Source of the DNA: a virus
Lineage: Duplodnaviria > Heunggongvirae > Uroviricota > Caudoviricetes
Reading direction: 5' to 3' (one strand)
IMG/VR virus record: IMGVR_UViG_2663762948_000001
Location: 1-28,068 of that record
DNA length: 28,068 nt
Shown here: one piece after another, positions 1-28,068 of the stretch
Layout: the number at the start of each line of letters is the position of its first letter
How positions within the stretch are numbered: the stretch's first letter is position 1
Program-made: the position numbers and the translations under genes
The notes under the pieces: generated by a model
Told to the model about the DNA's origin: nothing
The model's database searches: none
What the model saw: the letters and a program-made list of their open reading frames with translations, nothing else

Positions 1-483
1 TGCACGGTTATCTGCGCTTTGTTTACTGGCTATGCCTGATGGCTGCGGTGAAAGCAGCTGAATAACCCCACCGAGGAACAACGAGGCACCAGTGGCAGCA
101 GCAAACCCCGTCAATCCACCAGCAGCGAAAGCAGCGCCAATACCGCCGGGGCCAGTCAACACAGCAGCAGTAATAAGCACGGCCCCCAAGATCGTCTGCA
201 AAAGACCAGCCTTTTTACTCCCTATTACTACAGGGACAATCCGGATCACTTCGCCGGTGACGGGAAAGCCGAGATCATCAACGCCAATATTCTTTTTATC
301 TCTATAAACGGCATACGTCAGCCCTCGTGCTTTGCTTGTGTTTAAGAATTTCTCGAATCCATTGATGGTTTTCGCGAGTGCATTAATGGCTTCAGCAGTA
401 GTGCGAACCAGACGGTGATGAACCCTTCCATATGTCTTAGCTAGCACGCCACTTAGCTCAATTCTTGTCATTACCTCTTGCAT
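1..483 (-). CDS. I: Tail assembly protein I, N-terminal part (C-terminus lies beyond the window start)
   Basis: ATG at 483..481 (alternative ATG at 471..469) reads MQEVMTRIELSG..., then a glycine-rich hydrophobic stretch; no stop before position 1. Sits directly downstream of K as in lambda, and the architecture matches my recollection of lambda gpI. Confidence 0.6.
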   Translation of the reverse strand, partial: MQEVMTRIELSGVLAKTYGRVHHRLVRTTAEAINALAKTINGFEKFLNTSKARGLTYAVYRDKKNIGVDDLGFPVTGEVIRIVPVVIGSKKAGLLQTILGAVLITAAVLTGPGGIGAAFAAGGLTGFAAATGASLFLGGVIQLLSPQPSGIASKQSADNRA

Positions 484-494
484 GCTGCCCCCAT

Positions 495-517
495 AAAAAA
501 ACCACCCGTAGGTGGTT
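495..517 (-). terminator. Intrinsic terminator-like hairpin plus U-tract between the small membrane ORF and gene I
   Basis: Minus-strand RNA has stem AACCACC/GGUGGUU with loop UACG (517..500), followed by a U run (499..495), then the I start codon. Confidence 0.5.
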
Positions 518-532
518 TGTTAATTTACGCTC

Positions 533-757
533 TCAAAGCCCAGCTTTTTTCCTTGCTTCTTCAAGGTAGTTTTCTTTCGACTGGTCTTTGTTATTTGCCT
601 CGAAGTTTGGATCTACTATTTTTGATAATTTCTGGTCGATAGACTCAAGTAATTCAACCTGCCTGTTCGCTCTGACGCTGGCGCGGTTGATGAAAAACCA
701 GAGAATTAACCCAATAAAAATACCGACGAAGATCCAACCAAACCCAACTGTATACAT
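533..757 (-). CDS. Small single-pass membrane protein, moron inserted between K and I; paralog of 5922..6110
   Basis: 74 aa; N-terminal hydrophobic helix, then a charged coiled-coil-like tail; AAGGAG RBS upstream of ATG 757..755. Shares the motif R-x-S-x-RAN-x-QVE-x-L-x-x-I with the 5922..6110 product. Confidence 0.65.
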   Translation of the reverse strand: MYTVGFGWIFVGIFIGLILWFFINRASVRANRQVELLESIDQKLSKIVDPNFEANNKDQSKENYLEEARKKAGL

Positions 758-804
758 ATCGTTCTCCTTGCCGTGTACTACACGATAGTATCAGTGACAG
801 TTTG

Positions 805-1515
805 TTAAATAAAATTCTGATGTCTAAGAATCTTCATCGTCCTTTCCTGCCAGTAGCCACCATACGGCACGCGTTGGCTCAGATGTCCGTACAGGTGGTG
901 CAGCAGCATATTGCCCTCCAGCAGAATTCCAGCGTGGTTCCACTTATCAGCCTGGACCTGCATGATCACCATATCGCCGGGTTTCGGTGGCCCGTCGAAT
1001 TCCCGGAATCCGCACTCATACCAGCAATCCTGATAGAAGTTGTCCGGATAGTCGTTTTCCCACCAGGGATAATCAACCCGGTAATCGTGGAGCTCGATAC
1101 CATGCGTTTGCCGGAAATAGCTCATTACCAGCCCCCAGCAGTCGAAGTGTCCAAGCACAAACGGACGCTCCAGCAGTGGCAGTTCTCCGCGCGGCTGGAT
1201 GGTGCGTAAATCCCCCTCCGGCCAGCTCACAATATGCCAGGGTAAAAGCGTTGCGTCGCATTGCGCTTTATCCAGTTCGCTCGGCTGCGTTGTGGCGTCA
1301 GGGTGACTGTGAACGATGGCGATCACCGTTCCCCAGTCCTCAGCAGCTGCGTAGTCTTCGGGGCAAAGGACAAAATTGTCCTCCGGCGCCGCGGCAAGAT
1401 TCCGGCACGGGAAATAACGTTCAACGCGGCTTTTCTGCGCCACCACGCCGCAACACTCAAGAGGATATTCAGCTGCAGCATGCGCCATAATCGCATCTAT
1501 GGTTTTCTGACGCAT
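805..1515 (-). CDS. K: Tail assembly protein K (JAB/MPN plus NlpC/P60-type)
   Basis: 236 aa; ECCG and HSHP motifs typical of JAB/MPN and a Cys/His C-terminal half; ATG start overlaps the L stop; position matches lambda K. Confidence 0.8.
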   Translation of the reverse strand: MRQKTIDAIMAHAAAEYPLECCGVVAQKSRVERYFPCRNLAAAPEDNFVLCPEDYAAAEDWGTVIAIVHSHPDATTQPSELDKAQCDATLLPWHIVSWPEGDLRTIQPRGELPLLERPFVLGHFDCWGLVMSYFRQTHGIELHDYRVDYPWWENDYPDNFYQDCWYECGFREFDGPPKPGDMVIMQVQADKWNHAGILLEGNMLLHHLYGHLSQRVPYGGYWQERTMKILRHQNFI

Positions 1516-1516
1516 A

Positions 1517-2275
1517 TCAACTCCTGATCAAAGACGTGCCCGGGAAGCCACCAAACGAGAGTTCGTTATTTTCGCCGAATCGGAGTTTGCAGGCCGTCAG
1601 CGTGCCATTGCATTCATCCAGCGACGGATCGCTTACCGGGTTGTTATTTTTATCGAAATAGCGGGTGCCGGCATAGTCGCAGCCGTCGCCGGTACGATAT
1701 TTATTCCGGATGCACCAGGTACACAGGGAATGAAGCTGTCGCGTCGGGATCATTTGCCCCTGCAGGTCCATCGGGCTGGACAGAACAAATTCAACGGTTT
1801 CACCGGCAAGCTCGCCAGTTTTCCCGTCGATATACCAGACCTGCAGCTTTTCCTGAGTCGGGTCTGCTGTGGGGTTGCCGTCCGCGAAATTTCTGGCATC
1901 GAGATATTTCTCTTTTGTGTCGTGAATAGTGACTTTCGCCTGCAGCAGATCGTCATACGCAAGACACATGGCAGAAATAGAGCTTTCGATGTTCGCAACC
2001 GTCAGTGATGGCGTTGCATTGCTCCCACTGGTTGATTTTTCCAGGCCTTCCAGCTGATACGGCCAGGCGGCGTATTCATTTCCCTGCCACCAGATTGGTT
2101 TCGCCGGAAGCTTGGACTCATCCCCACCAGCGGCGATGATTTCCGCTTCCGTGTGGGGAATGCGGTAATTGTGAAAGCGGAGAACGTCCGTTAGCCCAAA
2201 GGAAGAACCGTCCACCTCAATCAGACGAACATCGTTTCCGGATTCAAGCTTCTGATAGTCTGCGTTTAAGCTCAT
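1517..2275 (-). CDS. L: Minor tail protein L
   Basis: 252 aa with a C-terminal cysteine cluster (CTWC...C...C) typical of lambda gpL; ATGA overlap with M. Confidence 0.8.
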   Translation of the reverse strand: MSLNADYQKLESGNDVRLIEVDGSSFGLTDVLRFHNYRIPHTEAEIIAAGGDESKLPAKPIWWQGNEYAAWPYQLEGLEKSTSGSNATPSLTVANIESSISAMCLAYDDLLQAKVTIHDTKEKYLDARNFADGNPTADPTQEKLQVWYIDGKTGELAGETVEFVLSSPMDLQGQMIPTRQLHSLCTWCIRNKYRTGDGCDYAGTRYFDKNNNPVSDPSLDECNGTLTACKLRFGENNELSFGGFPGTSLIRS

Positions 2276-2610
2276 GGTTTAAATGCCTGGATGAATGTTG
2301 CTTCAAGGTTGAATTTTCCCGCACCCAGCCCGGTGGGTTTATACGTTTCGCAACGATACAAACCCAAAGGCTCGAGCGGCGGCTTCCATTGAAAGGCTTT
2401 CGTTCCTTCATGCCTGTCGAGAAAAGATTTAATGGCAGAAATGTAGGTTTCGTTGCCAGTGAAGTTGAGCGTCCATTGCTGGGTTCTGGTGTTCAATCCA
2501 TCCCCTGAAACCTGCTCATATCCATCGCCAAACTGTGCTTTCCTGACGCGGAAATTTATATCTGCCTCAGCGTTAAGTCGTGGGCACCAGGTGAAAGTTT
2601 CGATAGCCAT
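2272..2610 (-). CDS. M: Minor tail protein M
   Basis: 112 aa immediately downstream of the tape measure gene, the size and position of lambda gpM. Confidence 0.75.
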   Translation of the reverse strand: MAIETFTWCPRLNAEADINFRVRKAQFGDGYEQVSGDGLNTRTQQWTLNFTGNETYISAIKSFLDRHEGTKAFQWKPPLEPLGLYRCETYKPTGLGAGKFNLEATFIQAFKP

Positions 2611-2612
2611 TT

Positions 2613-5600
2613 TTATCGGGTTCCTTTCATTGCGTTCCAGATGTCACCGCCAGGGCGAATATCTCGCATGATGTTCTGCTTATATCGCTGATCAATATAT
2701 TTACCGACATCAGCACCAAATTGCTCAAGGCCGGGTGAAGTCTGCGTGGAAGTATTTCCGTTGCCATCGATGGTGATGTAAACCTGTGGAGCCGAAGATA
2801 CAGCCTGACCACCACCAGTGCCAACAGCCCGAACGCCAAGCGAACCATCAGCAGCACGGGTAAGCGGCATAATGGCTTCAGGTCCAGCCTCTGCAAACAC
2901 ACCCGCTCCTTTGGCAAAAGCAAAAAGCTGAGGGGTCTGAAACACGCCATTGCTGTATGCGCTCAGGGACGGAGAGTCGTAAACATTACCCTTCGCGTTA
3001 AAGGTGAAGTTCGCGCCAGCGTTCTGAATTGCAGTACCGCTACTGGCGGCAGCGGCGGAAGATGCGCCAAAGCTGAAGAGAGAACCAATTGAACTGACGC
3101 CGTTAGCAACAGCCATGTTCACCAGAACGTTCTGGATGATCTTCAGTACGCTCACGCCCCAGTCCTTCCAGCTGTCAACGTTGCCATTGAGCATGTCGGT
3201 GATCGTGGTGACCGCGCCACCCATGGCCTGCTTCATGCCGTCAGCGGCCATGGAAGAATAATCAGTAGCTTCGTCCACCCAGTTCGCATAACCCTCAGAC
3301 AGTCCCGTCATCCAGTCGTCACGCTGCGCATCAGAAGCTGCGTAATATCCCTCCTGGTCGCGCAGGCGCTCTTCGAGGTAGCGCTTATTAAGTGCCAGCC
3401 CCTGCTGATAGAACGTCTCGTCGATTTCACCAGCCTGACGCTGGCGGAGAAGATCGGTATTCTTCTGCTCAAACTCCTTACGCAGATTGAACTGCTCCTG
3501 AAGTCTTTCACGGAACCTGGTTCCCTGCCCGTAGCCCAGCAGTTGCGCTTCATTGGCTGCGCGGGCGCTGGCGTTACTGTCAGCAAGGTTGGCTTCGTAA
3601 TTTCGCAGTTGCTCACGCAATTTAACCTGATCGATGAGAGCAGCATTACGCATAACTTCGGCTTTCTGGGCCTGACTTAGCGTAGAAAGCTCACCCTGGC
3701 TTACCTGATATTTAACCTTTGCCAGCTCGGTATTCTGCCCTTGCAGAGCGATCTGCTCTTTTTGCTGCTTGATCAGCTTGTCATAGGTATCAGCTGTTTT
3801 TTCCGCCTCGGATTTTCCACCCTTATGGCGGCTTGAGTTACGAATTGCTTGTAATTGCCTGGCAGACTCAACTTCCATGCTGACATATTTCTCACGCCAA
3901 CCAGCTGGAAGGTTCAGATCAGATGCATCGAATTCTGCCTGCTTTCGAGCCTTATCCAAACCCTGAAGGCCAGATAACTCAAGCTGTCGCTGTGCTTTCT
4001 CAATAGCTTGTTGTTGCTTATTATCAAGCGCAGGAAGTACAGGTCCTGCATATTTTGGTGGGGACACTGCTGTAGACTGTCTGGAAACCTTGTTCAGCCG
4101 GTCATACATCTCTGTAAGAGAACTTACGGCGCCAGCCATTTCTACTGTTTTATTTATAGCCTGATCAGTTATGTCGTTTATTAACTGTTGTGTTTGCTTT
4201 CTTTTATTGAGCATTTGCTCAAGTCGGCCTTCTTCAACCGCAAGTTCTGAAGCAAAGTCTGCGGCTTTCTCAACCGCATCGTTATACAGCCATGTCCCCT
4301 CTGAAGCAGAATTGGCTGCTAATTTTGCGTTATAAAGTTGATTGGATAATTCAGCAACTTTCTGCTTCTGCTGTTCAATCGCACTATTCTGAGCATCCAG
4401 TGAAATATTCGCCTGTCCAAGGTTGGCGGATATCTGCGTCTGAGACATTGATTTCAGATTATCTCGTACCTGCTCGATTGTGTCCGCATATTGGATTGCA
4501 GATTCCCTGGCTTGTTCTTGGCGTTGATACATCGTGTACCACGCCCCAGCACCCAACATTAAAATTCCTGGCAAACCACCAACTAACGACAAAAGACCCG
4601 TAGCGCCAGTTTTTACAAGCCCCAGCACTGATGTTGCAGAGTTAAGTGCCTGCTGAGAGGCTGCAACGGCTCTGTTTGACTGTACCAGTGCCGCATTTGC
4701 TGTAATCATTGCCCGGCGCTTGGATATGGCATTTTGAGTGGCAGTAGCCTCAGCATTAGTATTCTTTGCCAGCACAAGTTCTGACTGAGCAAGCTGGTAA
4801 GCTCGCTCAGCAGCAATAGCATCGGCGGCGGCCTTGCGTTGTGATTGGGTAGCAGATTCAGCCCTTGCAGCTGCGAGCGCAATTTCGTTCTTTCTGGCAT
4901 CTATTAATTGCGCCGTCTGGTTCCCAAGATCGCCAAACATCCCTCCAAGATAGCGAGCTCCACCTATCGCAGCCAAAGCTCCGGCAGCCGTAGCCACAGT
5001 GTCTATATTGTCAGAAACCGTATTCAATACGGCAACAAGAGTACTTGTCGCACCAGTGGCTTCATTAGCGCCACCTACCCATGCCATGAAAGCATTTTCG
5101 ACTTTCGTCGTGGCAGCAGAAACGGTCTGCGGCATTGCCTCAAATTCACCACGCATAGTGCCAAGTTGACTTATCAGGGCCGGGACAACTTTATCTGCGG
5201 TTAGCATCCCCTGATCGGCCATTGCCTTCAGATCTTTACGAGCTACACCCATCCCTGCGGCAAGAGCACGGATAACTCGATCACCGTTTTCGTTGACGGA
5301 GTTAAATTCCTCGCCTCGAAGAACACCCTGCGCCAGAGCCTGGCTGAACTGCGTGATTACCGAACTCGCTTCAGACGCGCTTGCGCCTGACAGCTTAAGC
5401 CCTGTTGATATAGCCTCGGTTACCTTCAGAACCTCTTCTGAACTGTAGCCATATTCACGCATAGAAGCGGCTGAACGCGCAAAAAGACTCGCATTATCAG
5501 AGAAGGCGGTTCCGGTTCGCTGGCTAATATCCATCAGCGCCCGCTGGGACTCCGTGAAATCATCTGACGACTGGGAAGCCTGCTTTAGCCTGGCATTAAC

Positions 5601-5891
5601 AGAGCTCCATTCATCGGCCAGCGATATAAGATGACCAGTCGCAAATGCTCCAGCAAATGCACCAGCCATTCCCAGTGCTGAGGCCTTCGCGGTGTTTATT
5701 TGACTAGTTACCTCAGCCAAGGCACGCTGAGTTTCACGCGAAGCTGCGGCCGATTGGCGTCCTCCAGTCTGCATTACCCGGTAATAGTCATTCCCCATTC
5801 TTGAAGCACGAGAAATTTCAGACTGGAATGACTGAGAGTTTGCAGATATTTTGATGATCAGTTCGCGCAACGTAGCCATATTTTCACCCAT
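2613..5891 (-). CDS. H: Tail tape measure protein
   Basis: 1092 aa, Ala/Gln-rich coiled-coil, low-complexity, longest ORF in the tail cluster, located between G/GT and M. Confidence 0.9.
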   Translation of the reverse strand: MGENMATLRELIIKISANSQSFQSEISRASRMGNDYYRVMQTGGRQSAAASRETQRALAEVTSQINTAKASALGMAGAFAGAFATGHLISLADEWSSVNARLKQASQSSDDFTESQRALMDISQRTGTAFSDNASLFARSAASMREYGYSSEEVLKVTEAISTGLKLSGASASEASSVITQFSQALAQGVLRGEEFNSVNENGDRVIRALAAGMGVARKDLKAMADQGMLTADKVVPALISQLGTMRGEFEAMPQTVSAATTKVENAFMAWVGGANEATGATSTLVAVLNTVSDNIDTVATAAGALAAIGGARYLGGMFGDLGNQTAQLIDARKNEIALAAARAESATQSQRKAAADAIAAERAYQLAQSELVLAKNTNAEATATQNAISKRRAMITANAALVQSNRAVAASQQALNSATSVLGLVKTGATGLLSLVGGLPGILMLGAGAWYTMYQRQEQARESAIQYADTIEQVRDNLKSMSQTQISANLGQANISLDAQNSAIEQQKQKVAELSNQLYNAKLAANSASEGTWLYNDAVEKAADFASELAVEEGRLEQMLNKRKQTQQLINDITDQAINKTVEMAGAVSSLTEMYDRLNKVSRQSTAVSPPKYAGPVLPALDNKQQQAIEKAQRQLELSGLQGLDKARKQAEFDASDLNLPAGWREKYVSMEVESARQLQAIRNSSRHKGGKSEAEKTADTYDKLIKQQKEQIALQGQNTELAKVKYQVSQGELSTLSQAQKAEVMRNAALIDQVKLREQLRNYEANLADSNASARAANEAQLLGYGQGTRFRERLQEQFNLRKEFEQKNTDLLRQRQAGEIDETFYQQGLALNKRYLEERLRDQEGYYAASDAQRDDWMTGLSEGYANWVDEATDYSSMAADGMKQAMGGAVTTITDMLNGNVDSWKDWGVSVLKIIQNVLVNMAVANGVSSIGSLFSFGASSAAAASSGTAIQNAGANFTFNAKGNVYDSPSLSAYSNGVFQTPQLFAFAKGAGVFAEAGPEAIMPLTRAADGSLGVRAVGTGGGQAVSSAPQVYITIDGNGNTSTQTSPGLEQFGADVGKYIDQRYKQNIMRDIRPGGDIWNAMKGTR

Positions 5892-5914
5892 AAAAAAACC
5901 CGCTTGATAGCGGG
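5892..5914 (-). terminator. Intrinsic terminator-like hairpin plus U7 directly upstream of the tape measure start codon
   Basis: Minus-strand RNA has stem CCCGC/GCGGG with loop UAUCAA (5914..5899), then UUUUUUU (5898..5892), then AUG at 5891. Confidence 0.5.
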
Positions 5915-5921
5915 TCGTGAG

Positions 5922-6110
5922 TTATAAACTGTCTTTTCTTTGGTGAGCGACTTGTATTAATAAATCTATTTGCGCATCTTGCTTTTTATTTATCTCTTTA
6001 AGGGCTTCAACTTGTTCATTTGCCCTTGTGCTAAACCGTAATAAATAAAAAATCACAATTAGATTTATCAGCCAGCCGAATATTCCAAACACTACTACCA
6101 GTGGTTCCAT
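5922..6110 (-). CDS. Small single-pass membrane protein, moron between G/GT and tape measure (the position of HK97 gp15)
   Basis: 62 aa; N-terminal TM helix, then a charged tail; AAGGAGG RBS upstream of ATG 6110..6108; followed by its own terminator. Confidence 0.7.
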   Translation of the reverse strand: MEPLVVVFGIFGWLINLIVIFYLLRFSTRANEQVEALKEINKKQDAQIDLLIQVAHQRKDSL

Positions 6111-6167
6111 AACGCCTCCTTTACTTAAGGAAAGAGCGTATCGCTACATTGAAGGCATGTGAAGCAA

Positions 6168-6478
6168 TTATTGTGTCGCAGCTGTAAGTGCCGCCTCAAG
6201 CCCTGCAAACGGGTCCTTCGGTTCTGATTGCTCATCACCACCCCAGCGCAGGATCGCATCGTCCAGCGGTACTTTTGCCCCCTGCGAGCCGTAGATGGCA
6301 GAGACAATCTGCGCTGCATGGATATCACCGCGAATATCGCCAACCGGGCTTTGCCTGTCGTACTCAATCCACATCAGAAGCTCGCTTGCCGTCATATTCT
6401 GCCGAAGCTCTGAGAGCGTGCGCCCCATCCGGAGCGCAAGCGACATCAGAAACTTTACGCCGGGGGTTGAGACTTTTC
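6168..6478 (-). CDS. T: T-frame part of the tail assembly chaperone GT (made by -1 frameshift from G)
   Basis: This frame is -1 relative to G and is open from the GGGAAAAG site down to the stop at 6168; product contains MTASELLMWIEY... Confidence 0.7.
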
Positions 6479-6841
6479 CCGCGCTTCGTCCGCATTGTTG
6501 ATCAGGTCAAGCGCCTGTTTGAGCAGACGTGAGTGCACGGGCCCGTAAATTTCACGCACCTGCTCTTCTTCGTCTACGCTGAATACCGGTTGCTTATCGG
6601 TGTCACACAGAACGTCAATGAAGAGCACCACGTCAGCGCAAAGATTACGGTGCGCCTTTTCCGATACCGACACATTTTCATCGTCGCCCCCCCCTTTCAC
6701 CACCTCCTGCCAGCGCAGCCAGGCTTCACCTGACGGCTCACGGAGAACCACTTTGACACCTTCCCACTCAGGGACAACGACCGTCTTATGGCGAAAGCCA
6801 GCCATTTTCGCCATGGCTAATTGTTTTAAAGTTTGCGACAT
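6455..6841 (-). CDS. G: Tail assembly chaperone G
   Basis: 128 aa between the major tail gene and the T frame; acidic C-terminal region; overlaps the T frame. Confidence 0.8.
   Translation of the reverse strand: MSQTLKQLAMAKMAGFRHKTVVVPEWEGVKVVLREPSGEAWLRWQEVVKGGGDDENVSVSEKAHRNLCADVVLFIDVLCDTDKQPVFSVDEEEQVREIYGPVHSRLLKQALDLINNADEAREKSQPPA
6473..6481 (-). promoter_or_regulatory. Candidate programmed -1 ribosomal frameshift site (G to GT)
   Basis: Minus strand reads CGGGAAAAG; the G frame decodes CGG GAA AAG, the -1 frame decodes GGA AAA and stays open into T. Lambda uses GGGAAAG at the equivalent place (from memory). Confidence 0.55.
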
Positions 6842-6875
6842 CGCTTATCCATGCCGGGACAACCCGGCATCTCCA

Positions 6876-7580
6876 TTAACTGATAGTAAGGGTGCAGGCA
6901 GCTGAGGTAACCGTTTTGACCGGAGAAGAAGAATCCGTAACCACACAGGTGTAATCACCTGCATCACCTGAAACTGCGGTGGCTTTATTAAAGGTATCGG
7001 ATGTCTGCCCGCTGACGGTGCTACCTGCCTTCTTCCAGGTGTAGGCATACGGAGGCTTACCACCGGCAGCTACTACAGCCATGCTGATCGCAGCCCCCAC
7101 CGCTACAGACAGTGAGGAAGGAAGATCAGTGGTCAGTTTAAGTACAGAGTCAATCTGGACAGGCTTGCCTTTAAGGCGCAGTGAGAATGTAGCTGCCACA
7201 ACACCATTGGTACCAGATGACCAGGTATGCTGGCGAACTTCGGCCAGGAACTTAAAACCATTACCTGACGGGAAGATGATCTGGAAGCCGTAAGTGGTGT
7301 CGTTGTCATACGCATCACGCAAGGCGTCCTGCGCTGGATTATTGTAGAAGTTGCCGGACAGAGAGATTTCTGACGGAGAAGGCAGGCCGTTGATGTTCTC
7401 CTGCTCGGTAGAGCAAAGTGTTGTTACGTCGATATCCTGCTTCTGGCCACCAGTGAACTGAATTTCTTTGATGGTGCAACTCAGATCGAGAAAGGTGGCG
7501 GAATCCATCGTTTCTTTGGTGGACGGCAGGGAGGAAATAAGGATCTTCGTCAGCTGCGATTTTTCATAAAGTGCAGACAT
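6876..7580 (-). CDS. V: Major tail protein with C-terminal Ig-like domain
   Basis: 234 aa; C-terminus has a Big_2-like pattern (YTWKK...GDAGDYTCVVTD); sits upstream of G/GT. Confidence 0.8.
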   Translation of the reverse strand: MSALYEKSQLTKILISSLPSTKETMDSATFLDLSCTIKEIQFTGGQKQDIDVTTLCSTEQENINGLPSPSEISLSGNFYNNPAQDALRDAYDNDTTYGFQIIFPSGNGFKFLAEVRQHTWSSGTNGVVAATFSLRLKGKPVQIDSVLKLTTDLPSSLSVAVGAAISMAVVAAGGKPPYAYTWKKAGSTVSGQTSDTFNKATAVSGDAGDYTCVVTDSSSPVKTVTSAACTLTIS

Positions 7581-7639
7581 AGCTGTCTCCTGGAAAAAGA
7601 AAACCCGCCATCTGGCGGGTTCGTTGGGTGAATTAATTG

Positions 7640-7987
7640 TCAGGGGGTAACTTTAAAATCCAGGGTGGCACGGTAGAGCCGATAATCTGGCTCGTACCCG
7701 GGGATTTTTACCACCTCTGTAGGGGTTAACGGCTCAAGCGAAGCGAGCACCAAATCTCTCAGGGATCGTGATTCAGCGATCGAAGTGGAATACACATCGA
7801 CCTGAACGGAAACCCTGCTCTCTGCCTGACCACACAGCACGTCAGCGGAAACATCATCGACGATGGAAAAGATAATCCAGGGTGGAGAGACAGACGGTTT
7901 ACCGTCACTACCTAATGGCGCAACATAGGGATATACCCGTCCTTCTGCCAGGGGAGAAAGCAAGGCGTAGATATTATCTTCATTCAC
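7640..7987 (-). CDS. Tail completion / tail terminator-like protein
   Basis: 115 aa between the head-tail joining genes and the major tail gene; GTG start overlaps the upstream stop (GTGA). Family assignment is by position only. Confidence 0.55.
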   Translation of the reverse strand: MNEDNIYALLSPLAEGRVYPYVAPLGSDGKPSVSPPWIIFSIVDDVSADVLCGQAESRVSVQVDVYSTSIAESRSLRDLVLASLEPLTPTEVVKIPGYEPDYRLYRATLDFKVTP

Positions 7988-8433
7988 TTGCTCAATACCT
8001 CATCAATAGCCTGATTCATCCTGGCAATGGCGACGCTGGCGGCCTCTTCCTCGCGAGTATCGTAAGCGGGTCGCACAAACGGATGTGCAGGCATGTTCGC
8101 GGTTCCCATTTCAACGAATCGCCAGTAAAAGGCGTTTCTCGGGTTCTTCGCCTTCATCGTGTTATCGCTGTTGCCGGTGCGCGGGTTAACGCCACGAATA
8201 TGGACGCCGGAAGAAATTTCCCCGCGGCGACGGCTTTTTTGGGTCACCACCACCACGTTTTTTTTCAGTTTCCCGGTACGCACCGGAGCGCGGGCGATCA
8301 CCTCTTCCTTAAGCACTTCGGCACCGGCGCGCGTGGCATCACGCAGAACCTTGTTATTTTCAGCGCGGCTAAGCGCCTCCAGATCCTTTGCGATGTCATT
8401 TAACCCGGAAAAATCGAGGCTCGTCTCAATCAT
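7984..8433 (-). CDS. Head-tail joining protein (HK97 gp10-like family)
   Basis: 149 aa, translationally coupled (ATGA overlap); contains HPFVRPA resembling the gp10-family motif. Confidence 0.6.
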   Translation of the reverse strand: MIETSLDFSGLNDIAKDLEALSRAENNKVLRDATRAGAEVLKEEVIARAPVRTGKLKKNVVVVTQKSRRRGEISSGVHIRGVNPRTGNSDNTMKAKNPRNAFYWRFVEMGTANMPAHPFVRPAYDTREEEAASVAIARMNQAIDEVLSK

Positions 8434-8768
8434 TTTTCAGCTCCCGTTTTGCAAAGAATTTCCAGGCGAGTGCCGGTCGCATTTGCTACAGGAGGACCGA
8501 TGATATTTAGCACCTGACCTTTATACGGGCCGCTGAGCACTTCCAGACGAGAAGAGGCATTCAGCTCTGACCTGAAGCGCATCCAGACGCGAATGGTTGC
8601 CTGCGCCGTTTCCGCGCCGCCTGAAAGCTGCTCTCTGCCGCTGATCCCCTTTACCTCAGCCGGGACCGGGTTGCCACCAGTCCACGATTCAACCGGCTGA
8701 CCAGATGGATCGCGCGAAGTCGTGAAGGTGAGAATTTTTACCCTGTGCCTGAATCGTCCAGGTTCCAT
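8430..8768 (-). CDS. Head-tail adaptor / head closure protein
   Basis: 112 aa starting MEPGRFRHRV, typical of phage head-tail joining proteins; coupled to neighbours. Confidence 0.6.
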   Translation of the reverse strand: MEPGRFRHRVKILTFTTSRDPSGQPVESWTGGNPVPAEVKGISGREQLSGGAETAQATIRVWMRFRSELNASSRLEVLSGPYKGQVLNIIGPPVANATGTRLEILCKTGAEK

Positions 8769-9094
8769 CAGGAGCCCTCCTCAGGTTCAGATTTACCGCG
8801 CCAGTTGCGATGAATGAACATCATGCGTTCGGCGGCTGCATTCTCATAAAGCTGCACTTCGCTTTGTGCCGTCCGGTGTTCAAACATGTCAGCAAAGACA
8901 AGCAGAACGGCGCCCTTAACGGCGGCAGGAATATCAGCCGCAACCTTCCATGCTGGTTCATCGCACCAGCGCATGCAGTAGTCAAAAGCGGCCTGGGCGT
9001 ACAGCGTGATCAGCTCGTCCCTGTCGTCTTCCTCAAACTCAATCTGCTGCTTAAACAGACTGAGGGGAATTACATCCAGAACATCTATCGCCAT
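8768..9094 (-). CDS. gp6-like head-tail connector protein
   Basis: 108 aa acidic protein immediately downstream of the major capsid gene. Confidence 0.6.
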   Translation of the reverse strand: MAIDVLDVIPLSLFKQQIEFEEDDRDELITLYAQAAFDYCMRWCDEPAWKVAADIPAAVKGAVLLVFADMFEHRTAQSEVQLYENAAAERMMFIHRNWRGKSEPEEGS

Positions 9095-9130
9095 ACGTTA
9101 AAAGGGCGGGTTTCCCCGCCCCCTCCATCA

Positions 9131-10285
9131 TTAGTCAGCAGAGAAGGTGCCCTTGATGATTGCTGTCGGGCGATAATGCGCCAGCGCCAGACGCTCTTCG
9201 CACAGGATGGTCAGCATGTTTTTCACGAAGTTATCGCGGTCTTCACGGCTAACTTCCACGGTGGCATCCATGCGATCCCAGACCTGTGAGGCCATATCGA
9301 AACCGCCTACGGTAAAGGTGCCGACGGCCTGCGCCTTAGTCGGAACCACTGGCAAGCCCCACATGATGTTACTGGTGAATGCCTGAGGACCACCGAAGAT
9401 ATAGCGGCCTTCATTGTCTTTCAGCAACGCGATGTTGTGCCAGTCGCGCGGGTTCAGGACGATACCGGAAGCGCTGAACTCAGACTCGGTCACCTGATAA
9501 ATAGCGTGAGCGATAATGTCAGCGCGGGTGTCGCCGGTGGCATTCAGCGAGGTGTCATAGGCGGTTGCCACTTTGTTCAGCCCTTCCAGGTTATCCCCGG
9601 TACCGTCGCCGTTCAGCAGCTGGCCCTCTTCCTTCAGTGCCAGGCCGTACATGAGGCGGTTGTTAATGTAGGACTGAAGCATTGGCGCATCATCCATCAC
9701 CTGACGTGATGCCTGCACCCAGTGCGCGATGGTCTTCACGTTCGCGGTTTGTTTGCTGAAGGTGATATCCGATTCTGGCTTCAGTGCTTTCTCTGCCACC
9801 ACGTCGGCGTTATTGGTAAACACCTCTTCACGCACATATTCCAGAGCGTTACTGGAAGTGCGGCCCTGAGACAGCAGATCACGAATGGTAAGACGGCGCA
9901 GGCCTGGCATGATGATGCCTGGGATCTGCATAGGCTGGATCAGTGAGCCAGCCGAACCAGCGTCACTGCCTAGTGACTTGTTAAACGTTTTAGCGCCAAA
10001 GGTGCCCTGTTTACCGTCCCATGACTTAATAAGCTCTTCAGCAGCCCGTTCAGAGAAGGATTTCTTCTCACCAGGATTCTCAGCGCCGGATGCCAGTTTC
10101 TGTTCCAGATCGAAGAGGCGAGCGCCGGATTTGGTCAGCTCTTCCTGTACTTTCATCAGGTCGGACTGCAACTGTTTGGAAACCTGGCCTGTGCTTTCGA
10201 TTTCTGCTTTCTGCGCATCGAAAAGCTGGGTCATTTTCTGCTGGGATTCTTCGATAGCTTTTTGAATGAGAGCGAGTTCAGACAT
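9131..10285 (-). CDS. Major capsid protein, HK97 family
   Basis: 384 aa downstream of the protease; N-terminal coiled-coil delta-like region, then a capsid-fold-sized body. Confidence 0.85.
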   Translation of the reverse strand: MSELALIQKAIEESQQKMTQLFDAQKAEIESTGQVSKQLQSDLMKVQEELTKSGARLFDLEQKLASGAENPGEKKSFSERAAEELIKSWDGKQGTFGAKTFNKSLGSDAGSAGSLIQPMQIPGIIMPGLRRLTIRDLLSQGRTSSNALEYVREEVFTNNADVVAEKALKPESDITFSKQTANVKTIAHWVQASRQVMDDAPMLQSYINNRLMYGLALKEEGQLLNGDGTGDNLEGLNKVATAYDTSLNATGDTRADIIAHAIYQVTESEFSASGIVLNPRDWHNIALLKDNEGRYIFGGPQAFTSNIMWGLPVVPTKAQAVGTFTVGGFDMASQVWDRMDATVEVSREDRDNFVKNMLTILCEERLALAHYRPTAIIKGTFSAD

Positions 10286-10287
10286 AA

Positions 10288-10977
10288 TTATTTACCTAAG
10301 TTAGAAGGGAAAGATTTGATGCTCTGAAGCAGAGCGTTTATTTGTGCTTCGTTTCCGTCGCCCTCGGACTCGCTCCGAATCGCTGACTTAAACCGGGCTA
10401 TTAGCCCAACTGCCTGTGATTTGGTGAGGCCGACTGAATCCCTCAGCCAGTTCTCCACATCACGAATCGTTTCAATGCCATCGACACTTTTCATGGCTGC
10501 GATGCCAGCCTGTTCGTTGGCGGGGAAAGTGCAGACGCTGATTTCGCGCAGAGCCTGGATATTCTTAAAAATGCGGCCTGTTGGAATGATGGTGTAATCG
10601 TCTTTCGAAACGGAAAAGCCAACCGACATACCTTCAACCGTACCGTGCTGCATTGCCGCTTTTAGGTCAGCGGCGCCGCTGTGTCCTGGGGTAAGTTGAC
10701 CGCGCACATACAGGCCTTTTTCGTCCTCAGCCAGGCTGTCCCATTTGCCAACCGGCAGTTCCCACGTCCTGTGGTTAAAAAACATCGCCACTTTTCGGGT
10801 CTGGTTCGCCAGCGCGTTTTTAAACGCCCCGGGCAGAATGATGTCGCCATCGGAATCGGTGTTATTAAAAACAGAGGCGTAGCCTTCAAAAATCCCCTGT
10901 TTACCGTCACCGGTGAATTTGATTTCTGTCTCGTCGAAGGACAGCGTTTTTACGATTTCAGGCATTACGGCCCCCAT
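10288..10977 (-). CDS. Prohead protease, HK97 family
   Basis: 229 aa between portal and major capsid genes; start is ATG 10977..10975. Confidence 0.8.
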   Translation of the reverse strand: MGAVMPEIVKTLSFDETEIKFTGDGKQGIFEGYASVFNNTDSDGDIILPGAFKNALANQTRKVAMFFNHRTWELPVGKWDSLAEDEKGLYVRGQLTPGHSGAADLKAAMQHGTVEGMSVGFSVSKDDYTIIPTGRIFKNIQALREISVCTFPANEQAGIAAMKSVDGIETIRDVENWLRDSVGLTKSQAVGLIARFKSAIRSESEGDGNEAQINALLQSIKSFPSNLGK

Positions 10978-10982
10978 AAAAA

Positions 10983-12257
10983 TTAAGCCCCGTTATTACG
11001 GGGCTCTTTGTTGGTTCCTAAATCGGTGATCGGCACGTATTGCGACTGGCGCATTGCCACATCGCCACCCGGCAATGGCGGGAGGTTGTCCGTTCGTCGC
11101 ATCTCGTTGATGGTGCGTAGCCCTGCCTCTCCCATTGCCTTCATAAAGGCAGCGCGGGATGCCGAATCGCCCCTCAGCAGGCCGTCGAGGTTGTGCTCAG
11201 CATGAATGCGGCCAACATCCTTAGCAGGAATAAGCCACCGCTGAATGCTGTTTTCCCACCTGGAGATATAGGGCTGCAGGGTGTACTGCAGGAAGCCGAG
11301 ATTCTGCTGCTCGATGCCCGATCCCCAGCTCGTTGATTTCTCGACGTCGCCGACAAGGTGAGGCGGTACGCCAAAGAATCGCGCCAGTTCACTTACCTGA
11401 AATTTTCGGGACGCCATCATTTCGGCATCCTGCGGAGTTACGCCAATTGCCGATGTAGAAAAACCCGCTTCCAGAATCCAGAGGCGTTTTTTTACCGGGC
11501 CGCCGGCGATCTCTTTGAAGTTCTCTTCGACCTGGGAGCGCTGCTGTTCAGTTAGCACTTTTTCGCCAGTTGAGAGGATTTGCGGAGACTTGGCGCCGTT
11601 GGCAAAGAAATCTCGCTGCTGGTCCTCCATCGCAACTGCCACACCTGCCGATTTACAGGCAAAAGCAATGGGTGACAGGCCTACAAGCCCGGTGAATCCG
11701 AAGCCTTTAAGGTGAAAAATCTCTTTCTGCGAAAAGTCGGCGTATTCGCTGTCGCGTTGATAGCGATAAACCACTTTTTTTCCGACTAGTTTCACATCCA
11801 TATTGGCAGACTGAAGCGGGAGAAGGCTGATCACGTCACCTGCGCTGTTGCGGTCCACAAGTGCATATGCGTTACCGTAGAAACAGAGCTGCATCGTCAT
11901 GGCCTCCCTGAATTCTTGGGCGGTCATGTACTGATTCGGCGAGTAGCGCAGCAGTCGCGCCAGTGGATTGCTCAAATCCACTTTTTTACGGTTGTCATTC
12001 TGGTCTGTTTCGAAGACATCAAGCGGTAAGCATGCCGTGAGCGTTGAAATCAGGCTCACGCAGCGCCACACAGTCGAAATTTGCAGTATCCGTTCATCGT
12101 TAATGGATGAATCGCCCAGGTGTCCGTGGGCCGAAACAGGCCCCGTCTGTGAGCCCTGATTTGGGGTGACTAAACGCCCGCCGACAAACCAGGACTGCAG
12201 CCTTGCCCACCAGCCGTTATTGGTTCGCAGGTCAATCGTGTATTTAGGTTCTTCCAT
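10983..12257 (-). CDS. Portal protein
   Basis: About 424 aa; ATG at 12257..12255 overlaps the large terminase stop by 1 nt; the ORF track's first codon at 12260 is GTG. Confidence 0.85.
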   Translation of the reverse strand: MEEPKYTIDLRTNNGWWARLQSWFVGGRLVTPNQGSQTGPVSAHGHLGDSSINDERILQISTVWRCVSLISTLTACLPLDVFETDQNDNRKKVDLSNPLARLLRYSPNQYMTAQEFREAMTMQLCFYGNAYALVDRNSAGDVISLLPLQSANMDVKLVGKKVVYRYQRDSEYADFSQKEIFHLKGFGFTGLVGLSPIAFACKSAGVAVAMEDQQRDFFANGAKSPQILSTGEKVLTEQQRSQVEENFKEIAGGPVKKRLWILEAGFSTSAIGVTPQDAEMMASRKFQVSELARFFGVPPHLVGDVEKSTSWGSGIEQQNLGFLQYTLQPYISRWENSIQRWLIPAKDVGRIHAEHNLDGLLRGDSASRAAFMKAMGEAGLRTINEMRRTDNLPPLPGGDVAMRQSQYVPITDLGTNKEPRNNGA

Positions 12258-13771
12258 CACATGCTCAGCGGTCGGAAAATGAAGTCGTCGAAGTCACCAC
12301 CCTGTTCGGTAACTTCCCCATTAGCAGCACCAACGGACATTGTCATTGCGACCATGCCATCAATACGGCCCGTTGCTTTGGATTTATCGAGCTTGCGGTT
12401 GCCAGCAGCATCTTTCACCACCACCGCATTCACAGCACACATCGTTAATACTGGGTGCATGCCATGCCTTACGCGCCCGTTAAGCATCAGAGACTCCAGC
12501 GTGTCTACAGCTGGCCCCATATCCTTAAAGCCCTGGCCGAACTCGACCAGCGGGAGGCTCAGCCCAATGGCATCGGCATCCTTCCTGAACTGGTCAATGC
12601 GCCAGCGGTCAAAAGCCATCGAGGTAAGGTCGAAATCACCGATAATTTCAGCTATATCCGCAACGACGAATGAGTAATCCACCGAAGCTCCTGGCGTGGT
12701 GCGCAGCAGCCCCTCCCTCACCCAAACGTCATAGGGTGCTCGGTCCGTTTTGGTTCGCTCTTCAAGAGTCTTTTGCGGTGTCCAGAAGAAGGGGAAAACA
12801 TCCCAGACACCATCATCTGCTTCACCAGCGATAACCAGCGCCGTTAAGTCGTTCCTGGCTGACAGATCCAGCCCCGCGTACCACTTCCTCGGGGTGTTAA
12901 TCGGCATCTCTCCGCAAAGCTCCCACACGCTGCGGGAGATAAACGGCGATACGGTAGACACGCGCTGATTGAGGTTGAGGTTTCGGAAGGTGTTTTCGAA
13001 GCTTGGCATTCGGCAAGCTTTCTCAGCCTGGCGCGCCATGTCTTTTTCTGACCTGAATGTTCCCAGTGCCGGGTTCGCAGCCAGCCAGGACTCGCGTTTA
13101 CTGATATCAGCGTCTTTTGGCGCTTCATAAACGTGGCACACGATGTGCGGATCTTTCGATTTGACCGCATCATCAATCCAGATGCTAAGCAGGTCAGCAT
13201 CGTTTGCTGCCTGCGTACTGATAACGATTAGCAGCGGGTTTTCATGAGCCCCCTGCGCCGTAGTTATTGCATCGATAAAATCATCCTGCGGGCCCCTAAC
13301 CTGCCCTGTTTCATCGAGAATGGCCAGAATGGGGGAAAGGCCGTGCGTCGTCTTACCTTCTGCGGATAAAGCCTTGTATTCGACGTTACACGGCAGGCCG
13401 ATCAGCTTTTTGCCGCTGGGCGTAATGTGCACAATCTCCTGCAGCTTGGGGTTCAGGTTAACCATCTTCACCGCGAGGTTAAAAACGATGGCCGCCTGTT
13501 CCCGGCTGAGTGCACCGCTGACAATCTGCGTGTTCTGCACCGCTTCAGGCCCCACCAGGTGAGCCAGCAGAATTCCGGCAATCAGGCCAGTCTTACCATT
13601 TTTTCGGGCGATGCTGAGGATCGCCATATCCGTTCCGGCTGGATTGTCGTAAACCGCCAGGATGAAATCTTTCTGAAAGGGGTCCAACCGCATAGGTTGG
13701 CCGATAAGCTTGCCTTCTGGCACGATGCAAAAGCGCTCAATGAACGCTATTACACGCTCACCTCGCGTCAT
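12257..13771 (-). CDS. Terminase large subunit
   Basis: 504 aa; N-terminal ATPase region with a Walker A-like SIARKNGKT, C-terminal nuclease-sized region; precedes portal. Confidence 0.9.
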   Translation of the reverse strand: MTRGERVIAFIERFCIVPEGKLIGQPMRLDPFQKDFILAVYDNPAGTDMAILSIARKNGKTGLIAGILLAHLVGPEAVQNTQIVSGALSREQAAIVFNLAVKMVNLNPKLQEIVHITPSGKKLIGLPCNVEYKALSAEGKTTHGLSPILAILDETGQVRGPQDDFIDAITTAQGAHENPLLIVISTQAANDADLLSIWIDDAVKSKDPHIVCHVYEAPKDADISKRESWLAANPALGTFRSEKDMARQAEKACRMPSFENTFRNLNLNQRVSTVSPFISRSVWELCGEMPINTPRKWYAGLDLSARNDLTALVIAGEADDGVWDVFPFFWTPQKTLEERTKTDRAPYDVWVREGLLRTTPGASVDYSFVVADIAEIIGDFDLTSMAFDRWRIDQFRKDADAIGLSLPLVEFGQGFKDMGPAVDTLESLMLNGRVRHGMHPVLTMCAVNAVVVKDAAGNRKLDKSKATGRIDGMVAMTMSVGAANGEVTEQGGDFDDFIFRPLSM

Positions 13772-13777
13772 AGTCTT

Positions 13778-14263
13778 TTATCCGTGCTTGGGAAAGGCGA
13801 TCAGGTTGTCGTCCTGGTCCTGATGCTCGTTTTTGGTATTCCGTGCATCACGATCGTTCTGATTACGTTTCTTCTGGTCGCGACTTTCGCCGTTGGTTGC
13901 GTGGGAGTGGATCTGGAGGTCGCGGCGCTGAGCCAGGATAGTTCGTTGTAGCTCAACAATCTGCTTGCGTAGGTCTTTGATAAGCCCTTCGTCGCGGCCC
14001 TCTCCGCGAATTCGCTCTTCTTTGCGTAAATCCTTGCGTAAAACGGTGATATAGAGCTGATTATTAGCAAGTTCTACGGCGGCTAGCAGGTCGGCAGGCG
14101 TCCAGCTGTCCAGAGCTTTCGATCTGATATTGTCATGCCAGAATGGTTCGGCTTTTTTCTCCAAACCTGCATGGGACGGCGGATCGATGGTGTCCACAGC
14201 TGCATTTTTCATGGCCTGAACCGCTGCCGCCGAACTGTCGGAACGGATTCGTTTATCTGCCAT
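13778..14263 (-). CDS. Terminase small subunit
   Basis: 161 aa, highly charged C-terminus, immediately upstream of the large terminase. Confidence 0.7.
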   Translation of the reverse strand: MADKRIRSDSSAAAVQAMKNAAVDTIDPPSHAGLEKKAEPFWHDNIRSKALDSWTPADLLAAVELANNQLYITVLRKDLRKEERIRGEGRDEGLIKDLRKQIVELQRTILAQRRDLQIHSHATNGESRDQKKRNQNDRDARNTKNEHQDQDDNLIAFPKHG

Positions 14264-14319
14264 ATGTCAACACCTTAAAACTAAAAAAATCGGGTTAGCG
14301 TTAAATTCAAACTTTGGCG

Positions 14320-14447
14320 GCGGTCATTTAGGGCAAAGGTTTTGAAGATTTGATCCCCCCCCTGCCATGAATGCGATTCATTCTCATTTGATATCGTTGC
14401 ATTTGAAATGATTTCACATGATAGATAATCGACTTGCCGCCGCCGCG
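14320..14447. other. Candidate cos region
   Basis: Non-coding gap between the HNH/small ORF and small terminase, with inverted GC-rich elements GGCGGCGGTCA (14324..14334, plus) and GCGGCGGCGGCAAG (14445..14432, minus) that resemble lambda cosN GGGCGGCGACCT, and a C8 tract at 14355..14362. Confidence 0.35.
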
Positions 14448-14651
14448 CTATGCCGAATGTTTGTCTACCTGTTCGAGTTTGTGATCGCCTTTCCCATACT
14501 CGGACCACACATGTCCTGAGACGGTCAATGTCGGTACGTCCTCGCCTACGGTGTGGGAGAACTGGATAGACGTTACGCGCTTCATCTCCACGCCATCAAT
14601 CGCCAGCTGAACAAACTTACCGTCTCGGTATTCAATGATGAGGTCTTTCAT
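14448..14651 (-). CDS. Hypothetical small protein
   Basis: 67 aa; ATG 14651..14649 overlaps the HNH stop by 1 nt; no recognisable motif. Confidence 0.45.
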   Translation of the reverse strand: MKDLIIEYRDGKFVQLAIDGVEMKRVTSIQFSHTVGEDVPTLTVSGHVWSEYGKGDHKLEQVDKHSA

Positions 14652-15004
14652 TACGTGCTCCAGTGAGACGCAGGATCGAGCGGGTAGCCGTTGGCATCAC
14701 AACCGATTACCGCGCCGCTCTTCTCCATTCTCTGTTTCGTTGAGTCATGATGCGCTTTGCACAGTGGCTGCCAGTTCTCTTTACTCCAGAACAGGAGCTG
14801 TGCTTTCGATATGGCCAGAGGGTTACCTGACTTAAGCGCATCTTTCAGTTTGTGGGGCACGATATGGTCGACCACCGTTGCTGGTGTTATGCGCCCCTGC
14901 TGCTCGCACATCACACACAGTGGGTGCTGCTGGAGAAAACGCAGACGGGCCTTATCCCATCGGCTGCCATATACGCGGGGCTCTTTGTTCATGCCAGTCT
15001 CCAT
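14651..15004 (-). CDS. HNH endonuclease
   Basis: 117 aa with CxxC...HxxxH...CxxxH spacing typical of HNH; adjacent to cos and terminase as in HK97-like phages. Confidence 0.8.
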   Translation of the reverse strand: METGMNKEPRVYGSRWDKARLRFLQQHPLCVMCEQQGRITPATVVDHIVPHKLKDALKSGNPLAISKAQLLFWSKENWQPLCKAHHDSTKQRMEKSGAVIGCDANGYPLDPASHWST

Positions 15005-15384
15005 GCACGGCGGCGTTCTGGTTCATGACCAGTTTGTAAATCTCTAACTGGAATTTCTGTTCTTCAGTCATGGGAATAATCTCTGCCATTGTTGGCTCCG
15101 TTTATCCGTTAAAAGGGATATCAGTTAAGTTATCCCGTGTAGGGTATAAGCCATTGTCGAGACCACTCATTGAATTGCCTCTGCAATAACCGATGTCTTT
15201 CCATCAGTCCGCCACCACAAAGAATCTTTTTTGCCATAAGGCAGGAGGTTTATCTTTCAGTGGCTGCCAGTGTTATTTCCCCACTTTCTGGCTTGGGTTG
15301 TTTCGCGGTGCTGCCGTTAATTAGTGACCAGAAATTAACTCCGGTTTCATTATCAAGCCCACCCGCAGATGAGCTTTGTAATGG

Positions 15385-15642
15385 TTACTTCGCTTTTGCT
15401 TCCGCTCGCTTACGCCGGCGCTCTTCTTTCCTCTCGGCTTTTGCCATGTCCATGAATGCCTGCATGATCGAGTTCCGCATCATGTAGCTGACAAAGTGAT
15501 GGTTGACGCAACCGTTAATACGGAGTTGCTCGCCAAACTCATCCACCGAGGCCAATGCTTCCATCATGCCCTTCTCGCCTTTCATGAACTCTGAGAAGTC
15601 GCGCCCCGCTCTGGAGGCGCATTCTATTATTCGGGTGCTCAT
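15385..15642 (-). CDS. Hypothetical protein with basic C-terminal tail, translationally coupled to the KilA-N gene
   Basis: ATG 15642..15640 lies 2 nt after the KilA-N stop; product MSTRIIECASR... ends KAERKEERRRKRAEAKAK. Confidence 0.45.
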   Translation of the reverse strand: MSTRIIECASRAGRDFSEFMKGEKGMMEALASVDEFGEQLRINGCVNHHFVSYMMRNSIMQAFMDMAKAERKEERRRKRAEAKAK

Positions 15643-15644
15643 GA

Positions 15645-16373
15645 TCAGGCCGCCGCATAGAGCAATTTCATCTGCCCTTTCACCGGGAATGCCGACATGC
15701 AACGCGCTTCGAAATCACGATAATCAGAGCACCCATTGGCAATGCTGGTAACGGCAATGATCTGTCGCTCAACCAATGTCAGCGCGTCAGGTTTAAGGTG
15801 CTGATGGATTTTGTCTCCCGCAGCCAGCCGTCTTTTAACCTCTGCATATACTTCTGGTGGTAATACCGGGCCATATACCCACTTGGCACTGATCATCCCA
15901 AATAGTGCTGGGCGACGACCTGGTCGATGGCGGGGCAGCCCTGACATTTTGAACATCGCAGAATAAAACGGATCGCTAAACCTCTTTTCCCATGGCTGAG
16001 ATTTATCCAGAAGGAAAATAGCCTTTATTCTTTCATCGTCGATATGATGAACGGAACCCTGAATGATTGCGTCAATTTGCTCATCACACCAGATCTCAAA
16101 ATCTACAGAAAGCCATCGAGCAAATCTGACCGCCAGTTTTGGGTGAAGCCATGTTCCGCCGCCACGGTCTTTGCGAGCGCGGCTGGTTTTTACATATGTG
16201 ATATTCCCATATCTACTCTTTAACGCCTCGATGTAACGGACAGTCTCAGGAAGCCTAAGCCACTGAGCCGGCTCCTTGTTGAACTTGTCAGCTGCCGCAG
16301 TCGCGTCAAACCAGCCATCGTCAGAAAAACGCATGGGATGGCCTTCGAAATCAATCGGGATGATATTGGACAT
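15645..16373 (-). CDS. KilA-N domain protein
   Basis: Probable start MSNIIPIDFEGHPMRF at ATG 16373 (the ORF track start at 16448 is GTG); the N-terminal region has the KilA-N/APSES-like pattern ...TWLHPKLAVRFARWLSVDFEIW. Confidence 0.65.
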   Translation of the reverse strand: MSNIIPIDFEGHPMRFSDDGWFDATAAADKFNKEPAQWLRLPETVRYIEALKSRYGNITYVKTSRARKDRGGGTWLHPKLAVRFARWLSVDFEIWCDEQIDAIIQGSVHHIDDERIKAIFLLDKSQPWEKRFSDPFYSAMFKMSGLPRHRPGRRPALFGMISAKWVYGPVLPPEVYAEVKRRLAAGDKIHQHLKPDALTLVERQIIAVTSIANGCSDYRDFEARCMSAFPVKGQMKLLYAAA

Positions 16374-16523
16374 CGTATTTACCTTTTTGGTGATATGAGC
16401 CAGTTCTCGCAGACATGGACAGCCCAAGAGCGGCACGATGTAAGCCACCGTCCTGTCTCTGTCTCATATCCCGAAAAGCTCTTGGTTGATATGCGCACGA
16501 GAATGCGCGTTTACTGCGGACAT

Positions 16524-16546
16524 AAAAAAGCCCCGCATCGCGAGGC
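16524..16546 (-). terminator. Intrinsic terminator downstream of Rz
   Basis: Minus-strand RNA has stem GCCUCGC/GCGGGGC with loop GAU, followed by U6. Confidence 0.55.
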
Positions 16547-16578
16547 TCATTAAATTGACTTTGTGATTTGCAAAAAAA

Positions 16579-17016
16579 TTATTTCAGGCATTGCGTCCTG
16601 ATGTATTCCTGCAGGTAGTTAACCTGCGCGGTTATCCTGTCGATTCCACTTCGGAGACGGTAATAATTGAGTTCAGCATCTGCTGTAAGTCTTGGGCTTT
16701 CTCCATCGCCCATGCTGCTGGCTCCGGTCGTTGACTTTGTACAGGTGGCGGCGACTTGCAGGCGCTTACGACCAGCAGAAACATCAGCACGGAGACTTTC
16801 GATAGTCGCGTTAGCATCAGCAAGCTCCTTTGTGTATCTGGCGTCAAGTTCTGCTACATCACGTTGACGCTTCTGCATGTCAGCGATTGTGGATGTGGCT
16901 TTATCGCGCTGCTCTTTGTAGGTAATGGCGTTATCACGGTAATGATTAACAGCCCATGACAGGCAGACGATGATGCAGATAACCAGAGCGGAGATAATCG
17001 CGGTGACTCTGCTCAT
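16579..17016 (-). CDS. Rz: Rz i-spanin
   Basis: 145 aa; N-terminal TM helix, then periplasmic coiled-coil; ATGA overlap with R; lambda-type position. Confidence 0.85.
16632..16817 (-). CDS. Rz1: Rz1 o-spanin lipoprotein embedded in Rz (+1 frame)
   Basis: Embedded ORF with signal peptide and lipobox (LLVVSAC), then a proline-rich region [14 protein letters not shown]. Start chosen at the internal Met preceding the signal peptide. Confidence 0.65.
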
Positions 17017-17489
17017 ACCTCAATCTCTCTGACCGTTCCGCCAGCCTCTTTGAATTTTGCAATCAGGCTGTCAGCCTTATGCTCGAACTGACCATAACCA
17101 GCGCCAGGCAGTGAAGCCCAGATATTGCTGCAACGGTCGATTGCCTGACGGATATCACCGCGATCAATCATCGGCAAAGCGCCACGCTCTTTAATCTGCT
17201 GCAATGCCACAGCGTCCTGGCTTTTCGGAGAGAAGTCTTTCAGGCCAAGCTGCTTACGATAGGCATCCCACCAACGGGAAAGAAGCTGGTAACGGCCTGC
17301 AGCTGTTGATTTGAGTTTGGGGTTTAGCGTGACAAGTTTGCGAGGGTGATCTGAGTAATCAGTGAATAGCTCTCCGCCTACAATGACGTCATAACCATGA
17401 TTTCTGGTTTTCTGACGTCCGTTATCAGTTCCCTCCGACCACGCCAGCATATCGAGGAACGCCTTACGTTGATTATTGATTTCTACCAT
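17013..17489 (-). CDS. R: Endolysin (lambda R-type lytic transglycosylase)
   Basis: 158 aa starting [39 protein letters not shown]; appears near-identical to lambda R from memory. Confidence 0.9.
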
Positions 17490-17796
17490 CTTCTACTCCG
17501 GCTTTTTTAGCAGCGAAGCGTTTGATAAGCGAACCAATCGAGTCAGTACCGATGTAGCCGATAAACACGCTCGTTATATAAGCGAGATTGCTACTTAGTC
17601 CGGCGAAGTCGAGAAGGTCACGAATGAACCAGGCGATAATGGCGCACATCGTTGCGTCGATTACTGTTTTTGTAAACGCACCGCCATTATATCTGCCGCG
17701 AAGGTACGCCATTGCAAACGCAAGGATTGCCCCGATGCCTTGTTCCTTTGCCGCGAGAATGGCGGCTAACAGGTCATGTTTTTCTGGCATCTTCAT
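17473..17796 (-). CDS. S: Holin / antiholin (lambda S-type, dual start)
   Basis: 107 aa with the Met-Lys-Met dual-start motif and three TM segments; appears near-identical to lambda S from memory. Confidence 0.9.
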
Positions 17797-18680
17797 GTCT
17801 TACCCCCAGAAGGGGATCTGTTCAAATTAGGAATTATAGATATGGTCGCTTGAACAAATCCGGGTTACGGTTGATTTGTAACGGGTTTGTTCGTGACCGC
17901 ATTCATGAGCAAATCAGGCGTGGATTGCTCCAACAATACATGCCGCTCATATCACGAAGCCCAGCCATTGATGCTGGGTTTTCTTTTTTAAAGCGCACTA
18001 GACAACCGTATCCACAGAGTGTCAGCAATGAGTTGGTTAGGTCTGGTTCTTGGTAGAAGTACGCTTTAAAAAATGGGCTGAGGGTTGTAGCCCAAAATAC
18101 TGAGGGAATGGTAAGGATGAACAACGGTTTTGCTCTGGGTGGATTTGGCTGTGGTGGCCGGCGCTGATCTCCGGCTTGTATACAGGCACCTTGTTCTTCC
18201 GAAGCTCTCCTGCGCGCATCAGCCTGCGCATTCACCACACCGGAAAGAGCACTTGCGGAGTCGAACCGCCTTGGCTTCTAGAACTTTCGCATATAGCTAA
18301 TCGCTAGTCTCCGTCACCAGTAATGCTCTTTCCGTTGTGTGCCCATTATTAATCACACCGGGCCAGTGCGCCAGATTCGTTGATGAGGAACTGGAATACC
18401 TCACTGGTGTTTAGCGGTTAAGCTACGGCCAGATACATTTCTTCGTTTGCATTTATCTTTGTGATCAGTTTCTAAAAAACCGCAAAGTCGCTTACGAAAA
18501 CCATCGGAAAGAACACATCTGTCTGCCGGGTCTCTGAATGTTCTTCCAATCCAGCCCTATCAGTGCGTCGATATGCTCTTACCTGATAGCCTTCAATCTG
18601 GCTCAGGACTCTCGCGTATGAGTGTCAACGTGTCGTGCAGCACGCATTAACTCGAAAGTCATGACCGGATTGCAGAAATG

Positions 18681-18708
18681 AAAAAGCCCCGAGCTATTAA
18701 CTCAGGGC
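18681..18708 (-). terminator. Intrinsic terminator of the short pR' transcript (tR'-equivalent)
   Basis: Minus-strand RNA has an 8-bp stem GCCCUGAG/CUCGGGGC with loop UUAAUAG, followed by UUUUUC. Confidence 0.5.
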
Positions 18709-18744
18709 TTTATTTAACGAGTGCATTTATCCATCGTTGAGTCA

Positions 18745-18773
18745 AATTTACCCAATTTTATTCAATAAGTCAA
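18745..18773 (-). promoter_or_regulatory. Late promoter pR' with adjacent qut-like region
   Basis: Minus strand reads TTGACT (18773..18768), a 17-nt spacer, then TAAATT (18750..18745), followed by TTTGACTCAACGATGG; this matches the lambda pR' region as I recall it. Confidence 0.6.
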
Positions 18774-18815
18774 TATCATGCCGTTAATATGTTGCCATCC
18801 GTGGCAATCATGCTG

Positions 18816-19439
18816 CTAACGTGTGACCGCATTCAAAATGTTGTCTGCGATTGACTCTTCCTTGTGGCATTGCACCACCAGAGCGTCATACAGCGGCTTA
18901 ACAGTGCGTGACCAGGTGGGTTGAGTAAGGTTTGGGATTAGCATCGTTACAGCGCGATATGCGGCGCTTGCTGGCATTCTTGAATAGCCGACACCTTTGC
19001 ATCTTCCGCACTCTTTCTCAACAACTCTCCCCAACTGCTCTGTTTTTGATATATCAACCGCACGGCCTGTACCGTGGCAATCTCTGCATCTTGCGCCCGG
19101 CGTCGCGGCACTACGGCAATAATCCGCATAAGCGAATGTTGCGAGCACTTGCAGTACCTTTGCCTTAGTATTTCCTTCGAGCTTTGCCACACCACGGTAT
19201 TTCCCCGATACCTTGTGTGCAAATTGCATCAGATAGTTGATAGCCTTTTGTTTGTCGTTCTGGCTGAGTTCGTGCTTACCACAGAATGCAGCCATTCCGA
19301 ATCCGGCTTGTGATTGCGCCATCCCCATAGCAGCCATCACATCAGTACCGGAAAGAGAGTCAGAAGCCGTGGCCCGTGGTGAGTCGCTCATCATCGGGCT
19401 TTTTGGCGAATGAAATTTAGCTACGCTTTCGAGTCTCAT
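18816..19439 (-). CDS. Q: Late antiterminator Q
   Basis: 207 aa starting MRLESVAKFHSPKSPMMSDSPRATASD with a Cys-rich zinc-binding region; appears near-identical to lambda Q from memory. Confidence 0.85.
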   Translation of the reverse strand: MRLESVAKFHSPKSPMMSDSPRATASDSLSGTDVMAAMGMAQSQAGFGMAAFCGKHELSQNDKQKAINYLMQFAHKVSGKYRGVAKLEGNTKAKVLQVLATFAYADYCRSAATPGARCRDCHGTGRAVDISKTEQLGRVVEKECGRCKGVGYSRMPASAAYRAVTMLIPNLTQPTWSRTVKPLYDALVVQCHKEESIADNILNAVTR

Positions 19440-19624
19440 CGTCTTCCCCTCTTGCCCTGTTTGACCATCAGGACGCCGTTAACTATTACATGACGCTCAC
19501 CTTTGCTGTCTCGGTTGTACTTGAGCACTGTTCCTCTTGCGCAGGAAAGCATCCTCGCCACTTCGGTCTTATTGCCTCGTGTCTGGATAAGAAGCTCTGG
19601 TATCGTTTGAATTGTGGCGTTCAT
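19436..19624 (-). CDS. ninH: NinH-like protein
   Basis: 62 aa immediately upstream of Q; ...QTIPELLIQTRGNKTEVARMLSC... resembles lambda NinH. Confidence 0.55.
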   Translation of the reverse strand: MNATIQTIPELLIQTRGNKTEVARMLSCARGTVLKYNRDSKGERHVIVNGVLMVKQGKRGRR

Positions 19625-19983
19625 ACGTTCTCCAGTTCGGTGATTTTTATTCCAAGCCTTCCGCCTGGTACTTTCACGCCACGAATTACGCGAATGTCAT
19701 CGAATTGCTCGTCGTCTTCCGCAAATCCGGCGTGGATAAGGGAGTCGAGTAAACCCTTCAGGATGTTATCGAGGTCGCGGCGGCGGGAGTCTGGAACGTC
19801 TGCGATGACTTTGATGCGGAGTCTTGATTTGGTGAAAATGTCTAACTTGAGTTGGCGGATGATTTGCTGAACGTCTTTTCGGTATTTCTGGCCTTTATCG
19901 CTGATGTAGTATTGGCTTCCCCGTCTTCGCCAGTAGGTGTTCAGCGACGGTGGGTATGGAAGTACAAACTGATATTCGTTCAT
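19621..19983 (-). CDS. rusA: Holliday junction resolvase RusA
   Basis: 120 aa starting MNEYQFVLPYPPSLNTYWRR, typical RusA N-terminus; nin-region position. Confidence 0.8.
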   Translation of the reverse strand: MNEYQFVLPYPPSLNTYWRRRGSQYYISDKGQKYRKDVQQIIRQLKLDIFTKSRLRIKVIADVPDSRRRDLDNILKGLLDSLIHAGFAEDDEQFDDIRVIRGVKVPGGRLGIKITELENV

Positions 19984-20270
19984 GGCTTAATCTTCCCCTC
20001 CTTCAGCAGTATCGCCTGCGTCCTGATCACGCCTTCGAGGTGGTAAAGTCTGGCGTCTTTGTTGTCGAGATTATGGGTGCGTCGGTCGATTTCATCGTGA
20101 CACGCGCTACAAGCCCATGCGCCGATCAGGTCGTCAGGCTTCATTCCAGTTCCGCAAATTCCAGCCATCCTGTAATGTGCCAGAACTGTAGTTTCAGGAT
20201 TGCCATTGCATACGCCGTAAATACGTACCTGACATTCTCTTCCGCGTGCTTCTTTGCGTAGGTTAGCCAT
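19980..20270 (-). CDS. YbcO-like DUF1364 protein (putative nuclease)
   Basis: 96 aa with RGRECQVR...CSACHDEIDRR; resembles E. coli DLP12 YbcO from memory. Confidence 0.6.
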   Translation of the reverse strand: MANLRKEARGRECQVRIYGVCNGNPETTVLAHYRMAGICGTGMKPDDLIGAWACSACHDEIDRRTHNLDNKDARLYHLEGVIRTQAILLKEGKIKP

Positions 20271-20539
20271 TATGGTTCGCTCCAGTAATTCTCAATTGCA
20301 GCAGCCATTCTCTGCATCCACTCTGCCAGCTTTAACGCGGCTTCTCTTTCAGAACCACATTTAGGGAAATCCTTCATTTCCATGCTGGCCTTATATGTTC
20401 TGAATGCCAGGTCTCCGGTAATAACCAGATCCTGATCAAGCACAGAGCGTTTATTCCGGTGCTGAACGTAATAGACAGATTCAGTCCGCATTTCTTCTCT
20501 GTCTTTTTTGAAGGAAATAAGCTCAGAGAAATCACTCAT
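20270..20539 (-). CDS. Hypothetical nin-region protein
   Basis: 89 aa, translationally coupled on both sides. Confidence 0.45.
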   Translation of the reverse strand: MSDFSELISFKKDREEMRTESVYYVQHRNKRSVLDQDLVITGDLAFRTYKASMEMKDFPKCGSEREAALKLAEWMQRMAAAIENYWSEP

Positions 20540-20708
20540 CGTCTTCTTCCTCGTACATTGAGCTATTCGGATCGCTCATCAGTTCTGCGCAGCAGTGCTC
20601 ACACACGTGAACTTCCAGCACATGCAGCTTCTGACCGCAGTTAGCGCACGTTAAAGCCCGCTCGACGCTTTCTTTCTGGTATTGAATGGATTGGGATGGG
20701 CTAAGCAT
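20532..20708 (-). CDS. ninF: NinF-like small Cys-rich protein (not in the ORF track; under 60 aa)
   Basis: My manual translation from ATG 20708..20706 gives MLSPSQSIQYQKESVERALTCANCGQKLHVLEVHVCEHCCAELMSDPNSSMYEEEDDE; it overlaps both neighbours by start/stop coupling. Confidence 0.5.
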   Translation of the reverse strand: MLSPSQSIQYQKESVERALTCANCGQKLHVLEVHVCEHCCAELMSDPNSSMYEEEDDE

Positions 20709-21067
20709 TATTGGATTCTCTGCATCATGAGAAAGACAATCATGGCGGCGCGGAGGGGATTTTCATGTATAGCTCGCTTAGATTTACAGTAGGCCACACC
20801 GCGTGCACCCCACTCGTCTTCATCGAGATTGATAATGCTAATCCTGTATTTTTCAATAATCGGCCATGCGTCTGCTGGGTTTGCGCATGGGTTAAAGGAA
20901 CCGCGCTCAACTTCTACTTCAACTGCGTCTCCGTTTACAATGTCTCCCTCAAATGAGACAAACACCATATCGCCATTCTCACCTTCTTTGTAATCCGGTG
21001 ATCCGTTATGAATGGCTTCAAATACCGCCACGTTAATTTCAAAATCACTTAACTGTGAATAATCCAT
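20708..21067 (-). CDS. Hypothetical nin-region protein
   Basis: The ORF track start at 21109 is GTG; a GAGGAA RBS favours ATG 21067 (MDYSQLSDFE...). Acidic protein with no recognised motif. Confidence 0.45.
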   Translation of the reverse strand: MDYSQLSDFEINVAVFEAIHNGSPDYKEGENGDMVFVSFEGDIVNGDAVEVEVERGSFNPCANPADAWPIIEKYRISIINLDEDEWGARGVAYCKSKRAIHENPLRAAMIVFLMMQRIQ

Positions 21068-21242
21068 TGTCATTTCCTCGCACGATGTCTTAGCCACCGG
21101 ATATCCCACAGGTGAGCCGTGTAGTTGAAGGTTTTTACGTCAGATTCTTTTGGGATTGGCTTGCGTTTATTTCTGGAGCGTTTCGTTGGAAGGTATTTGC
21201 AGTTTTCTCAGATGATGTCGGTGAAACTTCGTCGCTGTCGTC

Positions 21243-21653
21243 TCATTCATACCTCCTGTCGGTAAATCTGACACCCTGACCAATAGCCCAGGCTGTCGTG
21301 TACTCAATCAGACTTGCCATACGCTTCACGCTCATCTGCGCGCTGCTTTCGCGAATGTTGACGAATTCGCCTTCAAGGCCGCGCAAAACATCAGCTTCCT
21401 GTTTTGTTGCCACTGCATGACCGCTGATCAACAAAACCTTCCATTGTTCTGGTTTTAACCATTTATCGCGCCACTGAACTTGCCTAGCGATATCTGCGAT
21501 CATCGCGTGAAATTTTGCGTTCTGGTCAAGGTTGCGCTTGTAGTCAGTAATGCGGATGGTGACTGGCTTGTCTTTATCGAGTGGTGTTGCGAGGATGGCA
21601 TTTATTGCGGCTTGCTGTTGTTGCTTAGTTCGGAGGAAGATTGTTTGCTTCAC
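21243..21653 (-). CDS. ninB: Recombination protein NinB
   Basis: 136 aa with ...RNLDQNAKFHAMIADIARQVQW... resembling lambda NinB; GTG start with AAGGAG RBS. Confidence 0.7.
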   Translation of the reverse strand: MKQTIFLRTKQQQQAAINAILATPLDKDKPVTIRITDYKRNLDQNAKFHAMIADIARQVQWRDKWLKPEQWKVLLISGHAVATKQEADVLRGLEGEFVNIRESSAQMSVKRMASLIEYTTAWAIGQGVRFTDRRYE

Positions 21654-21664
21654 TGAATACTCCT

Positions 21665-21850
21665 TTATTTTTTATGCCTGTAACCCCATTCTTCCAGCAA
21701 CCTTGCGGCGTACCACCCAAGAAACAAAGGAAAGAACATTACAATGAGATATTCCCCGCCACGGTCAATGTTCGAAATTGACCAGATTACGATGTAACCA
21801 GTGCAGGACAGGAATATTACAAACCCCAAAAAGCTACTTCGTCGACTCAT
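21665..21850 (-). CDS. Small 2-TM membrane protein
   Basis: ATG 21850; 61 aa with two hydrophobic helices; 2 nt after the stop of the upstream acidic ORF. Confidence 0.4.
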   Translation of the reverse strand: MSRRSSFLGFVIFLSCTGYIVIWSISNIDRGGEYLIVMFFPLFLGWYAARLLEEWGYRHKK

Positions 21851-21852
21851 GC

Positions 21853-22137
21853 TCACTCCTTCACTTTGATTCCAGCGGCGCGGATGGATTCATCGATATC
21901 GTCACGGTCGTACACAGCAATAGCATCACTGACAAACCATACAGGCAACTCAATTTCAATAGCTGCTCGCGATGCCTGCCACGTTTGCCAGTGGCCTTGA
22001 ACATCGTCCATCACGTATTGACCACCAATATCACCACTGCCAATTTCATGGTGATTTTCAGGGTAACGGATAAGGTCTGATGATTCGCCTCCACGTCGCA
22101 ACCAACTTTCTTCAAACTGCTTTCTTGATTCGTCCAT
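21853..22137 (-). CDS. Hypothetical acidic protein
   Basis: 94 aa, Asp/Glu-rich, between two small membrane ORFs. Confidence 0.4.
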   Translation of the reverse strand: MDESRKQFEESWLRRGGESSDLIRYPENHHEIGSGDIGGQYVMDDVQGHWQTWQASRAAIEIELPVWFVSDAIAVYDRDDIDESIRAAGIKVKE

Positions 22138-22154
22138 CGATACTTACCCTCAGT

Positions 22155-22361
22155 TCAACTCACAAAACGCCACGCCATTTTTGCTACGACAACAGGCATA
22201 ACACCGATAATCACCCAGACAAATGCAGCGCCAAACAACGTATACCATGGGTCTTTACCGTCATTCACAAGACGAATGTAGCTATGCAGAACAATAAAAA
22301 ACGTCAGAAGAATCCATCCAACGCCAACGCATTTGAATGCGACGAGCATAAACTCAGCCAC
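22155..22361 (-). CDS. Small 2-TM membrane protein
   Basis: 64 to 68 aa (GTG 22361 or ATG 22349); two hydrophobic helices; first gene after the tR2-like terminator. Confidence 0.4.
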   Translation of the reverse strand: MAEFMLVAFKCVGVGWILLTFFIVLHSYIRLVNDGKDPWYTLFGAAFVWVIIGVMPVVVAKMAWRFVS

Positions 22362-22376
22362 GATTTACTCTCCCCC

Positions 22377-22408
22377 AAATAAAAAGGCCTGCGATTACCA
22401 GCAGGCCT
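22377..22408 (-). terminator. Intrinsic terminator after the helicase gene (tR2-equivalent)
   Basis: Minus-strand RNA has stem AGGCCUGC/GCAGGCCU with an 8-nt loop, followed by UUUUUAUUU; resembles lambda tR2 from memory. Confidence 0.55.
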
Positions 22409-22433
22409 GTTATTAGCTCAGTGATGTAGATGG

Positions 22434-23810
22434 TCATACGTCAGCCCCTTGTGCATATCGTCTGCCACGCGCAGCAGGTGCATTTGATGTTGTGCAAATC
22501 TGTCTGGCTTCATCCTGGTCACATGCAACAAAGTGTCCGTTGCAGAACCGCTGGTAAACCGTACCAAGCGAGCCAAAACGGTTTTTCGTCACAATGATTT
22601 CAGCAAATGGCGCGGCGCTACTGTTCTCGTCATATACCGCTTCCCGATAGAGCATGATGATTGAGTCTGCGTCCTGTTCAATGCTTCCTGAATCACGCAA
22701 ATCTGCGTTTGTCGGGCGTTTGTTTGGTCGCTTCTCAACATCGCGCGAAAGCTGACTCAGGGAGATAACGGGCGTTTTCAGGTCTTTCGCCATCGCCTTC
22801 AGGCTTCCGGAGATGTGAGCAATTGCGAGGTCGTTGCGGTCTGCTTTCGGCTTCTCAATCAGGCCAAGATAATCCACCATGATGAGTGAGAGGTTTGGAT
22901 TTTCCTGTTTGTGCCGTTCTGCGATTGAGCGTATTTCTTCGACCGATAACCGCGAGGCATCGACTACCCATACATCCAAATCTGCAAGCTGACTCATGCC
23001 GTTAGCAACGCGCGCCCAGCCTTCGTCATCCATCGCTGCAGGATTTCGCAGCACACTAACCGACATCCTCCCGGCGTTGGCAATGCTTCGCTCTGCAATC
23101 TGCAATGCGCTCATTTCCATTGAGAAAATCAATACCCCGCGCCGGACGTCAGAACCAGGAATAACGCGGCTTGCAACGCCTTCGGCAATCTTCAGCGCCA
23201 GTTCGGTTTTCCCCATACCAGGACGAGCAGCGATTATCACCAGGTCTTCCGCGTTCATCCCTCCGGTGATGGCATCAAGTTCTTCGATTCCGGTCTTCAG
23301 GGTATCTGACTCTTCTCCGTTCCTCAGACGCCTGTCAAGCGTGTCAGTGTAGTCAGTGATGATTTCCCCTAACCGTACAGGTTTAACCTCGTCACGGGGC
23401 TTTCTGATGGCTGAAAGACGCTTTACAAGCTCATCCATCGCCTGACTCGATGCGTCGATGGTTCCGCTCTGAATTGGTTCACGCATTTCATCCATGATTT
23501 CCAGCACCAGACGGCGGTGATAGTTATCCGCGACCATTCCGGCATATCCCTTCAGGTTTGCGGCACTCGGGCAGTTTTTGCTGGTCATCAGGATTGACGT
23601 GAAATGCTCCTCTCCGCACGCCTCGGCAACCATCAGCGCATCGATTAGGTTTCTGTTTCTCGCCTGCTTGCGGATAACCTCGAAGGCTTTCCGGTAGAGC
23701 GGAATTGAAAACGCTTCCGGCTCCAGCGTTGCCAGAACGTCGCTGGCGGTTGGTGTTAATCCACCAATCAGCAGGCCACCGATAACGCTCGCTTCGATAT
23801 CCTGTCTCAT
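22434..23810 (-). CDS. Replicative DNA helicase (DnaB family)
   Basis: 458 aa with Walker A ARPGMGKT and DnaB-like C-terminal motifs; ATGA overlap with O. Confidence 0.9.
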
Positions 23811-24628
23811 GCAATCCCCCTGTCTGCAAACTTCCCTTCCCGTACTCCCGTTAACGAATCTTCCCTCAGCAGGTAATCAAAATCAGCTGTCCAGCCCGTG
23901 TCGTTGTCTCCGAAGTAAAACGGCTTGGCCTGATGCACAAACGCCCTGACATACGCTCTGAAACCGTCCACGTTTGGCGTTTTCAGTTGCGGGATGATTT
24001 TCTTCAGGCGGCGTTTGCGTTTCTCGTTGACCGCAACAGCGTGTGGCAGTCTGTCACCGACTTCGGTGTTGTAGGCGTTCAGGAAGGATTCGTAGTCGAT
24101 TCGTTCTGCCTTGCGACGTTCAGGTTTAACCTGCCCATCGCCGCCCCCGTTAGGGGGTAAGGGGGTATTTGTATTTATTGTCTTTTGTATATTGTCTTTT
24201 GTGTTTAGCTGACTTGGCTTATACCCATTAGCCGACTTGGCTAATGTTTTATTAGCTGTTTTAGCTAATGTTAAGCTGTCCTGGCTAATCCACTGCGAAA
24301 CCACCTTGTTCACTCCGATTTTCACGCCATCAGCAATGAGGAATTTACGCTCGATAAGCTGGCGCTTGGCAGCGCAAACATGAGTGTGATGAATACCTGT
24401 CATGGCTGCTATCTGCGTGTTTGTGAGTCGATCCATCGGCTTATTGAATCCGTATGTCTTGCGCATGATAGCGAGCATCACCTTCAACTGCCGGACGGTT
24501 AAATCAGCCATCAGCAGACTGTCGGTAATCTCGTTAGCAACGCGCATGAAACCATCTTCGGTATCTGCCACGCGATGCTCCACGACCTCAAGTTGAGGCC
24601 TGTAATCAGCTAACTTAACGACGCCCAT
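23807..24628 (-). CDS. O: Replication initiation protein O
   Basis: 273 aa; N-terminal ...[28 protein letters not shown]... resembles the lambda O N-terminus; contains the ori iterons. Confidence 0.8.
24165..24290. repeat. Replication origin: four about 18-bp iterons plus an AT-rich tract inside O
   Basis: Iterons TTAGCTGACTTGGCTTAT (24205..24222), TTAGCCGACTTGGCTAAT (24228..24245), TTAGCTGTTTTAGCTAAT (24252..24269) and TAAGCTGTCCTGGCTAAT (24272..24289), each partly palindromic; adjacent AT-rich tract 24167..24204 with repeated TTGTCTTTTGT. Confidence 0.6.
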
Positions 24629-24810
24629 GTTTCACTCCTGCTTTGGCTAGTCTGTAAACACCAACAAGGCGCTCTGCGAACGCCCTGTTATTTGCTGCGG
24701 CTACCACTAATCCCTCAGGTGAATCAGGGTGTCGAATCTCTTCTTTTTCCTGGTATTTCTTACGACGTTTTGTCATAATTACTCCTGTGGATTGATCCAG
24801 TCTTTCTACA

Positions 24811-25089
24811 TCAGGCCTCGAAGAATTCGCCGTTCTTCGGGGCTTTTTCTTTTGTCAGCATTCTGGCTACTTTCTTAGCCAGTTCCGCCAACTCCTCGTC
24901 TTCAACACCCCATTCAAGAACAGCAAGAAGCATTCCCATTTTGGGGATGAAGCTGTCTTTCCATCGCGAAATTTGCGATTCATTAATCCCTAACGCGTCG
25001 GCAACCTTTCGCTGACCACGTACAGCAATTCGATTCAGGATGTTGCTTGTAATTGCATTCGCTTTCTTGCGAGTACTTGTAAGTTGCAT
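24811..25089 (-). CDS. cII: Transcriptional activator cII
   Basis: 92 aa with ...ESQISRWKDSFIPKMGMLLAVLEWGVEDEEL..., closely resembling the lambda cII core; AAGGAAAT RBS. Confidence 0.8.
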   Translation of the reverse strand: MQLTSTRKKANAITSNILNRIAVRGQRKVADALGINESQISRWKDSFIPKMGMLLAVLEWGVEDEELAELAKKVARMLTKEKAPKNGEFFEA

Positions 25090-25122
25090 ATGTAAGTATT
25101 TCCTTAACTAATAAGAAGTTAT

Positions 25123-25140
25123 GCGCATCAACTTATGCGC
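25123..25140 (-). terminator. tR1-like hairpin between nutR and cII
   Basis: Minus-strand RNA GCGCAU-AAGUUG-AUGCGC followed by a moderately U-rich stretch. Confidence 0.35.
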
Positions 25141-25146
25141 GTTGTA

Positions 25147-25190
25147 TTCCCGCATTTCGGCGGGAATGAGGACCATGACTGTTAAAGAGC
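25147..25190 (-). promoter_or_regulatory. nutR (boxA plus boxB)
   Basis: Minus strand has boxA GCTCTTTAAC, a spacer, then boxB hairpin TCCCGCCGAAATGCGGGAA; the same boxA/boxB pair occurs at nutL. Confidence 0.6.
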
Positions 25191-25197
25191 GGTGTTA

Positions 25198-25392
25198 CTA
25201 TTTGTTTTTCTTGTTGCTTGGGAAAGGACGAACTTCCTCTCCAATCACACTGCCATCAGGCTTTACCGTAACCATAATGTTACGGCCTGCCAGAATGGCC
25301 TTGCTGATAGCGCACTGGATTACACCAAAGTCACTGGCTGCTTTAGCCTGTCCATGGATTTTGGCGTAATCGGCAAGTGTCATTCGAATCAT
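25198..25392 (-). CDS. cro: Cro repressor
   Basis: Start [15 protein letters not shown] at ATG 25392 (the ORF track start at 25398 is GTG); ...[17 protein letters not shown]...PFPSNKK resembles lambda Cro. Confidence 0.8.
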
Positions 25393-25421
25393 ATGCACTC
25401 TCCGTTATTAACCATGAACAA

Positions 25422-25488
25422 AGAATACTACAGGTATTCAAAGCAATCAATACTCAGGGTATTTTTAGTTTAAGTACCTTAGCTATTA
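25422..25488. promoter_or_regulatory. OR operator cluster with divergent pR and pRM
   Basis: 17-bp palindromes GAATAC-TACAG-GTATTC (25423..25439) and CAATAC-TCAGG-GTATTT (25448..25464), plus a degenerate third site (25472..25488). Minus-strand pR is TTGATT (25450..25445), 17 nt, TATTCT (25427..25422). Plus-strand pRM -10 TAGAAT (25487..25492) sits 6 nt before the cI ATG, implying a leaderless cI mRNA. Confidence 0.55.
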
Positions 25489-25498
25489 GAATTAAGCT

Positions 25499-26215
25499 AT
25501 GGAAAATAAAAAATCACTGACGACAGAACAGCTCGAAGACGCTAAGCGGCTTAAGGCTTTGTATGAGTCAAAAAAGAAAGAATTGGGAATAACCCAATAC
25601 TCAATCGCTGATGAACTGGGTATCACCCAAGGAGCGGTAGGGCATTATCTTAATGGCAGAAACGCGCTAAACGTTGAGGTCGCATCTGGTTTTGCACGTT
25701 TGTTGCAAGTCTCAATTGCTGATTTTAGCCAGTCAATTGCTGCCAAGGTTGCAGAACAGGCAGAAAGCCTTAAGAGCGATGCCAACGTAAGGTATGCAGG
25801 GGAATACAGAGCAGGAAAGAGGTATCCGGTGTTAAGCAGTATCCAGGCTGGCTCGTGGTGTGAAGCATGCGAACCATACACCATTAAAGACATAGATGTT
25901 TGGCTTGAGTCTGACGCGCATATTCAAGGTAATGCGTTCTGGCTTAAAGTGGAAGGTGATTCAATGACGGCACCGGTTGGGTTAAGCATTCCAGAGGGAA
26001 CATTCGTTCTTTTCGATACCGGAAGGGAGGCGATCAACGGCAGCTTGGTCATAGCAAAACTTTCTGACTCTAACGAAGCAACATTCAAGAAGCTGATAAT
26101 CGACGGCGGAAATAAATACCTCAAGGGACTTAATCCTGCATGGCCTCTCGTGCCAATCAATGGAAACTGCAAGATTATAGGCGTTGCAATTGAGACAAAA
26201 CTAAGGCTGGTTTGA
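25499..26215 (+). CDS. cI: cI repressor (HTH plus LexA-like S24 autopeptidase domain)
   Basis: 238 aa; N-terminal ...LTTEQLEDAKRLKALYESKKKELGITQ... resembles lambda cI; C-terminal domain has the Ser/Lys dyad context (...GDSM...FKKL...). Confidence 0.85.
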   Translation: MENKKSLTTEQLEDAKRLKALYESKKKELGITQYSIADELGITQGAVGHYLNGRNALNVEVASGFARLLQVSIADFSQSIAAKVAEQAESLKSDANVRYAGEYRAGKRYPVLSSIQAGSWCEACEPYTIKDIDVWLESDAHIQGNAFWLKVEGDSMTAPVGLSIPEGTFVLFDTGREAINGSLVIAKLSDSNEATFKKLIIDGGNKYLKGLNPAWPLVPINGNCKIIGVAIETKLRLV

Positions 26216-26232
26216 TCACGCAAGGGGCGATT

Positions 26233-26601
26233 ATGGTTGGAACCGCTATAGCAAGCTTTTTTGGGATGTTGGCAATCTCGACAATTTACGGCTTAGCGCA
26301 TGCTTTTATTGCGAAATCTCTATCAGAAAAAATAAGCCAGGCTTGGGCGCATAGATCAGCTCGTTTCATGATTCTGGTGATCATAGCAATACAAGGGATA
26401 TCTGCATTTATCCTCTATGGATCAAGCTTATACCTATTGTATCAAGGCGCGACATTTACGCCTTACACCAGTGATTACGGAACTCTATACGATGGTAGTG
26501 AAGACATCACTGTGGCTTGGATCGTCTTTGGTTTATCTATGGCCGTGTCTGTTGTAGCAGACATCATTAAGGTAATTCTCGTCTTAACCTTCGCTGACTA
26601 A
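26233..26601 (+). CDS. 3-TM membrane protein co-transcribed with cI (rex position)
   Basis: AAGGGG RBS 5 nt before ATG 26233 (the ORF track start at 26212 is TTG); 122 aa with three hydrophobic helices; begins 18 nt after the cI stop. Confidence 0.55.
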   Translation: MVGTAIASFFGMLAISTIYGLAHAFIAKSLSEKISQAWAHRSARFMILVIIAIQGISAFILYGSSLYLLYQGATFTPYTSDYGTLYDGSEDITVAWIVFGLSMAVSVVADIIKVILVLTFAD

Positions 26602-26731
26602 CCTATAATCCCGGCAGCAATAGCTATCGGGATCCACTTCACATATCCCGCATAAAAAGCACTGAACAAGCAGAAACCGAAAAAATAAATATCCTTTGTA
26701 TTCATTTGCTTATCATTATTTCATCAAAAAT

Positions 26732-26774
26732 AAATACCTTGGGTATTTACACAATAAAATACCTACAGTATTCT
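26732..26774 (+). promoter_or_regulatory. OL operators with pL
   Basis: AAATAC-CTTGG-GTATTT (26732..26748) and AAATAC-CTACA-GTATTC (26757..26773), same half-sites and 25-bp spacing as OR; candidate pL -35 TTTACA (26746..26751) and -10 TATTCT (26769..26774). Confidence 0.5.
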
Positions 26775-26819
26775 TTAGCCATCAGCAGGACGCTGGTAGC
26801 CAAACGGAACAGATTGGCA

Positions 26820-26862
26820 GGCTCTTTAACATTGATGGGATTGTCCCGCCGAAATGCGGGAA
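26820..26862 (+). promoter_or_regulatory. nutL (boxA plus boxB)
   Basis: GCTCTTTAAC, a spacer, then TCCCGCCGAAATGCGGGAA, identical in boxA and boxB to the nutR element on the other strand. Confidence 0.6.
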
Positions 26863-27172
26863 CCAAAGAGTAGTTGGCTTTGGGGTGACGTGAAGTGCAG
26901 CTGCACGACGGCAACCGGAAGATAAGCACCCGGCGCGTCACCGCCAAAGTCAATTCCATAGGCGAAATGCAGCCGCCAAACACAGCCAATGCTGCACATG
27001 CAACAGGAGGATTTATGTGAATGCATAACTTCAAAACCGAGGTTAATTAAATCTCTCGATCCGAGCATTGACCTATTAGGTGGCGAGATGCTCTTTCTGC
27101 CCCTCAGTTCGAGGGGCCAGAAACCACTTTGCAATCACTATCAATTCCAAAGTTGTTTCATCGGAGGTCAAC

Positions 27173-27445
27173 ATGACAGTAGTCATTACATATCTGGCTG
27201 ACGATAACGCCAGAAATCGCCGCAGAGCACGCAGACAGGCTCAACGTGAACAGGCAATGCAAGAGCAGCGACTGACGCGAAAAATTGCGCTAAAGCTCTC
27301 TGGTTGCGTCAGAGCAGATAAAGCAGCATCACTCGGAAGCCTTCGCTGTAAGGAAGAAGATGAACGCAGTGGAAGTATTTGCCTGCCAAACGTAGCTCTT
27401 TACGCGGCAGGATACCGGAAATCAAAACAACTGACAGCGAGGTAA
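27173..27445 (+). CDS. N: Antiterminator N
   Basis: GGAGG RBS; ATG 27173 is the first in-frame ATG; 90 aa with N-terminal arginine-rich motif DDNARNRRRARRQAQREQA like lambdoid N proteins. Confidence 0.7.
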   Translation: MTVVITYLADDNARNRRRARRQAQREQAMQEQRLTRKIALKLSGCVRADKAASLGSLRCKEEDERSGSICLPNVALYAAGYRKSKQLTAR

Positions 27446-27448
27446 GTG

Positions 27449-27673
27449 ATGAATCAGACATACATTCCATCATGCTTGAGAAATCTGCCAAAGCAGAAAG
27501 CAAAGCCCCGCAAGCAAGCCATAAAGGACGCTAAGTCAGAGGTTATTGATAAAGCAATACAATTGCTCAGGGAGGAGTTAAGAAGTGGCAAGCTCGAAGG
27601 AATGATGATGCCCTATCAGCGCGGATATCTATCGGCGATTAGTAAGTTGGAAGTATTGAAGAGTGAATTATGA
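27449..27673 (+). CDS. Hypothetical protein downstream of N
   Basis: 74 aa; GAGG RBS; basic N-terminus, predicted helical. Confidence 0.35.
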   Translation: MNQTYIPSCLRNLPKQKAKPRKQAIKDAKSEVIDKAIQLLREELRSGKLEGMMMPYQRGYLSAISKLEVLKSEL

Positions 27674-27800
27674 ACTATCTGGAATTTCCGGATGGTTCAT
27701 TGTTTTGGCAGCAAGCCACAGAGGTGATATATGGAAGAAGAATTTGAAGAGTTCGAAGAGCATCCTCAGGATGTGATGGAACAATACCAGGACTATCCGT

Positions 27801-28010
27801 ATGACTACGACTATTGATAAAAATCAATGGTGTGGACAATTCAAGCGATGCAATGGATGCAAGCTGCAATCGGAATGCATGGTTAAGCCTGAAGAAATGT
27901 TTCCTGTAATGGAAGATGGGAAATATGTCGATAAATGGGCAATACGAACGACGGCAATGATTGCCAGAGAACTTGGTAAACAGAATAACAATGAATCGCC
28001 ACGGGTTTAA
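27801..28010 (+). CDS. ral: Ral-like restriction alleviation protein
   Basis: 69 aa starting MTTTIDKNQWCGQFKRCNGCKLQSECMVKPEEMF, matching my recollection of lambda Ral. Confidence 0.55.
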   Translation: MTTTIDKNQWCGQFKRCNGCKLQSECMVKPEEMFPVMEDGKYVDKWAIRTTAMIARELGKQNNNESPRV

Positions 28011-28068
28011 CAGACACCTCAGAGTCATTTAAGATGGCTTAAAGAGAGGTGCCCATGAGCGGTAAGCG

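Follow-up and report, generated by a model that had tools for sequence, protein, structure and literature searches.

A YebO-family moron gene at the K/I tail-gene junction of an HK97-like phage, and its relation to the exclusion gene 15

Why does a small gene for a membrane protein sit between two tail genes, and why does the same tail operon carry a second gene of its kind? The question arises in the window analysed here, a stretch of 28,068 nucleotides that belongs to an HK97-like phage. A 74-residue reading frame with its own ribosome-binding site had been predicted between tail genes K and I. We confirm it at 533–757 on the minus strand, from the ORF list and from Pfam and PHROG matches that place its product in the YebO family; AAGGAG (764–769, minus strand) lies 6 nt 5′ of the ATG. 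Its upstream neighbour K (805–1515, minus strand; stop codon 807–805) encodes C40 peptidase and JAB domains and is annotated in HK97, at 98% DNA identity, as 'similar to lambda K'. The downstream neighbour I (1–483, minus strand; ATG 483–481) is truncated at the window edge and corresponds to HK97 Gp21, 'similar to lambda I'. The small gene shares its strand with these tail genes and is closely packed among them.

The gene itself is not new. In HK97/HK022-type phages it has long been annotated as the moron 'gene 20', and the window holds one more copy of it. HK022 gene 20 (AAF30371.1), noted in its GenBank record as 'moron gene product', encodes an identical protein at the same K/I position, and the same gene stands as an unnamed 'hypothetical protein' in mEpX1, HK544, HK75, HK106, HK446, HK633, mEp234, mEp235, mEp506, HK542 and ECP1, the last of which labels it 'YebO'; most of these records agree with the window to the nucleotide. 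RefSeq names the products of both small genes of the window "YebO family protein". The original prediction had missed these annotations, as well as the fact that the second gene, HK97 gene 15 (62-residue product gp15; 5922–6110, minus strand, between T and H; one residue differs from the HK97 protein), encodes a published exclusion protein.

Gene 20 encodes a real protein under strong purifying selection, because its dN/dS is about 0.06 and 17 columns are invariant among the 29 sequences of the family alignment. Of 17 related loci compared, taken from records of HK97-like phages and from a single Enterobacter prophage, 13 have the gene at 100% nucleotide identity. Two plus-strand reading frames over the same DNA (478–642 and 588–788) were set aside, having no family matches; the substitutions, too, are distributed as the minus-strand frame would lead one to expect. 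The single transmembrane helix of the protein lies near the N terminus and is followed by the juxtamembrane motif NRASVRANRQVELLESI; a disordered linker separates these from a C-terminal helix, YLEEARKKAGL. An AlphaFold2 model contains helices at residues 3–48 and 57–72, the long helix having pLDDT values of 80–92 over its transmembrane and juxtamembrane part. Residues ~6–23 of this model form a hydrophobic helix followed by Arg25, Arg29 and Arg32. The product is thus predicted to be a single-pass inner-membrane protein, and the positive-inside rule would place its 5-residue N terminus in the periplasm and the helical C-terminal part in the cytoplasm.

That the gene is an insertion rather than a core tail gene, as had been proposed, is borne out by the K/I site of relatives, which is either empty or differently filled. 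In the closely related E. coli SZQ1 prophage, K (12143–12853) abuts I (12853–13437) with no gene between them. HK140 and ETEC1749 have an unrelated lipoprotein gene (phrog_914) at the site, and in Serratia gene 20-type and lipoprotein genes occupy it together. Gene 20 is hence optional among close relatives. Its GC content is 40%, compared with 55% in K and 50% in I. Judged by moron criteria in the Juhala/Hendrix sense, it is an extra gene with its own terminator and a distinct base composition. The empty and alternative K/I sites, low GC, terminator, a conserved candidate promoter element and the HK022 annotation together support the view that positions 484–804 of the minus strand form a self-contained moron cassette in an HK97-type tail operon. 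The family is not confined to this site. YebO-like genes are found at three tail junctions (T/H, H/M and K/I) across Enterobacterales, with gene 20-like sequences also at T/H and H/M.

The terminator expected just before the I start is indeed present. It consists of an 8-bp stem (518–499; AAACCACC/GGTGGTTT) with a 4-nt loop and a T-run at 498–492, so that the whole element (492–518, minus strand), located by scanning and folding, ends upstream of the I start codon. Its folding energy is −13.6 kcal/mol (z = −2.6), and the HK97 annotation marks it as a 'putative terminator'. Most family members have a hairpin and T-run 3′ of the gene, although the stem sequences differ. The promoter that had been proposed, TTAACA (808–803) and TATCGT (787–782; 782–808, minus strand), overlapping the K stop codon, did not hold up: the hexamers are there, but they are separated by a 15-nt spacer, and a standard sigma-70 scan of the cassette found no canonical promoter. 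A better candidate, judged from the sequence, overlaps it. This is an extended −10 element, TGaTACTAT (785–793, minus strand; TG 793–792, hexamer 790–785), 27 nt 5′ of the ATG. Among 25 representative family loci, 17 have the motif TGnTAnnnT 25–33 nt before the start codon, and every one of the 10 K/I-type loci is among them; chance would give 0.012 per locus.

We compared the cassette with its counterpart at T/H, which lies immediately upstream of the tape-measure gene. The two products had been called paralogues on the strength of a common motif, and the relationship is firm: BLASTP aligns them with 43% identity over 44 residues (E = 5e-9), significant beyond hydrophobicity alone and including R-x-S-x-RAN-x-QVE-x-L, and both match Pfam YebO (PF13974; 47.7 bits for the gene 20 protein and 38.7 bits for gp15, gathering cutoff 27) and phrog_5031 (6.9e-41 and 4.2e-29, respectively). 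They are similar in size, with the motif following an N-terminal transmembrane helix, and are encoded in the same tail operon. The common gene architecture that had been claimed holds for the order of ribosome-binding site, reading frame, terminator and next tail gene. The gp15 cassette has AGGAGG as its ribosome-binding site and an intrinsic terminator at 5890–5916 (minus strand; stem 5916–5897, then a T-run; −13.0 kcal/mol, z = −5.0) identified by scan, folding and HK97 annotation, and its gene has a GC content of 33% against 58% for T. Whereas gene 20 has the candidate extended −10, gp15 has a candidate promoter of the −35/−10 type, read from the sequence as TTCACA (6163–6158), a 17-nt spacer and TACGCT (6140–6135; 6135–6163, minus strand). 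This layout is kept in gp15-type loci L055, L069 and L080; the sigma-70 scan made no call on it because the −10 matches at only 3 of 6 positions. The proteins differ too, gp15 lacking the C-terminal YLEEARKKAGL helix and having a diverged motif (LLRFSTRAN versus FINRASVRAN in the gene 20 protein).

Both proteins have a relative in the host chromosome, and the gene 20 motif is much nearer to YebO than that of gp15. The E. coli protein (b1825, encoded downstream of mgrB) is near-identical over IGLILWFFINRAS-R-N-Q-ELLE, with 73% identity over 30 residues (E = 1e-13). An N-terminal transmembrane helix followed by NRASxRxNxQ..LL is present in the gene 20 protein as it is in the YebO family, and Arg25, Ser27, Arg29, Asn31, Gln33 and Leu37 are invariant across the aligned phage and chromosomal members. 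Outside this region the branches part. Chromosomal YebO proteins have 83–99 residues, ~20 of which precede the transmembrane helix; they contain a QQ+QQxxLL segment and an acidic stretch, and their C-terminal end, F-x-x-[IV]-[PA]-E-R, is conserved. The phage branch has a 5-residue N terminus, RAN[RK]Q, ELLESID-KLS and YLEEARKKAGL. Chromosomal yebO is syntenic with mgrB, yobH and kdgR, whereas gene 20 lies in a tail operon, and the chromosomal and phage proteins separate in a tree with 86% bootstrap. Given this location, the different C terminus and the separation from the chromosomal clan, sequence comparison identifies gene 20 as a phage-borne paralogue of yebO and not its orthologue.

What the gene does can be approached from gp15. 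This protein is a published superinfection-exclusion moron product (Cumby et al. 2012, with a summary in PMC3594210), expressed from the prophage, located in the inner membrane and blocking genome entry; the summary calls its divergence from YebO strong and reports that neither overexpression nor deletion of E. coli YebO affected HK97 (PMC3594210). Exclusion is demonstrated for gp15 only. Because gene 20 shares both family and tail operon with gp15, an exclusion role can be suggested for it by analogy, and the lipoprotein that serves as alternative K/I cargo extends the analogy. Lipoproteins, for example Cor and Llp, make up a typical class of exclusion proteins. Like the gene 20 product, Cor (HK022/N15/phi80) and phrog_914 are small proteins of the envelope whose genes form optional cargo of siphophage tail clusters, but they are lipoproteins unrelated to it in sequence, whereas the gene 20 product is predicted to span the inner membrane once. 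The target of Cor is the outer-membrane receptor FhuA (PMC3594210).

Gene 20 probably serves either to block phage DNA entry or to mimic YebO. Our best explanation, to which we give an even chance, is that the K/I cassette is a moron that is self-expressed in the lysogen and encodes a membrane protein blocking siphophage genome entry with a specificity unlike that of gp15. In a lysogen the extended −10 promoter of the cassette, needing no −35 element, would drive a transcript that stops at the cassette terminator; in the lytic cycle, late transcription is antiterminated and would read through this terminator. The protein would protect the lysogen as gp15 does, by blocking at the inner membrane the genome entry of some siphophages. 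Since the transmembrane and C-terminal sequences of the two proteins differ, their specificities should differ as well, and because the host juxtamembrane motif is kept almost intact, the gene 20 protein probably works via the same partner or oligomer as host YebO.

The closeness of that motif to YebO also means that the gene 20 protein may behave like YebO rather than gp15. It could then act in lysogenic conversion, mimicking or perturbing host YebO in the inner membrane instead of excluding phages, its WFFxNRASVRANxQ[VI]ELL helix joining or competing with the host YebO complex and so altering some of the envelope physiology of the lysogen. Across Enterobacterales, chromosomal YebO has a near-identical juxtamembrane motif; E. 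coli YebO is a better match to the gene 20 protein (E = 1e-13) than gp15 is (E = 5e-9); and the phage proteins exchange the long N terminus and F-x-x-IPER end of YebO for a short N terminus and YLEEARKKAGL; host yebO, moreover, is co-transcribed with mgrB, which encodes a PhoQ inhibitor (PMC5861431). We nevertheless consider this reading rather unlikely. It predicts no phenotype, the function of YebO being given as unknown (PMC5861431) and YebO being repeatedly so described, with no function found for it in the literature searched. Only one member of the family, gp15, has been characterised, and it acts in exclusion (PMC3594210); mimicry also leaves unexplained why the gene always lies in tail operons, adjoining tape-measure or tip genes.

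The HK97 record itself carries a CAG-to-TAG change at codon 33 of gene 20, so that the gene is inactivated by an amber codon in this phage. As HK97 is routinely propagated with this stop, gene 20 is dispensable for lytic growth; work on HK97 lysogens, for its part, could not have revealed the function of the gene. The dispensability bears on another reading, in which gene 20 is an accessory lytic-cycle gene, acting for example in tail assembly, DNA ejection or lysis timing and transcribed only with the late genes. Its strand and tight packing with the tail genes, its identical nucleotide sequence in many phages and the lack of a canonical promoter in the sigma-70 scan would suit such a gene. 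We hold it to be very improbable, given that close relatives with homologous tails lack the gene or have a lipoprotein gene instead and that HK97 is viable despite the amber stop. That an essential tail gene should have a terminator immediately before it suits prophage expression of gene 20, not a late gene; the atypical GC content and the presence of the family at three junctions also speak against a lytic role.

The exclusion reading preferred above can be widened. We propose tentatively, with somewhat less than even confidence, that YebO-like cassettes of the gene 20 type are portable units, each comprising an extended −10 promoter independent of a −35 element, ribosome-binding site, reading frame, terminator and a ribosome-binding site for the downstream tail gene, which have repeatedly moved among the three junctions. 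The K/I copy would then be a second exclusion protein or a YebO mimic, with a specificity unlike that of gp15, and would have gone unnoticed through the HK97 amber codon.

For gene 20 (gp20) of HK97/HK022 we found no experiment in the literature searched. A PADLOC search of defence models returned no match to gene 20, and no meaningful one came from NCBIfam, Rfam or the PDB sequences; matches to the NSP4 coiled coil (E ≥ 0.1) were dismissed as not significant. To the existing annotation we add the variation at the K/I site, the distribution of the family over three junctions, the conserved extended −10 with its varying terminators, purifying selection and the HK97 amber codon. The value of the K/I gene is thus that of a testable lead, not of a discovery. 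gp15 is a textbook moron product and among the few exclusion proteins known for the inner-membrane step of phage DNA entry, and a natural paralogue in its own tail operon offers a ready comparison for mapping specificity determinants. Closer to YebO than gp15 is, strongly selected and intact in most relatives while knocked out in HK97, gene 20 could, compared with gp15 and YebO, help to give a function to a conserved enterobacterial orphan protein.

There remains the origin of the pair. Two scenarios had been put forward, duplication with retargeting and independent acquisition from one family; our data favour the latter, the separate acquisition of two members of a phage-borne family, over recent duplication in this genome. 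The argument comes from the low identity (only 43%), from the closer relatives that the gene 20 protein and gp15 each have in other phages, and from the independent assortment of the cassettes. HK022, mEp235, HK542, ECP1 and mEp506 have gene 20 without gp15; SZQ1 has gp15 without gene 20; further phages and prophages carry both. That the pair arose in this phage lineage by recent duplication, whether tandem or dispersed, and that one copy was then retargeted, is the least probable of the readings that we considered. Such a duplication would account for the shared architecture, which includes even the sequence TTTTTATGGG 3′ of the terminator, and for the assignment of both genes to one PHROG. 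But the 43% protein identity covers 44 residues and the DNA is barely alignable beyond short runs. The groupings differ as well: gp15 falls with T/H proteins of Klebsiella, the gene 20 protein with proteins of Serratia and Pantoea from K/I, H/M and T/H.

An old common phage-borne ancestor of both genes remains likely. In a neighbour-joining tree on 41 columns three clans meet at one node, and this tree by itself fits one or two captures of yebO alike. The argument for a single phage-borne ancestor comes mainly from the C-terminal motif, shared via an intermediate: a Klebsiella protein joins a gp15-like middle to a gene 20-like YLEEARKKAGL tail, which is absent from chromosomal YebO.

The 74-aa ORF (533–757, minus strand) between tail genes K and I is gene 20, a moron long since annotated in HK022- and HK97-type phages. 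The tail genes in this region of the window are all on the minus strand, in the order V (6876–7580), G (6455–6841), T (6168–6446), H (2613–5891), M, L, K (805–1515) and I, the last starting at 483 and truncated at the window edge. By eye, the major tail protein seems to carry a C-terminal Ig-like decoration domain of ~85 residues (6876–7130, ...YTCVVTDSSSPVKTVTSAACTLTIS). A 62-aa ORF (5922–6110, minus strand) between T and H encodes HK97 gp15 with one residue changed; HK97 annotates it as 'moron product', and its gene was the first to be called a moron (PMC3594210). Public records already hold both the K/I gene's status as a moron and the family common to the two genes: the GenBank note on HK022 gene 20 reads 'moron gene product', phage ECP1 labels the gene 'YebO' and RefSeq names both 'YebO family protein'; Pfam and PHROGs likewise place the two in the YebO family.

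The original prediction, that the two products are paralogues with a common motif and gene architecture, was accurate in its finding and sound in its interpretation. The proteins share 43% identity over 44 residues (BLASTP, E=5e-9), a significant alignment containing the final part of the transmembrane helix as well as the R-x-S-x-RAN-x-QVE-x-L motif. Both exceed the gathering score of Pfam YebO (PF13974, 27 bits), with 47.7 bits for the 74-aa and 38.7 bits for the 62-aa product, and phrog_5031 contains both (6.9e-41 and 4.2e-29, respectively). Gene 20 has an RBS, AAGGAG (769–764, minus strand), 6 nt 5' of its ATG, and a terminator on the same strand, an 8-bp GC-rich hairpin (518–499; −13.6 kcal/mol, z=−2.6) followed by a T-run (498–492), 8 nt before the start codon of I. 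The 62-aa ORF is arranged in the same way, with its own hairpin terminator (5916–5897, minus strand; −13.0 kcal/mol, z=−5.0) before the next tail gene.

Gene 20 is a real, selected protein-coding gene. Its nucleotide sequence is 100% identical in 13 of 17 related loci, and gene 20 plus the start of I (184–757) is 98–100% identical in all but one (L026), whereas the last 300 nt of K (805–1104) differ by up to 11% among these HK97-like phages, so that the stop codon of K marks a mosaic boundary. Diverged copies of gene 20 differ by 21 synonymous and 8 non-synonymous changes (dN/dS 0.06; a second pair also gave 0.06), and 17 columns are invariant in 29 homologues, mostly within W-x4-RASVRAN-Q-x2-LLESI. 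AlphaFold2 predicts a long helix (residues 3–48) joined by a disordered linker to a short helix at the C terminus (57–72); pLDDT is high (80–92) for the transmembrane and juxtamembrane part but not elsewhere. The N terminus has no positive charge and Arg25, Arg29 and Arg32 follow the hydrophobic stretch, so that the positive-inside rule predicts an N-out, C-in orientation.

Gene 20 is also optional cargo rather than a core tail gene. Both junctions are empty in some relatives: in prophage SZQ1, which has the gp15 cassette, K abuts I with no gene between, and the T/H junction of HK022 is empty. HK140 and several E. coli prophages, one of which matches the window at 97% identity in K and L, instead carry at the K/I site a different gene of 110–113 aa. 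This alternative cargo (L004 1527–1868, L005 2117–2449, L006 1527–1868 and L008 5278–5610) belongs to phrog_914 and, from its N-terminal signal (lipobox MAGC or LSGC), is a lipoprotein; it stands alone at K/I in HK140 and certain E. coli prophages, and beside a YebO-like gene in a Serratia prophage. Among sequenced phages, gene 20 and gp15 occur together in HK75, HK446, mEp234, HK544, HK106, HK633 and mEpX1, and gene 20 without gp15 in HK022, mEp235, HK542, mEp506 and ECP1. A few E. coli genomes contain prophages that resemble the window. Of 5,426 complete E. coli genomes, 7 hold the gene 20 cassette, 6 the gp15 cassette and 3 both. The cassettes are AT-rich, and GC content departs from that of the neighbouring tail gene in each case (gene 20, 40% versus K, 55%; gene 15, 33% versus T, 58%).

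In HK97 itself the K/I ORF ends after 32 codons (locus L001, AF069529, 6659–6757; see also L024, 3001–3225). Over 225 nt, HK97 departs from the window at one position alone, where a C to T change converts codon 33 from CAG to amber TAG. This explains why the HK97 record passes from Gp19 to Gp21 with no gene 20 CDS. Because HK97 is viable with the amber codon, lytic growth does not require gene 20; a lytic-cycle role is unlikely on this ground, and also because relatives have empty K/I sites or have the lipoprotein gene in its place. Moreover, experiments with HK97 lysogens could not have revealed an activity of the gene 20 protein. In a supE host, which inserts glutamine at amber codons, HK97 should make the wild-type protein.

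The cassettes carry conserved putative expression signals. A GC-rich hairpin and T-run follow the stop codon in almost every family member, the exceptions being loci where a second cargo gene follows; the stem sequence differs from locus to locus, which points to a conserved function. Comparison of the 3' ends of family loci (in the window, 484–498 and 5892–5896) identified two recurring types of sequence between T-run and next ATG, TTTTTATGGGTGAAAT-ATG and TTTTTATTGYCTGGAGAAAAY-ATG. Each is found at more than one junction, which suggests that the cassette brings the RBS for the downstream tail gene. The promoter originally proposed for gene 20 (TTAACA/TATCGT, 782–808) fared less well: its spacer is 15 nt and a sigma-70 scan made no call at the site. 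Of 25 representative loci, 17 have a candidate promoter element, the extended −10 TGnTAnnnT, 25–33 nt 5' of the start codon (background expectation, 0.012 per locus); among them are all 10 K/I types, 3 of the 4 H/M types and the T/H type from Klebsiella. The window copy is TGaTACTAT (793–785, minus strand). Extended −10 elements of sigma-70 promoters work without a −35 element, which suits a cassette that starts 10–20 nt after the stop codons of varying upstream genes. Cassettes of gp15 type have the candidate promoter TTCACA, 17 nt and TACG[CA]T instead.

A scan of IMG/VR gave 72 loci, classed by neighbouring genes, with YebO-like genes at three HK97-type tail-operon junctions in Escherichia, Klebsiella, Serratia, Pantoea and relatives. 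Found at T/H are the gp15 type, a Klebsiella type of 77 aa and types from Pantoea; H/M holds loci L032–L034, L040, L041 and L086; and K/I holds the gene 20 type and many others. Gene 20-like cassettes occur at H/M and T/H in Pantoea, Klebsiella and other prophages; all the H/M loci just named, and T/H loci L009/L038, L039 and L007/L044, combine gene 20-like sequence with a YLEEARKKAGL tail. This C-terminal motif has members at all three junctions and is missing from gp15, and the Klebsiella T/H protein joins it to a gp15-like middle (QSAQIDLLIALAH). A 153–154-aa form (L046–L054, about 2950–3430) joins a YebO-like N terminus (Pfam YebO, 2.4e-13) to a C-terminal extension of ~100 aa; its gene belongs to another tail module, where it follows a short tape-measure-like gene and precedes a DUF6950 gene. 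In an unrooted neighbour-joining tree on 41 core columns, chromosomal YebO forms one clan (86% bootstrap), gp15 and the Klebsiella type a second (66%), and the gene 20 type with the 154-aa form a third (67%), junction classes being interspersed within the gene 20 type. The tree and the common tail favour one old phage-borne lineage whose members moved between junctions. Of the two origins first offered for the pair, they likewise favour separate receipt of two distant family members by this phage over recent internal duplication.

Gene 20 is hence an optional YebO-family gene under selection, equipped with a terminator and a conserved element that resembles a promoter. The paralogue gp15, which is expressed from the prophage, inserts into the inner membrane and stops the HK97 and HK75 genomes from entering (PMC3594210). 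The favoured reading is that gene 20 would be transcribed in the lysogen and its product placed in the inner membrane, exposing next to nothing to the periplasm; like gp15, it would interfere with the inner-membrane step of genome entry by some incoming siphophages, and its different transmembrane helix and C-terminal tail could set an exclusion specificity distinct from that of gp15. The main rival is that the product mimics or modulates host YebO. The gp15 N-terminal part resembles the YebO family (PMC3594210). Of gp15 and E. coli YebO, the latter is the closer match (73% over 30 aa, E=1e-13) to the gene 20 protein, whose juxtamembrane motif is almost unchanged from chromosomal YebO where gp15 has diverged; that YebO overexpression or deletion has no effect on HK97 (PMC3594210) also fits the rival. 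Chromosomal YebO proteins, identified in ~70 species by their mgrB, yobH and kdgR neighbours, differ from the phage proteins in a longer N terminus and a distinct, conserved F-x-x-IPER end; yebO is co-transcribed with mgrB and its function is unknown (PMC5861431). The three-junction distribution, the extended −10 and the HK97 amber codon as the reason why gene 20 function is untested are, as far as the literature reached shows, undescribed, and form a modest, directly testable lead.

The first 2.3 kb of the window are 96–98% identical to HK97, mEpX1, HK544, ECP1, HK75 and other HK97-like phages, versus 88% for HK022. Past the head and terminase genes, ~14300–28068 holds early-region genes, with matches (helicase, replication O/P) in mEp phage records that have a different start point; hence the window is a prophage or a permuted record, not a structural module alone.

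Follow-up and report, generated by a model that had tools for sequence, protein, structure and literature searches.

Two hairpins of an HK97-like phage end within a few nucleotides of the first AUG before tape measure gene H and tail assembly gene I, which raises the question of whether such structures only end the transcript upstream or also take part in starting translation of the gene downstream. The initial annotation of the stretch of DNA analyzed here (the window; 28,068 nt) had proposed, from positions 5889 to 5914, that intrinsic terminators sit directly on the start sites of H and I, that the U-tract replaces a canonical Shine-Dalgarno sequence, and that termination and initiation are thereby physically coupled. 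We consider it highly probable that the hairpin before H is the Rho-independent terminator of the HK97 gene-15 moron, with a twin at 495 to 518 after the gene-20 moron, and that 10 to 12 nt farther on H and I begin at independent, Shine-Dalgarno-driven starts at positions 5879 and 483, respectively.

The window belongs to an HK97-like lambdoid phage, its structural region being 98 to 100% identical to those of mEpX1, HK633, HK75, HK97, HK446, HK106, and mEp234, with 99.8 to 100% identity to HK97, HK446, HK106, mEp234, and mEpX1 in the region of the feature itself. The minus strand carries the late genes as well as all of the features described below, and Pfam searches confirmed the tape measure protein, the G and T tail chaperones, K, I, and the Q antiterminator.

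On the minus strand, the site before H reads in the order UAA stop codon of gene 15 (5924 to 5922), CUCAC, stem-loop, U7, AUG 5891, GGUGAAAAU, and AUG 5879. The stem-loop (GACCCGCU-AUCA-AGCGGGUU; 5897 to 5916, minus strand), found by both terminator scan and folding, leads into the U7 tract of the gene 15 terminator (5892 to 5898, minus strand; T7 in the window vs T8 in HK97), and an upstream in-frame AUG (5889 to 5891, minus strand), which is not a conserved start, adjoins this tract, just as the initial annotation had read it. The stability of the hairpin, on which that annotation had made its proposal depend, was borne out, as the hairpin alone folds with −12.4 kcal/mol and a 51-nt RNA containing it with −14.9 kcal/mol (z = −2.4). 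Moreover, it ranks among the strongest of the 44 sites detected by a window-wide terminator scan, vs 21.2 ± 5.9 sites in shuffled sequences, and the strongest sites lie mostly on the coding strand. The minimum-energy fold also contains an ACUCA-UGGGU pairing around the hairpin that would mask the Shine-Dalgarno sequence; as a regulatory helix it was rejected, given a gain of ∼2.5 kcal/mol and a 5′ partner that varies (L022 class). Tape measure gene H (gp16; 2613 to 5879, minus strand), recognized by the Pfam families TMP_3, Phage_HK97_TLTM, and Tape_meas_lam_C, starts with MATLRELIIK and is preceded by the Shine-Dalgarno sequence GGGUGA (5884 to 5889, minus strand), which occupies positions −10 to −5 of AUG 5879, leaves a 4-nt spacer, and forms a duplex of −6.7 kcal/mol with the 16S rRNA 3′ end. 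Upstream of AUG 5891, the sole purine-rich stretch is the 3′ arm of the hairpin.

The site before I is arranged in the same manner, with the stem-loop (518 to 499), U7 (501 to 495), AUG 494, GGGGCAGC, and AUG 483 in that order. Its stem-loop (AAACCACC-UACG-GGUGGUUU; 499 to 518, minus strand), which follows gene 20, was detected by scan and folding and is an annotated terminator in the HK97 and mEpX1 records; its U7 (495 to 501, minus strand) is directly followed by AUG, rather than by the A-U that the initial annotation had placed between a U5 and the AUG. AUG 494 is out of frame with I and opens a 7-codon upstream open reading frame (MGAACKR*; 471 to 494, minus strand). Tail assembly gene I (gp21; 1 to 483, minus strand, running off the window), a member of the lambda-I family (PF06805), starts with MQEVMTRIELSG at AUG 483, 11 nt past the U-run, and has the Shine-Dalgarno sequence GGGGG (488 to 492, minus strand; −8.4 kcal/mol with the 16S rRNA 3′ end) 5 to 9 nt before this AUG. 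Two further candidates were considered at this site. AUG 471, with the Shine-Dalgarno sequence AAGAGGU and a Pfam alignment that begins at residue 5, was set aside as the start of I, since the x-E-V-M extension and the upstream Shine-Dalgarno sequence are kept in 44/44 relatives, and AUG 483 is the start favored by sequence conservation. The 7-codon frame, whose UAA overlaps AUG 471, was likewise rejected as a coupling device, given that its upstream AUG is not conserved.

Both hairpins have 8 pairs and a 4-nt loop followed by an uninterrupted U7, and both lie on the transcribed strand, 5 nt after the TAA of gene 15 and 14 nt after the TGA of gene 20. Placed at the 3′ ends of two morons, they have the canonical structure of intrinsic terminators, and both the hairpins and their proximity to the following gene are genuine and nonrandom. 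An Rfam scan of the whole window returned no family above threshold; thus, neither hairpin belongs to a curated small RNA or riboswitch. From structure, conservation, and curated annotation, we infer both the terminator activity of the hairpins and the choice of starts. The annotation in question exists already: the terminators, the morons, and the starts of H and I are given in earlier records (AF069529, JQ086372, and JQ182727). In the HK97 record (AF069529), positions 8398 to 8422 are labeled "terminator, putative," and H starts at the second AUG, equivalent to 5879 in the window; a second terminator stands at 13799 to 13824, and I starts at the AUG equivalent to 483, as it does in the mEpX1 (JQ182727) and HK446 records. 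The hand-annotated HK446 record also starts the tape measure at the equivalent of AUG 5879, 12 nt past the U-run, and a single later record (PV340543) places the start of H at the longest-reading-frame AUG, 5891. In addition, the two morons and their terminators have been in the literature since 2000 (Juhala et al., as summarized in PMC3594210).

The gene 15 moron is a 62-aa open reading frame (5922 to 6110, minus strand) for a YebO-like small membrane protein (PF13974, E = 1.2e−9), named "moron product" in the HK97 record, and its left edge is the stop codon of T, the T part of the G-T tail assembly chaperone (6168 to 6446, minus strand; PF06223). The gene 20 moron, which encodes a YebO-like paralogue of gp15 (74 aa; 533 to 757, minus strand; PF13974, E = 1.8e−12) and is called "moron gene product" in HK022, is bounded in the same way by the stop codon of tail gene K (805 to 1515, minus strand; Prok-JAB and NlpC/P60 domains); the two products share 43% identity over 44 residues. 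Both genes lie in long gaps, with 288 nt between T and H in the window vs 25 to 51 nt in 10 relatives and 321 nt between K and I vs 14 nt, and the GC content is 0.37 in gene 15 vs 0.54 in its flanks and 0.42 in gene 20. A standard promoter scan (9/12 or better) detected no promoter upstream of either moron. A relaxed search yielded a sigma-70-like candidate promoter for gene 15 (TTCACA-17-TACGCT, 8/12; 6135 to 6163, minus strand) and a candidate extended −10 element for gene 20 (TG-A-TACTAT, TGATACTAT; 785 to 792, minus strand), both of which are plausible but weak. The morons correspond to HK97 gene 15 and HK022/HK97 gene 20 as presented in PMC3594210 (Juhala et al. 2000; Cumby et al. 2012), with 97.5 to 100% identical DNA, the same open reading frames, the same flanking genes (T|H and K|I), and the same terminator positions, the terminators being annotated in GenBank; differences are minimal, apart from the T7/T8 run the only one noted being that gene 20 has an in-frame stop in HK97 and is intact in the window. 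The term moron was first applied to HK97 gene 15, which is described as having a promoter and a terminator of its own and as being expressed from the prophage; gp15, expressed in lysogens, excludes superinfecting phage (PMC3594210). The moron site of Tree et al. 2014 adjoins PR′, not the T|H junction (PMC4104026).

The late operon that contains the two hairpins also encodes a Q antiterminator. The Q antiterminator gene (18816 to 19439, minus strand; PF03589, E = 2.8e−56) is followed, just downstream, by a PR′-like promoter found in the promoter/terminator scan (TTGACT-17-TAAATT; 18773 to 18745, minus strand) and by the strongest terminator of the window (18711 to 18683, minus strand; −19.1 kcal/mol, z = −5.1), promoter and terminator together spanning 18683 to 18773. 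This succession of Q, PR′-like promoter, and promoter-proximal terminator is the classical PR′/tR′ layout. The two moron hairpins resemble the Rho-independent terminators of Q-antiterminated lambdoid late operons in the GC-rich 8-bp stem, the 4-nt loop, the U7, the coding-strand location, the position after a stop codon, and the presence of Q with its PR′-like promoter and terminator upstream, whereas the HK97 type differs from canonical Q-antiterminated operons in having seven hairpins inside the structural operon. In lambda, T and H overlap, and no hairpin is known there. Each of the seven putative terminators in the HK97 late operon ends 5 to 13 nt before the next start, and thus the closeness of terminator and start is general to this compact operon rather than specific to morons. 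The major capsid and major tail genes are flanked by hairpins of this set of seven, and the junction of portal and protease genes also shows a U-run followed by AUG.

The initial annotation had presumed that late transcription reads through by Q antitermination and that the terminator insulates the moron transcript in the lysogen. This part is supported, since it restates the moron model reported in PMC3594210 with reference to Juhala et al. 2000, and since Q, the PR′-like promoter, and the strong terminator are all present; the action itself would follow from this layout as predicted from sequence. In the lysogen, a putative weak sigma-70 promoter would drive a small YebO-like membrane protein, the expression of gp15 from the prophage being known from the literature, and the hairpin with its U7, judged from its structure, would end the moron transcript before H or I. 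During lytic growth, Q-modified RNA polymerase from PR′ would read through these and the other hairpins of the operon, as the presence of Q, the PR′-like promoter, and the terminator suggests. In the resulting read-through mRNA, the hairpin would lie at about −20 and a single-stranded U-run at −13 to −19, leaving the Shine-Dalgarno sequence and the AUG unpaired for conventional initiation; the U-run might mildly aid 30S binding via protein S1.

To define the starts of H and I, upstream regions of relatives were compared; the H set consisted of 87 loci of close homologues, which gave 45 distinct 60-nt upstream regions, and a Shine-Dalgarno core was counted at positions −16 to −4 of the start. 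Results revealed such a core between the U-run and the start in 45/45, 36/37, and 44/44 distinct relatives (125/126 overall), in the form of GGUGA, GGAG, or GAGG in all 45 H upstream regions and of GGAG/GGGG/GGTGG in all 44 distinct 60-nt I upstream regions. The last T-run ends 11 to 18 nt before the start of H in the 45 regions and 10 to 15 nt before the start of I in 41 of the 42 regions having a T-run; taken together, the end of the U-run lies 10 to 18 nt before the start in all distinct relatives measured but one. An AUG directly after the U-run occurs in 14/45, 6/37, and 21/44 distinct relatives. Before H, only the class bearing gene 15 has this AUG in frame; in OS31, HK542, L018, L021, and L026 its distance from the start is 11 nt, which puts it out of frame, and elsewhere the triplet after the U-run is AUU, AAU, or another, with no AUG. 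Moreover, in all tape-measure homologues examined, the start lies at the equivalent of 5879 and reads MA(T/S)LREL or MAGQT; among them are eight annotated ones, from phages of Escherichia, Klebsiella, Serratia, Enterobacter, Cronobacter, and Pseudomonas. For I, the N terminus M-(Q/S/P/K/T)-E-(V/I/N)-M-T-R-I-E-L is kept with synonymous third-position changes among 49 distinct upstream-plus-N-terminal sequences.

What recurs at these junctions is a hairpin, U5-8, A-U, a G-rich Shine-Dalgarno sequence, 4 to 8 nt, and AUG. The AUG that adjoins each U-run is thus best read, from the comparison of relatives, as a by-product of "AU" running into "GG..." in this pattern and not as a gene start. Minor use of AUG 5891 may occur, as this codon is in frame in phages of the gene-15 class and serves as the start in one later record (PV340543); the tape measure gene of that record, drawn from the longest reading frame, probably begins 4 codons too early. 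The terminators are consequently not placed on the start sites themselves, which lie 12 (5879) and 11 (483) nt past the U-runs, AUG 494 being out of frame; the Shine-Dalgarno sequence has not been replaced, GGGUGA for H and GGGGG for I both being present; and the proposed physical coupling of termination to initiation is unsupported, each gene having an independent Shine-Dalgarno sequence. As originally stated, the finding matters little, considering that the terminators were known and that the replacement of the Shine-Dalgarno sequence fails.

A different aspect of the locus emerged when the stop codon of T was located in each locus and the distance from there to H was measured. The gaps fell into two groups, 25 to 51 nt in 10 moron-less loci and 283 to 730 nt in loci with inserts. 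The inserts at T|H are of at least 10 different sizes, all on the same strand, with a GC content of 0.32 to 0.41 vs 0.49 to 0.55 in the flanks, and their products are YebO-like proteins, lipoproteins, and further small proteins of the secreted or membrane type. The hairpin and U-run are kept in 9 of the 10 moron-less loci (L010 is without them), and in the moron-less loci L011, L007, and L009 the stop codon of T lies inside or against the stem. One and the same stem-loop, AACCGC-UUCG-GCGGUU, is shared by a locus that has an insert (L066) and by loci that lack one (L004, L084, L089, and L091), and the stem of the window, ACCCGC/GCGGGU, recurs in the moron-less Serratia phage OS31. In all, 44 of 45 distinct H upstream regions contain a terminator-like hairpin followed by a T-rich tail, vs 1% of shuffled sequences, and most members of another tape-measure clade, which is more divergent, also have a hairpin before H. 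Among 69 distinct aligned sequences, the five core pairs are paired in 99.1% of cells, with at least one compensatory double change each, a result reached by 0 of 500 shuffles. Strong covariation, which had been expected for the T|H hairpin, was nevertheless not borne out, as there are only 7 compensatory cells and the CCCGC/GCGGG stem occurs in ∼63 of the 69 sequences, with loops that vary freely; covariation support is therefore modest for a stem that is largely conserved in sequence. Nor is the hairpin universal before H: it is absent from the T|H junction of the Burkholderia phages phiE125 and Bcep176, of Cronobacter ENT39118 (L010), and of HK022, whose tape measure is of another type.

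The most economical reading of these comparisons, by parsimony, is that the hairpin before H is probably resident on the tape-measure side and that morons insert between the stop codon of T and the hairpin; because the terminator after gene 15 is present in moron-less relatives too, it is probably resident and was not brought by the moron. The alternative, that the hairpin is the scar of a lost moron, is less parsimonious. The hairpin before I has a different origin, in that the moron-less L154 and L163 have a 14-nt K|I gap with a Shine-Dalgarno sequence only and no hairpin, and hairpins before I occur only together with inserts, which indicates, on this sequence comparison, that this hairpin came with the insert. 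A literature search found no specific report of terminators between chaperone and tape measure genes or of a moron hotspot there. The resident hairpin before H with a moron hotspot upstream is thus a modest addition, one that we did not find stated in the papers accessible to us.

In moron-less phages, a terminator before H could serve as a lytic-phase step-down, stabilize mRNA, or act as a fail-safe insulator, all of which are possible. We tentatively suggest, while regarding it as open to considerable doubt, that the hairpin before H forms a resident docking cassette of terminator plus ribosome-binding site, with a lytic role in moron-less phages as a step-down or mRNA 3′ stabilizer that sets high-copy V, G, and T against low-copy H to J. 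If this is true, a promoter and open reading frame landing between the stop codon of T and the hairpin would be terminated at once while H kept its Shine-Dalgarno sequence, which would account for the presence of at least 10 unrelated cargo genes of low GC content (for YebO-like proteins, lipoproteins, and secreted proteins) at exactly the T|H junction. With the terminator on the tape-measure side, the T|H gap would be a predictable site at which to search for cargo of prophages, including superinfection exclusion proteins and lipoproteins.

Alternatively, the hairpin before H may be mainly a lytic element rather than a lysogen insulator, either a partial step-down terminator or a 3′ stabilizer of processed mRNA by which V, G, and G-T messages exceed those of H to J, and which morons merely exploited. 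This is compatible with moron termination rather than exclusive of it, but we judge it rather unlikely as the principal function. Its conservation in 9 of 10 moron-less loci with gaps of 25 to 51 nt, the T stop codons inside or against it (L011, L007, and L009), its persistence in the more divergent clade, and the placement of the seven HK97 late-operon hairpins on either side of the major capsid and major tail genes all speak for a lytic role; its absence from phiE125, Bcep176, ENT39118 (L010), and HK022 shows that the hairpin is dispensable, and polymerase modified by lambda Q is expected to ignore intrinsic terminators.

In the reading closest to the initial annotation, the U-tract would be an S1-type ribosome-binding element, the AUG adjoining it would start H and I, and termination or the hairpin would be mechanically linked to initiation. 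Leaders rich in U can recruit ribosomal protein S1 and raise initiation, and the window likewise has a U-rich single-stranded stretch immediately 5′ of the ribosome-binding site, which could add affinity for S1. An AUG follows U7 at both sites, at the first of them (5891) in frame and used by one later record, and the recurrence of a U-run and AUG in the fractions of relatives given above and at the portal|protease junction may be counted in the same direction. However, AUG 494 is out of frame and opens only a 7-codon reading frame, the corresponding AUG before H does not share the frame of the gene in OS31, HK542, L018, L021, and L026 and is replaced by AUU or AAU in many others, the curated records choose the downstream AUG, and no stretch upstream of AUG 5891 is rich in purines except the hairpin 3′ arm. 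Moreover, unlike in S1-dependent initiation without a Shine-Dalgarno sequence, H and I have normally spaced Shine-Dalgarno sequences, with the U-run upstream of them, and the core follows the U-run in nearly all distinct relatives (125/126). Such a role of the U-tract is therefore very improbable.

That the hairpins are functionless chance inverted repeats is hardly conceivable, for although short GC-rich stems are common and ∼21 terminator-like sites are expected by chance in 20 kb, the shuffle (44/45 vs 1%) and pairing results, with compensatory changes in all five pairs and stems kept while loops vary, effectively refute this reading, and each hairpin falls exactly within an intergenic gap, on the coding strand, where curators annotated it independently.

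Split ribosome-binding sites bridged by a hairpin occur in phage T4 genes 38 and 25. A likeness to this type was seen only at the junction of the major capsid gene and gp6 (9126 to 9094), where GGAGG stands directly 5′ of a hairpin, the AUG lies 9 nt 3′ of it, and no Shine-Dalgarno sequence intervenes, whereas the junctions before H and I have a Shine-Dalgarno sequence between the hairpin and the AUG.

The junction between the major capsid gene and gp6 (positions 9094-9126, minus strand) resembles a split ribosome-binding site with a terminator hairpin as its bridge. At this junction, GGAGG (9126-9122) stands directly 5' of a hairpin with seven GC pairs (9121-9104), which is followed in order by UUUU, AACGU, and the AUG at 9094. 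Comparison of 28 distinct relatives revealed that the hairpin stem was constant while its loop was variable, and that a Shine-Dalgarno sequence between the U-run and the AUG was absent from all 28. This is the only junction at which hairpin formation and translation initiation could be truly coupled.

The portal-protease junction (10965-11006, minus strand), where the hairpin lies within the 3'-terminal part of the portal gene, repeats the pattern common to the junctions preceding the tail genes H and I, namely, a U-run, an AUG, a G-rich Shine-Dalgarno sequence, and another AUG. Here, the hairpin is followed in order by UUAAUUUUU, AUG, GGGGG, CCGUA, and a second AUG, the last being the protease start in the HK97 record. 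At the V-G junction, the hairpin GCCGGG-UUGU-CCCGGC (6851-6870, minus strand), designated a putative terminator in the HK97 annotation, has no U-tract and is followed by AUGGAUAAGCG and then by the AUG at 6841; this hairpin may not terminate transcription at all.

For the tape measure gene H, a later re-annotation of phage mEpX1 (PV340543.1; position 711 of locus L220) begins the protein at the upstream AUG, giving 1,092 amino acids. The second AUG, which gives 1,088 amino acids in the window, is the start in the hand-annotated records of HK97, HK446, and mEpX1 (JQ182727). Comparative evidence favors the shorter form.

The gap between the T stop codon and H (5917-6167 in the window and its equivalents in loci L004 to L092 of the relatives) is a hotspot of moron insertion. 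Across these loci, the inserts, which lie downstream of the T stop codon and upstream of the hairpin, fell into at least 10 classes of 283 to 730 nt, all with low GC content and on the same strand, with open reading frames starting ∼55 nt past the T stop codon and encoding YebO-like proteins, lipoproteins, and small secreted proteins. The tail operon contains a pair of paralogous morons (5922-6110 and 533-757, minus strand), whose products each match the Pfam family YebO (PF13974) and are 43% identical to each other over 44 residues. The HK97 copy of the second moron, gene 20, carries an in-frame stop codon. In the first, gene 15, only 5 nt separate the stop codon from the base of the hairpin before H (5916-5924, minus strand). 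A ribosome that ends translation at this codon would occlude the 5' arm of the hairpin; translation of gp15 might therefore reduce termination efficiency, and in the lysogen some transcription might run on into H.

Follow-up and report, generated by a model that had tools for sequence, protein, structure and literature searches.

Gene 15 of bacteriophage HK97 is the founding, textbook example of the moron concept. The exclusion function of its product, Gp15, was reportedly published by Cumby et al. 2012 (J Bacteriol 194:5012). According to the authors' commentary the protein is produced by the prophage of HK97, inserts into the inner membrane, and excludes incoming phage independently of repressor immunity (PMC3594210). 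Two sources report that it blocks the injection of the genome by HK97 and HK75 (PMC3594210; PMC10883804). The commentary states that an exchange of tail regions between HK97 and HK022 relieves the exclusion, and describes the precise mechanism as unknown (PMC3594210). A 2026 review, which is a secondary source, has gp15 interacting with the TMP-PtsG complex (PMC12939059). A reading of the present DNA made from its sequence only (hereafter the sequence-only reading) had the protein acting with the tape measure protein; the sources report a dependence on the tail genes of the incoming phage, and it is the one review that asserts the TMP-PtsG interaction.

Several other exclusion systems may be compared with gp15. 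Like gp15, the Cor protein of phi80, N15 and HK022 is encoded by a moron of the prophage and shields the lysogen from incoming siphophages. However, Cor is a lipoprotein with no relationship to gp15, and it acts by inactivating FhuA, a receptor in the outer membrane (PMC3594210), whereas gp15 works at the inner membrane without blocking a receptor. Ltp of TP-J34 is escaped by mutations in the tape measure, compared with the HK022 tail swap in the case of gp15 (PMC10883804). P22 SieA, TP-J34 Ltp and Tuc2009 Sie2009 have no sequence relationship to gp15, and come from systems with other hosts and tail types; P22 is short-tailed, and Ltp is a surface lipoprotein.

We have analyzed a stretch of viral DNA of 28,068 nucleotides, comprising positions 1 to 28,068 of the IMG/VR record IMGVR_UViG_2663762948_000001 and termed the window below. 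It encodes a cI-like S24 repressor (25499..26215), Cro, CII, O, a DnaB-like helicase (22434..23810) and Q, from which we conclude that it derives from a temperate lambdoid phage. The closest sequenced relative is mEpX1, with 82% coverage at 98.2% identity. The early and immunity region (22437..28068) diverges from that of mEpX1, and this divergence marks the window, as judged from its alignments, as a new mosaic HK97-like phage. Among the complete E. coli genomes in the collection none holds the whole window, the best covering 72% of it.

The part of the late operon that surrounds the tape measure junction contains the following features, listed in the direction of transcription, with the antiterminator gene given last.

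7622..7601, minus strand: a further terminator-like hairpin in the gap between the gp11 homologue and the major tail gene, with a 9-bp stem containing six GC pairs
7580..6876, minus strand: major tail gene
6841..6455, minus strand: tail assembly chaperone G (Pfam Phage_TAC_1, E = 1e-60)
6446..6168, minus strand: T frame (Pfam Phage_tail_T, E = 1.5e-20)
6111..6167, minus strand: spacer of 57 nt between T and gene 15
6163..6135, minus strand: candidate weak sigma-70 promoter within the spacer, TTCACA-17 nt-TACGCT, matching 8 of 12 consensus positions in a relaxed scan
6121..6115, minus strand: Shine-Dalgarno sequence AAGGAGG, 4 nt 5′ of the gene 15 ATG, read from the sequence
6110..5922, minus strand: gene 15 (gp15), ATG start, 62 aa, MEPLVVVFGIFGWLINLIVIFYLLRFSTRANEQVEALKEINKKQDAQIDLLIQVAHQRKDSL
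5916..5892, minus strand: intrinsic terminator of the moron, with an 8-bp stem, a 4-nt loop and T7, found by RNA folding and by a terminator scan
5891..2613, minus strand: tape measure gene H, the orthologue of HK97 gp16, a 1092-aa ORF (Pfam TMP_3, Phage_HK97_TLTM and Tape_meas_lam_C)
18816..19439, minus strand: Q antiterminator (Pfam Antiterm PF03589, E = 2.8e-56), on the same strand as the late operon and upstream of it

The small ORF between T and H was compared with gene 15 of HK97 and its relatives. The encoded protein differs from HK97 Gp15 (AAF31105) by the single change M14L (61 of 62 residues identical, 98%), and is 100% identical to Gp15 of mEp234, mEpX1, HK75, HK446, HK544, HK106 and HK633. 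The 801 bp surrounding the gene are 100% identical to the corresponding DNA of HK544, HK446, HK106 and mEp234, and 99.8% identical to that of HK97. Over an aligned 321 bp (5860-6180) the differences from HK97 comprise a single SNP and a T-run shorter by one T, and the spacer between T and gene 15 is 100% identical. Thus the slot (between gp14 and gp16 in HK97), the ribosome-binding site, the spacer and the stem-loop of the terminator are all the same in the two phages, while HK97 differs in having M14 in the membrane helix and a T8 tail to its terminator, where the window has L14 and T7. The L14/T7 form is also present in mEp234, HK446, HK544 and HK106, and L14 is the commoner allele of gp15.

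Existing annotation of these phages is in agreement. The HK97 record AF069529 annotates the ORF as 'gene 15, Gp15, moron product', followed by 'terminator, putative' at the matching place, and the 2025 records of mEp234 (PV340539) and mEpX1 (PV340543) give 'Gp15 exclusion protein'. By its sequence, the ORF at 6110..5922 is HK97 gene 15 itself, and not merely a gp15-like gene. We are highly confident that the element belongs to a temperate phage or prophage of the HK97 type and is its gene 15 moron, in the form of the L14 allele carried by mEp234, mEpX1, HK75 and others.

The sequence-only reading had recognized a gp15-like superinfection-exclusion moron, placed as in HK97 between G/T and the tape measure gene. 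The placement is indeed that of HK97, and the assignment is supported by the identity of 61 of 62 amino acids, by the slot, and by a tape measure protein that is 99% identical (1084 of 1089 residues) to HK97 gp16. The reading had proposed the gene as a candidate; the comparison shows that it is not a new one, since gene 15 and its exclusion role are already known. For gene 15 the value lies in correct annotation, given the vagueness of the RefSeq labels. RefSeq describes gp15 only as 'YebO family protein' or 'hypothetical protein', and gene 15 is present in 6 of 5426 complete E. coli genomes, where NCBI names its product 'YebO family protein'.

The anatomy, base composition and context of gene 15 can be observed directly, as can its identity. 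The gene had been described as encoding a 62-aa single-pass membrane protein, and hydropathy analysis predicts exactly one transmembrane segment, at residues ~4-24, where the Kyte-Doolittle mean over 19 residues reaches a peak of 2.53. The other 38 residues form a hydrophilic stretch with many charged positions. There is no lysine or arginine on the N-terminal side of the helix, and R25 and R29 follow it; by the positive-inside rule this distribution predicts that the N terminus lies outside and the C terminus in the cytoplasm. The protein matches Pfam YebO (PF13974) with E = 1.2e-9 and a score of 38.7 bits, compared with a gathering cut-off of 27, and the PHROG family phrog_5031 with E = 4e-29. 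The opposite (plus) strand of the moron interval contains no ORF of at least 40 aa.

The relationship to YebO raises the question of whether the gene might be host-physiology cargo, i.e., a YebO-like gene of lysogenic conversion with a role in the envelope or in stress, for which exclusion would be absent or incidental in this allele. The Pfam match above the gathering score and the RefSeq name used in E. coli genomes both lend something to this idea, as does the resemblance of the N-terminal half of gp15 to E. coli YebO (b1825), with 38% identity over 48 aa. The two proteins share an N-terminal transmembrane helix followed by an R-x-S-x-R-x-N-x-Q motif and a helical tail. However, YebO is a chromosomally encoded protein of 95 aa, whereas gp15 has 62 aa and a diverged C terminus. 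The authors' commentary identifies the YebO proteins of Enterobacteriaceae as the homologues of gp15, reports that deletion or overexpression of E. coli YebO had no effect on HK97, and describes gp15 as a descendant of the host family that has diverged at its C terminus and gained the exclusion function (PMC3594210). Moreover, the present allele is one conservative residue away from the HK97 protein that was tested. We therefore consider it very unlikely that the gene serves host physiology in place of exclusion. The favored assignment, that of the HK97 exclusion moron, carries with it the expectation that the L14 protein should behave like HK97 gp15, although the change is located in the membrane helix.

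The signals for expression of gene 15 were analyzed in turn. The sequence-only reading had drawn attention to an AAGGAGG ribosome-binding site and to a terminator belonging to the gene, and both are present. The Shine-Dalgarno sequence is unchanged in four diverged gene 15 alleles. The stem-loop of the terminator is GACCCGCT-ATCA-AGCGGGTT (5916..5897), and the T7 run occupies 5898..5892, such that its first two thymines are also the last two bases of the stem. The hairpin folds as RNA with a free energy of −14.9 kcal/mol (z = −4.2), none of 200 shuffled sequences folding equally well, and it is picked up independently by the terminator scan. Scanning the full window for Rfam families and tRNAs returned nothing, and no RNA element accounts for the moron region.

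The promoter is less clearly defined. A stricter scan of 5500..7700 revealed no site matching at least 9 of 12 consensus positions, and the best sites found in the relaxed scan reach 8 of 12. One of these lies within the spacer (6163..6135), with hexamers that are invariant in the four diverged alleles; three of the four substitutions in the spacer region fall between the hexamers. These features hint, weakly, that the moron may have its own promoter, with this site as a candidate for it. As there is no strong sigma-70 consensus upstream, independent transcription of gene 15 rests on the published HK97 data.

The terminator is followed by the tape measure gene, and the sequence-only reading had the hairpin and T-run abutting the start codon of H. 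This stands in part. The T-run directly abuts the ATG at 5891..5889, the earliest in-frame start codon available to the tape measure ORF. However, the conserved N terminus of the tape measure protein, MATLRELI, opens at a second ATG at 5879..5877, and this is the start annotated in the original HK97 record and the one kept in phage LAU1 behind a different insert. From these correspondences the true start of H is probably the ATG at 5879, which lies 12 nt past the T-run and does not touch it.

On the other side of the moron, the upstream boundary is formed by G and the T frame, which are equivalent to gp13 and gp14 of HK97 and, according to the HK97 annotation, are joined by a -1 frameshift. 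Further upstream, the hairpin at 7622..7601 corresponds to a 'putative terminator' of the HK97 record, which carries other putative terminators within the late operon. Since such a strong hairpin is found inside the late operon, a terminator alone is no marker of a moron in this operon. In lambdoid phages, antitermination by Q lets late transcription pass terminators. With Q present in the window, late transcription would be able to pass the terminator of the moron to reach the tape measure gene.

The definition of a moron that we have applied is said to come from Juhala et al. 2000. Gene 15 is additional DNA separating genes that adjoin each other in related phages. In lambda T is directly followed by H, as the sequence-only reading had stated, the two genes overlapping by 8 nt, and gp15 is missing from HK022. 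Homology to LAU1 and SaltyDalty is lost at the T stop codon and picks up again where the tape measure gene has its ribosome-binding site and start. The inserted DNA is also unlike its flanks in base composition, with a GC content of 33% in the gene 15 ORF and 37% over the insert, compared with 51% in the tape measure gene, 55.5% for G and T combined and 58% for the T frame by itself. Lastly, the element has its own terminator.

A course of events in the lysogen may be proposed on this basis, in which expression from the prophage, membrane location, the block to injection and escape by tail swapping are all carried over from the near-identical HK97 gene. A short transcript would begin in the 57-nt spacer after T and end at the hairpin and T7, and would be translated from the strong ribosome-binding site into the 62-aa protein. 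This would enter the inner membrane via residues ~4-24, leaving three residues in the periplasm and a helical tail of ~38 residues in the cytoplasm according to the predicted topology. There gp15 would prevent the delivery of DNA across the inner membrane by superinfecting siphophages whose tail or tape measure is of the HK97 type, leaving adsorption unaffected and acting independently of repressor immunity. During lytic growth, RNA polymerase modified by Q would read through the terminator, such that the tape measure gene would still be expressed.

We have also examined what occupies the position between T and H in related phages. For this purpose, the interval from the T stop codon to the tape measure start was measured in 80 IMG/VR contigs (L006-L085) in which the T protein shares at least 96% identity with that of the window. 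T was directly followed by H in none of the 80. In every contig the interval contains a single-gene insert of one of six kinds, 288-565 nt in length, with a further insertion in one contig (L046). The six cassettes are as follows.

Cassette A, 11 contigs: gp15
Cassette B, 29 contigs: 111-aa protein with two transmembrane segments and a C-terminal zinc ribbon (PF13248; phrog_8436)
Cassette C, 13 contigs: secreted Cys-rich protein of ~97 aa
Cassette D, 10 contigs: 121-aa lipoprotein (LIAGC; phrog_27124)
Cassette E, 10 contigs: 113-aa lipoprotein (ISAC; phrog_2320)
Cassette F, 7 contigs: 78-aa lipoprotein of the Cor superinfection-exclusion family (phrog_1119, E = 1e-30)

Every cassette is AT-rich, with 33-44% GC compared with ~58% in T, and each has its own hairpin and T-run just before the ribosome-binding site of the tape measure gene. 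Cor thus fills the exact slot of gene 15 in about 7 of the 80 sibling contigs. Cassettes B to F are mixed across two types of tape measure, and gp15 is found with the HK97-type tape measure only (11 of 11 among the 80 contigs). This association fits an exclusion that is specific for the tail or the tape measure, and simple linkage would explain it too. In HK97-like phages of Klebsiella the slot contains a 77-aa YebO-like gene, the product of which is 47% identical to gp15.

The survey bears on a second alternative, in which gp15 would be an accessory of tail assembly or injection in the phage's own lytic growth, for example a membrane partner of the tape measure, expressed from the late operon only. 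The gene does lie inside the late operon for the tail, reads in the same direction and immediately precedes the tape measure gene, and in our sample it never occurs apart from an HK97-type tape measure. Yet lambda and HK022 make similar tails without gp15, and siblings with T proteins at least 96% identical hold unrelated genes in the same slot. The foreign base composition of gene 15 and its own terminator are further arguments against such a role, and the commentary reports that the protein is expressed from the prophage and inhibits, rather than aids, the entry of HK97 (PMC3594210). We regard this alternative as highly improbable, more so than a role in host physiology. That the ORF is a chance occurrence or a degenerate remnant without a product is scarcely credible; despite its small size (62 aa) and high AT content, it has a perfect ribosome-binding site, is identical or nearly so in more than 10 independently isolated phages, keeps its reading frame in diverged alleles, has the Klebsiella homologue (47% identity) in the same slot, and is matched by both Pfam and PHROG profiles.

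The gene 15 exclusion moron is thus one of six occupants of the junction, of which two are proven exclusion proteins (gp15 and Cor) and four are uncharacterized. It is possible, and we put it forward tentatively as somewhat short of an even chance, that the T/H junction is a dedicated exchange site for cassettes encoding envelope proteins, each excluding a different class of incoming phage. If so, the proteins of the other four cassettes would be new exclusion proteins. A search of the literature available to us revealed no published account of the T/H slot as a multi-cassette hotspot, which is not proof that it is undescribed. Together with the gene considered next, the T/H cassettes provide a short, testable list of candidate proteins that might block injection or a receptor.

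The window contains a second YebO-like moron in the same operon, in the slot between K and I.

757..533, minus strand: gp20 moron, 74 aa, between K and I (Pfam YebO, E = 1.8e-12)
495..517, minus strand: terminator of gp20, a hairpin and T7, −14.9 kcal/mol

Its design is that of gene 15, with an AAGGAG ribosome-binding site, a small ORF, and a hairpin and T7 followed by ATGGG. It differs in occupying the K/I slot and not T/H, in its length of 74 aa, and in having a C-terminal YLEEARKK that gp15 lacks. The GC content of gp20 is 40%, compared with 55% in K. A paralogue of gene 15, it encodes a protein that shows 43% identity with gp15 across 44 aa and 73% with E. coli YebO across 30 aa, and that is thus closer to the host protein than is gp15. 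It corresponds to the 'gp20' of HK022 and mEpX1, and the gene is intact here and in HK022, mEpX1, HK75 and others. At the HK97 locus, however, codon 32 is TAG in place of CAG and no CDS is annotated, so that work on the HK97 lysogen would miss any activity of gp20. Our literature search found no published function for gp20. Were the T/H junction an exchange site of the kind suggested above, intact gp20 would be a second exclusion gene derived from YebO, hidden in HK97 by the stop codon.

The two morons have an identical junction with the gene that follows, where T7 and then ATGGG create an upstream in-frame ATG for both H and I. The ATGs are paired at 5891..5889 and 5879..5877 for H, and at 492..494 and 481..483 (minus strand) for I. 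The records annotate these starts inconsistently; the conserved start of the protein is at the second ATG for both H and I. The likeness of the two junctions may stem either from a common origin or from a mechanism of insertion.

A C-terminal motif, [DEN]YLEEAR[KQ]K, is common to gp20, the YebO-like protein in the T/H slot of Klebsiella phages (L088:3983-4216) and the unrelated cassette B (e.g., L025). In a six-frame translation of the fetched loci, amounting to ~1 million aa, the hexamer YLEEAR has no other occurrence.

Two further observations concern individual occupants of the T/H slot. In contig L046 the Cor cassette is split by ~1.07 kb of extra DNA, giving a T/H insert of 1630 nt in total; this DNA, which has an ORF of 322 aa on its other strand, probably represents an insertion sequence. 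In the Enterobacter phage LAU1 (MN688132; L004:2880-3245) the T/H gene is annotated as a 56-aa ORF beginning at TTG. The frame in fact starts with an ATG that has a GGAGG ribosome-binding site, from which it encodes a 121-aa lipoprotein (MVKILILIIFLIAGC...), and the 56-aa annotation is probably an error.

Follow-up and report, generated by a model that had tools for sequence, protein, structure and literature searches.

What kind of element lies between the lysis genes and cos of HK97-like phages, and how is it expressed? In the window analysed here (the whole stretch of virus DNA, 28,068 nt, about 99% identical to phage mEpX2) this place is taken by a KilA-N gene and a small gene for an 85-aa protein, and the first-pass annotation had called this the classic moron site, where lambda carries bor. 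We favour a different reading, to which we assign a probability of roughly 0.6: judged from the sequence, the locus would be a late-transcribed, translationally gated and exchangeable accessory cassette that encodes DNA-binding proteins and is embedded in the phage late operon.

The two genes and their neighbours

All features of the KilA-N locus lie on the minus strand, and the genes are arranged as follows:

17796-16579: holin, lysozyme and Rz/Rz1 genes, upstream of the cassette
16373-15645, minus strand: KilA-N + P63C gene, 242 aa plus stop codon (15647-15645), the HK97 gp73 gene
15642-15385, minus strand: 85-aa gene, phrog_875, basic tail, the same as HK97p61 and HK620 hkbL
Downstream of the cassette, before the HNH gene: shortened (truncated) DUF2560 ORF
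15004-14651: HNH endonuclease gene, downstream, counterpart of HK97 gp74
Downstream, between the HNH endonuclease gene and TerS: 67-aa ORF
14263-13778: TerS, downstream, then TerL

The location originally given for the pair, between the lysis genes and cos, was confirmed, with Rz upstream and the HNH gene, the terminase genes and cos (at about window position 14313, located by aligning the end of the HK97 record) downstream. The same holds for a KilA-N gene followed 2 nt later by a small gene with a basic tail: the ORF coordinates place the ATG of the 85-aa gene exactly 2 nt past the KilA-N TGA (TGAtcATG), and its product ends in the Lys/Arg tail KAERKEERRRKRAEAKAK. The longest KilA-N ORF begins at GTG 16448, which accounts for the pair having been drawn as far as 16450; the true start is almost certainly ATG 16373, since a Shine-Dalgarno sequence (AAAGG) stands 9 nt 5' of it, the corresponding ATG is kept in 75/75 unique homologous leaders and the DNA ahead of it specifies a conserved RNA structure instead of protein. 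Both genes are genuine and not a chance pair of ORFs, as both proteins match PHROG families over their full length (KilA-N protein: phrog_1136, 1e-122; small protein: phrog_875, E 1e-53, positions 1-85 of 85) and the DNA of the locus is 98-99% identical to that of mEpX2, HK446, HK022 and HK97. The same genes are found as gp73/HK97p61 in HK97, p55/p56 in HK022 and 064/065 in mEpX2, all in the order Rz, terminator, KilA-N + P63C gene, 85-aa gene, spacer, HNH gene (gp74) and cos: these phages show no difference in kind from the window, and their records assign no function to the genes. In some relatives' records the KilA-N ORF is drawn too long, at 792 or 804 nt compared to 729 nt, and takes in part of the leader; some leave the small gene out of the annotation. 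HK97 gp73 and HK97p61 are thus already catalogued, uncharacterised phage genes, and our literature search returned nothing on gp73.

The KilA-N domain proposed by the first-pass annotation was recovered by HMM search (Pfam PF04383, above the gathering score, 1.2e-22, residues 8-105), and the P63C search that it had suggested was also positive (PF10546, 42.9 bits with a cutoff of 26.1, E 7.8e-11, residues 117-192). Both domains are present in all 120 listed homologues unless the protein is truncated. Sequence searches of the PDB returned nothing for either protein, NCBIfam gave no match, and no paper naming KilA-N together with P63C was retrieved in the literature search. The domain-shuffling Bro network is reportedly described for the first time by Iyer, Koonin and Aravind in 2002. 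With its two domains, gp73 is by domain content a member of this network, which comprises Bro-N, KilA-N, Rha, ANT, AntA, P22_AR_N/C, ORF11CD3 and T5orf172 (we use the term 'Bro network' as in PMC10111431); ORF11CD3 appeared in the literature search only within a list of domains.

Borders of the cassette

The gene pair is bounded by two hairpins, beyond the second of which lies an intergenic spacer:

16522..16548, minus strand: intrinsic terminator GAGCCUCGCGAUGCGGGGC + U6, 3' of Rz, 5' border of the cassette
15348..15382, minus strand: closing hairpin AGCUCAUCUGCGGGUGGGCU (predicted fold), directly 3' of the small gene, 3' border of the cassette
15090..15347, minus strand: conserved intergenic spacer, outside the cassette, homologous to the HK620 hkbL-hkbM spacer

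A terminator scan at 16522..16548 gave a stem of 9 pairs with a T run behind it, and the same terminator is annotated in mEpX1, HK75 and HK106; a hairpin plus T-run also precedes the leader described below in 55/68 unique regions, mostly 16-18 nt ahead of the leader match. Matches to the module in E. coli stop at this terminator and resume at about 15348-15371, similarity with PhiR49_1 and with Klebsiella phage RAH1 by homology stops at the closing hairpin, and the same hairpin (AGCCCAC..GUGGGCU), there with a U-run, is found directly 3' of KilA-N genes that have no partner gene. The limits of the cassette are, from these alignments, set by mosaic breakpoints. Three kinds of genome site harbour the cassette, the mosaic boundaries being sharp. 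Between Rz and the packaging genes, HK97-like phages are hypervariable: HK75, HK106, HK633 and mEpX1 carry other content there, the first three lacking the pair or having it replaced, and in HK106 a T5orf172 nuclease-like protein occupies the slot.

The stretch of about 300 bp downstream of the pair (15384-15090) had been described as non-coding and unexplained. It is indeed free of genes in four annotated phage records, but it is not filler: the spacer is conserved, recurs in HK620 and is present, wholly or in part, in 2559/5426 E. coli genomes, in some of which a Gp49-family gene is inserted. Its predicted RNA fold has a z-score of -2.76.

A conserved leader RNA upstream of the KilA-N gene

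The interval between the terminator and the KilA-N start codon holds the following elements:

16508-16374, minus strand: structured leader RNA of about 130 nt, between the terminator and the KilA-N ATG
16371..16504, minus strand: covariance-model match of the leader, ending at the ATG, the sole copy in the window
16493..16508, minus strand: P0 hairpin GCGCA-UUCUCG-UGCGC, 5' end of the leader
16479..16485, minus strand: pseudoknot strand a, CCAAGAG, pairing with a' at 16430-16424
16474..16478, minus strand: 5' strand of helix b, CUUUU (anti-Shine-Dalgarno), pairing with AAAAG of the Shine-Dalgarno region
16424..16430, minus strand: pseudoknot strand a', CUCUUGG, innermost loop
16404..16410, minus strand: unpaired conserved bulge GCGAGAA (consensus YGNGA), between helices f' and d'
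16382..16387, minus strand: Shine-Dalgarno region AAAAGG, 3' strand of helix b

The leader of the window was matched by cmsearch with 102 bits (E 5e-24), and across the family seven helices covary, one of which covers the Shine-Dalgarno sequence and one of which is the 7-bp pseudoknot. In a structure-blind MAFFT alignment 78.8% of cells were paired, compared to 65.9% in shuffled alignments, and the covariation score was 0.429 as against 0.220 in shuffles, a value reached by 0/500 of them; slid controls did not exceed 0.21. Double changes were found at 26/33 pairs, and the covariance-model alignment gave similar figures. For helix b, 84.6% of cells were paired with double changes at 4/5 pairs, the anti-Shine-Dalgarno segment being of the CCUUU type across the family with the pseudoknot strand just 5' of it. 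The pseudoknot helix was left out of the covariance model and tested separately: a and a' form at least 6 contiguous Watson-Crick pairs in 49/60 unique leaders, with about 20 different helix sequences, whilst the cross-sequence control averages 3.9 pairs. Variants of the P0 stem also compensate (UGUGCA/UGCACA, UGUGCC/GGCACA, UGCC/GGCA and GCUC/GAGC), as compared by eye and not in a formal count. Besides these helices the leader displays conserved unpaired nucleotides (the YGNGA bulge, GGG and GAG) and two alternative sets of pairings, and many of its pairs are G-U, which argues for a sense-strand RNA rather than a DNA palindrome.

The minimum free energy fold of the window leader (-49.2 kcal/mol, z -3.0) differs from the family consensus, the fold with a masked Shine-Dalgarno sequence lying at -46.8 kcal/mol, and this alternative fold is specific to the window's leader variant. 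In the subfamilies represented by L167 and L172, helix b stops beside the Shine-Dalgarno sequence and not over it. With compensatory changes and a fixed position and strand relative to the start codon, the leader is, on this comparative evidence, a structured cis-regulatory RNA in the generic sense.

The leader occurs as 75 unique sequences, and the 173 covariance-model matches are all on the gene strand and all end at the start codon. In a survey that included a pattern-based census made independently of KilA-N, it stood ahead of KilA-N, Rha, AntA, P22_AR_N, T5orf172 and HNH genes (HNH_3+AP2 and HNH_3+zf-His_Me) in more than 170 phage loci, the majority of leader-led genes belonging to antirepressor-type families (Rha, AntA, P22_AR_N); at one locus (L012) the leader and the KilA-N gene are separated by an inserted HNH gene. 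The carriers are enterobacterial and Gilliamella phages. Rfam 15, which includes C4, sok, isrK, riboswitches and ribozymes, gave no match in window positions 14000-17000 and none on the leaders of 14 diverse loci at E up to 1. No KilA, Rha or antirepressor motif is mentioned in a survey of 224 motifs (PMC5737381), and literature searches on leaders and RNA motifs returned no description of a leader RNA common to the Bro network. The leader is thus a conserved RNA structure that is apparently undescribed.

The small protein and its linkage to upstream genes

The first-pass annotation had suggested a two-gene unit, to be checked by co-conservation, and this proved correct in one direction only. 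About 100 loci were compared, and every small gene examined stands directly behind a Bro-network gene, either 2 nt past its end or overlapping it by 4 nt. Conversely, the small gene is carried by only 21/79 KilA-N + P63C genes and absent from 58/79; among KilA-N + P63C proteins of at least 95% identity 3/15 are without it, and the genes that lack it include three whose proteins are 99-100% identical to that of the window (L115, L125, L126). Its place is elsewhere taken by a gene of about 120 aa or by nothing, and a profile and six-frame search revealed no hidden homologues 3' of KilA-N + P63C genes in Salmonella, Yersinia, Klebsiella or Gilliamella. As the sampled loci come mostly from enterobacterial prophages closely related to one another, these counts overstate the number of independent events. 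The upstream partners are KilA-N + P63C, KilA-N + ORF11CD3 and Rha with or without ANT (Rha+ANT or Rha at L103 and L111), amounting to three or four unrelated architectures. Between the two kinds of KilA-N partner, identity is only 22%, and no C-terminal motif common to the different partners was found. Divergent loci show the linkage as well (L012, L013, L014, L104, L105). The two genes share an ATGA overlap in HK620, PhiR49_1 and RAH1, compared to the 2-nt gap in the window. The linkage could reflect merely a requirement of the small gene for a translated gene upstream.

The family of the small protein is narrow (phrog_875: 137 clusters at 90% identity, 19 representatives at 50% identity). 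It is predicted to form a three-helix bundle (helices 3-20, 26-42 and 48-84; AF2 best model, pLDDT 92.7), a fold search with which returned generic helical-bundle matches only, and the domain has no Pfam family. The protein resembles the N-terminal domain of HK106-type T5orf172 proteins (phrog_4284; PHROG E 3e-6): hhalign aligned residues 24-73 with a probability of 93% (E 2.9e-7) and reciprocal HMM searches matched all members, pairwise BLASTP by itself being weak (E 0.04). From these profile comparisons we conclude that the two are homologous. The small protein thus behaves as a Bro-network module, free-standing in the window and fused to T5orf172 in HK106, and this link of the small helical domain to the network appears to be unrecorded so far.

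Two further candidate features were discarded. A zinc site formed by C8, C45 and H48/H49, invariant in two alignments, is unsupported because a homologue (P0242) has serine at C8. A cis-acting DNA or RNA element within the small gene was suggested by codons 8-16, invariant in 7 sequences, and was rejected on synonymous changes in 3 more divergent homologues.

Expression of the cassette and alternative readings

A scan for sigma-70-like promoters (at least 9 of 12 positions, gene strand) between terminator and ATG returned none in the window or in 14 other leaders, although this crude consensus scan would let weak or activator-dependent promoters escape. The covarying helices begin, with P0, some 15 nt past the terminator U-run, which leaves no space for a promoter, so that the transcript must start farther upstream, and the cassette genes are co-oriented with the late operon, also where the cassette lies inside tail operons. 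The bor-like moron with its own promoter is therefore not borne out: compared with morons in the sense of Juhala and Hendrix, the locus has its own terminator (the downstream hairpin) and shows presence and absence among relatives (HK75, HK106, HK633), whereas an own promoter was not found in the consensus scan, a weak test. We consider it quite improbable that the pair is a classic moron, expressed from its own promoter in the repressed prophage and helping the lysogen, for example by superinfection exclusion or by abortive infection as with BstA, despite its position in the lambda bor slot, its moron-like flanks (terminator 5', hairpin 3') and the presence of a KilA-N domain in the defence protein BstA (PMC8585504). 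Besides the promoter evidence and the copies in tail operons, BstA adjoins the repressor gene (PMC8585504), unlike the KilA-N cassette, and PADLOC-DB 2.0 offers little: about 30 residues of the KilA-N core match the candidate PDC-S22 (E 9.5e-5) and a QatB match is marginal (E 0.017), but no known anti-phage defence system model was matched.

A selfish, homing-type cassette is a somewhat better candidate, albeit still an unlikely one. Here the leader-led genes (HNH, the GIY-YIG-like T5orf172, KilA-N and others) would be mobile, site-specific DNA-binding or nuclease genes moving from phage to phage during co-infection. The cost to the carrier would be kept down by the terminator and the RBS-masking leader, and recognition or cleavage would fall to the KilA-N/P63C protein together with the small protein. 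The identical leader ahead of HNH_3+AP2, HNH_3+zf-His_Me and T5orf172 genes, the three kinds of genome site with their sharp boundaries, the HNH gene between leader and KilA-N gene in L012, the similar regulation of T4 homing endonucleases (PMC2988022) and the fusion of the small protein's homologue to a T5orf172 domain all point this way, and the idea overlaps with our preferred reading without excluding it. Against it, no nuclease motif or fold of the kinds expected of a homing endonuclease (HNH, GIY-YIG, LAGLIDADG, PD-(D/E)xK) was recognised in P63C or the small protein, and most leader-led genes are Rha, AntA and P22_AR_N, families not known as nucleases. Very improbable, finally, is a killer and antidote pair, in which the KilA-N protein would be toxic and the coupled small protein would neutralise it in the manner of a toxin-antitoxin system. 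The KilA protein of P1 is toxic, and the tight coupling and strict dependence of the small gene on an upstream Bro-network gene would suit such a pair. The obligate co-occurrence and cognate pairing of type II toxin-antitoxin systems were nevertheless not observed: 58 of the 79 KilA-N + P63C genes manage without the small gene, near-identical copies included, and the small protein follows partners without a common domain (KilA-N as against Rha+ANT), which is unlike a cognate antitoxin. Furthermore, HK97 propagates with a frameshifted small gene, and fusion of the homologous domain to a nuclease domain would fit a role in targeting or assembly better than one in inhibition.

We thus return to the late-transcribed, translationally gated cassette, which would run on the minus strand from the terminator (16548-16522) through the leader (16508-16374), the KilA-N + P63C gene and the coupled 85-aa gene to the closing hairpin (~15382-15348). 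Transcription would reach it only by read-through of the terminator from Q-antiterminated late transcription, so that its genes would be silent in the lysogen. The leader may act as a two-state translational gate, with an OFF state in which the ribosome-binding site is covered by the long stem b-c-d-f-g. As the linker between a and b measures only 0-9 nt, pseudoknot a:a' should on steric grounds be incompatible with b/c/d, and it would therefore represent the alternative ON state with a free ribosome-binding site, reached co-transcriptionally or via some factor. Termination-reinitiation would yield the 85-aa protein at a constant ratio to the KilA-N protein, with which it may act on DNA as a detachable helical, basic module of the Bro network. 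The cassette is probably dispensable for lytic growth, given that the pair is missing in HK75, HK106 and HK633 and that the small gene is frameshifted in HK97, and its role would most likely lie in phage-phage or phage-prophage interactions or in its own spread.

Comparison with known systems and significance

The locus most instructive for comparison is hkbK-hkbL of HK620, which has the slot after Rz, the leader RNA family, the small protein (96% identical) and the downstream spacer in common with the window; hkbK differs in its length (165 aa), in its ORF11CD3 C-terminal domain and in showing 22% identity within the KilA-N domain, and it overlaps hkbL by 4 nt in place of the 2-nt gap. Control of antirepressor-type genes by RNA pairing at the ribosome-binding site is also seen with the c4 RNA of P1/P7 and the sar RNA of P22, which are separate antisense or processed RNAs of immI regions, whereas the element of the window is a cis leader in late operons, and Rfam C4 did not match any of 15 leaders. 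In T4, the homing-endonuclease genes I-TevI and mobE are restrained by RBS-sequestering RNA structures and terminators (PMC2988022): here too a selfish or accessory DNA-binding or nuclease gene depends on upstream promoters, its Shine-Dalgarno sequence is buried in structure and terminators limit read-through, but the T4 structures are simple, gene-specific hairpins and the leader is one pseudoknotted, multi-helix motif of about 130 nt over many unrelated genes. BstA (PMC8585504) is likewise encoded by a prophage accessory gene and has its KilA-N domain at the N-terminus; it differs in its C-terminal part, genome position and mode of expression, with no sequence match beyond the KilA-N core.

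As genes, the two have long been catalogued and remain unstudied, and little is gained by confirming them. Bro-network and KilA-N proteins are, on the other hand, among the commonest phage accessory genes annotated without a function, and a terminator together with a shared, strongly covarying leader predicted to mask the Shine-Dalgarno sequence suggests that expression of these genes is deliberately restricted, which provides a handle for experiments. The occurrence of one leader ahead of HNH, T5orf172 and antirepressor-like genes would unite them in a single regulatory and mobility class, and the small protein receives its first evolutionary assignment, as a detachable T5orf172 N-terminal module, along with a testable partner relationship. 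We would give even odds to a broader proposal: that the leader is a new cis-regulatory RNA class, a two-state gate of pseudoknot against long stem that stands over the whole Bro network and free-standing HNH genes in late operons of enterobacterial phages and their relatives and is perhaps responsive to a signal (ligand, protein or transcription-coupled), with the 85-aa protein as an unnamed free-standing module of the network. If the leader does sense a signal, it would constitute a new regulatory RNA class in the well-studied phages HK97, HK022 and HK620.

Organisation of the locus

This region of the window shares 98-99% identity with the HK97-like phages mEpX2, HK446, HK022, mEp234 and HK97, and every gene of interest lies on the minus strand:

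Features of the locus (window positions)
17796-17473, minus strand: holin
17489-17013, minus strand: lysozyme
17016-16579, minus strand: Rz, with Rz1 nested within
16548-16522, minus strand: intrinsic terminator
About 150 nt from the terminator to the 242-aa gene, minus strand: leader
16508-16371, minus strand: pseudoknotted leader RNA, after the terminator
16373-15645, minus strand: 242-aa gene
15642-15385, minus strand: 85-aa gene, 2-nt gap from the 242-aa gene
295 nt after the 85-aa gene: gene-free in annotations
14952-15089, minus strand, beyond the spacer: remnant of a DUF2560/P22-Orf80 gene, 45 aa
15004-14651, minus strand: HNH endonuclease, HK97 gp74 type
Downstream past the HNH gene, minus strand: 67-aa ORF, then TerS, then TerL

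The first-pass annotation had placed a KilA-N gene here, followed 2 nt later by the 85-aa gene: this was a correct description of known, previously catalogued genes, the sole adjustment being that the KilA-N gene starts at ATG 16373 and not at the upstream GTG of the longest ORF. HMM searches identified both a KilA-N (E 1.2e-22) and a P63C domain (E 7.8e-11) in the 242-aa protein, which is HK97 gp73; the 85-aa protein is HK97p61/HK620 hkbL, a member of phrog_875 without a Pfam family. Several public annotations and predictions set the KilA-N start inside the leader (window 16374-16448), giving proteins of 263-267 aa (e.g. mEpX2_064, mEpX1 gp61 and P0121-P0123), an extension that is probably an annotation artefact.

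The stretch of some 300 bp beyond the small gene, initially flagged as non-coding and unexplained, indeed holds no annotated gene, but does contain recognisable elements: its first ~35 nt form the closing hairpin of the cassette, and the rest (15090-15347) is a conserved spacer homologous to the HK620 hkbL-hkbM intergenic region. Of 5426 complete E. coli genomes, 2559 contain parts of this spacer, notably the segment 15101-15168 that lies immediately upstream of the DUF2560 remnant; mEpX1 and a number of E. coli genomes carry a Gp49-family gene inserted into the spacer. The predicted fold of the spacer is somewhat more stable than those of shuffled sequences (z -2.76), and the spacer matched neither Rfam nor our leader model. 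The 45-aa ORF at 14952-15089, whose match to DUF2560/P22 Orf80 is confined to the first 24 residues and which overlaps the HNH gene start, resembles a leftover of a mosaic junction more than it does a gene.

A conserved pseudoknotted leader RNA

The non-coding DNA upstream of KilA-N genes was compared in search of the promoter suggested for the pair: a consensus scan found none, and a conserved leader block was discovered there instead. This block accompanies the KilA-N gene in every context compared, both behind the lysis genes of HK97-like, P22-like, lambda-like, Salmonella, Yersinia and Gilliamella prophages and inside the tail operons of Klebsiella phages. It opens with an intrinsic terminator in 55 of 68 unique cases; a small hairpin (P0) lies ~15 nt further on, followed by a structured stretch of ~110 nt reaching to the start codon. 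This structure comprises the nested helices b, c, d, f, g and e, with helix b pairing CCUUU with the AAAGG Shine-Dalgarno sequence and a conserved YGNGA bulge of 6-7 nt interrupting the stem, whilst a 7-nt strand directly 5' of b (a) pairs with a' in the innermost loop to form a pseudoknot. In the window the covariance model detects a single copy, at 102 bits.

Evidence for this structure was obtained from 44 leaders aligned with MAFFT using no structural information: paired cells amounted to 78.8% (65.9% in shuffles) and the covariation score was 0.429 (0.220 when shuffled), a value reached by none of 500 shuffles and falling to 0.06-0.21 when the pairing partner was slid by 1-3 columns. Changes on both sides were seen in 26 of 33 pairs, and counts were similar when 61 distinct sequences were aligned to a covariance model built from the nested helices. 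The pseudoknot was left out of this model on purpose: at least 6 contiguous Watson-Crick pairs were present in 49 of 60 leaders, with ~20 different helix sequences, against a mean of 3.9 in the cross-sequence control. The frequency of G-U pairs on the sense strand argues for an RNA rather than a DNA palindrome. The minimum free energy fold of the window leader (-49.2 kcal/mol) differs from the consensus fold with masked Shine-Dalgarno sequence (-46.8 kcal/mol, pseudoknot not counted), and in a few leader subfamilies helix b abuts the Shine-Dalgarno sequence instead of covering it.

Genes behind the leader

Matches to the model were also found before genes that had not been used in retrieval (HK106 T5orf172, HNH_3+AP2 and HNH_3+zf-His_Me); in one locus (L012, 2553-2680) an HNH_3+AP2 gene separates the leader from the KilA-N+P63C gene, having been inserted between them. 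When viral contigs were scanned for the DNA pattern without regard to the gene behind it, 80 loci emerged, and the covariance model confirmed every one:

Downstream ORFs in the pattern scan
KilA-N+ORF11CD3: 43
KilA-N+P63C: 7
HNH_3: 6
T5orf172: 1
Other: 30

Phage_pRha makes up most of the 30 other ORFs, alongside a few P22_AR_N or AntA/AntB proteins and some very short or truncated ORFs. Two weaker matches (41-44 bits) precede a TerB-domain gene and a 75-aa ORF without assignment. Altogether the leader was found at more than 170 phage loci, before KilA-N, Rha, AntA, P22_AR_N, T5orf172 and HNH genes. From this repertoire we conclude that the leader is a common front end of the Bro network, as the domain-shuffling phage proteins are termed (PMC10111431), and of free-standing HNH genes. 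Neither the window leader nor any of 14 diverse relatives matched an Rfam 15 family at E up to 1, and no description was found in the literature searched, the latter being the weaker sign of novelty; such a shared pseudoknotted leader is apparently undescribed. Leader-led cassettes also occur in tandem, each with its own leader, e.g. an HNH gene and then a KilA-N gene (L133, 51-177 and 1378-1503; L137/L139/L174, ~484-632 and ~1373-1503; L093, 1004-1128 and 3377-3509).

The small gene as an optional add-on

Amongst ~100 small-gene loci gathered from phage records, viral contigs and genomes, a KilA-N gene directly precedes the small gene wherever upstream DNA is available. This partner is either KilA-N+P63C, with the 2-nt gap and including divergent copies of 45-51% identity, or the unrelated-looking 165-aa KilA-N+ORF11CD3 protein (HK620 hkbK), with an ATGA overlap. 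Further small-gene homologues follow either KilA-N type within siphovirus tail operons, and distant ones sit behind Rha+ANT or Rha proteins in P22-like immI regions. The two-gene unit originally suggested therefore holds in one direction, the small gene always following a Bro-network gene, but not in the other, as only 21 of 79 viral KilA-N+P63C loci carry it and, amongst these 79, it is absent beside three KilA-N proteins that are 99-100% identical to that of the window. Its position is otherwise taken by a tightly coupled gene of ~120 aa (phrog_24826) or a terminator hairpin only; profile and six-frame searches of four other lineages revealed no hidden homologues. Of 5426 complete E. coli genomes, 427 carry the small gene and 18 the window's KilA-N+P63C allele. 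From this one-way linkage, the small gene is an optional add-on needing a Bro-network gene, not an obligate partner.

The phrog_24826 partner, also without a Pfam family, lies 1-11 nt past or overlaps the KilA-N+P63C stop in lineages without the 85-aa gene (L115, L126-L128, L134 and L096, 3800-4096; distant versions in L172 and L177-L184), the two being mutually exclusive. A hok/sok module fills the partner position in L188, where a sok antitoxin RNA (2361-2510; Rfam RF01794, 97 bits) is located ~40 nt downstream of the KilA-N+P63C gene. A Leclercia copy of the small gene is a pseudogene and that of HK97 (L003, AF069529, ~1100-1330, minus strand) is frameshifted by a +1 G insertion, which alters the C-terminal third and yields 77 aa without the basic tail: either the gene is truly inactivated in this laboratory phage, or the 2000 record contains a sequencing error. 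In Actinobacillus phage vB_Apl-pPE4 (L008, PP818812, 1880-2566) a truncated small gene accompanies a KilA-N+ORF11CD3 gene that matches HK620 hkbK at 100% identity, and the same enterobacterial pair occurs on a Candidatus Nanosynbacter MAG contig (L009); both occurrences reflect either recent transfer or assembly/binning contamination.

Protein structure and relatives

The C-terminal domain of the 242-aa protein is all-helical, with weak DnaD/DdrC-like matches only. The small protein is predicted to form a three-helix bundle whose last helix continues into the basic tail (best model pLDDT 92.7, the remaining four 66-78), with generic fold matches. It weakly matched phrog_4284, the HK106 "GIY-YIG" protein with the Pfam T5orf172/MUG113 domain, whose gene fills the genome slot of the pair. 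All 27 small-family sequences were matched (E 5e-10 to 4e-6) by a profile built from the first 77 residues of HK106-type T5orf172 proteins, the search in the opposite direction likewise matched every member, and hhalign gave a probability of 93%: by these profile comparisons, the small protein is a helical domain that stands alone here and is fused elsewhere to the nuclease-like T5orf172 domain.

Codons 8-16 of the small gene (window 15600-15626; 27 nt, TGCGCCTCCAGAGCGGGGCGCGACTTC) show no synonymous change in seven sequences whose protein identity otherwise drops to as little as 54%. This block is located exactly at the mosaic junction; a functional element was rejected as more distant homologues vary there, and it may be a recombination hotspot.

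Proposed mechanism and alternatives

Given that RNA structure begins ~15 nt past the terminator and that no promoter is visible, transcription should enter from upstream: Q-antiterminated late transcription would pass the terminator into the cassette, which would hence be silent in the lysogen. The a-b linker (0-9 nt) appears too short to span the 16-25-bp b/c/d stack, suggesting that a:a' and b/c/d are alternatives, with both pairing sets apparently under selection. In the putative OFF state the Shine-Dalgarno sequence would be paired; in the ON state the pseudoknot would prevent b, c and d from pairing and so expose the Shine-Dalgarno sequence. Transcription reaches a' before d', c' and b', so folding could start in the ON state and later decay to OFF; alternatively, a factor may shift the balance. 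The small gene, lacking a good Shine-Dalgarno sequence and starting 2 nt past or overlapping the upstream stop, is probably translated by reinitiation. The products may be DNA-binding accessory proteins made late, and the absence of the pair from HK75, HK106 and HK633 indicates that the cassette is dispensable for growth.

That the cassette is instead a promoter-bearing moron or defence gene is unlikely, given the missing promoter, the terminator upstream and its occurrence inside tail operons as well; a toxin-antidote pair is more improbable still, with co-occurrence being one-sided and the partners unrelated. A selfish homing-type cassette agrees with much that was observed and partly coincides with the leader-controlled accessory cassette that we favour; neither gp73 nor the small protein displays a nuclease signature, and this reading, though still improbable, is the least doubtful of the three. 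For the favoured leader-controlled cassette, the T4 homing-endonuclease genes provide a precedent (PMC2988022): there, the ribosome-binding sites of costly accessory nuclease genes are buried, and terminators restrict their transcripts. Masking of the ribosome-binding site of an accessory cassette by its leader is already known in kind; here it would take the form of a conserved, widely shared motif, and what the surrounding cassette adds is this shared leader together with the T5orf172-associated domain of the small protein.

Follow-up and report, generated by a model that had tools for sequence, protein, structure and literature searches.

HK620-type cI/Cro operators of the form AATAC-N5-GTATT and a predicted leaderless cI start in the immunity region of a lambdoid phage with HK97/mEpX1-like structural genes

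The window, that is, the whole 28,068-base stretch of DNA that was analysed, carries the divergent regulatory genes of a lambda-type switch: cro on the minus strand and cI, the gene of an S24-type HTH repressor, on the plus strand. These genes are separated by a gap of 106 bp in which operators sit. Past cro, the minus strand encodes cII, the replication protein O and a DnaB-type helicase, and the genes are arranged as is usual for lambdoid immunity regions, with the window running opposite to the conventional map. The relevant features are the following (operators are given without a strand):

25198 to 25392, minus strand: cro, encoding a Cro protein of 64 amino acids (Pfam Cro, PF09048, 3.6e-26; lambda-Cro fold family; recognition helix QCAISKAIL)
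25415 to 25450, minus strand: promoter pR, driving cro (TTGATT at 25450-25445, 17 nt, TATTCT at 25427-25422; predicted start near 25415)
25423 to 25439: OR1, 17 bp, GAATACTACAGGTATTC, an exact match to the motif; the OR1 annotated in HK620 (positions 1824-1840 of the HK620 locus, L001); overlaps the -10 of pR
25448 to 25464: OR2, 17 bp, CAATACTCAGGGTATTT, an exact match; the OR2 annotated in HK620; lies over the -35 of pR and directly adjoins that of pRM
25464 to 25499, plus strand: candidate promoter pRM (-35 TTTAGT at 25464-25469, 17 nt, -10 TAGAAT at 25487-25492, then the 6 nt TAAGCT and the cI ATG)
25472 to 25488: OR3, weak, 17 bp, AAGTACCTTAGCTATTA, two mismatches; the OR3 annotated in HK620
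25499 to 26215, plus strand: cI, encoding a repressor of 238 amino acids (Pfam HTH_3 and Peptidase_S24; recognition helix QGAVGHYLNG)
26687 to 26703: proposed OL3, AAATATCCTTTGTATTC, one mismatch; 45 bp from OL2
26732 to 26748: OL2, AAATACCTTGGGTATTT, an exact match; the OL2 annotated in HK620; overlaps the -35 of pL
26746 to 26781, plus strand: promoter pL, driving N (TTTACA, 17 nt, TATTCT); same span as the pL annotated in HK620
26757 to 26773: OL1, AAATACCTACAGTATTC, an exact match; the OL1 annotated in HK620; overlaps the -10 of pL
27173 to 27445, plus strand: N, encoding an antiterminator of 90 amino acids (Pfam N_peptide, 5e-16); first gene of the pL operon

The Cro protein is identical to that of phage HK620 in all 64 residues and shares 63% of its residues with lambda Cro. 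The cI repressor matches HK620 cI in 237 of 238 residues, the sole difference (A66T) being located outside the recognition helix, and it is 43% identical to lambda cI; its top match among solved structures is the lambda repressor (3bdn). When the protein is aligned with lambda cI, the positions required for cleavage and catalysis (Ala-Gly, Ser, Lys) are found in invariant columns, and Asp38, a positive-control residue in lambda, is invariant as well. Directly after cI, at the position of rexAB in lambda, lies an ORF of 129 amino acids (26212-26601, plus strand) that is a homologue of HK620 hkaS; a Pfam search with this ORF gave no match, and it is presumably co-expressed with cI from the prophage. 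A search of Rfam across the window produced no match anywhere.

In its exact form, the sequence AATAC-N5-GTATT occurs four times in the window (starts at 25424, 25449, 26733 and 26758), against an expectation of 0.03, and none of 100 shuffles reached this number. Two of these sites form a pair in the cro-cI gap and two a pair upstream of N, and the centres are 25 bp apart within both pairs; the four strong 17-bp sites with common half-sites and 25-bp spacing that an earlier note on this DNA had reported are thus real. The same note had recognized a degenerate third OR site next to pRM. The core of this site, AGTACCTTAGCTATT (AGTAC-CTTAG-CTATT; 25473-25487), deviates from the motif at two positions and is located 24 bp from OR2. 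Sites with up to two mismatches are common in the window (15 against 7.9 expected), and the score of OR3 taken alone is not significant; hence, the assignment of this operator depends on its position and on homology, both of which speak for it, since its homologues in the relatives described below carry a single mismatch and are found about 26 nt before the cI ATG (those of OR1 and OR2 are found about 74 and 50 nt before it). In the window, the centres of OR3, OR2 and OR1 lie 19, 43 and 68 nt upstream of the cI ATG, respectively.

The promoters were recognized with different ease. A stock promoter scan calls pL (TTTACA-17-TATTCT at 26746-26774), but neither pR nor pRM; both were obtained with a separate, looser hexamer scan, and they were missed by the stock scan because their score of 8 out of 12 is below its threshold. 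The span of pR is that of the pR annotated in HK620. The -35 of the candidate pRM is weak, matching the consensus at three of six positions, and OR3 overlaps the spacer and the first bases of its -10 hexamer. Three tandem palindromic operators are found over pR/pRM and a second cluster over pL, with OR2 and OL2 on the -35 and OR1 and OL1 on the -10 of pR and pL, respectively. This is the lambda pattern, and it agrees with the earlier assignment of the motif to OR and OL and with a lambda-like cI/Cro switch.

A megablast search of 25100-27200 against phage records revealed near-identical immunity regions in HK140, mEpX2, HK620, HK630, HF4s, phi296/phi367 and two Stx2c phages. Positions 25380-25520 of the window, which include the cro-cI intergenic region, are 100% identical to HK620 (AF335538), as are OL1, OL2 and pL; positions of the HK620 locus were transferred by an ungapped alignment in which the window position equals the locus position plus 23599. 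The genome of coliphage HK620 was reportedly described by Clark et al. in 2001 (J Mol Biol 311:657), and the GenBank record of that year already annotates the 17-mers discussed here as OR1, OR2, OR3, OL1 and OL2, and it marks pR and pL as well. The operators are therefore known, and the observation made from the sequence of the window is correct but ordinary; the comparison with known lambdoid immunity groups that had been proposed as a check of the operator consensus leads directly to HK620. The window shares with the HK620 immunity group both the DNA-binding domain of cI and Cro on the one hand, and the OR and OL operators on the other; given the identical OR region and Cro, and a cI protein that agrees in 237 of 238 residues, we assign HK620 immunity to it. 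Among 5,426 complete E. coli genomes, 146 carry this immunity module, in each case on the chromosome (408 nt, with at least 95% identity in all but one).

A sensitive DNA search uncovered three more distant relatives, Hafnia phage Pocitis76, Serratia phage vB_SspS_OS31 and Erwinia phage vB_EhrS_49, at approximately 70-73% nucleotide identity. Each of these phages possesses three AATAC-type OR sites with distances of 23-25 bp, and two or three sites at OL, none of which is annotated as an operator in the corresponding records. Relative to the window, the half-site bases of the three phages are 89% identical, while the central five bases are 47% and the inter-site spacers 58% identical. In addition, the N-terminal domain of cI was used to scan genomes, one for each species, and 33 prophage loci of other Enterobacterales were retrieved, among them loci of Serratia, Yersinia, Pectobacterium, Pantoea, Tatumella, Proteus, Morganella and Photorhabdus. 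Within the 81 bp upstream of cI, these 33 loci contain 74 sites that deviate from the motif at no more than one position, clustered at -74, -50 and -26, whereas no such site was found in 79 kb on the cro side or in the first 700 nt of cI. The cI helix of all 33 loci is QGAVGHYLNG or closely resembles it. Since the peptide patterns used for the retrieval of the loci included this helix, the comparison demonstrates that the sites accompany the helix, not the reverse. A subgroup of loci (L020, L021, L026, L030, L031 and L035) encodes variant cI proteins, e.g., with RNPLN or RIPLN after the helix, or with QSAVGHY, and in this subgroup the half-sites TATAC, AAAAC or CAAAC are paired with GTATT; it may represent a drifting sub-specificity.

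A published recognition code for Cro proteins relates Gln at helix position H1 to A+2, Ala at H3 to A+5 and Lys at H6 to C+6 of the operator half-site (Hall, Roberts and Cordes, PMC6649833). When applied to the helix QCAISK, this code predicts a half-site of the type xAxxAC, in agreement with the (n)AATAC found here in the numbering of the 17-bp operator.

The searchable literature yielded no experimental data on the HK620 repressor or its operators, be it on binding, footprints, immunity or mapped transcripts, a search that did not extend to the 2001 genome paper, and the operators are therefore sequence-based predictions, in the HK620 record as well as here. This leaves some room for a reading in which the palindromes are chance repeats, or sites for a host protein or for another phage protein, rather than targets of cI and Cro. 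We regard it as exceedingly improbable, as four exact sites occur where 0.03 are expected, as these sites are placed precisely over pR, pRM and pL and conform to the Cro recognition code, and as they accompany one particular cI recognition helix throughout the family, while the rest of the loci is free of them.

We are highly confident that the window represents a lambdoid phage, or a prophage, in which HK97/mEpX1-like structural genes are combined with HK620 immunity, and that AATAC-N5-GTATT is the operator sequence shared by its cI and Cro proteins. OR1 and OR2 cover pR, and OL1 and OL2 cover pL, so that both early operons would be silenced by cI dimers occupying these sites. By analogy with lambda, a cI dimer at OR2, an operator centred 43 nt upstream of the cI ATG and located beside the weak -35 of pRM, would probably activate this promoter, and the position of OR3 over pRM would allow Cro, as well as excess cI, to repress it. 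The homology with lambda likewise suggests that cI and Cro would bind these sites, cI cooperatively, that Cro would follow a lambda-like order of preference among them, and that the cI maintenance transcript would have its 5' end where the lambda transcript has it.

The arrangement of pRM deserves separate consideration. It had been proposed that the -10 hexamer TAGAAT places the start of transcription at or beside the cI ATG, and the geometry is indeed as described: the hexamer (25487-25492) is followed by 6 nt, and a start 7 nt after it falls on the A of the ATG (25499), so that pRM would produce a leaderless maintenance mRNA as in lambda. The lambda cI mRNA made from pRM is leaderless (PMC10491246). 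TAGAAT-TAAGCT-ATG in the window and TAGATT-TAACGT-ATG in lambda have the same succession of -10 hexamer, six nucleotides and ATG, and in 31 of 35 distinct loci, a count taken from the per-locus listings, the cI ATG is preceded at a distance of 5-7 nt by a -10-like hexamer (TAGAAT, TACAAT, TAAAAT, TACTAT, TAATAT or TTAAAT), with the bases in between varying freely. No Shine-Dalgarno sequence precedes the cI ATG of the window, which is directly preceded by TAAGCT, and across the family a Shine-Dalgarno-like tetramer is present upstream of cI in only 2 of 35 loci, in comparison with 21 of 30 upstream of cro.

The four exceptions to this geometry are Morganella prophages (L029, L033, L034 and L037), in which the hexamer is only about 3 nt away from the ATG. 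These loci possess a consensus TTGACA approximately 40 nt upstream of cI (near-consensus in L033) along with the same cI helix and AATAC-type sites, and the pRM arrangement may differ in the Morganella lineage. Not every member of the family, therefore, has the leaderless arrangement.

We infer, with good support from the lambda precedent and from the conserved geometry, that the cI maintenance transcript is leaderless. One might instead accept the operators as described and assume that this transcript starts somewhat upstream, by anything from a few nucleotides to tens of them, or at another promoter, and is translated in some other way. The poor -35 of pRM would fit such a scheme, as would the deviating geometry of the Morganella relatives and the existence of other weak plus-strand hexamer pairs, e.g., TTCAAA-17-TATTTT with a predicted start near 25472, and the leaderless start is here a prediction from the sequence. 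We nevertheless consider it unlikely: the distance between the -10 and the ATG is that of lambda, where a leaderless start is established, it is conserved in the great majority of the loci although the intervening bases vary, cI differs from cro in having no upstream Shine-Dalgarno motif, and the alternative start near 25472 lies inside OR3 and has no conserved support. A leaderless maintenance transcript is compatible with a second, leadered cI transcript. From lambda and from the pRE annotated in HK620 (approximately 25066-25105 in the window), an establishment transcript of cI, carrying a leader of some 390 nt, is also to be expected; a long leader, which the earlier note would have taken as evidence against a leaderless start, would therefore bear on that start only if it were found on the maintenance transcript of a lysogen.

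At OL, two sites had been counted initially. Both stand as strong operators, but the count itself is probably too low, as a third site is likely to be present. The core of the proposed OL3, AATATCCTTTGTATT (26688-26702), has one mismatch, i.e., nine of its ten half-site bases match. Seven relatives possess a site at the same offset, 70 bp from OL1, with a perfect match in two of them, and because the sequence further upstream is unrelated in the seven, the conserved module can be taken to end on this side with the distal site. Among 58 HK620-type OL haplotypes, the segment 26687-26703 shows a single, rare substitution, which is located within the central five bases.

The HK620 record places OL3 elsewhere, at 26710-26726, 22 bp from OL2, and it annotates tIMM over 26683-26713, so that the palindrome at 26688-26702 might be fortuitous or a part of tIMM. 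A spacing of 21 bp between OL3 and OL2 does exist in some relatives (Erwinia phage 49, L010, L012, L013, L019 and L022). However, only four of the ten half-site bases match at 26710-26726, as read from the sequence, and four positions of this segment vary among the 58 haplotypes, one of them commonly. We therefore set aside the annotated position as poorly supported, and consider it distinctly improbable that OL3 resides there; to judge from the sequence comparisons, the third OL site is probably that at 26687-26703, which matches far better, varies in the population merely by the rare central-base change, and is retained in the seven relatives despite their unrelated upstream flank.

The distance between OL3 and OL2 differs by lineage and amounts to 21, 30 or 45 bp. 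On a wider reading, to which we give even weight for and against, OL3 of the HK620-type switch is at 26687-26703, and the operator AATAC-N5-GTATT and the helix QGAVGHYLNG define a single, broadly distributed immunity-specificity class of the Enterobacterales, with a conserved leaderless cI and a variable OL3 position. If this is true, the variable position of OL3 could alter the long-range looping between OL and OR and the negative autoregulation.

An ORF for a hydrophobic peptide of 35 amino acids, MNTKDIYFFGFCLFSAFYAGYVKWIPIAIAAGIIG (26705 to 26598, minus strand), begins beside the distal OL site, runs towards the ORF upstream of that site and overlaps its stop codon. We rejected this ORF as a conserved gene: relatives with the same distal site either lack it or encode unrelated peptides, and it is, for this reason, probably not a gene.

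The structural block of the window (1-14312) is 98-99% identical to HK97, HK75, HK633 and mEpX1. The window thus represents an HK97-like siphovirus equipped with the immunity module of HK620, a P22-like podovirus, and provides a clear case of module exchange. The remark in the earlier note on mosaicism was right, as the HK97/mEpX1-like structural half is combined with a lambda-type Q, holin S and Rz and with HK620 immunity; these lysis and Q proteins belong to lambda-type families and stand beside an immunity that is not that of lambda.

The leader of the pL operon shows two further peculiarities. Between nutL and N, a segment of 203 bp (26955-27157) is present that is also found in HK140 and is absent from HK620 and phi296. 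It contains a boxA-like sequence, TGCTCTTTC, followed by a 7-bp GC stem-loop (GCCCCUC-AGUUC-GAGGGGC, approximately 27099-27117), and a folding energy of -19.7 kcal/mol (z = -2.4) was calculated for the 46 nt of 27080-27125; the segment could be a second nut-like site or the remnant of the N leader of another phage. The nutL region itself (26821-26862) matches the HK620 nutR (L001 1548-1591) in inverted orientation with 82% identity over 44 nt, a likeness that is consistent with a pair of sites recognised by one N protein.

In practical terms, the HK620-like immunity type predicts which phages a lysogen will exclude. The module is also present in some Stx2c phages. Beyond correct annotation, the significance of the finding is small. 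In our view, the family comparison is a modest resource, as it brings together naturally diverged operators that belong to a single repressor specificity and corrects the position of OL3, and it lends comparative support to the conservation of leaderless repressor mRNAs in this lambda-related lineage.

Among the known systems, HK620 is the closest with regard to immunity. It has a P22-like backbone, whereas the structural genes of the window are those of an HK97/mEpX1-like siphovirus; it lacks the 203-bp segment between nutL and N; and its record gives OL3 at 26710-26726 and no pRM, while OL3 is proposed here at 26687-26703. The more distant relatives (Erwinia phage 49, Pocitis76, OS31, and the prophages of Pantoea, Yersinia, Tatumella, Proteus and other genera) have the same cI helix and the same or nearly the same Cro helix as the window, and they agree with it in the operator family, the spacing of the sites and the geometry of pRM. 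They differ from it in the N-terminal domain of cI, for which the protein identity is only approximately 60-74%, and in the central bases and the spacers of the operators.

With lambda, the window has in common the divergent genes for cI (HTH plus S24) and a lambda-fold Cro, the three 17-bp OR operators with a central base pair, whose centres are positioned 19, 43 and 68 nt before cI here and 19, 42 and 66 nt in annotated lambda, the two strong operators over pL, and a -10 hexamer that ends 6 nt before a cI ATG lacking a Shine-Dalgarno motif. The positions A2, A5 and C6 of the half-site are common to both as well. The specificity, however, is not that of lambda, as had been suggested from the operator sequence: the half-site reads AATAC here and TATCAC in lambda, with AT instead of TC at positions 3-4 and a different flanking base, and no AATAC-type site was found in the lambda immunity region. 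The recognition helices differ between the window and lambda, both in cI (QGAVGHYLNG against QSGVGALFNG) and in Cro (QCAISKAIL against QSAINKAIH, with differing residues at H2, H5 and H9). The layout of the region differs, too. The distance between OL1 and OR1 is about 1.33 kb in the window and about 2.41 kb in lambda, the 129-amino-acid ORF takes the place of rexAB, and the likely OL3 is situated 45 bp from OL2, in comparison with 20 bp in lambda.

Follow-up and report, generated by a model that had tools for sequence, protein, structure and literature searches.

hkaS, a cI-linked gene of HK620-type immunity regions, encodes an orphan predicted inner-membrane protein and is most likely accessory cargo

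Known occupants of the slot between cI and OL

Genes carried on the pRM transcript of temperate phages are accessory and usually exclude other phages, as exemplified by rexAB, 933W stk and hex (PMC3564112), and the interval between cI and N is a mosaic hotspot of lysogen-expressed accessory genes, including the abortive-infection gene bstA (PMC8585504). Lambda rexAB is an abortive-infection system co-transcribed with cI from pRM (PMC8585504). In phage 434, hex (for heterologous exclusion) lies on the pRM transcript, and Hex inhibits RecA-stimulated repressor cleavage and reduces RecA-dependent induction (PMC3564112). BstA of the Salmonella prophage BTP1 is encoded by a single gene conserved immediately after the repressor, is highly expressed in the lysogen and acts by abortive infection; it is reported to localise where phage DNA is replicated rather than to the membrane, and its locus includes an aba self-immunity element (PMC8585504).

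The gene described here, hkaS, lies between cI and the operators OL3, OL2 and OL1 with pL, and is thus the positional equivalent of lambda rexAB, as the preliminary description of this DNA had proposed; its remark that this slot houses exclusion or abortive-infection genes in other temperate phages agrees with the literature (PMC3564112, PMC8585504). Like lambda RexB, HkaS is encoded in the cI-OL slot and is predicted to be a small polytopic inner-membrane protein. However, RexB has 144 aa, four helices and the partner RexA, whereas HkaS has 122 aa, three helices and no partner. Like 434 Hex, HkaS is encoded directly after a related cI, but Hex is a 134-aa protein with a signal-peptide-like N-terminus and no polytopic membrane character. 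HkaS and BstA share no homology, and a PADLOC search with HkaS gave zero matches.

Single small inner-membrane proteins of a resident phage that mediate superinfection exclusion include T4 Imm, P22 SieA, HK97 gp15 and lactococcal Sie2009. Their action on DNA entry has been shown experimentally, whereas for HkaS such an action is hypothetical, and Sie2009-type genes are also located in the lysogeny module beside the repressor. HkaS is likened to these proteins by description, its membrane character being predicted and its expression in the lysogen suggested by the operon layout.

Judged by its sequence, the gene is already known as hkaS of HK620 (AAK28867.1), a 2001 deposit whose product is listed as “unknown”. 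The 505 nt around the open reading frame (ORF) are 98.6% identical to HK620 and 99.8% identical to mEpX2 (mEpX2_043), a range across these relatives within which nothing substantive differs. The same 505-nt segment is present in HK630 (where the product is named “HkaS protein”), HK140, HF4s, two EHEC podoviruses and two Stx2c-converting phages. The literature on the HK620 immunity region, mEp phages, cI-downstream genes and superinfection exclusion yielded neither functional work on hkaS nor expression or phenotype data. What is added here is that the family is an orphan, that its synteny is strict and its selection purifying, that the predicted topology and a charged pair within the membrane are conserved, and that its slot behaves like one for cargo.

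A coding gene within the immunity region

The right end of the 28,068-nt window (the whole stretch of viral DNA that was analysed) is a lambdoid immunity region, with the order cro - OR - cI - hkaS - OL/pL - nutL - N, which is identical in HK620 and mEpX2 (Table 1). The cI repressor shares 99.6-100% identity with the repressors of HK140 and mEpX2, and a Pfam Cro domain is present in the homologous loci. Perfect matches to the pattern AATAC-N5-GTATT were found at four of the six operators, and OR1-OR3 agree with those transferred from the HK620 annotation. The operators OR and OL flank cI-hkaS on the left and right, respectively, which puts hkaS within the immunity region, with cI on one side and OL on the other. 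The remainder of the window is similar to the HK97-like siphoviruses mEpX1, mEp234 and HK75. Since hkaS is here carried on an HK97/mEpX1-like siphovirus backbone, whereas HK620 is P22-like, the immunity module is mosaic with regard to virion type. No RNA families were identified by Rfam within the window.

Table 1. Features of the immunity region in the window (nucleotide positions) and segments of the HkaS protein (residue numbers).
Feature	Position	Strand	Remarks
P, DnaB-type replication gene	22434-23810	-	
O	23807-24628	-	
cII	24811-25089	-	
cro, 66-aa ORF	25198-25398	-	divergent from cI across OR; matches HK620 and mEpX2 cro annotation
OR1	25424-25438		AATAC-N5-GTATT, 0 mismatches
OR2	25449-25463		AATAC-N5-GTATT, 0 mismatches
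OR3	25473-25487		AATAC-N5-GTATT, 2 mismatches
pRM -10 hexamer TAGAAT, probable	25487-25492	+	6 nt before cI ATG; read from the sequence
cI repressor, 238 aa	25499-26215	+	HTH_3 and Peptidase_S24 (Pfam E = 5.2e-24 and 8.1e-10); PHROG 4
hkaS ribosome-binding site AAGGGG	26222-26227	+	5 nt before ATG
hkaS, 122-aa predicted three-helix inner-membrane protein	26233-26601	+	stop codon 26599-26601
Stem-loop ATCCCGGCAGC / GCTATCGGGAT	26608-26633	+	7 nt past hkaS stop; no T-run after
OL3	26688-26702		AATAC-N5-GTATT operator pattern and HK620 annotation
OL2	26733-26747		AATAC-N5-GTATT operator pattern and HK620 annotation
OL1	26758-26772		AATAC-N5-GTATT operator pattern and HK620 annotation
pL, TTTACA-17-TATTCT	26746-26774	+	promoter scan and HK620 annotation; overlaps OL2 and OL1
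nutL, boxA GGCTCTTTAAC, boxB hairpin CCCGC..GCGGG	26820-26861	+	transferred from HK620 annotation, read in the sequence
N antiterminator, first pL-operon gene	27173-27445	+	Pfam N_peptide E = 5e-16; PHROG 271
HkaS TM1	about 2-27		
HkaS loop 1, basic, predicted cytoplasmic	28-44		charge +3 to +5 in all seven lineages
HkaS TM2	about 45-72		
HkaS loop 2, acidic, predicted periplasmic	73-91		charge -1 to -4 in all seven lineages
HkaS TM3	about 92-121		invariant D110, K113

hkaS is a genuine coding gene, beyond a chance ORF, because it has a full-length PHROG match, gap-free homologues, a dN/dS of about 0.14 and a reading frame free of internal stops in all 91 related loci, where every copy is intact. 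Residues 1-122 align to profile positions 1-122 of the 122-position PHROG 6534 (E = 2.4e-79). Seven lineages are distinguished (E. coli, Hafnia, Salmonella/Enterobacter, Buttiauxella and three metagenomic ones), which are 44-83% identical to one another and in every case exactly 122 aa long with zero indels; this length is kept even in the most distant homologues (44-52% identical). Disrupted copies were found neither in the 91 related loci nor at the 147 places in E. coli genomes that carry the gene. The preliminary description was therefore right to call this a gene with a three-helix membrane product, insofar as PHROG 6534 and the 91 intact copies attest the gene and both hydropathy and AlphaFold2 predict three helices.

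The product of 122 aa that it gave also holds, reading from the conserved ATG to the stop codon, and the range 26216-26610 that it assigned brackets the gene. It had further placed the start 18 nt after the cI stop with a good ribosome-binding site; the site was recovered (AAGGGG, 5 nt before the ATG), but the spacer between the cI stop and the ATG (26233) is 17 nt, the ATG being the 18th base past the stop. AGGA-type ribosome-binding sites occur at the equivalent spot in four divergent lineages. An alternative TTG start at 26212 (129 aa) was rejected as not conserved, because a TAA stop immediately precedes the ATG in the Salmonella-type module and every lineage places an AGGA-type site of its own in front of this ATG. 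Spurious ORFs of about 100 aa are numerous in the window. A hydrophobic 35-aa antisense ORF (26598-26705) was considered as a partner or small toxin and is spurious: it is not kept in divergent modules, and the part of it that is conserved, the 5' end, is the OL3 operator.

The transcription of hkaS can be proposed from its surroundings. Scans found no promoter-like or terminator-like site between cI and hkaS, and a consensus scan found no internal hkaS promoter of the lambda pLIT kind inside cI. The consensus scan did not detect the TAGAAT hexamer assigned to pRM either, as would be expected if the promoter depends on an activator and has a weak -35, and the distance of this hexamer from the cI ATG suggests a near-leaderless pRM/cI mRNA, as in lambda. 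From the gene layout, we infer that hkaS shares the pRM transcript with cI in the lysogen. Because pL points away from hkaS, expression is expected only from pRM and pRE: the pRM transcript would carry hkaS in the lysogen and the pRE transcript while lysogeny is being established. HkaS would be translated from its own Shine-Dalgarno site, with the gene placed outside the pL and pR lytic operons. The stem-loop downstream of hkaS is probably the 3' end or a stabiliser of the cI-hkaS transcript, and its role as a terminator is uncertain because its folding energy is unexceptional (z = -1.5) and no T-run follows. A hairpin follows the hkaS stop in every lineage, with divergent lineages carrying different ones at that spot; these differing hairpins, together with the textbook terminator in the Buttiauxella prophage L011, support a transcript end just after hkaS.

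Purifying selection acts on hkaS, although it is clearly weaker than that on cI, as expected of accessory cargo. Between the window and the Hafnia type, dN/dS is 0.14 for hkaS and 0.03 for cI, with synonymous sites unsaturated, and the near-equal dS values (0.69 and 0.76, respectively) indicate that both genes were inherited together. Within 78 E. coli-type IMG/VR loci, synonymous diversity is equal across cro, cI and hkaS (0.020-0.027), whereas piN is 0.0070 for hkaS vs. 0.0004 for cI, and piN/piS of hkaS is 0.26. The GC content is 42% for hkaS, 46% for cI and 50% for the whole window. These data bear on the idea that hkaS is a neutral hitchhiker or an untranslated ORF trapped between cI and OL. 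DNA in this position always co-segregates with immunity, the amino-acid diversity of hkaS is about 17-fold above that of cI, and 25 years of annotation have passed without a known function, all of which would fit such a hitchhiker. Yet the dN/dS and piN/piS values, the lack of any indel among such divergent lineages or of any disrupted copy in either survey, and the conservation of both the ribosome-binding site and the loop charge pattern (Table 1) speak against neutrality, and we consider this explanation very improbable.

An orphan family with a conserved predicted topology

HkaS belongs to an orphan family without detectable relatives. Its sole PHROG match is 6534, of unknown function, and no named exclusion, defence or membrane-protein family is among its PHROG matches. 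Pfam gave only sub-threshold noise, namely Cation_ATPase_C (17.6 bits, against a cut-off of 27.3) and TssN; NCBIfam gave zero matches, and the PADLOC-DB v2 defence profiles gave zero families at E <= 10. A word-indexed search of 5.8 billion proteins returned 12 matches, all of them members of the HkaS family, and an exhaustive hmmsearch of 1.84 billion representatives returned the HkaS cluster itself, one fragment and nothing else. All names in the HkaS sequence cluster are “hypothetical” or “uncharacterized”. Homology to a housekeeping or structural protein, on whose absence the preliminary description had made its reading depend, was looked for in Pfam, PHROG, NCBIfam and the profile search of 1.84 billion proteins, and none was seen. 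Foldseek searches of the PDB and BFVD gave nothing at E <= 0.001, the best hits (about 0.3-0.4) all being helical hairpins, and fold searches with HkaS in general recovered only generic helical bundles. The remote-homology and structural comparison that had been suggested yielded a confident AlphaFold2 model, but neither a homologue outside the family nor an informative fold.

The protein contains three hydrophobic stretches, with Kyte-Doolittle 19-residue peaks of 1.67, 2.29 and 2.28. The AlphaFold2 model (mean pLDDT 89, pTM 0.76) places helices at residues 2-29, 31-38, 41-74 and 89-121, with a short beta-hairpin in loop 2. Because loop 1 is basic and loop 2 acidic, the positive-inside rule predicts an N-out/C-in topology. 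The best-conserved segment is the predicted cytoplasmic loop (mean pairwise identity 0.66), which follows the pattern K-I/V/T-S/T-Q-x-W-x-H-R/K-x-A-R-F with K33, Q36, W38, H40, A43 and R44 invariant and F45 opening TM2. TM3 is second in conservation (0.62); W96, D110 and K113 are invariant in it, and its end is the conserved C-terminal VLTFAD. The periplasmic loop is the least conserved (0.48), varying in sequence and never in length. The invariant polar residues S16, Y19, Q54, D110 and K113 all lie 8-11 residues from the cytoplasmic helix ends, and would therefore sit at about equal depth in the membrane, an estimate that is derived from sequence positions and not from the model coordinates.

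Three transmembrane segments and an N-out/C-in topology, as predicted for HkaS, are also features of class I holins of the lambda S type. HkaS lacks the other marks of this class, as it ends with VLTFAD at the end of TM3 instead of a charged cytoplasmic tail, is encoded in the immunity region instead of the late lysis cassette and has no holin match in Pfam or PHROG.

Given the equivalence in position, a further candidate mechanism is abortive infection similar to that of RexB, in which HkaS oligomers would form an ion channel or pore that is opened by infection, causing depolarisation and sacrifice of the infected cell. HkaS shares with lambda rexB the genomic position and the predicted promoter, and its product is likewise predicted to be small and polytopic in the membrane, with a polar stripe and an invariant charged pair in its helices (S102, S106, D110 and K113 in TM3, and Q54 in TM2) that could suit a pore. 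However, HkaS has no sequence relation to RexB: hhalign gives a probability of 0.6% (E = 0.1 over 21 columns), and the RexB family is absent from the Pfam and PHROG matches. HkaS also has three helices, not four, it has no soluble domain that might sense infection, and no RexA-like sensor gene is present, as nothing else is encoded between cI and OL. That HkaS is RexB itself can be ruled out on the hhalign result, the helix number and the missing rexA-like neighbour, in line with the preliminary description, which had not recognised it as RexB. A pore acting in the manner of RexB is unlikely.

Linkage to cI and possible roles of HkaS

A cI homologue is located 17-20 nt upstream of hkaS in 90 of the 91 related loci, the remaining locus being cut at a contig end, so that 90 loci could be assessed. 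Among 5426 complete E. coli genomes, hkaS occurs at 147 places in 146 genomes (~2.7%), always on the chromosome and labelled “hypothetical protein”, and the count for cI is identical. The homology blocks that include hkaS usually extend leftward through cro and cII and end rightward at ~26860-26950, between nutL and N, while the flanking replication, N and recombination genes differ among hkaS loci. Much of the linkage between cI and hkaS is positional, since whatever lies between cI and OL is bound to be inherited with the immunity specificity.

The Buttiauxella prophage L011 goes beyond this. Here the N-terminal DNA-binding domain of cI is unrelated (26% identical), cro is different, and OR and OL carry different, TTAAG-type operators. 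The C-terminal domain of cI nonetheless retains 88% identity; hkaS (56% identical) begins 20 nt downstream of it, and a canonical intrinsic terminator comes next. hkaS is therefore not bound to operator specificity, and forms with the 3' half of cI a cassette that moves as one.

This arrangement raises the question of whether HkaS modulates the lysis-lysogeny switch, tuning prophage stability as 434 Hex or lambda RexA/RexB do; it could do so through RecA-stimulated cI cleavage or host proteases, possibly by way of the cI C-terminal domain. The retention of hkaS alongside this domain in L011, where DNA-binding domain, cro and operators have all been replaced, would fit such a role, as would the preferential conservation of the cytoplasmic loop. 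In addition, the 434 repressor, which is among the closer outside relatives (52% identical overall and 71% in the C-terminal domain), has hex in the same position. However, HkaS is unrelated to Hex (an hhalign comparison with 434 Hex / Sf6 gp38 gives a probability of 0.06%), and in the predicted topology only about 17 of its residues are exposed to the cytoplasm. The cI C-terminal domain of ENT39118 is 77% identical, yet this phage is without hkaS, so the domain does not need it, and adjacency alone predicts co-inheritance with the 3' half of cI. We therefore regard a switch modulator as quite improbable.

The slot itself is optional and variable. It is empty after the related repressors of Bas106, ST64T and mEp235; in P13374 its occupant is a DNA methyltransferase gene, while 434 has hex there and lambda has rexAB. 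Such variation identifies whatever fills the slot as accessory. The same nature is indicated by the GC content of hkaS, which is below that of cI and of the window, by the usual end of homology between nutL and N, and by the module's travel with unrelated virions (podovirus HK620, siphoviruses mEpX2 and HK140, and Stx2c phages). hkaS is thus most likely accessory (moron-type) cargo in the cI-OL slot of the HK620-type immunity region.

Lysogen-expressed membrane proteins are able to serve the host rather than block phages, as lambda Bor and Lom illustrate, and bor and lom are precedents for a host-fitness function of such genes. The bstA locus provides another precedent, as it was originally reported as a virulence factor (PMC5322425). 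HkaS might accordingly confer a lysogenic conversion unrelated to phages, by changing the physiology of the envelope, such as transporter activity or the tolerance of stress, bacteriocins or antimicrobials. The distribution of the family can be read in this way, since hkaS is widespread in prophages of E. coli from animals and humans and in those of Salmonella, Enterobacter, Hafnia and Buttiauxella. The predicted lysogen-specific expression and the purifying yet relaxed selection, as accessory cargo would show, are also compatible with it. On the other hand, Pfam, NCBIfam and PDB-based searches revealed no significant similarity of HkaS to any transporter, immunity or stress protein, and the characterised genes of this exact slot are mostly anti-phage (PMC3564112, PMC8585504). 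On balance, a benefit to the host unrelated to phages is unlikely.

By analogy with these neighbours in the slot, the reading that we prefer is that HkaS acts at the inner membrane and shields the lysogen from heteroimmune phages that superinfect it; to this reading, taken over all possible modes, we assign slightly less than an even chance. The likeliest mode would be superinfection exclusion, in which HkaS interferes with genome entry across the inner membrane, with membrane-permeabilising abortive infection as the second choice. Interference with genome entry is favoured over sensing and killing because HkaS, as a small membrane protein encoded by one gene, has neither a soluble domain nor a partner. 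Against an anti-phage function stand the lack of homology to any known defence, exclusion or abortive-infection protein and the fact that the strict linkage to cI could be purely positional. It is also worth noting that the most conserved surface of HkaS is cytoplasmic, while a simple model of periplasmic binding to incoming phage proteins predicts otherwise.

HkaS may also found a new class of stand-alone membrane effector, which we consider rather unlikely, and which could take either of two forms. HkaS could mediate exclusion or abortive infection without a sensor, detecting or blocking phage genome entry via an intramembrane site comprising D110, K113 and Q54. It is also possible that it is functionally coupled to the cI C-terminal domain; such coupling would explain why the cassette survived in L011 when the DNA-binding domain, cro and the operators were swapped, and, if true, it would link the state of the membrane to the lysis-lysogeny switch.

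Few prophage loci are transcribed as strongly in lysogens as the slot between cI and OL, the source of rexAB, hex, stk and bstA. There hkaS takes up the slot as one compact gene, and its carriers include Stx2c-converting phages. If HkaS proves to act against phages at the membrane, prophage-encoded defence would gain a new family. HkaS, at 122 aa and with no partner gene, would then also be a simple model of phage exclusion by a membrane protein, with a bearing on phage-therapy host range and on the ecology of Stx phages. If HkaS instead tunes induction, it would bear on the stability of Stx phages.

Diversity and expression of hkaS beside cI

Across cI and hkaS, the window was compared with 78 IMG/VR loci from near-identical E. 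coli prophages, in which non-synonymous diversity is about 17-fold higher in hkaS than in cI, while synonymous diversity is equal. A two-residue polymorphism at HkaS residues 92-94 (ITV versus ISM) is common among these loci and is located at the periplasmic end of TM3. Upstream of cI, a -10-like TAGAAT lies 6 nt 5' of the ATG, and a Shine-Dalgarno sequence is absent in this interval, which suggests that the cI mRNA transcribed from the predicted promoter pRM is leaderless, as is the case in lambda. The ribosome-binding site of hkaS, in contrast, is strong, so that more HkaS than cI protein may be made per copy of their predicted common transcript.

The Buttiauxella prophage L011 retains hkaS, with a canonical intrinsic terminator after it (ACCCGGA...TCCGGGTTTTTTATT), and its repressor is chimeric. 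Identity to the window cI is only 26% in the N-terminal DNA-binding domain, compared with 88% in the C-terminal domain; the cro of L011 differs from that of the window, and the TTAAG-type operators at OR and OL are also different. The mosaic joint is clear and falls within the cI linker. In the lambda imm434 locus (L093), hex occupies the slot after cI, and its annotated product begins with a signal-peptide-like N-terminus (MIRIAALLSILLTTSANSEC). Such a start fits poorly with the role published for Hex, which is to block RecA-stimulated repressor cleavage in the cytoplasm. The GenBank note on this gene states that the wrong start codon was inferred in the paper.

Annotated features 3' of hkaS

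The tIMM and OL3 features in the GenBank record of phage HK620, which carries hkaS, do not line up with the best operator match, AATATCCTTTGTATT, when transferred to the window, and their published positions may be shifted. This operator match is kept in all of the divergent immunity modules. Only one hairpin is present 3' of hkaS. A second "hypothetical protein" in some phage records is apparently the 35-aa hydrophobic ORF convergent with hkaS. In the divergent modules it is reduced to 10 aa (L003) or 3 aa (L007) or is missing (L008). The part of it that is conserved, the 5' end, is also the site of the OL3 operator, and the ORF is therefore very probably spurious.

Coordinates of the features discussed (window unless a locus is given)
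Feature	Position	Strand
458-aa replication gene	22434-23810	-
-10-like TAGAAT through cI ATG	25487-25501	
Diversity comparison	25499-26601	
35-aa ORF	26598-26705	-
Hairpin	26608-26633	
HK620 tIMM, transferred	26683-26713	
Best operator match	26688-26702	
HK620 OL3, transferred	26710-26726	
Right-hand junction	26860-26950	
Buttiauxella prophage segment	L011 2333-3420	
hex, annotated	L093 2409-2813	

Replication module and right-hand junction

The 458-aa replication protein is encoded at the position of lambda P. A lambda-P-type loader was rejected as its identity because DnaB and DnaB_C helicase domains are present in its counterparts from related loci. This gene is one among alternative replication modules found with the window's immunity region. 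On its right-hand side the immunity module most commonly recombines in an interval where homology stops in 64 of the 80 IMG/VR loci. This junction is situated directly 3' of nutL and 5' of N, and one nutL is therefore paired with different N alleles.
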